A DNA stretch of 64,000 bases from Raja brachyura (lineage: Eukaryota): contig OY740782.1 in the NCBI GenBank assembly GCA_963514005.1, positions 96,782,001 to 96,846,000 on the forward strand, given 5' to 3'. Shown in pieces: positions 1 to 64,000 of the stretch (its first letter is position 1; each line of letters begins with the position of its first letter). Both the position numbers and the translations under genes were made by a program. The notes under the pieces are model-generated. The model was given only the letters and a program-made list of their open reading frames with translations, was not told where the DNA came from and ran no database searches.

Positions 1-404
1 CTTGGCGCCTCCCCCCAACCCATCCCACACGGGCCCCCCCTTTGTTCTCGGCAGAGCATTGGACTTCTGGCACCCACGTGGAGCATCCAACTTCTGGCAC
101 TCACCACCAAACCATTCTCAACCACCGTGGCCTCAATCGTCTCTGCATGCCCTCGTCCTCATTCTCGACAACTGGCGCTATCCTCGTCCACTCCTGACAT
201 TTCTGACCCAAAGTACTGCCGCGTGCATCCTCCACCTGGATTCTCCTCAGCCTCCTGGGAGCATCAGCCACTTGCGGCCTCCTGGGATGATGCAGGCCAA
301 TATGCTGAAAGCCTTTTTGACTACCCTTTCTACCAGTGACGCCACTTTCGAGGAACTATGTAGCTGGTTCCTAGATCACTCCAACACTCCCCTGAGCCGT
401 ACCA

Positions 405-666
405 TTCACTGTGCAAGTCCTGCCCTTGTTGGACTTCCCAAAATCCAACACTTTGCATTTCTACGTATTAAATTCCATTAACCATTCCTCAGCCCATCTG
501 CCCAACTGAACAAGATCCTGCTGTAGTGTTTGCCAATTATCTTCACTATCTAGCATCATCTGCAAACTTATTTATCGCACCTTATACCTTTGCATCCAAA
601 TCATTGATATAGATGACAAACAGCAATGGGCCCAGCACCGATCCCTGAGGCACGCCACTGGTCACC
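405..666 (-). mobile_element. CR1 RT fragment
   Basis: Reverse complement encodes VTSGVPQGSVLGPLLFVIYINDLD...FADD. Confidence 0.8.
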
Positions 667-989
667 ATTTGTGGGGTGGGGGAAGGATTGTTGACATCTT
701 GGGTTGAAGCCCTGAATCAGAACAGTGGAAACAAAATATAGCAAGTATAACAAGGAGAAGTGGGGTGGTGGGATAGGGGTCAGTAGGGATTGATGGATCA
801 AGGAGGGGTGAAGAATAATGAACACTTGGAGAGAAGTAGGGTAGCAGAAGAGGTGGAGTTGTTAGAAAGAGTGATAGGTGAAAGCAGATTTTAAAAGATC
901 AACAAAAATAATGAAGGCAGATGGGGGGGGGGGGGGGGGGAAGTGAGGGCAGAGATGGAGATAAATGTTGAAAAATGATAATCTGATAA

Positions 990-1395
990 TAGGCACAAAA
1001 AACTGGACTAACGCTGTGTGTCTGGCAGCATCTCTGGAGAAATGTAATAGGTTACATTTTGGGTCATGACTTCTTCGGACTGAGAATCAGGAGAGAGAGA
1101 AATGAGATAATGTAACTTGAACAAATGAATGAAAGACATGCAAAAAAACAATAATAATCAAGGAAAGGTGGAGCCCACAATGGTCCATAGTTTACTGTGC
1201 AGAAGTTGATAACGAGTTATACAAACAGTGAAACTTAACAGGATGACAGTGAAACTAGTACGACGAGTAGGGGGGGTCGGGATGGAGAAAGAGGGGGTGC
1301 AAGGGTTCCTTGAAGTTAGAATCAATATTCATAATGCTGGGATGTAAGCTACTCAAGCTAAATATGAGGTGCTGTCCATCCAATTTGTGTTTGCA
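990..1395 (-). mobile_element. Degenerate Penelope-like 3' fragment
   Basis: Reverse complement contains CAGCACCTCATATTTAGCTTGAGTAGCTTAC and the terminal unit. Confidence 0.6.
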
Positions 1396-1639
1396 GCTTC
1401 ACTGTTATCCTGTTGTTTCATTGTTTGTATAACTTGTTGTCACCTTCCCCACAGCCAGCAATGTCATTGTGATAACCCGGAGAGCATACTGTAATGTGAC
1501 GCAATCCTAAAAATAACAAAAAGCTTTAAGTCAACAAGTATTGTTCACAACAAATACATGTTAAAGCTGGAGCCACCAGAAAGTAGAAACATTTGCATAC
1601 ACAAGCTACTGTGCAGAGGAAACTTCAGGGCCAAGTTCA

Positions 1640-2255
1640 TAACTCGCTGACAGTGGCAACACAAGTACATAGAGTGGTTAAGGTCATGTGGTGTGCTTGC
1701 CTTTATCGGTCAGGGCATTGAGTACAAATCATAAGAAGAAATCATATTGCATCTTTATGGGACTTTCGCTCGGCTGCATTTAGAGTATTGTGTGCAGTTC
1801 ACAGGCAGGAGGGCAAGGCTCTGAACAGGTTTACCAGACTGCTGCCTGGTTTAGGGGGTATTACCCATAAGGTTTGTTTTCTCTGGGACATCAGAGACAG
1901 AACGGTGATCTGATAGATGTACATAAAATCATGAGACATAAATAGGGAGACATAAACAGTCAGAGCCAGTTTCCCAGGTTGGAAATGTCAGATTAGAGGG
2001 CGTAGCTTTAAATTGAGAGGAGCAATGTTCAAAGGAGATTTGGGGAGCGGGTTTTTTACCTTGAGAGTGGTTGGTGCCTGGAACGTGCCGCCTGAGTGTT
2101 GTTGGAGATAGACATAGCGGCATTTAAAGGCTGTTAGTTATGCACATGGATATGTAGGGAATGGAAAGATATGGTCATGTGTAGGCAGGTGCACAGGCAA
2201 TTTACCTTGGCATCATGTTTGGAATGGGCCTTGTGGGCTGTTCCTGTGCTGTACT
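1640..2255 (+). mobile_element. Decayed CR1 3' fragment
   Basis: GAGTATTGTGTGCAGTT, GGTTTACCAG and a CR1 3'UTR ending CTGTGCTGTA. Confidence 0.75.
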
Positions 2256-3754
2256 AAACTATGTTTTGTGTTCTATGTCCTCCATTCAACTGTAAAAAAG
2301 AACATCTTTCAACCATGTAGTGAGCAAATATTTGTTCTCCATTTAATTGAAGGGTCATATTTTTTATGGACAGCGTCTTCACCAGACAGAAAGTACACCA
2401 GAGGTCACCTGCAGCAAATGGATGATAAATATTCCCACAAAATTCCTTGCGGATGTGTCTCAATAATAACCTGCCCATTTAACCGTGGCACCATAAGGAA
2501 GGGAGTTGGGTTCTGTTTGTAGTATATAAGGTGTTCAGGTTTAATGATTTGGGAGTGGGGATGGTGTGGAGTTATTGAATTACAACATTAGCCTAAATGT
2601 TTTGGGTGATAAATCCTGGGTCAGAGGAAGACCAAGATTAACCATTTACTTTTCTGTGGGCCAGTGATGCAGAGATGCACTTTCAAACCTCCCACAAGAG
2701 CCTTGAGTGTTTGTCCTTCCAGGTTAATTCCTCCAATTCAATATTAATATGGAATATTTATTTATCTCAACAGTGTCATGATGGCTTGTGTGTTTCCCCT
2801 GCCACCACCCCACCCAGCTACCCTCTTACTCCCTTTTACAGCTTGAAACCCCCTAAACTTCACAGCCCCCAGCTGAGAGCTGAGATGCAGTGTTACTTGG
2901 CTGTATTCCAACCTACCAGCTAATCTACTGGGCACACAACAAAACCATTTTAGTTAACTTAGGCAAATTTGTTGAAATTAGCAGGAACTCCACACCCTTG
3001 ATACTTGGCTCTTCAGCCTGTTAATACCTTCGCTTTCATCGGGAGTGTTTAGCCTGCACCGCATCCAGCTTCCCACAGCTATGTATTAAAACTCATCTTC
3101 ATAATGATTAACACCAAACCCCTAGTTTCTTCAGCATGTCATTCTTTGAGGCGCCAGTCCAAATTACAGCAGTATAATTTACCTCTCCAGGAGGCACAAC
3201 AGTCTTGCAAAACATTTTTCAAGGAGACAGACAAATTGGCACCTGTGGAGTATTCTGAGTCCAGTGTGCCGACTTGTATATAAACGTAAACATGAATCCT
3301 GTAACAAAAAATTAAGTTGAGGTAGCGGGCCAGAGATTATTTTTAAAATTCTACATTGACAAGAACTGTAATGATAGAACTTTTATTTGCCTCTGGCTAA
3401 ATGCTGTTAAATTAGGATCACAATGCCAGGCAAAAGTTTGTAATGAAAACAAACTGAACTTTCCCAGGGTTTTTGAAGATAAAAATACAGAGGAGAAGGA
3501 GAAATTAAATAAATTCCAACATATAAGAAATGCTAGACAAAAACAAGAAAATAAAAGTCAGAAGTAAGTTTCCAAAGAAGGGAAATAAAATGTCTTAATA
3601 TACAGAAGTGGCCAATTCAAAACACATTAGAACCTTCCTGGCATCGTCACAGAAAAGTAGCATCAGAGAGTCATTGTCATAGCATCATACAGCATATAAA
3701 ATGGCCCTTTCGTCCACCATGTCCATGTCAACCAGCAAGTACCCATCCGTATTG

Positions 3755-4175
3755 TAACAGCAGACAGCCAGGTTTGATACTGACTACGGGCTTTAGGGGT
3801 TCTCCCCTTTACCATAGAAATTAGGTGCAGGAGTAGGCCATTCGGCCCATCGAGCCTGCACCGCCATTCAATATGATCATGGCTGATCATCTCCAATCAG
3901 TACCCCGCTCCTGCCTTCTCTCCATACCCTCTGATCCCCTTAAAAAAAAGGGAAAGTGGGTGGGTTTTCTCCAGGTGGGTTTTCTGCGGGTGCTCCAGTT
4001 TCCTTCCACATTCCAAAGTTGTGCAGGTTTTTAGGATAATTGGTTTCTGTAAATTGACCCTAGTGTGTGGGTTAGAACTAGTGTAAGGGTGATTGTTGGT
4101 CAGCAAGGACTCGGTGGGTCGAAGGTCCTGCTTCCACACTGTATCTCTAAATTAAACTAATATCTAAACTAAACT
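3755..4175 (+). mobile_element. HE1/V-type SINE interrupted by an antisense CR1 3'UTR (about 3812-3940)
   Basis: Head AGCCAGGTTTGATACTGACTACGGG, body and tail from 3955. Confidence 0.65.
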
Positions 4176-4894
4176 TGGTTCATAGCTTTCCATAACTTGG
4201 CAATTCACGGCTTGTCTACATAATTTTTAACTGTTGTGACAGCATCTGCTTCAATCAGCCACTCAGACAGTATGTTTCTAACCGTACCACGGGAGAAAAA
4301 ATTCAGTCCGATTCCTCCAAACCTCAAATGCTTTCCCCAAACCCTATGCCCTCTGTATGCTTCTCTGTGAGGAAATGTTTCTACCAGTCCATGCTTTCTA
4401 TGTACCTTAATCAAAGACTTATCCCACCCGGTCAGTCCCTCTCATGCCCACTGCCATCTGTCAGAAGATACAGAAGCCACCAGACTCAGGAACACTTACT
4501 TCCCCTCTTTATCAGCCATTGAATGGTCTTTCCCTAAGCCAGGATACAAATCTTTTAACTGTACCCTGGTACACATGCCAATAACATAAACTAACCAATA
4601 AAGGGGAAAACCATTAAACTGGCATTCAATGTGGTAAAGCAAGGGCATTGACATAGATCCAAAAATAGGTAATAGGAGTACTTGTAATGTAATCCAAAAA
4701 GTCGATGCAATGTTGCCCTATATCCGTAGTAGCTTGGAATACAATAGGAAGTGAGATATTGATGGAGACGGTGGTACGACAGAGCAGAAGGTGGTGCTGC
4801 GAATATCCTCCAGCTGCTGGCCTGGCTCGCCCGCTGTTCCCAAGCGGCGAGCCACCAACTCCTTCCCTGCTCATCCCCGGTGAGATGGGTGAAG

Positions 4895-5325
4895 ATATCC
4901 AAGAAACACTAGTTCCACCTGCCTGTGTTTGGCCCATATCCATCTAAACCTGTCCTATCCATGTACCTGTCTAATGTTTCTTAAATGTTGCAATAGTCCC
5001 TGACACAACTACCGCCTCTGGCAGCTTGTTCCATACACCCACAGCACTTTGTGTGAAAAAGTTACCCCCTCAAGATTCCTATTAAGTCTTTCCTCTTCAC
5101 CTTAAACCTGTGTCCTCTGGTTCTCGATTGCCCTATTCTGGGCAAGGGACTCTCTGCGTTTACCCAATTTATTACTCTCATGATTTTATACGCCTCGATA
5201 AGGTCACCTCTCTTCTGCGCTCCAAAGAATAGAGTCCCAACCTGCACAACCATGCCTTATAGCTCAGACCGTCGAATCCTAGAAACATCCTCATAAATCT
5301 TCTCTGAACCTTTTCCAACTTGATA
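4895..5325 (-). mobile_element. CR1 3' fragment
   Basis: LEKVQRRF...RGDLIEAYKIM...TRGHRFK. Confidence 0.8.
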
Positions 5326-5489
5326 ACAGTGAGTGTGGGCTGGACATGAACTGCAGCTGCACGGACCGGTGGAGCAGCAGTGGAGGACACCAGCAGCTAC
5401 GCTTGGCCAGGCCGACCCTGCAACCAGATGGTGTCACTACTGCAAGTGTCGGTGAGAGTCTGGGGAACTGCCAAACACGGCGTCATCCC

Positions 5490-5716
5490 CAACACCAAAA
5501 CTGTCTCAATGTACTTTTCCCACACTGACCTTTCTGTCCTAGCTCTCATCCATTGGCAGAGTGAGGCTAAACACAAATTGTAGAGAGAGCATCTCATATT
5601 TCGCTTGGGCAGCTTGCAATCCAGTGGCATGAATATTAATTTATCTAACTTCTACCTTTCCCTTGACTAGTCTGAAGAATGGATTCGACCCAAAACGTCA
5701 CCCATTCCTTCTCACC
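5490..5716 (+). mobile_element. Penelope-like 3' fragment with degenerate hammerhead motif
   Basis: CATCTCATATTTCGCTTGGGCAGC...TCTGAAGAATGGATTCGACCCAAAACGTC. Confidence 0.7.
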
Positions 5717-5799
5717 AGGCAGCAATTATTCTGAAAGAAAGAGTTGATGTTTTAAGTTGAATTCCTTTCATCAGAGCTCAAAGTGATTGTCCTGAATTG

Positions 5800-6875
5800 T
5801 TAAGGAAAGAGCTGCAGATGGTGCAAAATCAAAGGTAGAAAAAAATGCTGGAAAAACTCAGCGGGTGAGGCAGCATCTATGGAGCGAAGGAAATAGGCGA
5901 TGTTTCAGGTCGAGATCATTCTTCAGACTGATGTGGGAGTGGGGGGCGAGGGGGGGGGGGGGGGGGGAGCTGGGAAGGGGAGGGGAAAGAAGGAGAATGC
6001 AGAGACTATTGGAGAAGTCAATGTTCATACTGCTGGGGTGTAAACTACCTAAGCGAAATAAGAGGTGCTGCTCCTCCAATTTACGGTGGGCCTCACTCTG
6101 GCCATGGAGGAAGCCCAGGACGGAAAGATCAAATTTGGAATGGGAGGGGGGTTGAAGTGCTGAGCCACCGGGAGATCAGGTTGGTTATTGCGAACCGAGC
6201 GGAGGTGTTGGGCGAAGCGATCGTCAAGCCTACACTTGGTCTCACTGATATAGAGCAGTTGACACCTAGAACAGCGGATGCAATAGATGAGGTTGGAGGA
6301 GGTGCAGGTGAACCTCTGCCGCACCTGGAAAGACTGCTTGGGTCTTTGGATGGAGTCAAGGGGGGAGGTAAAGCGACAAGTGTGGCATTTCCTGTGGTTG
6401 CAAGGGAAAGTGCTAGGAGAGGGGGTGGTTTGAGTGGGAAGGAACAAATTGACCAGGGAGTTATGGAGGGAGCAGTTTCTGTGGGGAGGAGATGGGAAGA
6501 TGTGGCCAGTGGTCGGATCCCGTTGGAGGTGGCAAAAATGTTGGAGGATTATTTGTTGTATGTGATGGCTGGTAGGGTGGACGGTGAGGATAAGGGGGAC
6601 ACTGCCCTTGTTATGAGTGGGGCAATGGGGAGTGAGAGCGGAGCTGCGGGATATAGAAGAGACCCTGGTGAGAGCCTGATCTATAGTTGATGAGGGAAAT
6701 CCCCATTCCCTAAAGAATGAGGACATTCCTATGCCCTGGTTTGGAACACTTCATCCTGGGTGCAGATGCGGCATAGACGGAGGAATTGGGAGTAGGGGAT
6801 AGAGTCCTTACAGGAAACAGGGTGGGAAGAAGTGTAGTCCAGATAGCCATTGGAGTCTGTGTGTTTATAGTTGAT
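5800..6875 (-). mobile_element. Penelope-like element 3' part: RT C-terminus, GIY-YIG endonuclease, terminal repeat
   Basis: YKHTDSNGYLDYTSSHP...IPYSQFLRL and FTCTSSNLIYCIRCSRCQLLYISET..RL..RF..H, followed by the terminal unit with hammerhead motif. Confidence 0.9.
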
Positions 6876-7509
6876 GCCTGAATTGTTACCTACTTTCCCC
6901 ACAGACACTGCCACCTACTGAGTATTTCTGGCACTTTTTTGTTTTACGTCAGAGCTCTATAATCAACAGAGTTTTCCTCTTTGAAGATTGCCAGATGTTC
7001 CAAATGATGTCTTCTGAAATTCTTTAAAAGTTTATCTCTGAAATTATCTGTCCAGAAGATGATGTAAGCCAGATCATTGGATTATATTTGAAGTGGAGAT
7101 AGATAAATATTTGAAAAAGGGTTATGAGGAACTGGTACAGAAATGTTGAGGCCAGCATAGTTCACCCAGGAGCATGTGAATGTTGGGGCAAGCTTGAGGG
7201 GCCTGGTGCCCTAGGCTTGCTCCTACTTTATTGCATTTTTTAGCAGGTATAAAGTATTTACTATCTCCAGAGGCTGGAAACCTACCATAGCCATCCAACA
7301 GCTAAATTGATTGAGTATATATCTACCTGCCAAATCTTATACAGAGCCTCTAAAGATCACAAAGTCTAAGATAAATGTAATATGGCCTCAGTTACACCAT
7401 TTGAAAGGCACCAGGGTGTGTTTGGGTAAGGTTCCTGTTTTACTGTATGAATTCCCAAATGCTCTTTGGATTGACCAGTTTGAAAATTATAGAACTACAG
7501 CAGAAGACT

Positions 7510-8205
7510 GATTTGGACGAAGGGATTGAAGGCTTTGTGGCCAAAGTTTGCAGATGATACAAAAATAGGTGGAAGGGCAGGTAGTGTAAAGAAAGCAGGG
7601 ACTCTGTAGAAGGACATGGACAGGTTGGGCAGAGAAGTGGCAGATAGAATACAGTGTAGCAAAGTGTGGAGTTATGTGTTTTGGTAGTAAGAATAAAGGC
7701 GTAGACTATTCTCTAAATGGGGAGAGAATCCCAAAATCGGAGGTGCAAAAGGATTTGGGAGTGCTGGTGCAGGTTGCCCAAAAAGTTAATTTGCAAGTTG
7801 AATTGGATACAAAAACAGGGGTGTAATGCTGAGGGTCTATATGGAGCTGGTCAGGCCGCATTTGGAGTATTATGAGGAATTGTGGGTCCCATATCTGAGC
7901 AAGGATGTGCTGGCTCTGGAGAGGGACCAGAGGAGGTTTACAAGAATGATCTCAGGAATGAGTGGGTTAACATATGATTAGCATTTGATGGCACTGGGCT
8001 GTTCATGCTAGAGTTTAGAAGGATGAGGGGAGACCTCATTGAAACTTACTGAATAAGAAAGGCTTGGATGGTGAATCAGAGGAATTCTGCCACAGTAGGC
8101 TGTGGAGGCGAAGTCTATGGATATTTTTAAGGCAGCAATAGATAGATTCTTGATTAGTACAGGTATCAGGTGTTATGGGGAGAAGGCAGGAGAATGGGGT
8201 TGGGA
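7510..8205 (+). mobile_element. Decayed CR1 RT and 3' fragment
   Basis: GCCAAGTTTGCAGATGATAC (FADD) and downstream CR1 motifs. Confidence 0.8.
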
Positions 8206-9099
8206 GGGGTTACTGTAGTACGCACAGTATAATACATAACTAGACTAAGTGGGACCCGTTGGGACCCAGCTTCACACGGGAGGGCTGGTTCCCCAATGCA
8301 ATATTCCACCTCTCTACCAATTCCAATATTCCAGGTCAATTGGGGGGGGGGGGGGCTTTCTGGAGCGCTAGCATGGGATTTGTGGGCTGAAGGGACTGGT
8401 TTACAGAGAGCTAGTATGAAAATTGTGGGCCGAATAGATTCTTGAGCTGGCAGCTCAGAAACTCAGGCCTGGTAGGCTGGCAGCTCAGAAACTGCCAGGA
8501 ATTCTGCTGAAAACAGGTGACAGACTGTGAGATAGAAGGTGGACATTCAATTTTAGACATTTTCATCTTTTTTTACAGATCACAGCAATGAAGGAGGAAA
8601 GTCTATCCTTGCGTGGATCTCTGGAGGGCTAGTATGGGTGTTGTGGGCTGAAAGGACTATTTTCCAGAGGGCTAGTATGGACATTGTGGACTGAATGGAT
8701 TCATGGACACAGTTCAGTGAGTCATGGCTAGTGGGCTGGCAGTTCAGTCACTTCCAGCTGGTGTAGTGGCAATTCACTCAGTTACCCCTCCTCCCTTCAC
8801 CTCCCAACTCTTGCCATTCCCATCCCCCCCACGCAATCAGTCCATCTCCCCTCAACCTCCCCCCCCATGCACTCTTAGTGGCTCTCCGACTGTGTAGCCA
8901 TTCCTGCCTATTAGGTGCCCATTGTGATGAAGAACATGCAGACATGGCAAGTGGAAAATAATGTATTAAAGTTTAAAATGTGAATGAGTCTTAAAATATT
9001 GCAAGTCCAACCTCACAGCACTCCAAGCAGAGTGCAGGCAGCAAGTCCAACATTACAGCAAGCAGAGTGCAGGCAGCAAGTCCAACCTCACAGCAAGCA

Positions 9100-9567
9100 A
9101 TTGCTGGTATTCTGACCAGCTGTATCTCTGTCTGGTTTGGGGACTGTAGAGCCTCCGACTGGAAGTCTGTGCAGAGAGTGGTGAGGACAGCGGAAAAAAT
9201 CATCGGGACCTATCTCCCCTCAATCGGGGATATTGCGACCAAACGCTGTGTGTCTAAGGCCAGCAGTATCATAAAGGACCCCACACATCTCCATCACGGA
9301 CTGTTCACTCTGCTGCCCTCGGGAAAAAGATACCGCAGCATGAGGAGCAGAACATCAAGGTTCCGCAACAGCTTCTTCCCACGAGCCATCAGACTCCTGA
9401 ATGCCATGTAAATGGGCTGCCACTATTGTCTATTTATCCTTTTCATACATACCTATCCTTCGGTTAATTTATTGTGTTGCACAGGGAGCCAAATGCAACG
9501 TAATTTCGTTTGGAACTGCATATATCAATGTATTTCTAAATGACAATAAAGTTTGTTTGACTTGACT
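9100..9567 (+). mobile_element. Rex1/Babar-type non-LTR 3' fragment inserted into a Helitron minisatellite
   Basis: ILTSCISVWFG...QRVVRTAEKIIG...LLPSGKRYRS...SFFPRAIRLLN. AATAAA and (GACTT)n tail. The same GCAAGTCCAAC repeat lies on both sides. Confidence 0.8.
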
Positions 9568-9624
9568 TGACAATGTGCGGGCAGCAAGTCCAACCCTACA
9601 GCACTACAAGCACTCCAACAGATG

Positions 9625-10022
9625 CGCACACAGGGACGCACACATACAGAAACAGACACTCACACACACAAAAAGACACACACACACACATACACTCAAA
9701 CACACACACGCACACACACACACAAAGACACAGACGCAAACACAGACAGACACACACACACCTATACACACATGCACCCAGACACACACCTATACAGACA
9801 CACACTTATACACACACACCTATGCACACATACAGACACACACCTATACACACACAGAGACACACACCTACACACACACCTATACACACACATAGACACA
9901 CACACACACACCTATACACAGACACAGACCTATACACGCACACACACTATACACACACACACACACAGATACACACCTATACACACACAGCCACACACCT
10001 ACAGACACACACACAGACACAC
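9625..10022 (+). repeat. Compound (CA)n microsatellite
   Basis: About 400 bp of imperfect CA repeats with CCTATA interruptions. Confidence 0.95.
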
Positions 10023-11065
10023 AGCACCAATACTAAAATGCCAAGTAACTTCAGAATGTGGTAAGCATACTAAATCCTGTTACTAGCCATATACTCTATG
10101 TAAGTAGTTTGAAAATAAGAAGACTGGTGTGCCTAAACCAAATGATTCAAATGTTTAAAGCCTTTTATATTCTGAAACACTCCTCTAGAGCTGCTGCTAC
10201 TGCAAAAACGTGCTTTAAATAACTTTCGATAAACACACACACACTCACTATATGTATGGCAGTAAGCTCTCTTGAATTACTCAAACGGTTCAGGGCGGTG
10301 TCTCCACATAGGGCCTCCCGCACTCAGCGCCACCTCTGAACTCACCGGAAATGACGCAATCTGCGCCACTTCTCCACTAAGCAGAAGTCACGGAATGAGC
10401 GGCAATTTTACATTAAACACAGTCCTGATCTAATAAAACGTTTATTCACGGTTTTTACTTCCAAAAACTGTTGCACAGCAAGCCACACTTAAAATGCAAG
10501 CCACATTTAAAATGCAAAACACATTTAAAAATAAAAGTGCAGTTAATAGCCACACTCTTCAATTAGTCACACTTTTCAATTAGCCTCAGTAAAAAGGCAC
10601 AGTTAAAAGGCGCAGTTAAAAGGCACAGTCAAAAGCCACAGTTAATCATTTATTCCTTCCAAACATAGTTCCAAATAAATGACATAAAAGCATAAATCCA
10701 CACTCAGTTTAGTAGACATGTGTTCAGTGTTCAGTTGATTCACAGCTCAGACTGAGTCGTGACCTCTCCATCCCCCATCTTGGAGCGAATGAGGCACGTC
10801 CACACTTCCAGGTTTATAGTTGCTCCAACCCACCGGAAGGGACGTGGCCTTCATGGTGTGATTGACAGGAGAGAGAATCTCACCATTTTTTAAACATGAA
10901 TAAGTCTTTTATTTTTCATCGATGGGAAAAATCTGGCCCTGACAGCTGGAGGGGGACTAAGTAAGATGGCCAAAAATCACAGTTGCAAGTGATAGCGATT
11001 TTTCTAAAATCAATATTTGATTTTAATAAAGATTTGACTTTTAATTATATAGATTTTCAAGCTTA

Positions 11066-11285
11066 GTTTTCAAAGCGACCACACCCTGCTTGTTTTTCAA
11101 AGCAACCACACCCTGCTTGCTTTTCAAAGCGACCACAATTTGCTAGCTTTTCAAACCGACCACACCTTGCTTGCTTTTTAAACCGGCCACACCTTGCTTG
11201 CTTTTCAAACTGACCACACTTTGCTTGCTTTTCAAACCAACCACATTTTCTTTTCAAACCAACCACATTTTCATTTTCAAACTTC
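11066..11285 (+). repeat. About 27-bp minisatellite
   Basis: Unit approximately GCTTGCTTTTCAAAGCGACCACACCTT, giving the KQARCGRFE periodicity in the antisense ORF. Confidence 0.85.
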
Positions 11286-14200
11286 ATTTGCAAACCACAT
11301 TAAGGGCACTCACAGGCCAGTAAAACCACACTCACAGTTTAGTAGACATGTGTTCAGTATTATTCACAGCTCAGACTGTGAGTCGTGACCTCTCACTCCC
11401 CCATCTTGCAGAGACTCAGGCACGTCCACACTTCCGGGTTTTATAGTCCCTCCCCCTCCCACCGGAAGGGGCGTGACCTTTGTGATGTGATTGACAGGAT
11501 AGAGAATCTCAACATTTTTAATACATTAATAAGTCTTTTATTTTTCATCGATGGGAAAAATCCTCTTATCCTGCGCAGCGGAGGGGGACCCTGAGTAAGA
11601 TGGCCAAAAATCACAGCCGTAAGTGCTAGCGTTTTTTCTAAAATCAATATGCAGTGCAAACAGGAACAGGATCCGGATCAGACTTTTAATGATATAGATG
11701 TTAAAGGCATGTAGGGGTCATGCCTGAAGGAGGTCACAGGATACCAAAGCTGATGGACATACATGATCTTATTGAATGGCTGAATAGATCTCGTTTCTGT
11801 TTGGAGTTTCAGTTCCCTGGTGAAAAATAACTTAATCACATGAAAGTGAGTACAGACAGTCAGTTGATTCAGATGATACGATTTCACGCATGCTTCCTCC
11901 CTTCTCACTTCAGCTCATCAACGGATCCTTTGATCCTATTTTCCCTTTATGCTATTCCTCTTGCCCAACAACTTCCATATTCTCAGTATTATCCATTACA
12001 AAATTATTAATTTCTCAGGTCAGGTGGTGATTTGTGGATAAAGATACAAGAGTTAATTTAATAGCTCTTGATTTGATTGATACTTTATTATCACATGTGG
12101 CAAAATATGCAAAGATCCGCCACATAGAGTGCCGAAAATGTTACTGAGTGTTCTATGTGGTCTCCAATAGTCCCTCATTGTTCTTGGCAGTCCCCCCACG
12201 CCGGGATCCTCTTTGTTCTCAGCATCCCCCCTCATGGGGATTCCTCACCAGAGAAGGTATTTCATACAATGGTTGCATTTGAAGACTTCATAATATAACT
12301 TGGCAGATCGAATGAACTAAATGACGCCCTCAGACCTCTTTCAAACTATGGGTTGTGTTCATTCCTCTTCCATTATATTCACTCACATGTTCATTTATCC
12401 TACTTATTTACCTATTGATCAATGCTTTCCTTAGCATAAAATTATAATGTTTTTAGTCTGTTCTTAAATGTATGTTTTAGTGTATTTTTAGTTTTGTATT
12501 ATGTGGGGTGTGGTGGTGGGCAGTGGGGAAACTTTTAAAATCTCTTTCCTCGATGGAGATGCGATTTTTCCGTATAATATATCCATCCGCACTGCGGCCC
12601 AACATCGTGGAGCTGGCGGTCCCTTTGCTGGGGATCGACTTTGGGAGCTCCAACCACGGGAGCCTGCGGACTGCACATCGTGGAGCTCGCGGTCCCTTGG
12701 ATAGGGAGCGAATTCGGGATCTTCAACCGCAGGAGCTTCGACCACCCTGATCACGGGAGCTTCGATCGTCCCGAATGCGGATGGTTCGACTGCCCCGACC
12801 GCTGGAGAAAAGAAGGGAAGATAATACGTTATTGCCTTCCATCACAGTGTACTGTGGTGGATGTTTATGTTAATTTCTATGTATTTGTGTGTCTTGTTGC
12901 TCTTTTGGTATGACTGTATAACAAATCAAATTCCTTGGATGTTCTTACATACTTGCCTAATAAATTAATTACAATTATAATTACAATTAACCAATAAGGC
13001 TGATATATATTCAAGAGAAAGCACCGTTTTACAGTGATTCTGCACCAGTGGCTATTGTAAATGTGCATATCAAAGGACTTGCTGTGAAATCCTGAATCTC
13101 TGTGGTCCTAGATTGTAACAGAGGTGCCAATGGGATAACTTACCCATGTAACAAGATATTGCTTGGAGCACTAAATTGTTCAATAAAATAGATTATTTCT
13201 GTGTTTCATTTTCCATATTCAGTGACTTGATTTACAACTATATTCCAATGTCACTCTCGAGTTTAGTAATCTGGAGATTTATGTGCTATCACTGTATTTC
13301 TGAAAGCAAATTTTCCAAATATGGTCTCATCGTGTTTTTTGTGTTTTTGTGAGAATGAGAAAGGAATGTTAATGTAATTCTCAGATGATACTTTTTCCCA
13401 AGTTCCTCTTGTTCAAAACTTGTTGCTATAGTTTGTTGACAGGGAAGTGTGATTATCTTTGCTGTCTATGTATTGTGAGTCCTCCTCTGCCATCTGCACA
13501 CTGGCCCACATCCTCATTGCCAATTTCCTCTGATCTTTGACAGTTGCCACTTCCTCTCAGCAACTTTTGTCTTCCATTCCCTTCCCTGTTCTTGCGGCAT
13601 TAGGGTCACCACTTACTCTGACAGCTTTAAGTATTAAACCAAAGCAAAAAACACTAAATATATTCAGCATAGCAACTGGTATCAGTGGAGAGATTACAAA
13701 ATAGTGACGTTATCTGAACGCTTCCAATAAAAGGTCACCAACATAAAATATTATCTATTTCTATCTTTAGTGGGTACTTTCAGGAACTCCAAGTTCCTCT
13801 CATCCACTGCTCTTCTAGTTAGCTATGCATCATCTAGCACTCCCCCAGCTAGTCTTACTACAATGCTTTCCTAACTAATCCTAACCAATCTTGCATCAGC
13901 CACTGCTCTCCCAACTACTCTAGTGTTTTATACGGTTGATAAACTTTGGTTTATTAGAATACTGCTGTCTATATCCTGACTCATACCGAATCTTCATATG
14001 CCTGTTAAAGGTCTCCATTATCTCATTATCTTGCCTTTCTTCCCTTTCTCTATAAAGACATTCAGCCATCCAGGAACTCCATACTCCTGTTTTTTTTTTA
14101 TATTCATTAATATCCATGCATACTTCATGGTGCCGTGGAAAAGCAGCCAATATAATCAAATACTTGTCCCACCTCAGTCATTCCTTTTTCTCCCTGCTCC

Positions 14201-14889
14201 TGCACATGACTGGACTCAGGAACAGCTTCTTCCCCTCTGTTATCAGACTTCTGAATAGTCTTTCCATAAGCTAAGGCACTGTCCGATTCACCTCTACCCC
14301 ATTGAGGACATTGGATTTTGTCTAGGGAACTTATGCGCTACAATGCTGTGAATTATATTCTGCATTCTGTACCTTCTCCTTTGCTCTATCTATTGTATTG
14401 CGTTTGACACAATTTTATTTAGCTAAAGTATATCTGCTCCATTTTGTATAGAATGTAAAACATAGCTTTCACTGTACCTTGGTAATAATAACCCTAAACC
14501 TTAGCCTTAATCCAAAATAACAAGGATGTGGACATGGCCAGCATTTATTATAAATTCCTCGTTATCTCTGAACCAAGGTTAGTTCACAATCAGGCCAGGA
14601 ATCTGGAGTCACATATAGGTCAAGCCAGGGCACATATTTTCATCTTTGAAGGATGATACAGGACAGGGTGGATTGTGAACAATAATTTGGTAGTCTATGG
14701 TTGCTGTTCTTAATATTATCTTTTTTGGGATTCCAGATTTAAATTCAAGCGATCAAATAAACTCACCAGATGCTATGGCAGAACAAAAGATTCTCAAAAT
14801 TACTTATCCAGTCTTTAGATATTAATCTATCAATATAACAAGTGTGCTGCCATAATCTATTTCCCCTCCAATTTCATTCATTTCAACAT

Positions 14890-15475
14890 TGAACATAGGA
14901 TACTACGGCACTGGAACTGGCCCATAGTGTTTGTGTTGAACTGGATGCCAAATTATATGAATGCCTTAGCTTGACATGATCCATGGGCCTCTATTCCTTG
15001 CATGTTTGAGTGGCTGTCTAAAAGCCTCTTAATTGTATCTACCTCCACCTCCACCCATAGATGCATGTTCCAGGCACCAATTACTCTCCGTGTAAAGATG
15101 CTTGCCCTGCACATCTCCTTTAAATGTTCCCCTTCACCTTAAAGCTAGACTCTCTAGCATTTAACAGTTCTGCTCAGGGAGAAATGCTCTATCTATCCTA
15201 TCTAGGTCACTCATTTTATAAACTTCTATCAGGTCTTCCCTTAGCCTCCGATGCTCCAGATAAAACAATCCAAATTTTCCCAACCTGTTCTGATGGCTAA
15301 ACCCTCTAATCTAGGCGGCATCTTGATAAAATTATTCTGAAAACTCTCCAAATCCTCTTCATCCTTCCTGTAGTGGGGAAACCAGAACTGCACACAATAC
15401 GCCAAATGCAGCTTAACCAACGTTTTATAGCGCTGCAACATGACTTCCTGACACTTATACTCAAAGCATCAACCT
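14890..15475 (-). mobile_element. CR1 3' fragment
   Basis: YKTLVKLHLAYCVQFWFPHYRKD. Confidence 0.78.
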
Positions 15476-15659
15476 AAGTAGAAATAACAGGAAATTAATT
15501 AATTTAAAATATTAATGTATTATATCATTCCATGTCACATAATTTAGAAGATCTCAGAAGTGTCAGATGTCAGCAGGGAGCTGGTAAAATACCACTAGAA
15601 GAAGGTCCACCAGGGAATAGCTGCCCTTTGTGTGTCCTTTGTGTGCAGTCTGGTATATA

Positions 15660-16000
15660 ACCATTCCCTCTTCTCCCCTCTCCCATCTGGCAAAGGGTAT
15701 AGAAGTATAAAAGCACACACCAGATTCAGGGACAGTTTCTTCCCAGCTGTTATGAGGCAAATGAACCATCCTATCAACAACTAGAGACCAGTCCTGAGCT
15801 ACTATCTACCTCATTGGAGACACTTGGACTATATTTGATAGTCACTGGACTTTATCTTGCATTAAACATTATTCACATAATTCCCTTTATGATGCATCTG
15901 TACATTGTAGGTGGCTCGATTGTAATCATGTACTGTCTTTCCACAGACTGGTTAGCACGCACAAAAGCTTTTCACTGTACCTTATAAACTAAACCCAAAC
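15660..16000 (+). mobile_element. Rex1/Babar-type LINE 3' end
   Basis: Matches the 3' ends at 28612-28960 (reverse complement) and 48760-49085. Confidence 0.7.
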
Positions 16001-16914
16001 TCATTTGCAAAGACAGCTACAATGTGACTGGTACAAAACTGGTCTTAGTAATTGTTACAGGCAATAGACGTGCTTTCCTATCTCATCTACGTCAACTTGA
16101 ACAAAATTATTTGCAAAGTTGCGAGGTGCAATGGACCATAATGAGTGACAAATATGGCAGATGATGGAATACTATGATTTAGGAGCACTCATACCCTTCC
16201 CAGGTTCATCACATTAATCTAAAAAAATATTATTTTGTGAAAGTCCTTAAATTGGTATCACTTAAGTCAGAAACTTACACAAGGAATTATTTGTTTCATG
16301 TGGATATGAAGGATGGCTAAAAGACGAGGTGAAAAAATCAGCAATGGTCTGAACATGAGATTGGATGCCAGGTACTAACACTATAATTCTTATTTATTTG
16401 TCCATTTATGGTTTGAACTGCCTGGTGGATTCTCAGTTAGTGACTTGCGGTGTAGCATGTAATAATCCATGTAATAATGCATGTATTAAGGGTATATTTA
16501 TTCAGTTAATGTACACTGCCGGAAATAAGGATCCATCTGATTGCCACAATCTAATTTTCCAAACCCTGATATAAAGTTAACAAATAAATTCAAGCACTAA
16601 AAATACATTTATGCTTACTTAATGTGACTTTCATTTTGTCAAAGAAATACATCCTATATGGGTAGCAGAAAAAGCAGTTTTGGTTGCACTACGGACTTTG
16701 ATTTTTGTTGCACTAGTAAAGGGGTTATTAACTTTTTGAATGTTTCTGCATTGCATTTGCTGGCTGCCGGTATGAATTTCATGGTTCTGTCATCAATACA
16801 TATGACAATTACACACTTTTGACTTTCAAATTATTTTCCATAAGTTATCAAATGTGACAATATTCACACAAATTCAATGTAGTGCTAAGTAATAAACTAT
16901 TTTAGTAGTGTTAA

Positions 16915-17110
16915 TTAAGGGATAATATTAGCCAGGACCCCACCTCTCCTGTTCTTTGCACAATGTCATGGGGCTGAATGCATCCACCTCAGCTAATGGA
17001 TAGGATCGCAGTTTGCCACATATCTGACAGTGTGCTGCTCTCTCTGAAGTGCACAGGAATCTCAATGAACATTACACGTTGAAGTCTTGCAATGGGACTT
17101 GACTTTATAC
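16915..17110 (-). mobile_element. Ancient DeuSINE (SacSINE1/AmnSINE1-like) relic
   Basis: GGATAATATTAGCCAGGAC...CCACCT...GACAGTG...GGGACTTGA resembles the recalled Deu-domain reverse complement. Confidence 0.45.
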
Positions 17111-17700
17111 AGTTGCAGAAAACAATGGCGAGCATGAAAACAAATTTCTGCTTTGATACACAAAAGAAAATCTTATGCTTTAAATGCAAAATCCTACCTG
17201 TTATTTGCAAAACCAATCACAAGGTGAGCTGTCATTAAATTGTTAATTAATATTAACCAAAACAGATATTGGATTATTGTCCTCTGAGCTATAAAATGGT
17301 CTGTGGAATCTAGAATGGATTGAATATCAATATGGCAGATGACTGCCAAAAATAACAGACTTTGGTAAGTTTCTGGTGCTATGGCACTGTCTTTGGAGTG
17401 GGGTGAATGCTGACTTTTGATTCAGAGGTATAAGTGCTAGCAGTGAGCACAAAAGCTGACTCCATATACACATTTACTACATGGAGGATGCAATAGGTTC
17501 TGCAATCCCTCAGTTGTATTCTCGCCTGGTAACACTGTACCTGTGGAGCGAAGGCAAAAGTACCACTAACAGCAATTTGATTACAAGTTTCAGCAACTAT
17601 AGCTTTTATTACAAACGACAACAGATCTTGATAACATCTTAAGTAGACAAAAAATGCTGGAGAAACTCAGCGGGTGAGGCTGCATCTATGGAGAAAAGTA

Positions 17701-17735
17701 GGCAACGTTTCGGGTCGAGACGCTTCTTCAGACTG
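17701..17735 (-). ncRNA. Minimal hammerhead motif in a solo Penelope-terminus unit (17641-17735)
   Basis: CAGU-CUGAAGA-A-GCGUC UC GACCC-GAAAC-GUU, with palindromic AACGUU as stem III. Confidence 0.6.
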
Positions 17736-20194
17736 CAAAAAATAAAAGATTTCGGTAAGTTCCTGGTGCTCCTAAGATCTGGATCAGTTCCATTGCCTAT
17801 GCATAATTCCGTGCACTTCAAATCTCCCAAAATAACTTATTCTGACAGGAACCTTGATTTCAAAATTACTGGCGCAAAGCATTAAGACTAAGATGTTTGG
17901 AATGAGTTTTGAGATCACATTGCATTCACCTGAAGTGTTAAGTATTGTTGCTCCTAGCTGGCGTTAGCAATCTGTAAATAAGATTGATCCTGCATTCAAG
18001 CAAACAGCGATTGTTCTGTCAGAATGAAAAGGAAGATCGGATTTCTTGACGGTTCCTCACAAACCATTCAGTAGAAATATTGTAAGGGAATGCTCCTTGG
18101 TGCTTAATTAGTGCTAATGGCAACCGAGTGCCAACATTGCTTTGGTTTCAATTTCTGCTGTTATAAAACTGGGGCTGTGATGTTGGTTCCTTTCAGCAGA
18201 GTTTCGACATTCAGACTTAGATGTACAACCTGCGCAGGTTACAGCTATCATCTGGTTGACAAGAGTTTGAAGCGATATTGTGCTGAACGTGTGCTTGTGC
18301 GTGTTTTTATTAGAAGATTACTTCTTGGATATTGATGGTGCCCAGGGGAGCAGCACTTATGACGAGACATGAATTTAAACTTGTCATGGATTTGCTCTCT
18401 TGAGTGCCATTGATTGCGCACCTCTCAAGGAAACTGGGGAATCTTTTCTGGCGTAAACACTGGATAGCAACACATTGCTTGCAACACTGGATTTTTCTTT
18501 GTGATGGCAAATTTTCCTGGCAAGAGGTCTTTTTGATATTTTGGTTTAACAGTACGATATGTCTGGAAGATTTAACGTCAATTTACAATGACATAGAGTG
18601 GCAGTTCATTGTTAGCGATAACTGAAGTTTTAAAGAATGCAAATAACTTGCAAAGCTGTTCGTGAAACATGAGGATTTAAAACATAGTGATAATGGGGCA
18701 TCTGAAATCTTTGTAAATAATAATACTGACTTGTATTGCAATACTGCTAGACATAAAATTTAGGATTTAAATTCCAGGTAGTTATTATATTTATAATGTG
18801 GGATAACATTATCTGTTTGCCGCTTACTGCATAAAGTCAAAATACATGTCTTTTTTCAAACCCACGCATGTGTTATAATATTATTTTTTCCTTTTTTTTG
18901 CTGTTGTATCTAACAATTGCATTGGAAAGCAAAGCAAAGTTTGTTCATGATTTATACAAATGAGAAAAGCAATGGCAGTATTCAACCATCAGGCTATTAA
19001 ACACTACAATCTCCAAATAAGCATCTAGACTTGGGGGCATTGTCTTTGTCTTTGCACTATTATTGTTTGTTTGTTTATTATATCTATGTACTGAACTTGT
19101 TTTATGGTTATTATGGTGTTTACTGAGTACTATGTTTACATATCTGCTGTAATGAAGAATTTCATTGTTCCTTTTTGGGACATATATGACAATAAAACTC
19201 TTGACGTAGTTTCCCCTTCTGACTTATTGATTATTTGTGTGGTGTATCAACCATCTCATCGAGCATAATAGACCAATCTGTAAATGATAGTTTCAAGCAA
19301 ATGGGAAAAAATCAATTTGCTTCAGACATAATAACTTTTTTTAATATCTCCCCATATTTCAGAAGTATTGGCTATTGGTTTTCTTGTCACTCCTATCCAA
19401 AAATGTGATAACCATTTTTCAGGTTGACCTGTTTCAAATTGTCATAACACCTTTCAGTGCTCAATGATGTCAACTGCATACACGTGTGCCCTAATTTTAT
19501 TGATGTTTATTCCTGCTCCTTCTATATGTTGTACATTATTCATATCCTTGATGATTGAAACTGTGGACTTCAGCATTTCATAAGAGCAAGTGGAGCCACC
19601 TTTAGTGAGATCAAACAGATATTAATAAAAAAGCAGCCTTGCTTAACAGAAACATGAAAAATACCAAAACAAATATCTTGGTTTATCATTGCATTAACAG
19701 TCAATTTTACTATAAAAAGGATATTCTTGCAGACATTATTATTCTTTGTGTTGCCACAGATAAGAGGGTATAACATAAGATCTGGAACACATAGCTCCTA
19801 CTACGCAGAGGTGCAGCGCTTAGTTCTGTTTGATCATGTGATTAGCGTTGCTGCCTCACAGCTCCAGAAACACGGATATTATTCTGACACGGGAAGTTTG
19901 CACATTATCTGTACAAGTGCATAGGTTTCCTCTGGGTGCTCAGTTTCTTCCTATAGCCCAAGGTGACAGTTAGTTGGAGACACATGGAACTGCATGGGTT
20001 GAAATCTTGAGCAAAGCGCAATATGCTGGAGGTAATCAGACTTCTTCAGACTGAAGAAGGGTCCCGACATTAAATATTGCCTGAACATTCCCTCCATAGA
20101 TGCTGCCTAACGCTCTGAGTTCCTCCAGCACTTTGTGTATTGCTCAAGTGACAGTGTTAATTAGCTACAGTAAATTCCCTTTGATCTTACCCTT

Positions 20195-20800
20195 TCTTCT
20201 GCAGTTGTATAGGGCTCTGGTGAGACCACATCTGGTGTATTGTGTACAGTTTTGGTCTCCTAATTTGAGGAAGGACATCCTTGTGATTGAAGCAGTGCAG
20301 CGTAGGTTCACGAGATTGATCCCTGGGATGGTGGAACTGTCATATGAGGGAAGATTGAAAAGACTAGGCTTGTATTCACTGGAGTTTAGAAGGATGAGGG
20401 GGTCTCTTATAGAAACATATAAAATTATAAAAGGACTGTACAATCTAGATGCAGGAAAAAATTTCCCAATGTTGGGCGAGTCTAGAACCAGGGGCCATAG
20501 TCTTAGAATAAAGGGGAGGTCATTTAAGACTAAGGTGAGAAAAAACATTTTCACCCAGAGAGTTGTGAATTTATGGAATTCCCTGCCACAGAGGGCAGTG
20601 GAGGCCAAATCACTGGATGGATTTAAAAGAGAGAGTTAGATAGAGCACTAGGGGTTAGTGGAGTCAAGGGATATGGGGAGAAGGCAGGCACGGGTTATTG
20701 ATAGGGGACGATTAGCCATGATCACAATGAATGGCGGTGCTGGCTTGAAGGGCCGAATGGCCTCCTCCTGCACCTATTTTCTATGTTTCTATGTTTCTAT
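20195..20800 (+). mobile_element. CR1 3' fragment
   Basis: LYRALVRPHLVYCVQFWSP...TRGHSL...FTQRVVNLWNSLP, with (TTTCTATG)n tail. Confidence 0.9.
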
Positions 20801-20884
20801 GATGCGCATCAACTGGAAAAAGTATCAAAGGGAACTCGATATTTGTGTATGAAAGAGAACAAGATACCCGACTTACGGGGAGTA

Positions 20885-21572
20885 CATTGGCACAGCAGAA
20901 GAGTTGCTGCCTTACAGCACCAGAGACCCGGGGTGGATCCTGCCTACAGGTGCTGTCTGTATGTGGTTTGTACGTTCTCCAAGTGATCTTTGTGGGTTTT
21001 CTCTGAGAGCTCTGGTTTCCTTCCACATACAGGTTTGCAGGCTAATTGGCATGGTAAAATTGAAAATTGTCCCTGTGTGTGTAGGATAGTGTAATGGGCC
21101 AGTCCCACTTCAGCTATTTTTAGGCGACTGTTGCCAACTGGCCCCCATTCGAGATAAAATTTGAGATAGAATCATTACTTTTTTTTAAAAAAGTAAGCAC
21201 CAGCGCCAACCTATGTCACCTGGCAACAACCTAAGCTAACCTGGCGACAACTACGACAGCACCTACCTCAGAAGTCAAGCTACACTCATTGGTGTCAAAC
21301 CCACTGCCGCCGACTGTCTATGAAAATTTTTCAACAGGTTAAAAATCCAGCGGCGGCCAGAAAGACGCTACGACTCTTTGGGAGACTGAGATGACTACTC
21401 ATGAACATGCAGGCGACATCCTGGTTACCATGTGGTGACAGCCTAATCACCTGTATCGCCTAAAAATAGCCTAAGTGGGACTGGCCTGATAGTGTGTGGG
21501 GATCTCTGGCCATCGCGGACTTGCTGGGCCGAAGGGGCTGTTTTCATGCTGTATCTTTAAACCAAACTAAAT
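20885..21572 (+). mobile_element. HE1/V-type SINE split by a MITE
   Basis: Head and body 20885-21095, tail 21488-21572. Confidence 0.75.
21096..21487. mobile_element. MITE (PIF/Harbinger-like) inserted in a SINE
   Basis: TIRs of about 30 bp: GGCCAGTCCCACTT..GCTATTTTTAGGCGA and TCGCCTAAAAATAGCCTAAGTGGGACTGGCC. Confidence 0.75.
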
Positions 21573-22989
21573 AAAGGAAACAGAAAAATGGCATTAGACC
21601 AATGGGAGTGCTTCCCTAGGAGGTGGCAAAGACCTGAAGGGAAGATTGGCCTTCTTCAGTGCTCCTGTAAGTACAAGTCCCAGTTTCTGATGAAAATAAC
21701 TTGCTAAATAGAATTAGTCTAATTGCGACCAACAACATACTGACAGAATAAGTATTCCTGCATCTCCAATCTTCTACATTATAGTGGAGGATGAATAGAA
21801 AGAACCCAATGGACTTCAACATTGCTTAAGAGCAAGAGGAAGGGGAACATAGAAACATAGAAAATAGGTGCAGGAGGAGGCCATTCGGCCCTTCGAGTCA
21901 GCACCACCATTCAATATGATCATGGTTGATAATCCAAAATCAGTACCCCGTTGCTGCTTTTCCCCCATATCCCTTGATTTCTTAGTCATCAGAGCTCTCT
22001 CTTGCAATACATGAGATGTTTATGCTGGAGTGAAGGTCATGATGGTATAGGAAAAACATTTCCCCTTCATTCAAATCTTTAGTGGTTCTTTTCTTTAGAT
22101 TTATTGATTAAAATTATGGTCATTTTTCAAACAACGTAGGTGGGAAAAAAAAATAGAAACTTAGCTTTTGTGAATCAGTTGAAATGTATCAAAAATGACA
22201 ACAGCCAATTTTTAGATCCTAAATGCATACTGCACAATCTGGAAGAGTGGGAGAGTTAAGATTCAGGGGCATGGAAATCGTGGTGGGGCAGACATTTAAA
22301 ACTAAAATTCACGGGGATTTCTTCTTCCAGAGCATTTGAATCTCTGAAACTTGCAAATGCAGAGGGTTGTGAAGGGTAAATCATTGGACGTATTCAAAGT
22401 ATAAGTTAAAAATGTTGAAAGGTATGGGGATCTGGCACAAATGTGGAATGTAGTCTGGGGCAGGTCAGGGATGAACAGATTAAATGGTGGAACTGGATTG
22501 AGAGTCTAATGTTCAATGCTCCAATGTTCACATGATCTTGCATTGGTGTGAGAAGAGGAGGAGGAGGAAACCTTCCAGGGCAACGCATGGTTGACCTGCC
22601 TATTCTCTCCATCTTGACCAACTCCAAAGGATGATCAGGTTAAAGAAGCTACTGCCAACCATGAGTTATCATGCTGCTTGTTCGCAAGCAACTTATGACT
22701 CAAAGGAAAACTGAACATATAGGAAATACTCAGCAGGCCAGGCCTCATGAATAGGAAGAGAAAGTGAGTCATTGTTTCAAATCGAAGATCATTTATCAGA
22801 ACTAGTTATGGCTCATGTTTCTATATTATGCAATTGTGTTCTGCTACCTAGAGTAACTGCCATTTCATTATGCACCAGTAAAAATGTTATATTCCTTAAC
22901 CCCTTTAGGTAACCTGCAATCTTTGCAAAAATGTTAAAATCTTACATTGTCGCAATATTCATAACTTTCAAACCAGCGGAATTGGGCTG

Positions 22990-23802
22990 AAGGGGGCGCC
23001 GTTGTGTATGGCAGCCTTGCCTGCAGCTGTTTGTCCTTTCATGCTTTTTAAAATGTTTTAGTCTGTCAAAAGTTTTGTTTTTGAGGACTTTTTATGTGGG
23101 GGATGGGGGGGGGGGGAGAGAAGGGGGAAACTTTTTTTCTAGTCACGACCTGGTCTGTCCTCCAAGCCGCATCTTCGCCCCCTCTGGATTGGTGCGGCCT
23201 TTCCTGCCATGGAAAGGCTAGAGCTTCAGCTTCAGCAGCGGCACAGCACTGAAGTACCATCGCGGAGCGGGTGATGCCTTACCGAGGTCGCCGTGTTGGA
23301 GCTCCGGAGTGCTGGGACTGCCGACTCTTACATATGGAGCTGTGGTCTGCGGAGCTTCCATCCACGGGTGGCGCTGACTTTAACATCGTGGAGCCTGGGA
23401 TCTTTTGCCGAGGATTGCCGTGTGAAGCTCCGCCCAGCTAGGCCTGTGGGTTTCGGGAGTCACGGTCTCCGGTAGGAAGCGGCCGAGTCGGAACTCCAAG
23501 CCGCTGAGAGTGTTCTTCCGATGCCAGAGTTTCATCATCCGGCGAGAGGGTCTGAACCTCGGGCCGCCGTTGCAGTGACTGCAGAGGCCTCAATAGGCTC
23601 CGACCACGGGTGAACAAAGAGGCAGATGACTGAACTTTTATTCTTCCCTCACAGTGGGAAACATTGATGCTGCTGTGTGTGGATGTTCATGTTAAATTCT
23701 ATCGTGTGTTGTGTTCTTTTTATTTGTATGGCTGTATGGCAACTCAAATCACCCTGTACCAATTGGTACAGTGACAATAAATGTAAACGTGAACTTGAAC
23801 TT
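22990..23802 (+). mobile_element. CpG-rich non-coding interspersed element with LINE-like tail (related copies at about 12450-12965 and 32605-33060)
   Basis: Shared blocks TTTTTAGTCTG, GTGGGG...GGGGAAAC, AACATCGTGGAG and CCTTCC.TCACAG. AATAAA plus short tandem tail. Confidence 0.65.
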
Positions 23803-24133
23803 ACTGCCATCTAGTGCTTGATCTTTGAATACCTTCAATTGATCTCTAGAAGAAAATGTACTGTGAACCTCCAGATCTGTATTGCTATTTAGTTAATCAG
23901 TGAAAGATCTCAACTTCACCTTCCATATTGATGGGAAATCGATCTCAGTTTATATGTCACTAATATATCACTATTTCTTCAGGAATTTTTAAGGTGTTGC
24001 TCCTAGCAGCATGGTATCCACCATTGGAAATTTGTAACAAGAATTTTATTTTAACATATGGATTGTATTCTAACTTCCCAGAAAAAAACATGTTCAGGGC
24101 ATGTTTTCCAAAGCAACAACTCTACTTACTTAT

Positions 24134-24227
24134 TCTGAAGAAGGGTTTCGACCCGGAACGGCGCCTATTTCCTTCGCCCCATAGATGCTGCCACACCCAC
24201 TGAGTTTCTACAGCACTTTTGTCTACC
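24134..24227 (+). repeat. Solo Penelope-terminus unit, hammerhead core mutated (GAAA to GGAA)
   Basis: CTGAAGAAGGGTTTCGACCCGGAACGG. Confidence 0.7.
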
Positions 24228-24790
24228 TACTTAATGAGTTTGTTGGGGAGTGGTTGCTAAGCTGTGGCATTTGTTTTTCTCTGTGTCTATAGATATAAGC
24301 AGACCTTGAACAATGAATACAGTATTAAGTAGAAGAGGCCATCAATAACTATTCTAAAAATAGTTCAGTTCCGTGCAAGTTGAAAGCTGATCGGGCTTTT
24401 AATTCTCAAGGAACACTCTCTGCATTGGTTTGAGTCACATATTTCAATAAATTATGTTGAAATTAATCCCTCAGATTTGCATGTGGTGCAATTAAAAAAT
24501 AATTTCCTGATCTTACACAAGGGATTATAACCCTTGACAATATTGTCCCTTATATTTTGTAGGCATAGCCGAGTGGCAGAGCGGAAACAGAAAGAGGCGA
24601 GATGAAAAACACATAAGGCCTTCCTCCAGATGAAATTCCTGTGGCAACTTTAACTCTTTTGTATTATTATTATTACTGACTGAAAGAAATTGGAAAGAGA
24701 CACAAAATACTGGAGTAACTCAGGGGTCAGGCAGCTTCTCTGGAGAAAAGGAATAGACCCTTCTTCAGAAATTAGAAACCCCATTGATTT

Positions 24791-25236
24791 AAGGGCCTGT
24801 CCCATTTGGCTGTCTTTCGCGCGCCATTTACGCGCCCTGCTAGCGTGTGGGTAGTGCATGGGTAGCGTGTGGGTAGCGCGGGGACGGGCGCATGGAGTGG
24901 TGTGGAGGAGTGTGGACTTCAACCTGCACGAAATCTTCACGCGCCACCGACCTGTCGCGTAACTGATGGCCAAAGTGGGACAGGCCCAAGACCCTGGCGC
25001 GACGCAATGTCTCACCTCCAACAGAAGCAGAAGCAGGCAAACGATCGTCGAACTCAGCCTGGGGCTCACGGCCATTGCAGATCCGGCCCTATCCTACTCC
25101 CAGAGTGGGGCCAAGAAGATTGAAGATAGACACAAAATGCAGGAGTAACTCAGCGGGACCGACAATATCTCTGGAGAGAAGGAATGGGTGACTTTTCGGG
25201 TCAAGACCATTCTTTCAGGCTGAAGACAGGCCCTTT
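24791..25236. mobile_element. Related MITE with GGGCCTGTCCCA termini, carrying a Penelope-terminus unit
   Basis: AAGGGCCTGTCCCA at 24791, TGGGACAGGCCC near 24976-24987, GACAGGCCCTT near 25225-25235. Confidence 0.6.
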
Positions 25237-26989
25237 ACTTTTCATTCCTGAGTTTATTCCTCATGGACAAAATCATGCAGAAATTTTATTCAAGTTGGAG
25301 CAGACCTTCCACTCAGGTTCTGGCAGACATTACCTGCATTTCTTGCAGATTAACTAAATGCAGTTTTGCCACAGGTTTGAACCAGCAGCGATATTGTCCA
25401 CACTGGTGTCTGAGCTGCACTGGGGCAGTTTGCCTCTGCCACATCAACACCCCTGCTCTCAGCTCTGTAACCTGCTCGCTGAGCTTGTACCAGGGAAATC
25501 CAGACACAATCAGGCATCTTTGAAAGAGAATTGCTGCCAGACGAACAATAATTTGATTTAGTTCACTTAAATTAAACACATGTAATTGTGTAAGTGAACA
25601 TCAGGGCAGAAAGAACCTAAGAATAGGAGCTGATGCAGTTCTAGGGCTTGACTCCCTAATCAATAAAATCATCGGCAACAGGGTCACAGCTTCACTTGCA
25701 TTTTCATGTCAGTTTCCTGTAACGCCCAATTGTCTGATATTTTTAATGTAATTGTTTTCAATTTTGTAAAATTATGCCATGTTTTTTAAAATGTTTTAAA
25801 GTTCCCTGGTGTTTCGAAATAACTGTGTAGATCAGATGGGGCCAATTTCTGTGATTCAATGATACTATCATCGGTTTAATGATACTTTTCTATCAGATGT
25901 ACAGTACCTAGGTACAGTTCTTTGTTTTTTCGTACAAGCACAGTCGCAAAAGTAATTATTGGAGTCTCGATGGTCCCTCATTGTTCTTGGCGCCCCCCCC
26001 CCCCCCCCACCCCACCTCATCCGGTTTGCCAGCAAGACGTCCCGCTCTTCTCTGGTCCTTCAGCCATTGTGCTCGGGGGGGGGGGGGGGGCACCTCCGGC
26101 AGCTGATCTCGAAGACCCCCCCTGCTTCTCCTCCTCCCAGCCCTTTATCCAGCGTCCACTGGTCCGTTGGTTAGCCTTGGTGACAAACTATCCTGGGATG
26201 TCAGCTAGCCCAACGTAATGAGAAGGGCCAAGTACAAGGCTGGACTTATGGACTCAGCTGATTCACTGAGATTAATCTACCAGTGGAAGACAGCATCCTG
26301 GACCACCCATGGTCCAGAGGCAAAAGTCTGAATTCAGCAGAACACTAAGTTTGAGAAATATTGATTAACTTCCTCTATCCTTTTCACGCACCCAAGAGCA
26401 AGCTGAACTGTTTGGTTAAAGCCTGCTTTAGTGTGAACTGGCCATGCAAATCATGACGTTTGGGAGTAAACATGAGATGTGAATTATGTATTATCTGCTG
26501 ACCAACAACAATGCACATGCCCAGTGGTTTCCATTTGTTTGCCAGTCACACGCACAGTGAACCGGGATTAAATATATCCAAAGTGTTGCAATTGCGCAAT
26601 ATATCTAACTGCATTCAACAATCTGACTTTGGAGAAAACTCATTAATGTGGCATTTAATAATGATGCTCTATGCAAGAGGACACCCATGACTACGAATTT
26701 TGATTTAATCAAAAATTGTCAGTCTTGATAGAAAAATGTCTCACATCTGTCAGCATCACGATACTTTTTGTGTTATTGTATAACTGAAGCACTTACAAAT
26801 ATATTCACTTCAGTGATGAGAAAATGTTGAAAGCCAATTTTTTTGTAAAGAAATGATGTGAGAATGTTATCATTATTGCTTAACGGAGTTTGTTCACCAT
26901 TAAGAAAGTTTTGAATTTGGGTAATAGTATAAAGCAGATGCTGTGTAACATTGCTCATATATATTTTCATTACCACATCTAAAAGTCTT

Positions 26990-28172
26990 ACAGCAAGTAA
27001 CTCACTTCCTACCTTACCAAAGCCTGTCCACCACCTCGAAGGCTCAAGTTAGGAGTGTGTTGAAACTCTTTCCACTTTTCTGGATGAGTGCAGCTTCAAC
27101 AAGCTGCACTTCAATAATATGGTAAAGGACATAATAACTTGCTTGATTGGCACTCCATCCAGCAGAATTCATTCAGTCCACCACAGCAATTCAACAGCTT
27201 TTAACCATCTACAGGATGCAATGTAACCACTGATTCAAGATGGTGGTGGCAGCAGATGTAGGGAAACAAATGGTGAGCGGATCAAATTGAATTTAATACT
27301 TTATAGTCATCTGTGACAAGTCAGTGAAATTCTTTGCTTGCATACCAAAGGTATGCAAATAGTTACCACGTAAGGGGCGCTTACCTCCGATCTGGATGCT
27401 ACGAGGTCGGCTGTGGGGGTGGCCACCAGGGCACGAAGACTGAATGGTGGCTGGGTGAGGCGAAAACAACAGTTCACTTATTGATGTGCCCAGATTGAGG
27501 CATCAGTGGAGTGGGCCACTGGAAGCTCTGCAGCATCCTGTGGCTCGATTGGAGCAGGCGCCTCTCCAATTGACAGAGCACGTGGATCGGTCAAGGCATG
27601 CACTACCATAGAGTGATGGAGGACACCAAGAACTTTGCTTGGCCAGGCCAACTCTGCAATGCAACAGAACAGTGGGTCTGTATGGCCAAGTTAAGAACTC
27701 ACCCTCTATAACAACTTGGACGAATCATGAAAAATGGCATAACAACTCTTGTGCAATGTCTCAGTACACTATTCATGTACACTTAGACTTAACTAAGATT
27801 GTGCTTATATATAGTAATACTTTTACTGAAGTGTATGTAAAGAAGGAATTTCACTGTATCTTGGTACATGTGCCAATAAAGTACCACTGACCAACTCACC
27901 AAGACTCCTTAGACAGCACCTTGCTAACATTTGACCTCTACAAGTTAGAGAGACAATGCAGCAAAAGCTGGGTCACCATCAACTGGAAGTTACCCTCCAA
28001 CCTACACACACCATCCTGACTTAGAAATATATTGTCAAACCTTCACTGTTGCTGTTCTAATATCCTGGAACTCCTTCCCTGACAATGTTGTGGGCACACC
28101 CAGACCTCAAGGCTGCAGAGGTTCAAATGGACAGCTCTCACCACCTTCTCAAGGGCAATTAGGGATGGGCAA
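26990..28172 (+). mobile_element. Old LINE (L2/CR1 group) 3' end, interrupted by an insertion at about 27230-27890
   Basis: CACACCATCCTGACTT...TCCTGGAACTCC...CACCACCTTCTCAAGGGCAATTAGGGATGGGCAA, typical of a chondrichthyan LINE tail as recalled. Confidence 0.5.
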
Positions 28173-28611
28173 CTAAAGAGTCTGAAGAAGGGTCCCAATC
28201 CAATGCATGCATGTCTTCCAGAGATGCTATCTGACCAGCTAGGTTAATCCAGCACCTGGTGTCTTTATTTTGTAAACCAGCATCTGCAGTTCCTCGTGTG
28301 GGCAATTAAATGCTCGCTCAATAAAAAAAAAAAATGGTCCACAGTAATAGGTTGTTTTGCTTCAGGAAGAAAAAGGATTGGCAGATGTGTACCATTATCT
28401 ATTGAATCAGTATTGCCAATTTGCATGATTGCACAGTCAAGCTCTAAATTGAACAAAATTAGTGTACAAAATTGAAAGAAACGCAAGCTGAGTTTTCCAG
28501 AACCATGTAACTAAAATATAATGTCATCGGTCTCATAAGAAACCAAACCCACCAGGTATATTACTGTGATAAGGATTAAAATATCATGAAAGATACTTGT
28601 GGAAATACTTA

Positions 28612-29510
28612 GTTTAGTTTTAGTATAGTTTATTGTCATGTGTACTGAGGTACAGTGAAAAGTTTTTGGTGCATGCTAACCAGACAGTGGAAAGACTATA
28701 CATGATTAAAATCAAGCTGTCCACAGTGTACAGATACAGGATAAAGGGAATAATGTTTAGTGCAAGATAAAATCTGATTAAAGATAGTCCAAAGGTTACC
28801 AATGAGGTAGATAGTAGTTCAGGACTGCTCTCTAGTTGTGGTAAGATGGTTATCAGTTGCCTGATAACAGATGGGAAGGAACTGTCCCTGAATCTGGAGA
28901 TGTGCATTTTCACAATTCTATATATTTGCCTGACAGGAGAGGAGAGAAGAGGGCATGGCTAGGCATAACGATTTGTTATGAGTTATGCGACTTGATTATG
29001 TTGGTGGCCTTGCCGAGGCAGTGCGAAGTGTAGATGGAGTCAATGGAAGGTTGGGTGGTTTCGTTGATGGTCTGGGCACAATTCTCTGCTATTTCTTACA
29101 GTCTTGGATGGAGCTGTTCCTAAACCATGCTGTGATGCATCCTGATAAAATGCTTTCTGCAGCGCATCTGTAGAAGTTGATGAGAGGCGTTGAGGACATA
29201 CTGAACTTCCTTAGCCTTCTAAGGAAGTCGAGGCGTCGGTGTGCTTTTGCTTTGGCCATTGCTTTGATGTGGCTGGTATAGGACAAGATACTGCTGATAT
29301 TTACTCCTAGGAACTTGAAGCTTTCAACCATCTCTACTTCGACACCGTCAATGCTAACTGGGATATGTGTACCATCTCACTATCTCTTTTATCCCACTGA
29401 CAATGAGAGAAAGGTTGTTGTCTCGACATCAGATTATGAGGCTCTAAATCTCATTCCTGTGCTCTGTCTCATCATTATTTAATATCTGGACCCCTATGGT
29501 GATGTTGTCC
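28612..29510 (-). mobile_element. Rex1/Babar-type LINE 3' fragment
   Basis: VESFKFLGVNIS...FLRRLRKF...YRCAAESILSGCITAWF, with (AAACT)n tail. Confidence 0.8.
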
Positions 29511-29537
29511 ATGTATTTGGATTAACCTACATTTAAT

Positions 29538-29597
29538 TTATGGTACGACAGAGATATTTTGTATCCTGCTGGATTGTCTGTTCTGCAGCTCTTGCTC
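29538..29597 (-). CDS. Candidate terminal exon of the C7orf78-like gene
   Basis: Strong acceptor TTTTCTTTCACAG| then EQELQNRQSSRIQNISVVP*. In phase 0 with donor AAG|GTGGGT at 34827. Confidence 0.45.
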   Translation of the reverse strand, partial: EQELQNRQSSRIQNISVVP

Positions 29598-30619
29598 CTG
29601 TGAAAGAAAAGAACATCACAAATTGTCTTTGACATCACAGCAGAGCAAAGCACTAAATGACAAGTTGTCAGGCCTAATCTTCTTGCCTTTTTTCCCCATA
29701 AATCATTATTCTTTATTCTGGCAGAATTGGACTGGTGTTTACCATAGCATTTCCAGATAGGATGTTTGCCAAAATAAGCAAAGCCAAAATCAGACGGTGT
29801 GAAGAGTTTGGAGTGGAACAGTATCTTCTCTTCTTGATTTCTACAAATGTTGAAGATGTTTAACTCACATCACTGCCAATGAGTCTTGGGAATGCAAAGA
29901 CCTCCATGTGATTATTATATTTTTCTCTACCTAGACAGATTTTTAAGGGAATATTGGTAGACTTTAGATAAGTGGTTCTTAACCTGGGGGTCGTTTGGGG
30001 CTTGCCGGGGGTCATGAAATGGACACAAATAACATATCAATTTGTTGACCCCATGTTTAGGAACATAACAAAGGTACATACCACATATAGTATTTTGTTC
30101 GCGTATGCGCGTACAGGTGCCATAAAGATTAAGAACCACTGCTTTAGATGCTGATGTCCATGGCTGAGATTTGTTCCATTGAAACAAGACTAATTAAGTT
30201 ATTGAGTCTGCTCAACAATTACAGGAGTAAATCATGCCAAGGTGCTTCATGGGAAGCAAATACAATTTAATATCGACCATTTAAAGAAATAGTAGACCAG
30301 ATGACCAAAACATTTATTGGTAGGGTAGATTTTAAGAATTGTCATAAAAAAGGCAGAGGTGGTCAGGAATAGTATTTAGGAAAGCAATTTTCTCATGAAA
30401 TAGCATTCAGTAGAATATTAGGTTGATCTTGAGACAAGAATTGGAAGCAGATGTCATTGAAACTTGTAGGATAGAGATGGGGAGGGGTGAAGTAAAAATA
30501 ATTGGCTAAAGTAAAAATAAAGATGAGAAAATTGAGATCACACTGTTTTGAAACATTGCAATTTGAATCAGCTAGCTTAGGAGTGATAGACAACCAAGAT
30601 TGAATGCTTGTTGCAACAG

Positions 30620-31357
30620 AGATAACTATTTTCGCCACCTCCAACGTGATCCCACCACTCACCACATCTTCCCATCTCCCCCCGTCTGCCTTCCGCAAAG
30701 ACCGCTCCCTCTGCAACTCCCTTGTCAATTCTACCCTTCCCTCCCACTCCACCCCTTCCCCGGCACGTTCCCTTGCAACCGCAAGAGATGCTACACAAGT
30801 CCCTTTACCTCCCCCCTCCACTCCTTTCAGGGACCCAAGCAGTCCTTCCAGGTCTGACAGAGGTTCACCTGCACCTCCTCCAACCTCATCTACTGCATCC
30901 GCTGCTCTAGATGCCAGCTGATCTATATCGGTGAGAGCTTGGCGATCGTTTAGCCGAACACCTCCGCTCGGTCCGCAATAACCAACCTGACCTCCCGGTG
31001 GCTCAGCACTTCAACTCCCCGTCTCATTCCGTACCTGACCTCTCTGTCCTGGGCCTCCTCCACGGCCAGAGTGAGCAACACCGCAAATTGGAGGAACAGC
31101 ACCTCATATTCCGCTTGGGGAGTCTGCATCCTCTGGGCTTGAACGTTGAATTTTCTCAATTCTGTTAACCCTTGCTGTCTCCTCCCCTTCCCACTTCTCC
31201 CCCAGCCCTAGGGCTCCTCCTCCTGCTTTTTTCTTTCTTCTCCCCCCCCCTTCCTCCCATCAGTCTGAAGAAGGGTTTCGGCCCGAAATGTTGCCCATCT
31301 CCTTCGCTCCTTAGATGTTGCTGCACCTGCTGAGTTCCTCCAGCCTTTTGTGTACCA
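30620..31357 (+). mobile_element. Penelope-like element GIY-YIG fragment plus terminal repeat
   Basis: Highly similar to the reverse complement of 5800-6540 (RFTCTSSNLIYCIRCSRCQLIYIGE). Confidence 0.88.
31261..31295 (+). ncRNA. Minimal type-I hammerhead ribozyme motif (Penelope terminus)
   Basis: CAGU-CUGAAGA-A-GGGU(UUCG)GCCC-GAAA-U-GUU. Core intact with a 4-bp stem II. Confidence 0.65.
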
Positions 31358-31897
31358 ACTATTTACCAATGCTAGATTGAGAGAAGTGTGAAGAGTGCAG
31401 TGGAAATAGTAAATGTAAAGAATATAATGTAGATGAAGATTTCAGTAGAAATGGAGATGGTGGGAGATAAGAATCTGATAATTTTACCAAACAGAAATAA
31501 ACAATATTGTAGTTTAGTTTAGTTATACAGCACTGACATTTACTGGAGCAACAAGCAACCTGCCAAAGGAAAGCTGGTTGAGCAGCATCTCAGGGTGGAA
31601 ATAAATTACTGACATTTTTCAGGATGAAACCTGCATCAAGAAAGAATATTATTGTAGGGACTGGATGACGGAGGAAGTTTGTCTTCGGTCAAATATGACC
31701 CCAAGGCTGCAAACAAATTGGTTCACATTTAGACCATTACCAGTAAGAGGGATATAATCAATAGTGGAATGAAGTTTCTAATGGAAGCTGAAGGCCATGA
31801 CTTTAGTTTTCCCATTATTAATTTGGAGGTAATGTCTGCTTTTTATTGCACTGAATATTGAACATTGAACATAGAGAACATGAAAGTGGCAGTGAGA

Positions 31898-32400
31898 TGG
31901 AAACATAGAAAATAGGTGCAGGAGTAGGCCATTTGGCCCTTCGAGCCTGCACCGCCATTCAATATGATCATGGCTGATCATCCAACTCAGTATCCTGTAT
32001 CTGCCTTCTCTCCATACCCCCTGATCTCTTTAGCCACAAGGGCCACATCTAATTCCCTCTTAAATACAGCCAATAAACAGGCCTCAACTACCGACTGTGG
32101 CAGAGAATTCCAGAGACTCACCACTCTCTGTGTGAAAATAAAATTCTCATCTCGGTCCTAAAAGACTTCCCCCTTATCCTTAACTGGGACCCCTTGTTCT
32201 GGACTTCCCCAACATCGGGAACAATCTTCCTGCATCTAGCCTGTCCAACCCCTTATGAATTTTGTAAGTTTCTATAAGATCCTCCCTCAATCTTCTAAAT
32301 TCTAGCGAGTACAAGCCGAGTCTATCCAGTCTTTCTTCATATGAAAGTCCTGCCATCCCAGGAATCAGTCTGGTGAACCTTCTCTTACTCCCTCTATAGC
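31898..32400 (-). mobile_element. CR1 3' fragment
   Basis: RRFTRLIPGMAGLSYEERL and CR1 3'UTR. Confidence 0.88.
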
Positions 32401-34379
32401 AAGAATTATAGTCAGGTGTCAGGCAATCAAAGCAGATGAGATACACATACATAGATACAATGAAGTCAAACGCGTACAATAGGTGGAGCAGATAGGAAGA
32501 TACAGAGTGCAGAATATAGTTCTCAGCATTGTAGCGCATCAGTTCCAGAGACAAAGTCCAATGTCCGTAATGGGGCAGAGGTGAATTGGACCATGCCCAC
32601 CAGGTGGCTCCGTACCTGGCAGCCTCGCCAACAGCCTGTCTCGTCCCTTTCTTCGTATGTTGTTTTTAGTCTGTGTTTACTTGTATGTTTTAGTGTATCT
32701 TTACTTTTTGTATTGTGTGTGGGTGTGGGGGGGGGGGGGGGGGGGTTGGGTGAAACCTTTTTTATCTCTTTCGCCGACGGAGATGTGACCTTATTCGTGT
32801 CGTATCTCCGTCCGCACTACGGCCTTAACATCGTGGAGCTGGTGGTACCTTTGTTAGAGATCGACTTTGGGAGCTCCAACCGCAGGAGCTTAGACTGCCC
32901 GGATTACGGGAGCTTCGATCGCCCCGATCACGGCAACCTCGACCGCCCTGATCACGGAAGCTTTTCTCCCGCGGGTACGACCGCCCCGACCGCGGGAGAA
33001 AAGGAGGAAGAAGGTACAAGTTATTCACCTTCCATCACAGCGGGGAATGTGAGGTAGTCGAAAAACAAGATGGACGTGCAGCCTGCGCTGGTGGGGACTG
33101 CGAGGGAGTGCAGTGATCTCGGTGTTTGCAGGGACATGGCACCATGAGGACATCCCGGAGTCTGGTGTGAGTGCGGACGGCTTTCTGACTGTTCGGGCGG
33201 ACGGGGACTGCAGAGAGAGCGACAGCGGTCGGTACAACTCTGGTCACATCGTGGTGAAGCATCACATCGCATGGAGCTGAGAGCCAGAATGGAAACTGAT
33301 GACGTGGCTTTAAATATAAATGAGAAATGGAAGCATGATAGGTTTATTTCCTTGTAAAGACTGAGGGCAGGAAGAAAAGCTATTGTGGGTGATTCTCAGC
33401 CCACGTTAACCCGCATCCAGTGGAGTTGTCGTCTCACCCAGCGGAATGATGTGGAGAGGCTTGGTGACGGCTGTTGGGGTCAAACCTGCCAAAAGCTGCA
33501 AATAGATCTGATATTTATGGCAGTCTCTCCTTTATTGCAGTCATTAGGGACCTCGTTTGTGACTTTGCAAAGAGCGGATTCGTGGCAGGTGAACAAAGCT
33601 GACTGCATTCAAACAAGGATTTCTAGCACATTTCTGGGAGAGATACAAGCCATTTGTCTAATGCATGTGCTATTTTCCTATTCCCCATCATAGTTTTCCA
33701 TATGTTTTCCTCTCTTGCTTTTCATTCTGCAATGTTTGCTATTGATTACGTTACATCATATGTTCTCATGACATTTTCTGCCTTGCTCCAGCCAAGCAGC
33801 TCACACCTGTTTAATTGCTGCACGTTTCTGTGGTATTTCAGGGAATATTACTATTGACATTTCTGTTTCAATTTCATGTTAGCTTTTCAAAGGCTCTCAT
33901 GAAAAATTGGTTCTTAGTTCTAACTATGTCATCAGCTCTTATAAGTAATCCATGCCCTTCTCCATGATCTTGAGACCTGGGCTACAACAACAAGATAGGA
34001 AAGGTTCAAGTGATGTTATCTCCACAAAATCCTTCAAATTCACAGGAAGGATGAGGTCACTATTGTGCTTTTCTAAGCCAGGAGCTCCAGCTATGGAGCC
34101 TCTGTTGCACATAGTTGGCAACATTAGATGGGCCATGTCATCCATTCCCGGGAATTAACCTTGTGAATATATGCTGCACTCCCTCAATAGCAAGAATGTG
34201 CTTCCTCAAATTTTGAGACTAAAACTGCAGACTATACTCCAGGTGTGGTCTCACTAGGCCCCTGTACAACTGCAGAAAGACCACTTTGCTCCTAGACTCA
34301 ACTCCTCGTGTTATGAAGGCCACCGTGCCATTTACTTTCTTCACTGGCTGCTGTACCTGCATGCCTACTGTCATTGACT

Positions 34380-34636
34380 ATAGCGCCAGAGACCCGGGTT
34401 CGATCTCGACTACGAGTGCTTGTCTGTACGGAGTTTGTATGTTCTCCCCGTGACCTGTGTTGGTTTTCCCGAAGGTTGGACTTAAAGGTTTGTTGGTTAA
34501 TTGGCTTGGTTATACATGTAAAATTGCCCCTAGTGTGCGCAGGGTAGTGTTAATGTGCGGGGATCGCTGGTTGGTGCGGACTCAGCAGGCCAACGAGCCG
34601 GTTTCCACGCTGTATCTCTAAACTAAAACTAAACTA
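34380..34636 (+). mobile_element. HE1/V-type SINE
   Basis: GACCCGGGTTCGATC B-box and (AAACT)n tail. Confidence 0.8.
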
Positions 34637-34763
34637 GATAACCCAAAAAAAACAACATAATGTTCCTCCTCCTTTTCCAAGTTCTTATCAATTAACATGG
34701 AAATGTTTACCCATGTGCCTTGAGGATAAATTACATCTGATTAACATAGTTTCTTTTGACTAA

Positions 34764-34904
34764 CTATGAAGTAATGTTATTTGAACATTTAAAATTACAT
34801 TTGGGATATTCCTGTTCTTCACCCACCTTTTCCCAAAGCTTTGTAACTTTTTCTTCTACCCGGTCCATGAAGGCACTGTAGGCATCCCGAGACCTTCTAT
34901 GCCT
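34764..34904 (-). CDS. C7orf78: C7orf78-like coding exon 4. Either ends at donor 34827 or reads through to TAG at 34764-34766.
   Basis: TTACAG| then RHRRSRDAYSAFMDRVEEKVTKLWEK, matching the recalled RHRR.RDAYSAFMDRVEEK motif. Follows a 91-nt GT-AG intron. Confidence 0.85.
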   Translation of the reverse strand, partial: RHRRSRDAYSAFMDRVEEKVTKLWEKVGEEQEYPKCNFKCSNNITS

Positions 34905-34995
34905 CTGTAATGTATTAAAACATTATCAGATTTAGGCACAATGCGATTTACATTCAACTCGCAAATGTCAGGAATGAGTTGATAAATGCACTGAC

Positions 34996-35138
34996 CGTGT
35001 AGGAAGCTGGTCTGGGTGGCCAATGCTCTTTCGTCAGAATGAGTTGAGAATCCCACTTGAGCTCTTCAGGTTTATAAGTATCGAAAATCTGAGCACTTAA
35101 ACCATTTTTTTGCTCAACCTTTGAGAGAGGTTCATGAA
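34996..35138 (-). CDS. C7orf78: C7orf78-like coding exon 3 (143 nt)
   Basis: TTATTTTATTAG| then (V)HEPLSKVEQKNGLSAQIFDTYKPEELKWDSQLILTKEHWPPRPASYT |GTCAGT. Contains the family-like WDS.LIL.K..WP...ASYT motif. Confidence 0.85.
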
Positions 35139-35699
35139 CTAATAAAATAAATTAAACATGATTGTGTTAACGTGTAAACTCTCTGTGATCAGATTGGTCA
35201 ATTGCATTAAATTGTATTCCCTTATCATGTATCTTTTCATTGTATTGGCTTGATTGTAATCGTGTATTGTCTTTCTGCTTACTGAATAGCACGCAACAAA
35301 GCTTTTCACTGTACCTCAGTACACGTGACAATAAACTAAATGGAACTAAACAGATCTCCCACTACATTGCTTTCGGGACATCTGTATCAGCTGACTGTTC
35401 TTTGAGGAATCCATCAAGCAGCAGCTGAAGCTGAACATTCAAATGGAGGAAGAGAAATGTCAATGATTACAGCAGTTTGAGGAGAGGCAGGACAGGGCTG
35501 GGCAGGCCAGGCAGGCTGGGGTGAGGCAGGGCCTTTTCCCTCCAAACCTTTCCTAGCCACGTACCTAGCTTTGTGTCTTTTAACTTGCGTAATGGTATCT
35601 GCCTCCACCACTCCAATTAGCAGCTCATTCCACACGTGCACGACGCTCAGTATAAAAACAATTGCCCCTCAGGTCAATTTCAATTCAATCCCTATCACT

Positions 35700-36020
35700 T
35701 GGGCGGTCACAGTGTGTGCAGCGGTAGAGTTGCTGCCTTGCAGCGAATGCAGCGCCAGAGACCCGGGTTCAACCCCGACTACGGGTGCTGTCTGTATGGA
35801 GATTGTACGTTCTCCTCGTGGCTTGCGTGAGTTTTCTCCAAGATCTTCGGTTTCCACCCACACTCCAAAGACGTACAGGTTTGTAGGTTAGTTGGCTTGG
35901 TAAATGTGACAATTGTCCCTTGTGGGTGTAGGATAGTGTTAATGTGCGGGGATCGCTGGTTGGTGCGGACCTGATGGGCCGAAGGTCCTGTTTCTGCGCT
36001 GTATCTAAACTAAACTTTAA
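35700..36020 (+). mobile_element. tRNA-derived HE1/V-SINE-type SINE, near complete
   Basis: A-box-like GCAGCGGTAGAG, B-box GGTTCAACCCC, V-domain-like body, CR1-like tail GGGCCGAAGG..CTG...GCTGTATCTAAACTAAA. Confidence 0.85.
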
Positions 36021-36747
36021 ACTGTGTTCTCTAATTTTACTCACACAAACCTTGGGGAAAAGACTGTGGCTATTCATCTTATTTATGCCCCTTATGATGT
36101 TATAAACCTCCAGAAGGTTAACCCTCAGTCATCTACGCAAATCTCTTTTGCACCATTTTCAGTTTAATGACTTCCTTCCGTGTGAATGGCAACCATAACT
36201 GTACACAGTAATCCATTGTGGTCTTACCAATGTCTCATGCAACTGTAACATGATGGCCCAACTCATGTACTCAATACCTGAACGAAGGAAGGCAAGCGTA
36301 ACAAAGAAACGCCTTCTTCGCCATCTGTCTAACTGTGCCACTATATTAATGGAACTTTTAATCTGTAATCTACAGCTTTCAGTTCTACAACACTCCCCCA
36401 AGCCTCTTCCATTAACTCTACAAGTACCGGCCTAGTTTATCCAGTTGAAGTGCAACCCCTTGCATTTATCTGAATTAAATGCCATCTGCCATTCCTTGGA
36501 CCATTGGCCCAATCAATCAAAATCCATCATAATCATAAATAATCTTCCTCATTGTCCACTGTACCACCAATTTCAGTGTCATCCGCAGACTTACTAAACA
36601 CGCCACCTACATGCACAGCCACAATGTGAATATATAATGAACATTTATAGACCCAACATTGATCCCTGTGGTACACACCTTACAGGCCTACAGTCTGAAA
36701 TCACCACCCTCTGTTTCCTACCTTCACGCCAATGTTGTTTCCAATTG

Positions 36748-36990
36748 GAGATAGACACAAAAAGCTGGAGTAACTCAGAGGGACAGGCAGCATCACTGGA
36801 GAGAAGGAATGGGTGACGTTTTGGGTCGAGATCCTTCTTCAGACTGAAAGTCACGGGAAAGAGAAACATTTCGAAAACCCGAAACATCACACATTCCTTC
36901 TCTCCAAAGATGCTGCGTGTCCTGCTGAGTTACTCCAGCTTTTTGTGTCTATCTTCGGTTTATACCAGCATCTGCAGTTTCTTCCTACAC
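36748..36990. repeat. Head-to-head inverted pair of Penelope-terminus units inside a CR1 fragment
   Basis: GATAGACACAAAAAGCTGGAGTAACTCAG...CTGAGTTACTCCAGCTTTTTGTGTCTATC. Confidence 0.85.
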
Positions 36991-37294
36991 ATTGTTTCCA
37001 ACTGGTTAGCTTGCCCAGGATTCCATATATTAACCATCCAGACTAGACAACCATGTGGTACCTTGTCATTGGCCTTAATAAAATTAGTGTGGATATCATC
37101 TACATTAGTGCCCTCATCAATCTTGTTGGTCATCTCTTCAAAAACGCAGGCAAATCGGGTGAAACATTATTGCGCAATTGCCTTGTAGGATCAAGTAGGT
37201 ATTTTATGGCTTATAACAGGTAATACAATAATAACAATGACATTCACAATTTAACCTGCCTTTGCTGATTTTTAAAATATTTCATTGTTTTATT

Positions 37295-37578
37295 AGTTTG
37301 GTTTAGAGATACAGCATGGAAACAGGGTCTTTGGGCACCATACTGACCAACGATCACCCATATACCAGTTCTATCCTACACACCAGGGACAATTTACAGA
37401 AGCCAATTAACCTTCAAACCTGCACGTCTTTGGAATGTGGAGGAAACCGGAGCACCCAGATAAAACCCACATGGAGAAATCACAGGGAGAACACACAAAC
37501 TCTGTACAGACAGCACCCATAGTCAGGATCGAACCAAAGTCTCTACCTCTGTAAGGCAGCAACTCTACCACTGTGCCA
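37295..37578 (-). mobile_element. HE1/V-type SINE
   Basis: Reverse complement of the 35700 family. Confidence 0.8.
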
Positions 37579-38206
37579 CTATCCTGTCCTGGAACTGAAA
37601 ACATTCTTTATTTTTGTGGAGGAGTCTGATGATCATACTGAAGCGAAATAAAATGCTGACATTTGTAACAACTACTAATTGCAAGTATTGTGATTGCTCT
37701 ATACTAGGATTCTCCATTCATAGAAGGATATTTTCCTGAAAAAATATGCACTAAACAAAACTTTGTAAATTGGAAATACACCTTGGGGCATTTTAGTACA
37801 TTCCTTTGTGTGGAGAGTGGAGAGTGTTTTGTGATCAATAGACAATAGACAATAGGTGCAGAAGTAGGCCATTCGGCCCTTCGAGCCAGCACAGCCATGT
37901 GATCACGGCTGATCATCCCCAATCAGTACCCCGTTCCTGCCTTCTCCCCATATCCCCCGACTCCTCTATTTTTAAGAGCCCCATCTAGCTCTCTCCTGAA
38001 AGAATCCAGAAAACCTGCCTCCACTGCCCTCTGAGGCAGAGAATTCCACAGACTCACCAGTCTCTGTGAGAAAAGGTGTTTCCTCGTCTCTGTTCTAAAC
38101 AGCTTACTCCTTATTCTTAAACTGTGGCCCCTGGTTCTGGACTCCCCCAACATCGGGAACATGTTTCCTGCCTCTATCATGTCCAAACCTTTAACAATCT
38201 TATATT

Positions 38207-38574
38207 GAGAAAGCACTGATTGGCTCTAGCCCAAGTGGGAGGAGAGTTCTCAGTGAGTCAGAGGGGGAGAGCAGTTAAAAAGGAGAGGCAAAGCACAGGC
38301 AGACTTCACTCAGTCTTCCCGTGGATTTTGAAGCAACAGCAACAAAGAGAAGCAGGAGAAAGCACTGATTGGCTCTAGCCCAAGTGGGAGGAGAGTTCTC
38401 AGTGAGTCAGAGGGGGAGAGCAGTTAAAAAGGAGAGGCAAAGCACAGGCAGACTTCACTCAGTCTTCCCATGGATTTTGAAGCAACAGCAACAAAGAGAA
38501 GCAGGAGAAAGCACTGATTGGCTCTAGCCCAAGTGGGAGGAGAGTTCTCAGTGAGTCAGAGGGGGAGAGCAGTT
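38207..38574 (+). repeat. About 2.5 tandem 149-bp monomers in the CR1 5'UTR
   Basis: Units start at 38207, 38356 and 38505 and are nearly identical. Each has ATTGG (CCAAT) and TGAGTCA (AP-1). Confidence 0.9.
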
Positions 38575-38773
38575 CCTCAAAACTGAGGAATTTGGTTTGT
38601 AAATTAGGCAATTGAACAGTCAATATAAGCAAGGCAGCTCTTGGGGAGAGGCAGTGAGGGAGTGGTCTTGTGAGGGAAGTGCCCTGTGAGTAAAGTGTGA
38701 GTCTTTGGCTCGAGAGTCTTCGGCGAGGAGGCTGCGCAAAATACTGGATAGGGCGAGACCGAGGCAAAAGAAG

Positions 38774-39700
38774 ATGTCAAGCAAGCTGATGCAGTGTGAT
38801 GCTTGCAGTATGTGGGAGGTCAAGGACACTGCTGGTGCCTCTGGATGCTACAAATGTGAGAAGTGCATCCAGGTACAGCTCCTGAAGGACCATGTTGGGG
38901 AACTGGAGAAACAAGTGGATGACCTCGGGTTCATTCGAGAAACTGAGTCGTTTCTCGACAAGTCCTTCAGTGAGATTGTTACACCCAAGGCACTAGAAGA
39001 GAGAAGGTGGGTGACGGTGAGAAAGGGAGGAAAACATGGGATGCAAAGGTCCCCGGGTGTTGTACCTCTTGTGAACAGGTTCACCCACGTGGAAGCTGCC
39101 GGGACAGAAGACGGTATCCCACTGAGCGGCGGACTGGCTTGCCAAACAAAAAGGGCTGATGAGCCAAACCCACAGAGGCCAAAGTCGGGCAACGCCATTG
39201 TAGTTGGAGACTCCATTGTGAGAGGTACGGACAGGGGTTTTTGCGGCAACAGACGGGATTCCACGATGGTGTGCTGCCTTCCTGGTGCCAGGATCCAGGA
39301 TGTTACGGACAGAGTGCAGACAATCCTCAAGGGCGAAGGTGACCAGCCGGAAGTGGTCGTGCATGTTGGCACAAATGATGTTGGAAAGAAGGAGATGAAT
39401 TTTTTGCAGCGGGACTTCAGAGAGCTCGGACAAATGCTGAAAAGCAGGACTTCCAGGGTTGTTATCTCCGGTTTGCTTCCAGTTCCTCGTGCTGGCGAGA
39501 GCAGGAACAGGGAGATATGGGACCTGAATGTGTGGCTGAGGAACTGGTGCAGGGGGCAGGGATTTAGATTCTTAGATCACTGGGATTTTTTTTATAGTAA
39601 GGGGGAACTGTACAAAAGGGACGGATTGCATCTTAACAGGTGGGGGACCAGCATTCTGGCCGGCAGGTTTGCCACTGCTACACGGATGGTTTTAAACTGA
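38774..39700 (+). CDS. CR1 ORF1p: zinc finger/leucine zipper plus SGNH(GDSL) esterase, apparently intact
   Basis: CxxC...CxxC, heptad leucines, GDSIVR, HVGTND, DGLHL motifs. ATG at 38774 within ORF 38705-39700. Confidence 0.9.
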   Translation: MSSKLMQCDACSMWEVKDTAGASGCYKCEKCIQVQLLKDHVGELEKQVDDLGFIRETESFLDKSFSEIVTPKALEERRWVTVRKGGKHGMQRSPGVVPLVNRFTHVEAAGTEDGIPLSGGLACQTKRADEPNPQRPKSGNAIVVGDSIVRGTDRGFCGNRRDSTMVCCLPGARIQDVTDRVQTILKGEGDQPEVVVHVGTNDVGKKEMNFLQRDFRELGQMLKSRTSRVVISGLLPVPRAGESRNREIWDLNVWLRNWCRGQGFRFLDHWDFFYSKGELYKRDGLHLNRWGTSILAGRFATATRMVLN

Positions 39701-42700
39701 ATAAGGGGGGTGGGGTATCAAATGGGATAGTCGAGGACGGAGTTAGAGGGAAAGAGAGTAAAGCGATGGTTAATGACCCCAGAATTAACGGGGAAGAAAG
39801 CTCACAAAGGGATAGGAGAGTATGGCCAAGTGTAATAGGGATCGATGTGAAAGGGGCCACTTGTCAACATAATTGTATAAGGAGTAAGAGTGTTGTAAAA
39901 ACAAGCCTGAAGGCTTTGTGTCTCAATGCGAGGAGCATTCGTAATAAGGTGGATGAGTTGAAGGTGCAGATAGCGATTAATGACTATGCTATAGTTGGAA
40001 TCACGGAGACTTGGCTCCAGGATGACCAAGGCTGGGAGCTGAACATCCAGGGATATTCAATATTCAGGAGGGATAGACGAAAAGGAAAAGGAGGTGGGGT
40101 AGCGTTGCTGGTGAGAGAGGAGATTAATGCAATAGAAAGGAAGGACATTAGCGTGGAGGATGTGGAATCGATATGGGTAGAGCTGCGAAGCTCTAAGGGG
40201 CAGAAAACGCTAGTGGGAACTGTGTACAGGCCACCTAACAGTAGTATTGGAGTTGGGGATGGCATCAAACAGGAAATTAGAAATGCGTGCAACAAGGGTA
40301 ACACGGTTATAATGGGTGAATTCAATCTGCATGTAGATTGGGTGAATCAAATTGGCAGGGGTGCTGAGGAAGAGGATTTCCTGGAATGTATGCGGGATAG
40401 TTCTCTCAACCAACATGTGGAGGAACCAACGAGAGAGCAGGCTATTCTAGACTGGGTATTGAGTAATGAGGAAGGGTTAGTTAGCAGTCTTGTTGTGCGT
40501 GGCCCCTTGGGCAAGAGTGACCATAATATGGTTGAGTTCTTCATTAGGATGGAGAGTGACAAAATTAAGTCAGAAACAAGGGTTCTGAACTTGAACAAAG
40601 GTAACTTTGAAGGTATGAGATGTGAATTGGCCAAGATAGACTGGCAGGTGATTCTTAAAGGGTTGACAGTGGATGTGCAATGGAAGGTATTTAAAGACTG
40701 CATGGATGAAGTACAAAAGTTGTTCATACCAGTTTGGCAAAAGAATAAATCGGGGAAGGTGGTGCATCCATGGATAACAAGGGAAATCAGGGATAGTATA
40801 AAAACAAAAGATGAGGCATACAAATTTGCCAGAAAAAGCAGCCTACCGGAGGACTGGGAGAAATTCAGAATCCAGCAGAGGAGGACAAAGGGCTTAATTA
40901 GGAAAGGGAAAATAGATTATGAAAGGAAACTGGCAGGGAACATAAAAACTGACTGCAAAAGTTTTTATAGATATGTAAAGAGAAAGAGACTAGTTAAAAC
41001 AAATGTTGGTCCCTTGCAGTCAGAAACAGGTGAATTGATCATGGGGAACAAGGACATGGCAGACCAATTGAATAACTACTTTGGTTCTGTCTTCACTAAG
41101 GAAGACATAAATAATCTGCCGGAAATAGCAGTGGAACGGGGGTCAAATAAGATGGAGGAACTGAGTGAAATCCAGGTTAGCCGGGAGGTGGTGTTGGGTA
41201 AATTGAACGGATTGAAGGCCGATAAATCCCCAGGGCCAGATAGTCTGCATCCCTGAGTACTCAAGGAGGTAGCCACAGAAATAGTGGATGCATTAGTGAT
41301 AATTTTTCAAAATTCCTTAGATTCTGGAGTAGTTCCTGAGGATTGGAGGGTAGCTAATGTAACCCCACTTTTTAAAAAAGGAGGGAGAGAGAAAGCGGGG
41401 GAATTACAGACCAGTTAGTCTAACATCGGTAGTGGGGAAACTGCTAGAGTCAGTTATTAAAGATGGGATAGCAGCGCATTTGGAAAGTGGTGAAATCATT
41501 GGACAAAGTCAGCATGGATTTACGAAAGGTAAATCATGTCTGACAAATCTGATAGAATTTTTCGAGGATGTAACTAGTAGAGTGGATAAGGGAGAACCAG
41601 TGGATGTGTTATATCTAGACTTTCAGAAGGCTTTTGACAAGGTCCCGCATAAGAGATTAGCATACAAACTTAAAGCACACGGTATTGGGGGTTCAGTATT
41701 GATGTGGATAGAGAACTGGCTAGCAGACAGGAGGCAAAGGGTAGGAGTAAACGGGTCCTTTTCAGAATGGCAGGCAGTGACTAGTGGGGTGCCGCAAGGC
41801 TCAGTGCTGGGACCCCAGCTATTTACAATATATATTAATGATTTGGACGAGGGAATTCAATGCAACATCTCCAAATTTGCAGATGATACCAAGCTGGGGG
41901 GTATAGTTAGGTGTGAGGAGGATGCTTGGAGGCTGCAGGGTGATTTGGATAGGCTGAGTGAATGGGCAGATGCATGGCAGATGCAGTACATTGTGGATAA
42001 ATGTGAGGTTATCCACTTTGGTGGCAAAAACATGAGGGTAGACTATTATCTGAATGGTGGCAGATTAGGTAAGGGGGAGATGCAACGAGACCTGGGTGTC
42101 ATGGTACACCAGTCATTGAAAGTAGGCATGCAGGTGCAGCAGGCAGTGAAGAAAGCAAATGGTATGTTAGCATTCATAGCGAAAGGATTTGAGTATAGGA
42201 GCAGGGAGGTTCTACTGCAGTTGTACAGGGTTTTGGTGAGGCCACACCTGGAGTACTGCGTACAGTTTTGGTCTCCAAATCTGAGGAAAGACATCCTTGC
42301 CATAGAGGGGGTACAGAGAAGATTCACCAGACTGATTCCTGGGATGTCAGGACTTTCATATGAGGAAAGATTGGATATACTCGGTTTGTACTCGATGGAA
42401 TTTAGAAGATTGAGGGGGGATCTTATAGAAACCTACAAAATTCTTAAAGGGTTGGACAAGCTAGATGCTGGAAGATTGTTCCCGATGTTGGGGGAGTCCA
42501 GAACAAGGGGTCACAGTCTAAGGATAAGGGGGAATTCCTTTAGGACCGAAATGAGGAAAACATTCTTTACACAGAGAGTGGTGAGTCTCTGGAATTCTCT
42601 GCCACAGAAGGTAGTTGAGGCCAGTTCATTGGCTATATTTAAGAGGGCGTTAGATGTGGCACTTGTGGCTAAAGGGATCGGGGTATGGAGAGAAGGCAGG
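39640..42700 (+). pseudogene. CR1 ORF2 (APE endonuclease plus reverse transcriptase), disabled
   Basis: LNARS, ITETW, YRPP, SDH, PQGSVLGP, FADD motifs present. Nonsense TGA at 41254-41256, frameshift in a G-run near 41397-41401, and catalytic GDFN reads GEFN. Confidence 0.9.
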
Positions 42701-44740
42701 TACGGGATACTGAGTTGGATGATCAGCCATGATCACATTGAATGGCGGTGCAGGCTCGAAGGGCCGAATGGCCTACTCCTGCACCTATTTTCTATGTTTC
42801 TATGTTTCTATATGTTTCAATGAGTTCCCCTCTCATCCTTCTAAACTCCAGAGTGTACAAGCCCAGCTGCACCATTCTCTCAGCATATGGCAGTCCCGCC
42901 ATCCCGGAAATTAACCTTGTAAACCTACGCTGCACTCCCTCAATAGCAAGAATGTCCTTCCACAAATTAGGGGACCAAAACTGTACACAATACTCCAGGT
43001 GTGGTCTCACTAGGGCCCTGTACAACAGCAGAAGGACCTTTTTGCTCCTATATTCCATTCCTCTTGTTATAAAGGCCAACATGCCATTTGCTTTCTCCAC
43101 TGCCTGCTGGACCTGCATGCTTACTTTCATAGACTGATGTACAAGGACCTACAGATCCCGTTGTACTTCCCATTTTCCTAACTTGATGCCATTTAGATAG
43201 TAATCTGCCTTCCTGTTTTTGCTATCAAAGCGGATAACCTCACAATTATCCACATTAAATTTCATCTGCTATGCATCTGCCCACTCCCCCAACCTGTCCA
43301 AGTCACCCTGCATTTTCATAGCATCCTCCTCACTGCCACCCAGCTTTGTGTCATCTGCAAATTTGCTGATGTTGCTTTGAATCCCTTCATCCAAATCATA
43401 GATGTATATTGTAAATAGCTGCGGTCCCAGCACCGAGCCTTACGGTACCCCACGAGTCACTGCCTGCCATTCTGAAAGGGACCCGTTAATCCCTACTCTT
43501 TGTTTCCTGTCTGTCAACCACTTCTCTATCCATGTCAGCACTCTACCCCCAATATCATGTGCCCTAATTTTGCCCACTAATCTCCTATGTGGGACCTTAT
43601 CAAATGCTTCCTGAAAGTCCAGGTACACTACATCCACTGGCTCTTCCTTGTCAATTTTCCTCGTTACATCTTCAAAAAATTCCAGAAGATTAGTCAAGCA
43701 TGATTTCCCCTTCGTAAATCCATGCTGACTCGGACCAATCTTGTTACTGCTATCCAAATGTTCGGCTATCTCATCTTTTATAATTGACTCCAGCATCTTC
43801 CCCATCACCGATGTCAGGCTAACTGGTCTATAATTCCCTGTTTTCTCTGTCCTGCCTTTCTTAAAAAGTGGGATAACATTAGCTACCCTCCAATCCACAG
43901 GAACTGATCCTGAGTCTGTAGAACATTGGAAAATTATCACCACAATTTCTAGAGCCACTTTCTTAAATACGCTGGGATGCAGTCCATCAGGCCCTGGAGA
44001 TTTATCAGCCTTGAGTCCCATCAGTCTATCCAATACCATTTCATGCCTTATGTGGATTTCCTTCAGTTCCTCCGTCACCCCAGATCCTCTGGCCACTACT
44101 ATATCAGGAAGATTGTTTGTGTCCTCCTTAGTGAAGACAGATCCAAAGTACCTGTTCAACTCATCTGCCATTTCCTTGTTCCCCATAATAAATTCACTTT
44201 TTTCGGTCTTCAAGGGTCCAACTTTGGCCTTAACTAATTTTTTTCCTCTTCACATACCTAAAGAAGCTTTTACTACCCTGCAGGTTACCCTTCAGCTTCC
44301 TATTAAATCTTTCCCCCTCGCCACATTTCTATTAATAACCTTAAATACTGTAAATTCACTTCTTTAGATGTTATAAGTTAAATCATAAATTGTCCAGTGA
44401 ATTAAGGAAGTGGAAAGGGAGTACAGGGACCAGAGACCTGTGTGAGCAGAAATGGGGCATTGGGGCCTAGGCCTCCAGTTAATGGAAATAGAGCAAAAAT
44501 TAACTAATTTTTTCCTCTTCATATACCAAAAGAAGCTTTTACTATCCTGCTTTATATTCTTGGCTATCTTACCTTCGTACCTCATCTTTTCTCTCCGTAT
44601 TGCTTTATGAATCAAAGAGAAGCACACAAAGGAATTAATCGCATTCAAATTTCTCTTTCAAAAATGAAAGCACGACCACCTGGAAAATGATTATTGCAGA
44701 AGGTTCATGTAAATGTATTGATTTAAAGCCATTAATGTAC

Positions 44741-44825
44741 CTGTTTTTAAATAGCCCGATTCAAATTTCATGGTAAACGGATCTCTGCCAAAACTGGTCA
44801 CAAAGTTCGGAATACCAGCCTCATA
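44741..44825 (-). CDS. C7orf78: C7orf78-like coding exon 2 (85 nt)
   Basis: TTTCTTTTGTTAG|TAT GAG... translates YEAGIPNFVTSFGRDPFTMKFESGYLKT plus 1 nt, then donor CAG|GTACAT. Phase-compatible with both neighbours. Confidence 0.85.
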
Positions 44826-45769
44826 CTAACAAAAGAAAGAGTAGAGAGTTAATATGAATATCATTGCGTGTACTTTTAGATATAAAGATACTTAATTCCA
44901 ATGGTATTGTTACAATCAGGATCTAACGTTTGAGGAAGTGTTTTAATATTTGACACAGTATATAGGATATGAGGAAAGGTGATGACAGGAGACTTAATTT
45001 AACGATATGCCAGCAAAGAGACCGCATGGGCATAAAGGCCTAAATATCTTACCTCCAGGGATATAATCTACGATGAAAATGTCAGTCTTTTTGTGTAATA
45101 TTAACACTGATGGAGTATATCAGGACCCACGATCTCTCAAACCCCCACAAAGTGCTGTTGCCCTTCAAATTTGTTGTTGGTGGTTCCCAAATCTGATGAG
45201 TACCGATCTAAAAGTGGCAGTGATCAACTTGACCAAGAAGGTTTAGGTCCCCAATGAAAATATTAGTAACCATGAAGAATGGGTGATGCACAAATATTTT
45301 GGATTTTCTCTGTGGTCCATTTCGTTCCCAGCCAGCCCACTTTAACTCTTCAGCCAGGAAGATTCAAAGTTAGGGTTAGCTAAAGTCCTGAGGATACCAA
45401 TCGGCAAACTGCCTAATAGCAACAACTTTGACTCCCCTTTCCAATTAGATAGCAGCACTACATAGTAATGGATTTGAGGGTCAAATTAAACAGTTTAAAC
45501 AGACTGTGTTTATCCATGGCATTAAGACACCAAATAAAGGCTTGTGCTGAATTGCACTTCATTGCGGCTGATAGTTCTCATATGTTAGCATGTTCCTAAC
45601 TTCCATGCTTACATATTCCAGTGTAAAAGCATGAAATATGTTGGGGGTCAGAAGCCTGTATTTCTACCCTATAACTCTGCCTCTGCATATATACGACTGA
45701 AAACACAGGCAATTCCTTATTGACTTAAGCTAAGTATCTGATATACTTTATATCTGCCGTTAAACTTTA

Positions 45770-46360
45770 CATTAGAAACAGCTGGCATTTTGCAATTATC
45801 TGTATTAAACTCCATTAACAATTCCTCAGCCCATCTGTCTAACTGATCAAGATCCTGTTGCAATTTTTGATAACATTCACTATCAATGCTGTCACCCATT
45901 TTTGTGTTATCTGCAAACTTGCAAATCATGCCTTGTACATTCTCATTCAAATCGTTGATATAAACCACAATTGGCAAAGGGCCCAGCACTGATCCTTGAG
46001 GCATTCCACTTGTCACAGGCTTTCAGTCTGTAAAACAACCTTCCACCATCACCCTTTGCTTCCTTCCATGAAGCCAATTCTCTATTCGGTTGCCTAGCTC
46101 CCCATGGATCCCATGTGATCTAACATTCCAAAGCAACCTACCACATGGAACCTATCTAATGCCTTGCTGAAGTCTATGTAGAAAACATCTATGGCATTGC
46201 CCTCATCAACCTTTTTGTTACCTCCTCAAAAAACTCAATCAGATTTGTGAGACATGATCTCCCATGCACAAAACCATGCTGACTATCCCCAATCAGCCCC
46301 TCTTTATCCAAATGCCTATATATCTTATCAGAATATTCTCTGGTAACTTGCCTACCAATA
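45770..46360 (-). mobile_element. CR1 RT fragment in intron of the C7orf78-like gene
   Basis: SGMPQGSVLGP...INDL...KFADNTK. Confidence 0.8.
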
Positions 46361-46973
46361 GACAGGTAAGTGAAAGTTAAGCTTTTTGTTTATTTTTCTT
46401 TATATTGTTTTCAGATTCAGATTCAATTTTAATTGTCATTGTCAGTGTACAGTACAGAGACAACGAAATGCATTAACAACGAAATGCATGTTTTTAATTA
46501 ACATGGGATTAATTAAATTTATTTGTATCTATTTTAAAATAGTTTCTAAATGTTTATATTACATCACTTTTAACCCTTTTCAAATATCGATGACCATGAT
46601 AGACATTTAGAAACAGTTGTTAGGGGCAATTTCAAAGGGCCATCTATGGCAGCAGCCCCAGAATGTGCTGCATGAGGCTTGCTCACTGCTCAAGGACTGC
46701 TCCTCTTTACAGCATGCTGTGACAGCAAAGACTAAAGGTCAATGGAACTTCATAGAAACCAAATTAAGTGTAGTCATGGGAGCCATACCCAAGGCATGGG
46801 GCATCTCATATATGAATCGGGCCAATACTTTCAGGAAAATAATGTTCGAGATAAAAGATAAATTTCTGCACATCTACAAGTTTTAAACCTTGATGCATGT
46901 TCACATCCCAACGTGACTTAATGATCATGGTCTCACTTCATACCAATTAAAATGATAGTCATTAAAAAAATAC

Positions 46974-47384
46974 CTGTCTGAAATCATGAGGCTTTGGATC
47001 TTTATAAGCACCATGTTCATACTTGCCAGTCTTCACAAACATAATCTTTGATTCAAATGGGTCTATAATTTTAAACCTGCAGACAAAGTTTGAAGTCCGT
47101 TTCTTCAAAACGAGATCTGGAAAAATAACTTTTCTACTTATTTTTGCCTGCTTAAAATCTTTATCATTTTTCCAAACCATTTTCTCAGCGTATGTTGCCG
47201 AAGATATGTAGAGCTTTGGAGTGAAGTCAGGGGGCTTCCTGTTCCATATGTAGTTATCAGATTCTGGTTTCAGTTGGACATGGCTTTTACTTCTTATCTC
47301 AGCCACACTTTGCCTTGCAGTGAATCTACGTTTCTGCAAAAATCCAAAGTTGGATTCGCCGTCCAAAACATCCTCTAGATCCAT
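46974..47384 (-). CDS. C7orf78: C7orf78-like uncharacterized protein, first coding exon (137 codons). Upstream acceptor at 47480 adds 96 nt of 5'UTR.
   Basis: MDLEDV...IWNRKPPDFTPKLY...KIMFVKTGKYEHGAYKDPKPHDFRQ resembles recalled C7orf78 motifs (KPPDF..KLY, FVKSG.Y, PKPHDFRQY). Ends at donor CAG|GTATTT, phase 0. Acceptor TTTTATTTTGCAG precedes 47480. Confidence 0.85.
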
Positions 47385-47929
47385 TTACTCTTCTGGCTTA
47401 ATATTAGTTATTTCATTGATACCTCATGGATAAACATTTGCCTTGATGTATTGAGTTATTAAAGCAGTAATAAAATTGTTCTGCAAAATAAAAAGATAAT
47501 TATTTACAAATTGGGGAAATTCGAGGAGAAAATGCTGGAATCTGGCAGAATTAAATAAACCCTGGAAAAACTCAGTGGGTCAAGCAACATCTGCAGAGGC
47601 AAAGGGATAGTAGACACCTTAGATTGGAGACCTTGCATCAGAGAAATTAAAGGGGTTGATTTTACAAGAGGGTTCCTGCTGAGGCTTTGGATTACAATAA
47701 ATTGTACAAACCCAGACTGACCACCACTAATCAATGGTCAGTGGTTCCCAGGCTTTTTCTGACCCCTTAAATAGAGGCATAATATTAACGATTCTTCAGT
47801 CTTTCGACATCTCACTCATGGCTATTGGTGAAGAAATATCTCATGCAATTTTTTTCCCCAGTTTCCCAGGATGTCCTAGGATATACTCTCCTATGTAGTC
47901 TCCTATTCATAAATTTATGAATGGTCTCC

Positions 47930-49085
47930 TATTCATAGTCTACAACTCTGCTTTCAATACCATTATCCCAACCACACTCATCTCCAAACACATTGAAGTT
48001 GGAGTCAGCACACCCCTCTGCAACTGGATCCTCGACTTCCTGACCAACAGACCACAGTCAGTGAGGATAGATGATAAATCATCCTCTACAATAATCCTCA
48101 ATACTGGTGCCCAGCAAGAATTTATTCTCAGCCCCCTACTGTACTTCTCATACATTCAAGACCGTGCAGCCAAATACCGATCCAACTCAATTTAAAAGTT
48201 CACAGATGACACCACCATCATGCACCAGATATTAAATAATGAGGAGATGTAGTACAGGAAGGAGATTGATAACCTTGTAACATGGTGTCAAAACAACAAC
48301 ATTTCCTTCAATGTCAGCAAGGTTAAGGAGATCATGATTGACTTCAGGAGGCGAATCAGTACACACACCACATTGTACATTGATAGCGTCAAAGTAAATT
48401 GGCCAATATCTTCAAGTTTTCAGGAATAAATATCACCAGAAATTTGTCCTGGACAAGCTACAATGAAGCAATGGTCAAGAAAGCATGGCAACACCTCTTC
48501 TTACTTAGAAGGCTTAGGACATTTGGCATTTCCTCGACAACCCTCAGCAACGTCTACAGATGCGCCTTAGAAGACACATTATCTTGTTGCATCACAGCAT
48601 GGTTTGGGAACAGCTCCATCCAAGACCACAAGAAATTTCAGAGAGTTGTAGATGTAGCCCAGACCATCAGGCAAACCAACCTCCCTTCCATTGTCTCCAT
48701 CTACACTTCACACTGTCTTGGCAAGGCCACCAGCATAACTATGGACCAGTTTCACCCCCTCTTCAGTCTTCTCCCCTCTCCCATCAAGCAAGAGGTACAG
48801 AAGTTTGAAAACATACCTTCAGATTCAGGAACAGTTTGTTCACAGTTGTTATCAGGCCATTAAACCATCCTCTCACCAGCTAGTGTGCAGTCTGGACCTT
48901 CCAGATACAGTACCTCATTGGAGACCTTTGAACTATCTTTAATCAGACTTTATCAGACTTTATCTTGCACTAAATTAAATATCTTGTATCTGTACACTGT
49001 GCATGATGGTATAGCATTTTCTTTGACTGGATAGCACGCAACAAAATAGCTTTACCCCGACAATAAACTAAACCAAACTAAACTA
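47930..49085 (+). mobile_element. Rex1/Babar-type LINE RT and 3' fragment
   Basis: [10 protein letters not shown]...[16 protein letters not shown]...LNTGA and FLLRRLRTFG...CITAWFG. Confidence 0.82.
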
Positions 49086-49382
49086 TACTTGCTCAAGTCC
49101 TAGGGATTTATCGACGTTTATGACTTTTAAAAGCTCCAGCATCTCTTCTGTAATGTGAACTCTCTTTAAGGTATCATTATTAAATTCATCAACATCCCTC
49201 GTATCCAAGTTTTTCTCCACGCAAATACAAATGAGAAATATTAATATAACATCTCACCCATTTCCTGTGGCTCCACAAATAGATGACTTTGCTGATTGTT
49301 AAGTGGCACTATTTCCTACCTTGCAATGAGATTGTGGTTGATATGTATCTTAGATTTATCTACCCATCTACTCAATTTTTTT

Positions 49383-49897
49383 TTAGTTTAGTTTAGAGAT
49401 ACAGTACGGAAACAGGTGCTTCAGCCCATTGAGTCTGTGCCTACCAGCGATCCCCATACATTAATATTATCCTACAGACTAGGGACAATTTACAATCTTT
49501 ACTAAAGCCAATTAACCTACAAACCTGAAAATAGACACAAAATGCTGGAGTAACTAAGCAGGACAGGTGGCATCTCTGGAGAGTAGGAGTGGGTCACGTT
49601 TCAGGTCAAGACCCTTCTTTAGAGTCGACTCAAAGCGTCACCCATTCCTTCTCTCCAGAGATGCTGCCTGTCCTGCTGAGTTACTCCAGCATTTTGTGTC
49701 TATCTTTGGTTTAAACCAGCATCTGCAGTTCCTTCCTACACAAACTACTAACCTGAACGCGGGAGGAAACTGGAACACCCGGAGAAAATCCACACGGCCA
49801 CAAGGAGAACTTACAAACTCTATGCAGACAACACCCATGGTCAGGATTAAACCTGGGTCTCTGGTGCAGTAAGGCAGCAACTCTACCACTACACCAC
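49383..49897 (-). mobile_element. HE1/V-type SINE split by an inverted Penelope-terminus dimer
   Basis: Tail 49383-49527, head 49750-49897. Confidence 0.75.
49530..49742. repeat. Head-to-head inverted pair of Penelope-terminus units inside a SINE
   Basis: ATAGACACAAAATGCTGGAGTAACT...AGTTACTCCAGCATTTTGTGTCTAT, arms about 70 bp. Confidence 0.85.
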
Positions 49898-49984
49898 AAT
49901 GCCGAATATTAACTATCTCATTGGAATCCGGCTGCATCTGTGGCATTTGCGATCTCCTATGTAAGCACTGCCACAATTGCAAGC

Positions 49985-50470
49985 TTAGAAACATAGAAAC
50001 ATAGAAAACAGGTGCGGGAGGAGGCCATTCGGCCCTTTGAGCCAGCACCGCCATTCATTGTGATCATGGCTGATCATCCCCAATCTATAACCCGTGCCTG
50101 CCTTCTCCTCATATCCCTTGATTCCACCAGTCGCTAGAGCTCGATCTAACTCTCCCTTAAATCCATCCAGTGATTTGGCCTCCACTGCCCTCTGTGACAT
50201 GGAATTCCACAAATTCACAACTCTCTGGGTGAAAACTTTTTTTCGCACATCAGTCCTAACTGGCCTCTCCTTTAGTCTAAGACTGAGGCCCCTGGTTCTG
50301 CACTCGCCCAACATTGGGAACATTTTTCCTGCATCTAGCCTTTCCAGTCCTTTTATAATATTATATGTTTCTATAAGATCACCCCTCATCCTTCTAAGCT
50401 CCAGTGAATACAAGCCTAGTCTTTTCAATCTTTCCTCATATGACAGTCCTGCTATCCCAGGGATCAAGCT
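49985..50470 (-). mobile_element. CR1 3' fragment
   Basis: ORF 49985-50479 is a CR1 C-terminus, with (CATAGAAA)n on the plus strand. Confidence 0.9.
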
Positions 50471-51027
50471 TGTTTCCAATGTAAACGCGAGTCATCATAC
50501 AGCGTTGTGGAAATTACAAATTGCACCAGGGACAGAGTGTAATCTTCCATATTCCAAAAATGTGCAGGTTTGAAGATTAATTGGCTTCAGTAAATTGAAC
50601 CGTGTGTGTAGAATGGAATTAGAGTATGGTTATCGCAGGTCAGTGTGGACTCAGTGCGCCAAAGTGCCTGTTTGCACATTGTCTCTCAAAGTAAACTAAA
50701 ATAAACTATTTTCCATCAAAATAAATAGTATAGTGTAATAAATAATAGTGTAAAACTGACTGCTGAATGTCCATCTTATAAATTGTGCTTCTGACCATGG
50801 TTAATCCCATCCCCTGATTTTCAAAATGGAAATTGGCAATGTTGTTAGATTTGCCATCCATCTTTCATTAGCTTCTTCTTAAAATTATTGAATTTATATT
50901 GGAGGAATAATTCTGCTGATCAGCCAGCAAAACAAAATAAATGACCGAGACCATTCCAACTGAATTGAGAGATACAGTGTGACACATTATGTAAGTAATA
51001 TGATGAGTGAATTTATGAAATTCTTGG

Positions 51028-52745
51028 ACCATATAACCATATAACAATTACAGCACGGAAACAGGCCATCTCGGCCATTCAAGTCCATGCCGAACAACTT
51101 TTTTCCCTTAGTCCCACCTGCCTGCACTCATACCATAACCCTCCATACCCTTCTCATCCATATGCCTATCCAATTTATTTTTAAATGATACCAACGAACC
51201 TGCCACCACCACTTCCACTGGAAGCTCATTCCACACCGCTACCACTCTCTGAGTAAAGAAGTTCCCCCTCATGTTACCCCTAAACCTCTGTCCCTTAATC
51301 CTAAAGTCATGTCCTCTTGTTTGAATCTTCCTATTCTCATAGGGAAAAGCTTGTCCACATCAACTCTGTCTATCCCTCTCATCATTTTAAAGACCTCTAT
51401 CAAGTCCCCCCTTAACCTTCTGCGCTCCAGAGAATAAAGACCTAACTTATTCAACCTATCTCTGTAACTTAGCTGTTGAAACCCAGGCAACATTCTAGTA
51501 AATCTCCTCTGTACCCTCTCTATTTTGTTGACATCCTTCCTATAATTGGGCGACCAAAATTGTACACCATACTCCAGATTTGGTCTCACCAATGCCTTGT
51601 ACAATTTTAACATTACATCCCAGCTTCTATACTCAATGCTCTGATTTATAAAGGCTAGCATACCAAAAGCTTTCTTTACCACCCTATCTATATGAGATTC
51701 CACCTTCAAGGAACTATGCACGGTTATTCCCAGATCCCTCTGTTCAACTGTACTCTTCAATTCCCTACCGTTTACCAAGTACGTCCTATTTTGATTTGTC
51801 CTGCCAAGGTGTAGCACCTCACATTTATCAGCATTAAACTCCATCTGCCATCTTTCAGCCCATTTTTCCAACTGGCCTAAATCACTCTGTAGACTTTGGA
51901 AATCCTCTTCATTATCCACAACACCCCCTATCTTGGTATCATCTGCATACTTACTAATCCAATTTACCACCCCTTCATCCAGATCATTGATGTACATGAC
52001 AAACAACAAAGGACCCAACACAGATCCCTGAGGCACCCCACTAGTCACCTGCCTCCAACCCGACAAACAGCCATCCACTATTACCCTCTGGCTTCTCCCA
52101 TTCAGCCACTGTTGAATCCATCTTGCTATTCCTGCATTTATACCCAACAGTTGAACCTTCTTAACCAACCTTCCATGAGGAACCTTGTCAAAGGCCTTAC
52201 TGAAGTCCATATAGACAACATCCACTGCTTTACCCTCGTCAATTTCCCTAGTAACCTCTTCAAAAAATTCAAGGAGATTAGTCAAACATGACCTTCCAGG
52301 CATAAATCCATGTTGACTGTTCCTAATTAGACCCTCTTTATCCAGATACTTATATATATTATCTCTAAGTATCTTTTCCATTAATTTGCCCACCACTGAA
52401 GTCAAACTAACCGGTCTATAATTGCTAGGTTTACTTTTAGAACCCTTTTTAAATAATGGAACAACATGCGCAGTACGCCAATCCTCGGGGACTATTCCCG
52501 TTTCTAATGACATTTGAAATATTTCAGTCATAGCCCCGGCTATTTCTACACTAACTTCCCTCAATGTCCTTGGGAATATCCTGTCAGGACCTGGAGACAT
52601 CCACTTTTATATTTTTCAAAAGTGTCAGTACTTCTTTTACTTTGAAACTCATAGTATCCATACCTACTCTACTAGTTTCCCTTACCTCACATAATTCAAT
52701 ATCCTTCTCCTTGGTGAATACCGAAGAAAATAAATTGTTCAATAT
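51028..52745 (-). mobile_element. 5'-truncated CR1 (HER1-like subfamily) with open 443-aa RT frame
   Basis: NYRPVSLTS, QHGF, DFSKAFD, PQGSVLGP, YADD motifs. Tail is (ATATGGTT)n. Confidence 0.92.
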
Positions 52746-54310
52746 TAAACACAGCACAGATCCATCTGTGGTCATGGAACTTCCAAAGGTATTTTGCACT
52801 GGGGATGGGAGATAATGAGTCCAATTTATGTAAAATCTGACTAACCTGAGAGAGTTAATGGAAAGTAACCCCTACGTAAACCGGGGAGGGCCTGTATAAC
52901 TCAACAAGAGCTGTGCATAAGTGAATGTTACAGACGGACTCATCCCATGGACTGGAACCATATGCTGAGGTATATACAGAAGCTGTTGCAGCTGCCACAG
53001 AGGCTCTCTGGGGACCACAATTTAAGTTCCTCCTCTTATTGCACTGTCCTCTCATTGAGAGGCCAGAGACTGCATAAAACTTCTCAAGTGTATTGATCAT
53101 CGACTATATGAGTAAGAAAAAATGATAATAGACACAAAATGATAGAGTAACTCAGTGGGTCAGGCAGTATCTCAGAAAGAATGGGTGATGTCTCGGGTCA
53201 AGATCGTTCTTCAGATTGTCCCACTATTGATGCCACTAATATTGTGCAAATTTTGTAAGCAAATAGAATGTTTACTGTGCATGGCAACTTATGAACATAC
53301 TGCACTATATATCTGCAAATTTTATACATAGATATAGGTTGGGAAAAAACAATGGAAGAGCAGCAGTAGGTGCTTCACATGTTCTCTAGTACTTCCAATC
53401 TTCCATGTTAAAGATTAATTTTCAGACTGGAGAAATCTTTCAGGCCATAATGATGCAATTATAAACTTGGACTGTACATAAAATCTGCTGTTGTGCTATT
53501 TAAACAAAGAAATGGAGTGGGGAAAACTGGACATAGTGAAGGGAACTGCAGATGAGAGAGGGATAAGACTTTGGAAGAGGTAATTTGGCTCAGCTATGAC
53601 AGGCAGTGAAAAGCTTGGGGAAGTGACAAGGGAAGACAATAGGGAATGAGAATAATAAGAACCAGAGGCAAAGCATGGTCAGAATTACATGTAAATTCAC
53701 TGATATCACAACAAATTCCTGCTGTAAACATTTCACTGGACAAGGTTGGGCCTGACACAATCAGAGCTTAAGTATACAGAGAACTGTAGATTTGAATACA
53801 ATAATTTGGAGAATACAATGATTCAGAGAAATTTGGACTAAAACCTAAAATAAAGTATAAGCAAAAAAGGTTGTCAAAGCATTTTGGCTTCCAGCAAGAG
53901 AAAAAGTAAATAATAGTCAAGAATTTTCTTAAATTGTTACCTTCAGCAAATCTGTGCAAACTCTTGTGCCTTTGATGTGTTGTACAGATGAAGTAAGTGC
54001 AGTAAATATCAAACTTCGACCATGAGGAGCAGCCATTCCTGTTTTGTTGTATTTCCAGGGAGTGAGTGAGTTTGCAGTTTAACCTGTAAAGTGCTGCTAT
54101 GATCCATGAACAGTCAAAAATAAACTGAGTCCCAGCAGCAAACAGTCCAAAGCAGATTCAGAAACCAACCTCTAATCCTCACCTTCTTTACCCCACCATC
54201 TTCCACATAAATGCAGAATGCAAAGGTTATCAAATCAATGACACTGATTGGGTAAATTATAGCATCAGTAAATGGTTAGACTGGTAACACCAAAGTTTGC
54301 TGTTGGTGCA

Positions 54311-54347
54311 GTAAACAGTAAAGTGGTGTTACTAGTTACTAGGAGAC
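54311..54347 (-). promoter_or_regulatory. Candidate promoter: forkhead site GTAAACA plus RFX X-box-like GTTACTAGGAGAC
   Basis: Motifs at 54311-54317 and 54335-54347 in non-repetitive DNA, upstream of minus-strand donors at 54183 (AAG|GTGAGG) and 53941 (AAG|GTAACA). Confidence 0.4.
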
Positions 54348-55395
54348 AGACCTCCTGCAGTTCTCTTGTTAATTGAAACAAACATGTGAGGTTGTTTTCT
54401 GACTATGAAAGGTGATGCTTTATTAGTAATAAAACACAAAAAAGGATAATTGCCCAGATGTATAAGTATTTATGCTTCAGTGTGAGATCTAATACCATCA
54501 ACACAAAAAATGTGACTTATGTCATTGACTCAATTTTGTAATTATAGCTTCTTTATAAGGTACTGGTTAGGACAATGCTTGACCTGGGTATTGGTGGTGG
54601 GTTGGGCAATGGTTGGGTTTGGAGGTTGTTGTGTTGATGGCTGCATTGAGACTCACACTGGTATTGATTGGGAAATTGGGAAGGTTGGTACTGGGAAGCA
54701 TTTCAATTGTCTATAGAGGAGGCAAGAGTGTCAGATCATGGTTAGTGGAGGATGATAAAAAGAAGATAACGAGCTGTGAGTTTTGGGAATCTGGTCATGA
54801 CAGGAGGATTAGGCATTACAATTAATGAGCATATTACTTAAAGGGAACGTTCCTGAGGCGGGTCTCCTGCACTAGGCACCATGGCTCACAACCAGGGTAA
54901 TTCCCCTTAAATGTTCTGAAGCTCAATTCTGCATGAGTGACCTGCTGTTACAGCCCATGCATGTGTGGTAAAAAATAGTGGAAGTAGCATCCGTACCATA
55001 CAATTGTATACAACTTTTGTCTCCGGAGGGTAATTGCATGGCAGATACATTCATACAGTTTGTCAAACTCTCAGCAACCCACAATTTATTTAGCAAATTG
55101 TTTTTCATTGAATTGAACTTCATAGCACTCAAAATAATTTAGTTTCTAGATAGATCTAGAATTTTCCATGCTGAAATTGGAAGTAATACCAAGTCTTCCC
55201 AGTAGACAGCAGCAAGACACTGCAATTCAGTGTTCTCAAACTTTACCAGGTAATGCTGAGAAAGATTTATTAGATTTCAAATACATTTTCATTGGTGACA
55301 TGTATTAGATACTGATTTGTGTAATAGGAGCACAAAATATAGCCCAGGTTTGAGCTATTTATATTGTTATCGATATGATAACATAACTGATGTGC

Positions 55396-55430
55396 AAGTC
55401 TGATGAAGGTTCTTGACCCGAAACATCACC
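55396..55430 (+). ncRNA. Minimal hammerhead motif in a solo unit (55396-55525)
   Basis: CUGAUGA-A-GGUUC UU GACCC-GAAAC-AUC. Confidence 0.55.
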
Positions 55431-56019
55431 CATTCCTTCTCTGCAGAGATGTTGCTTGTCCCACAGAGTTTCTCCAGCATTTTGTGTCTATCTTCGATTT
55501 AAACCAGCATCTGCAGTTCCTTCCTGTACCTCTTATTTACCTGCACATAATCCATATCCCTCCATTCCCTGCATATCCATGTGCACATCCAAAACTCTCT
55601 GAAATCGCTTAACTCTCTTAAGTACCTGTTTTAACCACAACCCCCGACAGCGCATTCCACCCTCTGTGTGACAATGTTGTCATGCACATCTTTTTTTTAA
55701 TTTGCCTCTCTTAACTTAAAGCTATGCCCTCGAGTATTTGATTTTTTTTCACATCCCACACATGATATATAAATTATACATTAATACTACACGACAGTGA
55801 AAAGAAAAATAATGTGCAAAAAGACATTTGTGCAAAAATACACAATTAAAAGGACAAAGGACATTTATTGTCACATACAATATGACACACTGCCTTGGTT
55901 GACACAGGATAATGTATTAATTTATTGTTTAATTCATTGTTTAATTTATACAATAAATGTCTTAAACAATAAAAAATTTCTCAACAGTAATAACCCCTCT
56001 TTCGCAGGGCAAATTACAA

Positions 56020-58697
56020 AGGAGAACTCAAACAGAACCCAAACTGCTTGCTCAATCTTTGCATTGCGAGGACAGGTTTGTCATAAACCCTAAAAGGTTC
56101 CTTAACTGGACTATCCTGCGGTGAGGATTTGGTCTAATGGCACGTCCTGCGCCTTTGCTGTGTACGTTGATGCCGCCCTGGCGGAGTGATTTAAACACAT
56201 CAGTGTCTACTCCAGCAAAATGCAAACCTGTTTCGGTCATCTAGCAATAGCTTGTACTGACACCTATGTATGAGATTTTATGTGGCTGATGACCATCAGT
56301 GTTTCAGAGCCTCTGAGACTCTTGATGAAATTTATATTATTAGCTCGTAACTACATATAGTCTTAGATCAATGAGTATATTTTAAGCTTATTTTGGTTCC
56401 AGCCATCCCAGGCCTGCTCTGTTTGATTAGATCATATGAATAAAACACAATATCATCTACAGAAGAATGCATGCTGTCCAGTCATAACTTTTGCAATATT
56501 TGGACCCATAATGCTGCCACTAGCACCATGAACATGATCACTTTGAGTGTTAACTTCCGGAAAGGCAGAGATGTAATTGGAGCCCATTGCCAAAGCAGTG
56601 TGAGAACTATGCTCACATCCCAGATTTCTGAATATGTACGTCTAGGAGGGTTTTGTTAAAATACCTCCTATGAATCGGCCAACAATAGATGAGATCTGAC
56701 AGAGTGTTGTCCGGACCCTTGCCCTAAGTAGGAGGACAAAGTACTTCTAGTACCATAAATGGCACTATAGCTTAACTGCTCATCAAAATGCAATGTAGCC
56801 AGGAACTCCAATACATCGGTATGCCTGAAACTTATGATAAGATTTATTTAACTGTAAACAGGACATCTCCCATTTCTTAATATGAGATACATATTGTTTT
56901 TTAGTATTATCTCTCCAGACCATCGTAATCACATCGACAGTTCTACTCAACAGCCTGGTCAGAAGATACAAATCAATAAATTAATATGCTCATGTAAAGG
57001 GAAACTTTCCTCCTGTCCCAGTGTGAACCAACAAGTTACTGTAATTGGGATGATCATGAATGCTGTGTCATCCGTCTCAAACCAATGTGACCATGCTGTG
57101 TGGACCAGTTTAGAACCCACTAAACACCTAAGTGTAGTCATACTCTATTTTGGTGAGACCTTGATTGAATGAGGAAGAAATGGGGAAAGCGTAAGAACGT
57201 ACATCCCCAATGTAGCGAGAATGTATCCTCCGCTACTGCCACTAGGTTTGGTTCCCATGCCGAATACAGGTACTGGTAATTTAACCCAGATGCAACAGAT
57301 CTATGTCTGGCAATCCATACCGGCTAACAATGATTTTGAAACTTTTTGATTCTTAATTTTTTTTTGTGTGCGTTTTTTTTGTTTGTCATTGAATTTACAT
57401 GACCTGGTGTCTGCAACTTTCGCATTATCTCTACCTGATAGGTAGATATCTGAGACCCAGATGTTCTTTATAATGCACCAGTGCCAGAAGAGGCTAGGCA
57501 GACTGTTACAGAATAATGACCTCATTCTACCCATGTGATTGGTGTGGATACCAACTGTAGTATTATCAATTGGAAGCTGCACATGCAAATCATGCATTGT
57601 TAAGCAGAATTCTTTGGGCCATAGAATGCACCCAGCAATTCTACGCAGCCTCAGCAGGGTTAATGTTTCTTTCACATTTTATCTGCCGTCCCAGCCAGAC
57701 TTGATATCAGTGGCTCCTCATCCTGAAGCTCACATCAGTTTGTAAACTAAAGGTTATTGAGTCAGAATGTCTCGGATGTAACATTGCGAGACATTAGTTA
57801 CAATTTTGGCTGTAGGCAAAGTACTGTCATGTTAATTAACCAATGATGACCTGAAACGGCCAATCATTCTAAATGGTACTAATCAAAGTTTAATTAGATG
57901 CGTGAGGACAGGTGTGTGGTAGCGGAATATTTATCTTTCAGATCTATGGCTGCCATATAACACCCTTTTTTATCCCAGTTACAATACTGAAATTTTTATT
58001 TAAACCTTTTTTACTGACCCTTAAGCATTAAGTATGTTCCGGTCCAGAATGACTTGACACCTAGGGGTTGCTGGCGCCGCCTCTCGTAGAGGCCGGCGCT
58101 TTTTACATGAAGCAGCCCTGTCCTAGGCGCTTCCCCTATTATAGTGGAGTCTCACTAATTTGATGGTGTGAATTTGTAAAGGGTGAAAATACCCTTATTA
58201 TCGAAGAGAAAACCTTGCAGCCCGACTCACCCGAGTTCTCATAGGGCTGCACAAGTTCTCTCTCCCTCCAAATTTACTCCATGCCTGGGGTAACGTGTCT
58301 GTGAGTCGCTGACCGACTGTCAGTGACTCTAGCATTATTTAAACCGCATCCCCGCAGGCTGGAAACCACTAACTGCTTTGTCAGCGGCTGTTATCTCGAA
58401 ACCCGATATTTTGACGTCTATCCGCTTCAGCGGTCGGACCGGGGTTCCCCCGCAGCCCACAGCCGGCTTAGGCATCGGACCTCCGATAAATCTGGCAGGA
58501 ACCCTCTGTAAAGAGAGGCTCCTGCTCAAACCAACAATGCTGGTAAGTAAAAATACTTACCTTCTAGGTTGAAACTTACCGCCGGCGGGAGCATTGCCCC
58601 GCCAGTCCGGTGCTTGCCAATGCATCTGACGTAATGACAAGCTTGCGCTCTGTCGGGGCTTCTTCACGTAGTCACTCACGTGACTCTGAAGTAAAAT
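56020..58697 (-). mobile_element. Decayed DIRS-type tyrosine-recombinase retrotransposon
   Basis: RNase H-like DNTTV..HTNHMG...CN.L...WHWC...IW.S..YL.G..N..VADTRS (57301-57675). Recombinase C-terminus AGVDTDVFKSHSARAAST (frameshifted, about 56080-56230). Palindromic terminus TTCAGAGTCACGTGAGTGACTACGTGAAG near 58650-58697. Confidence 0.75.
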
Positions 58698-59949
58698 GGG
58701 GTTATGAGGGAGAGTTAGATAAGCCATGATTGAATGGCATAGACGATATTCATTCTGTCCTCATTCTACTCCTATCAGAGAGAGTTAGATGTAGCTCTTA
58801 GGGCTAATGGAATCAAGGAATATGGGAAGAAAGCAGGAACAAGGTATTACTGATTTTGGATGATCAGCCATTATCACATTGAATGGCGGTGTTGTCTCGA
58901 AGGGCCTAATGGCCTACACCTGCAACTATTTTCTATGGTTCTATATCTATTGCTCATGATCTTATGAGACCCGAGTTTGATCCTGACCTCGGGTGCTGCC
59001 TGTGACCACGTCGATTTCCTCCAGTTGCTCCGGTTTCCTCCCACATTCCAATGATGTTCAATTCAGTTTATTGTCACGTGTATTGAAGTAAGATGAAAAG
59101 CTTTTTGTTGCATGCTAACTGGTTGGAATATTTTCTTGAATTTAACAAAGGTTGAACATAGATGTGTCAGGAAAATCAGGTGAGATTGAAAGTCAACATT
59201 TTTTAAATTCAAAATTCCTTATGTTAATTTAAATGGTGAGTTCCAGCAGCTTGGTTGATTCCCTCTCTCAACCATGAAGCTGAGAGCTTTTGTCAGCATT
59301 AAAGATTCTTACAACTTTGGATCTTTTAAAAAGACAGCAGCAGAGTGGAAGGCACCATGGATGTTTTCAACACTAGTTCTCAGGTGGATGCAAAATAACA
59401 TAGCAGCAGGGGCATTATGGAATACTGCTCCAAAGAGGGTTGGCAATGTGCCAAAGACTTACAGAAGCGAGGCGCATGAGTCTAATGTCCACAAGACCAA
59501 AGTGAATAGGTGAATGTCACAGGAAACTGGGAACCATTGGAGGGAGTTTGCAAAGAGACTTCCGCTGGATATGATTTGAAGGCTGAGAGGCCGAGGCCAT
59601 ATCAGGCACCACTTCTGAAGAAGGACTCACATATAGACCCTGGAAAGCCTTAACTTAATTAAAGAACAATGCAGTCAGACATAGGGTTGGCATTTAGGAG
59701 ACAATGGACATACACTTCAAAACTGGTAGATGCTCTTGTGAGAAAACACCATCACTTAGGCACAAAGAAGGACCATGTGATCACCAAGTATGTCATTGAG
59801 GGAGAGTTCATCATGTTCAGATGTACATCAGTTGCCTGGCATGGGAGGAAGACTTGGGCAATGAACCTTCCTGTAGCAAATAACAAGGAAACCCACACCA
59901 TAGTCATTTAATTTTGCCTCCCACTTGAACACAGTCATGACATATCTGA

Positions 59950-60750
59950 GATGTCATATCTATGATGAGCGTTAGACGGCACAGGGCCTGTACTCGCTGG
60001 AGTTTAGATGGATGAGGGGAGACCTCATTGAAACTTATCGAAAAGTGAAAGGCCTGATGTGGAGAGGATGTTTCCACTAATGGGAGAGTCTAAGACTAGA
60101 GGCCATACCCTGTGAATAAAAGGATGTACCTTTAGGAAGGAGATGAGGAGGAATTTTGTTAGTCAGAGGGTGGTGAATCTGTGAAATTCATTGCCACAGA
60201 GGGCTAGTGGAGGCCCAGTTAATATATATTTTGTGACAGAGATTGACAGGTTCGTGGAAGGAGTTAGGAGTTATGGGGAGAAGGAAGATCAATGGGGTTG
60301 AGAGTTAAAGGTGGGTCAGCAAAGATTGAATGGCAGAGTAAACTTGATGTGCCAGATGGTGTGAGCATGTAACACACATTCTCAGTGTGAGCATGTAGTT
60401 TTATTCCAGGAACTATGATCTCTTCCCTCATTCCAAAGGCCTGCTGGATGGCAGGTTAATTGCCCATTCTAAAATTCTAAAATTGTGAGTTTATGAGCGA
60501 GTGATAGAATTTTGGGTGGAGTTCAAGTGAATATGAAGAGAATAAAATGGGCTTACTATAGGATTGGTGTCATTAGGTGCTATAGTTAGATGTGGCCCTT
60601 GTGGCTAAGGGGATCAGAGGGTATGGAGAGAAGGCAGGTATGGGATACTGAGTTGGATGATCAGCCATGATCATATTGAATGGCGGTGCAGGCTCGAAGG
60701 GCCGAATGGCCTACTCCTGCACCTAATTTCTATGTTTCTATGTTTCTATG
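59950..60750 (+). mobile_element. CR1 3' fragments and SINE pieces
   Basis: CR1 C-terminal coding sequence 59960-60350 and CR1 3'UTR with (TTTCTATG)n at 60580-60750. Confidence 0.75.
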
Positions 60751-63700
60751 TGCTTGTTGGTCAGTATTAATTCAATGGGCTGAAGGCCGTGTTTCTATGC
60801 GGTGTGGTTATCTATGATAATTCTTCCAAGAAAATCTTTCTGTGAGCAATGATAACCTCTCTGTACTTCATGGACTTTCCTCCATTCTTGTCTCTTGATG
60901 GGAGGGATTATTTTTATTTCCTTAACAAGAAGCTTTCATTCAATTAATAACAGATGCAGAGTACTGAAAAGACCAAGACTGCCATTGTCAGTTTGCAAGC
61001 AACAATCAAACAGTTATCAAATTACAATGTGGTCAACCTCATATACAACACACTCAAGTGCCCTGCAGTGAACAGTGTTCACGGAGGGGATCCAGAGTTC
61101 CCATGGGCACCTTGTGCTCCCTCTCCGGGGACAAGTGAGCAATGGGTTGGATTCTTGGCTCTTATCTTTCAATGTCTGACACTTTATTTTGGATTTAAGG
61201 GACCTACTGGAGGATCTGATAGTCTCTCTATAGGGCATGGACCAATTATTTTTAGGGCTGGAGTAAAGTGATCCTCAACAATATATATAGTACCTAGAAT
61301 TGGGGTGCATGTGATGACGTCTGGCATGTGCTGAAATCTCATTAGAATGAGCTGGGGAGTCATGGCGTGCAGGTTTATTCTGCAGGGAGAGTCACTGAGA
61401 TGCCAAGCTAGTTCATACTTGATGCCAAAACCAACACACATGCACAATGGAGAGAAACATAACAGCTTGCTACATTTCCATATTAGACATTACCCGATCC
61501 CATAGATCTGCCTCTACATTGTTCCTTCATGTGGCCTTTGTGCAATGAAGCTATCCATGAGCTCCTGTATGGAATCACGTATCCAATTGGCTGAAGAAGG
61601 GTCCCAACCCAAAACATCACCTATTCATGTGCTCCAGAGATGCTGCCTTACCCGTTGTGTTATCTCACACTTTGTGTTCTGTGCAAGATTCAGCATTTGC
61701 TGATCCTTGTGTATCCAATTGTTCCACCCTGCTTGAAACCCCTCTCCGTATTTCTAATAGGTCCCAAGACTCAGCTGTGATGTAAAATTTTAGAACATAA
61801 GAAATATGAAGGGACTATTGGTCATGTTTCCTCTCAAGCGTGCTCAGCTATTCAACAGGATTGTGGCCTCGTCTCTGCTTTCTTGTCTACTCCCCATAGC
61901 CCCCCGTAGCCCTTGGCCACCCAGTAATTCAAAAGTCTATCTAGCTCAGACTTACATATACTTCGTAATTCAAGAACTGCACAGGTGCCGGAGTAGAGCC
62001 TTCAACCATTTCTGAGAGAAAACAAGCCCTCACCTCAGTCTGAAATTGATGTTGTAATATACCTTTTAGCTGCATTGTGAAAGAACTTGTGAATTCCATC
62101 AGATCAGCAGCCAACCAACCCAGAATCTAACCTATTGATAAGGTATAAATTTGAGCAGGTCAGGACTATCATTTCTTATTTTGACTTCACAGCTGCTGAT
62201 GACTTTTTGAATGGTGTGATAATGAGTGTTATAAGTACAACTGGTCAGAAAATCAGCTGTGAGTGGGACTTAAATTTCAATTCCCTTCATATTCCATGAT
62301 CCCACCTTGTAGAATATGACTGCAACCTAAACTTGCCTTGATTTTTACACCCACGGATAATGCTGCAAACCTATCAATCCATTCTTCACAATTTAAGACT
62401 GACACAAGTTCAAATGTGTATCTGTTCTGAACAGGAAAGGAAATAAAGGATATTTTAAAGCATATAATAGTCGCTTTTATAGTCAGCTGTATTAGGTTAA
62501 AAAAAACAATCAAACTGTGGCAGTCTCCCTGGGATGTAATACTGCTAAGAAGGAAATCCAACCCATTAACATTTAACAGATATAACATTTCCACCAGCTG
62601 GATTTGAATAACAAGTTATAGATGTACCTCCGTCCTGCAGCTTCATGTGCCATATTTTCATCCAGAGGCAGAGCTGAGGTCACGTTTCATGCACTGAACT
62701 CGTGTTGTGCTGTGGTTTGAGAATTAAGACAGATATCAGCTGTCTTTTTGAGTTACTAATTGCCTTCAACATGACACAAAAGGATAATATTTTGACTACA
62801 TGTTAACATTTGGTCCGCAGGCACATTATCAATAGTTGGATTAACACACTGCATTTATGCTCCGTAATATTCTGTAGCATTTTACAGCCTCTCCTAAAAA
62901 CAAATATTCAGTGCAGGTATTTTGTTTAACATGGACCATTAAAATTCAAAACCTATTGCAATAAGCAAAGATAATCAAATACTTAGAGATGAAAGCATTT
63001 ACAATGTACAAAAGGTAATTTCACCCACAAATATCATGACTAAAATTTAATGTCATGAATAATTTATATTGTCTCTGTTGAAACAATTTTATTGAAGGCT
63101 ATTAAGAGGTTATACATTCAATCAGTTACAGGGCATTTGGTAGCTGTCCAGAATGGTTTATCAGGCACATTACTGCCAGGAAACATTTGAATCTATGGAA
63201 CAAAGATTAATTATAAGAATCTCACAGATAGGTTTTCAGACTGAGCAAAATTGATATTGAATTTTAAAATAATGGAGAACAAACACCACAAACTAGTTAC
63301 ACCACACAGACAGAATACCACAACACATTGAATAAGGTTTAGTCTCATCAAAATTAAAATAAAACCACATTTTTTTAATTGATTGATGCGGTCAAAACTG
63401 TCATGTTCCCAATTCTCACTCCTCCCTGGTCATGCTGAAAAGACAATGCTGGTCTTTCTCCATGAATCAGTGCAGCTCTGGTCATATGCATGATGGCAGG
63501 GGAATTCAAAATATTGATGTAGGGATGATGAAGACATGACAAGATAATCCAAGCCTGAGAGATGTGTTACTGTAAGGACAGCTTGGACGTGTTGATAGGT
63601 TTGACACTGTTACTGGTACTGAACAAGGGACTGGATGTATTTGCCAAAGCTTTCAGAGTTCCTCAACTGCATCATGTAGCAATGTTACAAAATTTTGAGA

Positions 63701-64000
63701 TTTTAAAAATCAAGTCTGTAATTTATCCCATCAGATAAAGCATAAAAAGAAGTTTAATTTGACACCTAATTTACTTTCATATCTTCAGTATTAAGAAAGT
63801 TATGGCCATTTTCATACTCGGAAATGAGCATCTTGCTTCCCATTGCCTTTCAATTGACTTAACTCAAAAACTGTGATCTGGAAAAGTTAAAAGTCCATAA
63901 CATTCTTAAAAATTAAGAGAACTCAATGAAATTTTCAGTTATTATAGATTGAAGCATTCTGAAACAAATATTAAAAATCTTACTTGGATTATCTGAAATT

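Follow-up and report, generated by a model that had tools for sequence, protein, structure and literature searches.

A short sequence with a hammerhead-like motif recurs on both strands of the window (the whole 64,000-nucleotide stretch of Raja brachyura DNA that was analysed), mostly as copies that stand alone, and this raises the question of what the unit is and how so many solitary copies (solos) were made. An earlier note had listed 14 positions for the repeat, at about one per 5 kb, and had read the solos as a retrozyme-like element driven by its own ribozyme. All 14 positions, on both strands, are matched by a unit profile (nhmmer), which gives 28 matches at E<=5 and 22 at E<0.01 in the 64-kb window. 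Leave-one-out searches recovered 19 out of 19 training copies (E<=0.0034), the reversed window gave no match, and none of ten shuffled windows had a match at E<0.01. It is homology across the whole unit that identifies the repeat, the bare pattern CTGANGA..GAAA being only weakly enriched in the window (12 matches vs 5.4 expected). Its density is high, as had been stated, and the figure is revised to about 1 copy per 3 kb.

Copies beyond those previously listed include units at 720(-), 5774(-), 22799(-), 24768(-), and 47641(-), inverted partners at 6877(+), 36877(+), and 49634(+), and weak additional matches at 31637(-) (E=0.016) and 20038(-) (E=1.1). Identity to the plurality sequence ranges from 58 to 93% among the copies, which belong to several subfamilies, with at least three different kinds of UTR upstream of the unit. 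There are 19 core-bearing copies in the window, four linked to an ORF and 15 solos. In contigs of four out of 21 public sequencing runs compared with a 1,441-bp stretch, 93,613 records (X1) and 141,401 records (X10) fit, which shows that the unit family is abundant in two coded organisms; summed depth is greater over the unit than over the ORF, a figure that does not give a copy number. No match to the exact pattern was found in metagenome and viral contigs.

Copies of the unit and associated features in the window, with the position of the hammerhead core in brackets.
Feature	Position	Strand	Evidence and remarks
Decayed unit (core 720), helix I 4 bp	663..722	-	profile E 0.002
Penelope endonuclease C-terminus, ~230-bp UTR, unit (core 1078)	983..1403	-	blastn 1403-1312 E 9e-14; tblastn E 0.002
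Penelope endonuclease C-terminus and unit (core 5672), shortened on 3′ side	5517..5718	+	tblastn E 7e-10
Decayed unit, divergent subfamily (core 5774)	5716..5777	-	leave-one-out E 0.0034
5′-truncated Penelope: RT end, CX4CxxC linker, GIY-YIG endonuclease, unit (core 5926), tail	5800..6872	-	
Inverted partial pseudo-LTR without tail, at 5′ end of 5800..6872 Penelope	6877..6939	+	nhmmer E 2e-4; tail test
Solo without tail (core 17731)	17640..17735	-	profile and tail test
Head-to-head pair: + solo (core 20051) and internally deleted inverted partner with tail	19980..20148		8-bp target duplication; partner alone E 1.1
Decayed solo, divergent subfamily (core 22799), helix I 4 bp	22715..22801	-	profile
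Solo without tail (core 24135)	24132..24230	+	target duplication overlaps unit 3′ end
Solo missing most of hammerhead (core start 24768)	24689..24769	-	profile; target duplication
Solo without tail (core 25218), 7-bp inverted fold-back at 5′ end	25119..25226	-	profile
Solo with tail (core 28182)	28178..28297	+	12-bp target duplication, 1 mismatch
8-bp target duplication flanking 725-bp Penelope insertion	30624-30631 and 31357-31364		
5′-truncated Neptune-type Penelope insertion, 725 bp	30632..31356	+	tblastn to P0001 at 30630-31162, E 1e-50; unit at its 3′ end
3′ UTR pyrimidine tract, TCAGT at end	31168..31264	+	candidate 3′ splice site or initiator
Minimal hammerhead (CUGAAGA with one extra A; stem II of 4 bp including a U.G; GAAA; stem III without loop; GUU)	31265..31292	+	predicted cut after 31292; helix I 2 bp; sole intact copy of 19
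Remainder of pseudo-LTR, no tail at end	31293..31356	+	nhmmer and tail test
Head-to-head pair: - unit (core 36842, UTR of ~28 bases) and a tailed inverted partner	36748..36990		C7orf78-like intron; 14-bp target duplication, 1 mismatch
Decayed solo, divergent subfamily (core 47641)	47530..47643	-	profile
Head-to-head pair: - unit (core 49622) and inverted partner with tail	49525..49740		profile and tail test
Solo without tail (core 53214)	53123..53217	-	profile and tail test
Solo with tail (core 55400)	55397..55526	+	profile and tail test
Solo with tail (core 61591)	61590..61709	+	perfect 11-bp target duplication stopping 1 base before core

Penelope-like elements (PLEs) of the Neptune type carry this unit as their 3′ pseudo-LTR. 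A PLE endonuclease C-terminus precedes four of the 19 core-bearing copies (cores 1078(-), 5672(+), 5926(-), and 31265(+)). It had been reported that the unit terminates a Penelope at 5.9 and 31.3 kb, which is correct for both places; that these were the only two is not, given the blastn and tblastn matches ahead of 1078(-) and 5672(+). All four of these copies are truncated, to about 0.2-1.1 kb, and the window holds 3′ fragments only. The PLE fragment in the window itself has no Pfam match, being recognized through a relative (P0001, 62% identity) that matches GIY-YIG at E 5e-4, and full-length relatives (P0009, P0011, and P0015) match both RVT_1 and GIY-YIG. The closest named protein relatives of the window are from a ray (Mobula, 62% identity) and from sharks. 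Both a CX4CxxC linker and a CxxC inside the GIY-YIG domain are present in the 5.9-kb copy, and when 156 relatives were examined the linker was found in 93 of the 97 that show the inner CxxC motif. A CX2-5CxxC linker together with this CxxC marks the Neptune and Nematis clades and excludes Penelope/Poseidon (PMC8557442); Neptune rather than Nematis is inferred from vertebrate distribution (bioRxiv 10.64898/2026.07.22.740005). Comparison with the ORF starts of the 156 proteins found no link to the unit, chance matches only. PLEs have also expanded in the introns of the whale shark (10.1101/443036). Within 1.4 kb of the window (5517-6939) there are three Penelope ends of different subfamilies, two of which face each other; possibly one Penelope inserted into the terminal repeat of another.

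As the earlier note proposed, the motif in the Penelope terminus is a type-I hammerhead of the minimal sort known from PLEs, and its plurality sequence fits the published PLE consensus. As in PLE minimal hammerheads generally, stem II is closed by G10.1-C11.1 and stem III is palindromic and loop-less; 82% of stem II cells and 71% of stem III cells are paired. The extra A after A9 is present in 19 out of 19 copies. The plurality sequence is complete at all 11 core positions, which are kept in five individual copies, and core and stems II and III are fully kept in one (31265). In this copy, stem III is AAUGUU, with a U.G pair and a GUU cut triplet, and not AACGUU as had been read. Stem I had been suspected of weak pairing, and helix I is indeed <=2 bp in 15 out of 17 copies (2 bp in seven, 0-1 bp in eight, and 4 bp in two; copies 24768 and 28182, which have deletions, are left out of the count), where published PLE minimal hammerheads have a helix I of 2-5 bp. 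The abundant subfamilies are those with <=2 bp; the 4-bp cases belong to divergent subfamilies. The latter (720(-) and 22799(-), two decayed copies only) have opposite outer pairs, U-A and A-U.

Covariation, which had been suggested as a check on stems I and II, is absent: in a small and decayed sample of 15 sequences, one of the 19 pairs changes on both sides, and 490 out of 500 shuffles score as high. Likewise, RNAalifold found no consensus pair in the unit copies. Column identity is 0.93 in the core vs 0.83 downstream (p=0.002), a difference that is biased because the copies were anchored on the core, and the excess reflects at most constraint between subfamilies. The decay of the hammerhead is of the CpG type; G12, with an identity of 0.56, sits in a CpG. 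For both main subfamilies, the lowest-energy predicted fold pairs the core with pyrimidines behind the cut site, and folds compatible with a hammerhead are predicted to lie 6.6-17.7 kcal/mol above the ensemble, weak evidence because these energies have no positive control. A search of the window against Rfam gave no hammerhead match at E<=1. From the sequences, self-cleavage activity is doubtful for nearly all copies.

The solos have three features of ordinary PLE insertions, namely the tail, inverted partners, and target duplications. A target duplication score >=8 was obtained for eight out of 18 insertions, compared with 1.6% of 306 mismatched flank pairs (copy 5774, nested between two other copies, is left out); ten have no convincing duplication, and two of the eight scored overlap unit sequence. 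The p-values for duplications, as for 5′ ends, are optimistic because boundaries and ends were set partly by eye after viewing the sequence. The 3′ ends are bimodal: the tail of about 35 bp is present in seven out of 20 copies, borderline in one, and absent from 12 (pass, score >=26; null 99th percentile, 23; 720, 5672, and 5774, which are cut short, are left out). Head-to-head inverted partners are found at four insertions (one partner is weak when scored alone, E 1.1), and in all four pairs exactly one member carries the tail. An inverted partner and a tail at one end only are as described for PLEs (PMC8557442; PMC3846280).

The motif CCAGCA occurs twice at about +50 to +125 of the unit (e.g. 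55445-55520 (+)), one before each 3′ end, and both could pair with one upstream arm (GATGCTG). The first of these stems is 80% paired without covariation, and pairing of the tail is predicted in the folds of both subfamilies; such pairing could possibly be a signal for two reverse transcription start sites.

Ordinary truncation leaves one feature unexplained, the sharp 5′ edge. Thirteen of the 19 copies start at -5 to 0 from C3, and a uniform stop rate predicts 0.7 (ends were placed by eye, and the p of 1e-12 is optimistic); in the subfamilies with an ORF-linked reference, there are seven out of 12 such starts vs 0.3 predicted. Inverted partners excepted, none of the 19 core-bearing copies starts inside the unit. 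Target duplications fix four of the 13 sharp ends, at about -4 to 0. Upstream sequence in common with an ORF-linked copy is found in one of the 15 solos, none in common among the solos beyond chance (105 pairs), and comparison with a candidate first exon found no spliced first exon ahead of them. The edge is seen within the 64-kb window, and the public contigs gave no confirmation outside it. Among the 24 of 4477 rows listed, the best supported 5′ loose ends are at 5669 (642 contigs) and 5932 (316 contigs in X1). The consensus letters there are UTR-like (agreement 0.33-0.42, confounded by mismatches of this copy) and indicate that many copies genome-wide do extend upstream. No splice joint at the CAG/T site is among the 15 of 409 joints listed from these contigs.

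The sequence TCAGTC just before the core resembles an initiator, and it also resembles a 3′ splice site behind a pyrimidine tract, as in D. virilis. With the first bases of the core, it forms a near-palindrome at the 5′ edge of the unit (TCAG-T-CTGA), on which short fold-back inversions are centred in copies 20051 (20041-20054) and 25218 (25214-25226).

Taken as hammerhead-bearing PLE terminal repeats, the solos are probably dead insertions of 95-135 bases, made by the enzymes of the element itself and copied from uncut RNA up to the 5′ edge of the hammerhead. They are likely to be very short Penelope insertions and not a new element driven by its ribozyme. If the anole element (PMC11167929) is a guide, copying by the PLE protein would begin on uncut element RNA, at either of two internal sites. 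The ends of the unit fall about 28 bases upstream and 65-105 bases downstream of the cut site, therefore the template would not have been cut there. For the anole PLE, the main substrate is RNA that has not been cleaved, and mutants of the hammerhead still insert as usual; reverse transcription has two internal start sites on an RNA that crosses the pLTR-ORF junction, and the tail lies between these sites (PMC11167929).

Copying would then stop at the 5′ edge of the hammerhead, most likely since the RNA begins there. PLE transcripts start in the upstream pseudo-LTR (PMC8557442; PMC2377424) and the anole protein uses RNA beginning in the upstream pseudo-LTR in vitro (PMC11167929), therefore initiation at the 5′-proximal copy would yield a short product by run-off. 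The most speculative step, to which we give slightly less than an even chance within this model, is that this run-off occurs where transcription starts near TCAGTC. In D. virilis Penelope, an intron ends just before the hammerhead and transcription starts about 125 bases upstream of it, across this intron (PMC4209133; PMC2377424). The D. virilis start counts against a start at -3, for which the literature available gave no precedent. A fold-back at the near-palindrome or a fixed endonuclease cut could stop copying instead. The ribozyme would belong to the master element, and production of solos would need none.

A broader version, which we regard as possible but doubtful, is that most Penelope insertions in these fishes are a fixed-length by-product or a self-propagating mini-element, with reverse transcription starting at the pseudo-LTR nearest the 5′ terminus of the element's own uncut RNA and running off three bases before the core. 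If this is so, tens of thousands of solos map the 5′ end of the RNA and both initiation sites, and the most widely spread subfamilies have spread with a crippled 2-bp helix I. This would indicate, at genome scale, that spreading does not require the Penelope hammerhead.

The solos could instead be a self-propagating non-autonomous SINE-like family with an internal promoter, transcribed from its own 5′ end and copied in trans by Penelope protein. This is rather unlikely. The fixed 5′ end, sharp in 13 of 19 copies, would be explained, as would 15 solos to four ORF-linked copies; however, the commonest types are found in either state, and 5672/36842 and 5926/24135 each join an ORF-linked copy to a solo sister (support only 81-84). 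The tree as a whole, in which one of 18 branches is well supported, does not set solos apart from ORF-linked copies (four changes, with 500 out of 500 shuffles as low). At least two divergent solo groups have no ORF-linked member in the window, and several divergent solos have no ORF-linked sister there; one branch made up of three solos is supported at 95/95. The terminal repeats of PLEs suffice for mobilization in trans, and non-autonomous PLE derivatives are known (PMC8557442; PMC3846280), but the promoter is hypothetical: ARAGORN found no tRNA in the window (a search that would miss a decayed head), Rfam gave no match at E<=1 in the window to a SINE Pol III head (tRNA, 5S, or 7SL), and the unit starts at the hammerhead core. 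The copies are also old, by their identity to the plurality sequence.

[quoted passage not shown] It predicts a fixed 5′ edge and retained target duplications, but the repeats are only about 100 bp long, and full-length precursors look rare because all four ORF-linked copies are truncated. Such recombination was suggested for the solo pLTRs of Adineta, which are nevertheless without target duplications (PMC3846280).

The least probable origin, with next to no chance of being correct, is a strict retrozyme, in which dimeric RNA self-cleaves and circularizes and the circle is reverse-transcribed into dispersed monomers; the core fits a minimal hammerhead, and tandem retrozymes from PLE termini in one chondrichthyan (mean consensus 363 bp) and dispersed monomers in Xenopus have been described (bioRxiv 10.64898/2026.07.22.740005), but none of the 19 tandem-repeat rows for the window involves the unit, its ends do not coincide with the cut site (28 bases ahead of it and 65-105 bases beyond it), helix I is 4 bp at most and <=2 bp in 15 out of 17 copies with no covariation, and retrozymes are defined on canonical, not minimal, hammerheads with a helix I of about 6 bp (PMC7229834). 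Because there are no tandem arrays in the window and the core is kept upstream of the cut site, the solos are not retrozymes, and the earlier proposal of a retrozyme-like, ribozyme-driven element is not upheld; one of 19 motifs is intact, and in the poorly resolved tree the solos do not group apart from ORF-linked copies.

Solos had also been placed, in the plural, within the introns of a host gene. The gene is C7orf78-like (-), with coding exons at 47384-46974, 44825-44748, 35139-34996, and 34904-34809 (58-69% identity to a Heptranchias protein), and the placement is supported for one insertion, at 36.75-36.99 kb between matched exons, but not for several. Inverted pairs such as this one can form long RNA hairpins within an intron. 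There are two Rfam miRNA matches in the window, both far under their cut-offs; the miRNA-precursor match at 36772-36930 (-) (35.6 bits vs a cut-off of 85) is a hairpin artefact of the inverted pair and was rejected. An intron of the same gene contains a near full-length LINE (38690-42823 (+)), which encodes an ORF1 with a GDSL-type esterase domain followed by endonuclease and RT in two ORFs, and which is presumably CR1-like. Ahead of it, a 149-bp unit is repeated 2.5 times at 99% identity (38207-38574). Another interspersed repeat, assumed here to be the elasmobranch HE1/V-SINE, is present at about 49430-49850 and 35600-35890, and one of its copies seems to enclose the inverted pair at 49.5-49.7 kb.

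Widespread single PLE hammerheads have been known since 2014 (PMC4209133), and as a ribozyme finding the present data add one lineage to that published pattern. With about 1 copy per 3 kb, two separate 3′ ends, a 5′ end that appears fixed, and target duplications that can be read, this family would allow the questions of how PLE 5′ ends arise and what role the hammerhead has (PMC8557442; PMC11167929) to be tested on thousands of natural insertions. The finding is a practical warning too, that hammerhead counts and miRNA-like hairpin matches in these genomes are mostly decayed PLE termini. In the literature searched, which did not extend to Repbase and subscription journals, no account of this family or of a fixed 5′ end of solos was found; the supplements of bioRxiv 10.64898/2026.07.22.740005 may list the family, and Fig. 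S2 of PMC11167929 (genomic coverage) may show a pile-up of short copies.

Among known systems, the PLE hammerheads of Cervera and de la Pena (2014) share the U-rich leader, CUGAnGA with one extra base, G10.1-C11.1, the loop-less palindromic stem III, and the position of the motif behind the ORF (PMC4209133). Most of those are single, probably from truncated PLEs, and some form close opposite-strand pairs (PMC4209133). As far as its lists (Table S1 and Fig. S3) were available, no cartilaginous fish was found in them. About 4,000 and 9,000 intact motifs per genome are given for coelacanth and Xenopus (PMC4209133), which is not like for like with the density here, one of mostly decayed homologues. 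Helix I here, G-C plus U-A or U.G, is weaker than the 2-bp G-C/G-C helices of that study. With the Neptune clade (Craig et al., 2021; PMC8557442), the elements share a C-terminal GIY-YIG domain with CxxC between the half-motifs, the CX2-5CxxC linker, 5′ truncation, a copy inverted on the 5′ side, and a tail of 30-40 bp confined to one end; the portions of that paper available gave no description of 5′ ends piling up at the hammerhead edge.

The anole Poseidon element PAc (Frangieh et al., 2024; PMC11167929) likewise has two alternative 3′ ends downstream of its hammerhead, and its insertion from uncleaved RNA fits the sequence that the solos retain. It belongs, however, to another clade, its ORF starts inside the hammerhead, and it has a 3-bp helix I and protein-assisted cleavage. 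Animal non-LTR retrozymes (PMC7229834; bioRxiv 10.64898/2026.07.22.740005) are also non-coding and hammerhead-bearing, related to PLE termini, and found as dispersed monomers. They form tandem repeats with a hammerhead in each unit, of which there are none here, and those of the 2020 paper (PMC7229834) have canonical motifs and circular RNA, whereas the motif here is minimal and decayed. Unlike the ends of these retrozymes, the ends of the unit described here are the ends of PLE insertions.
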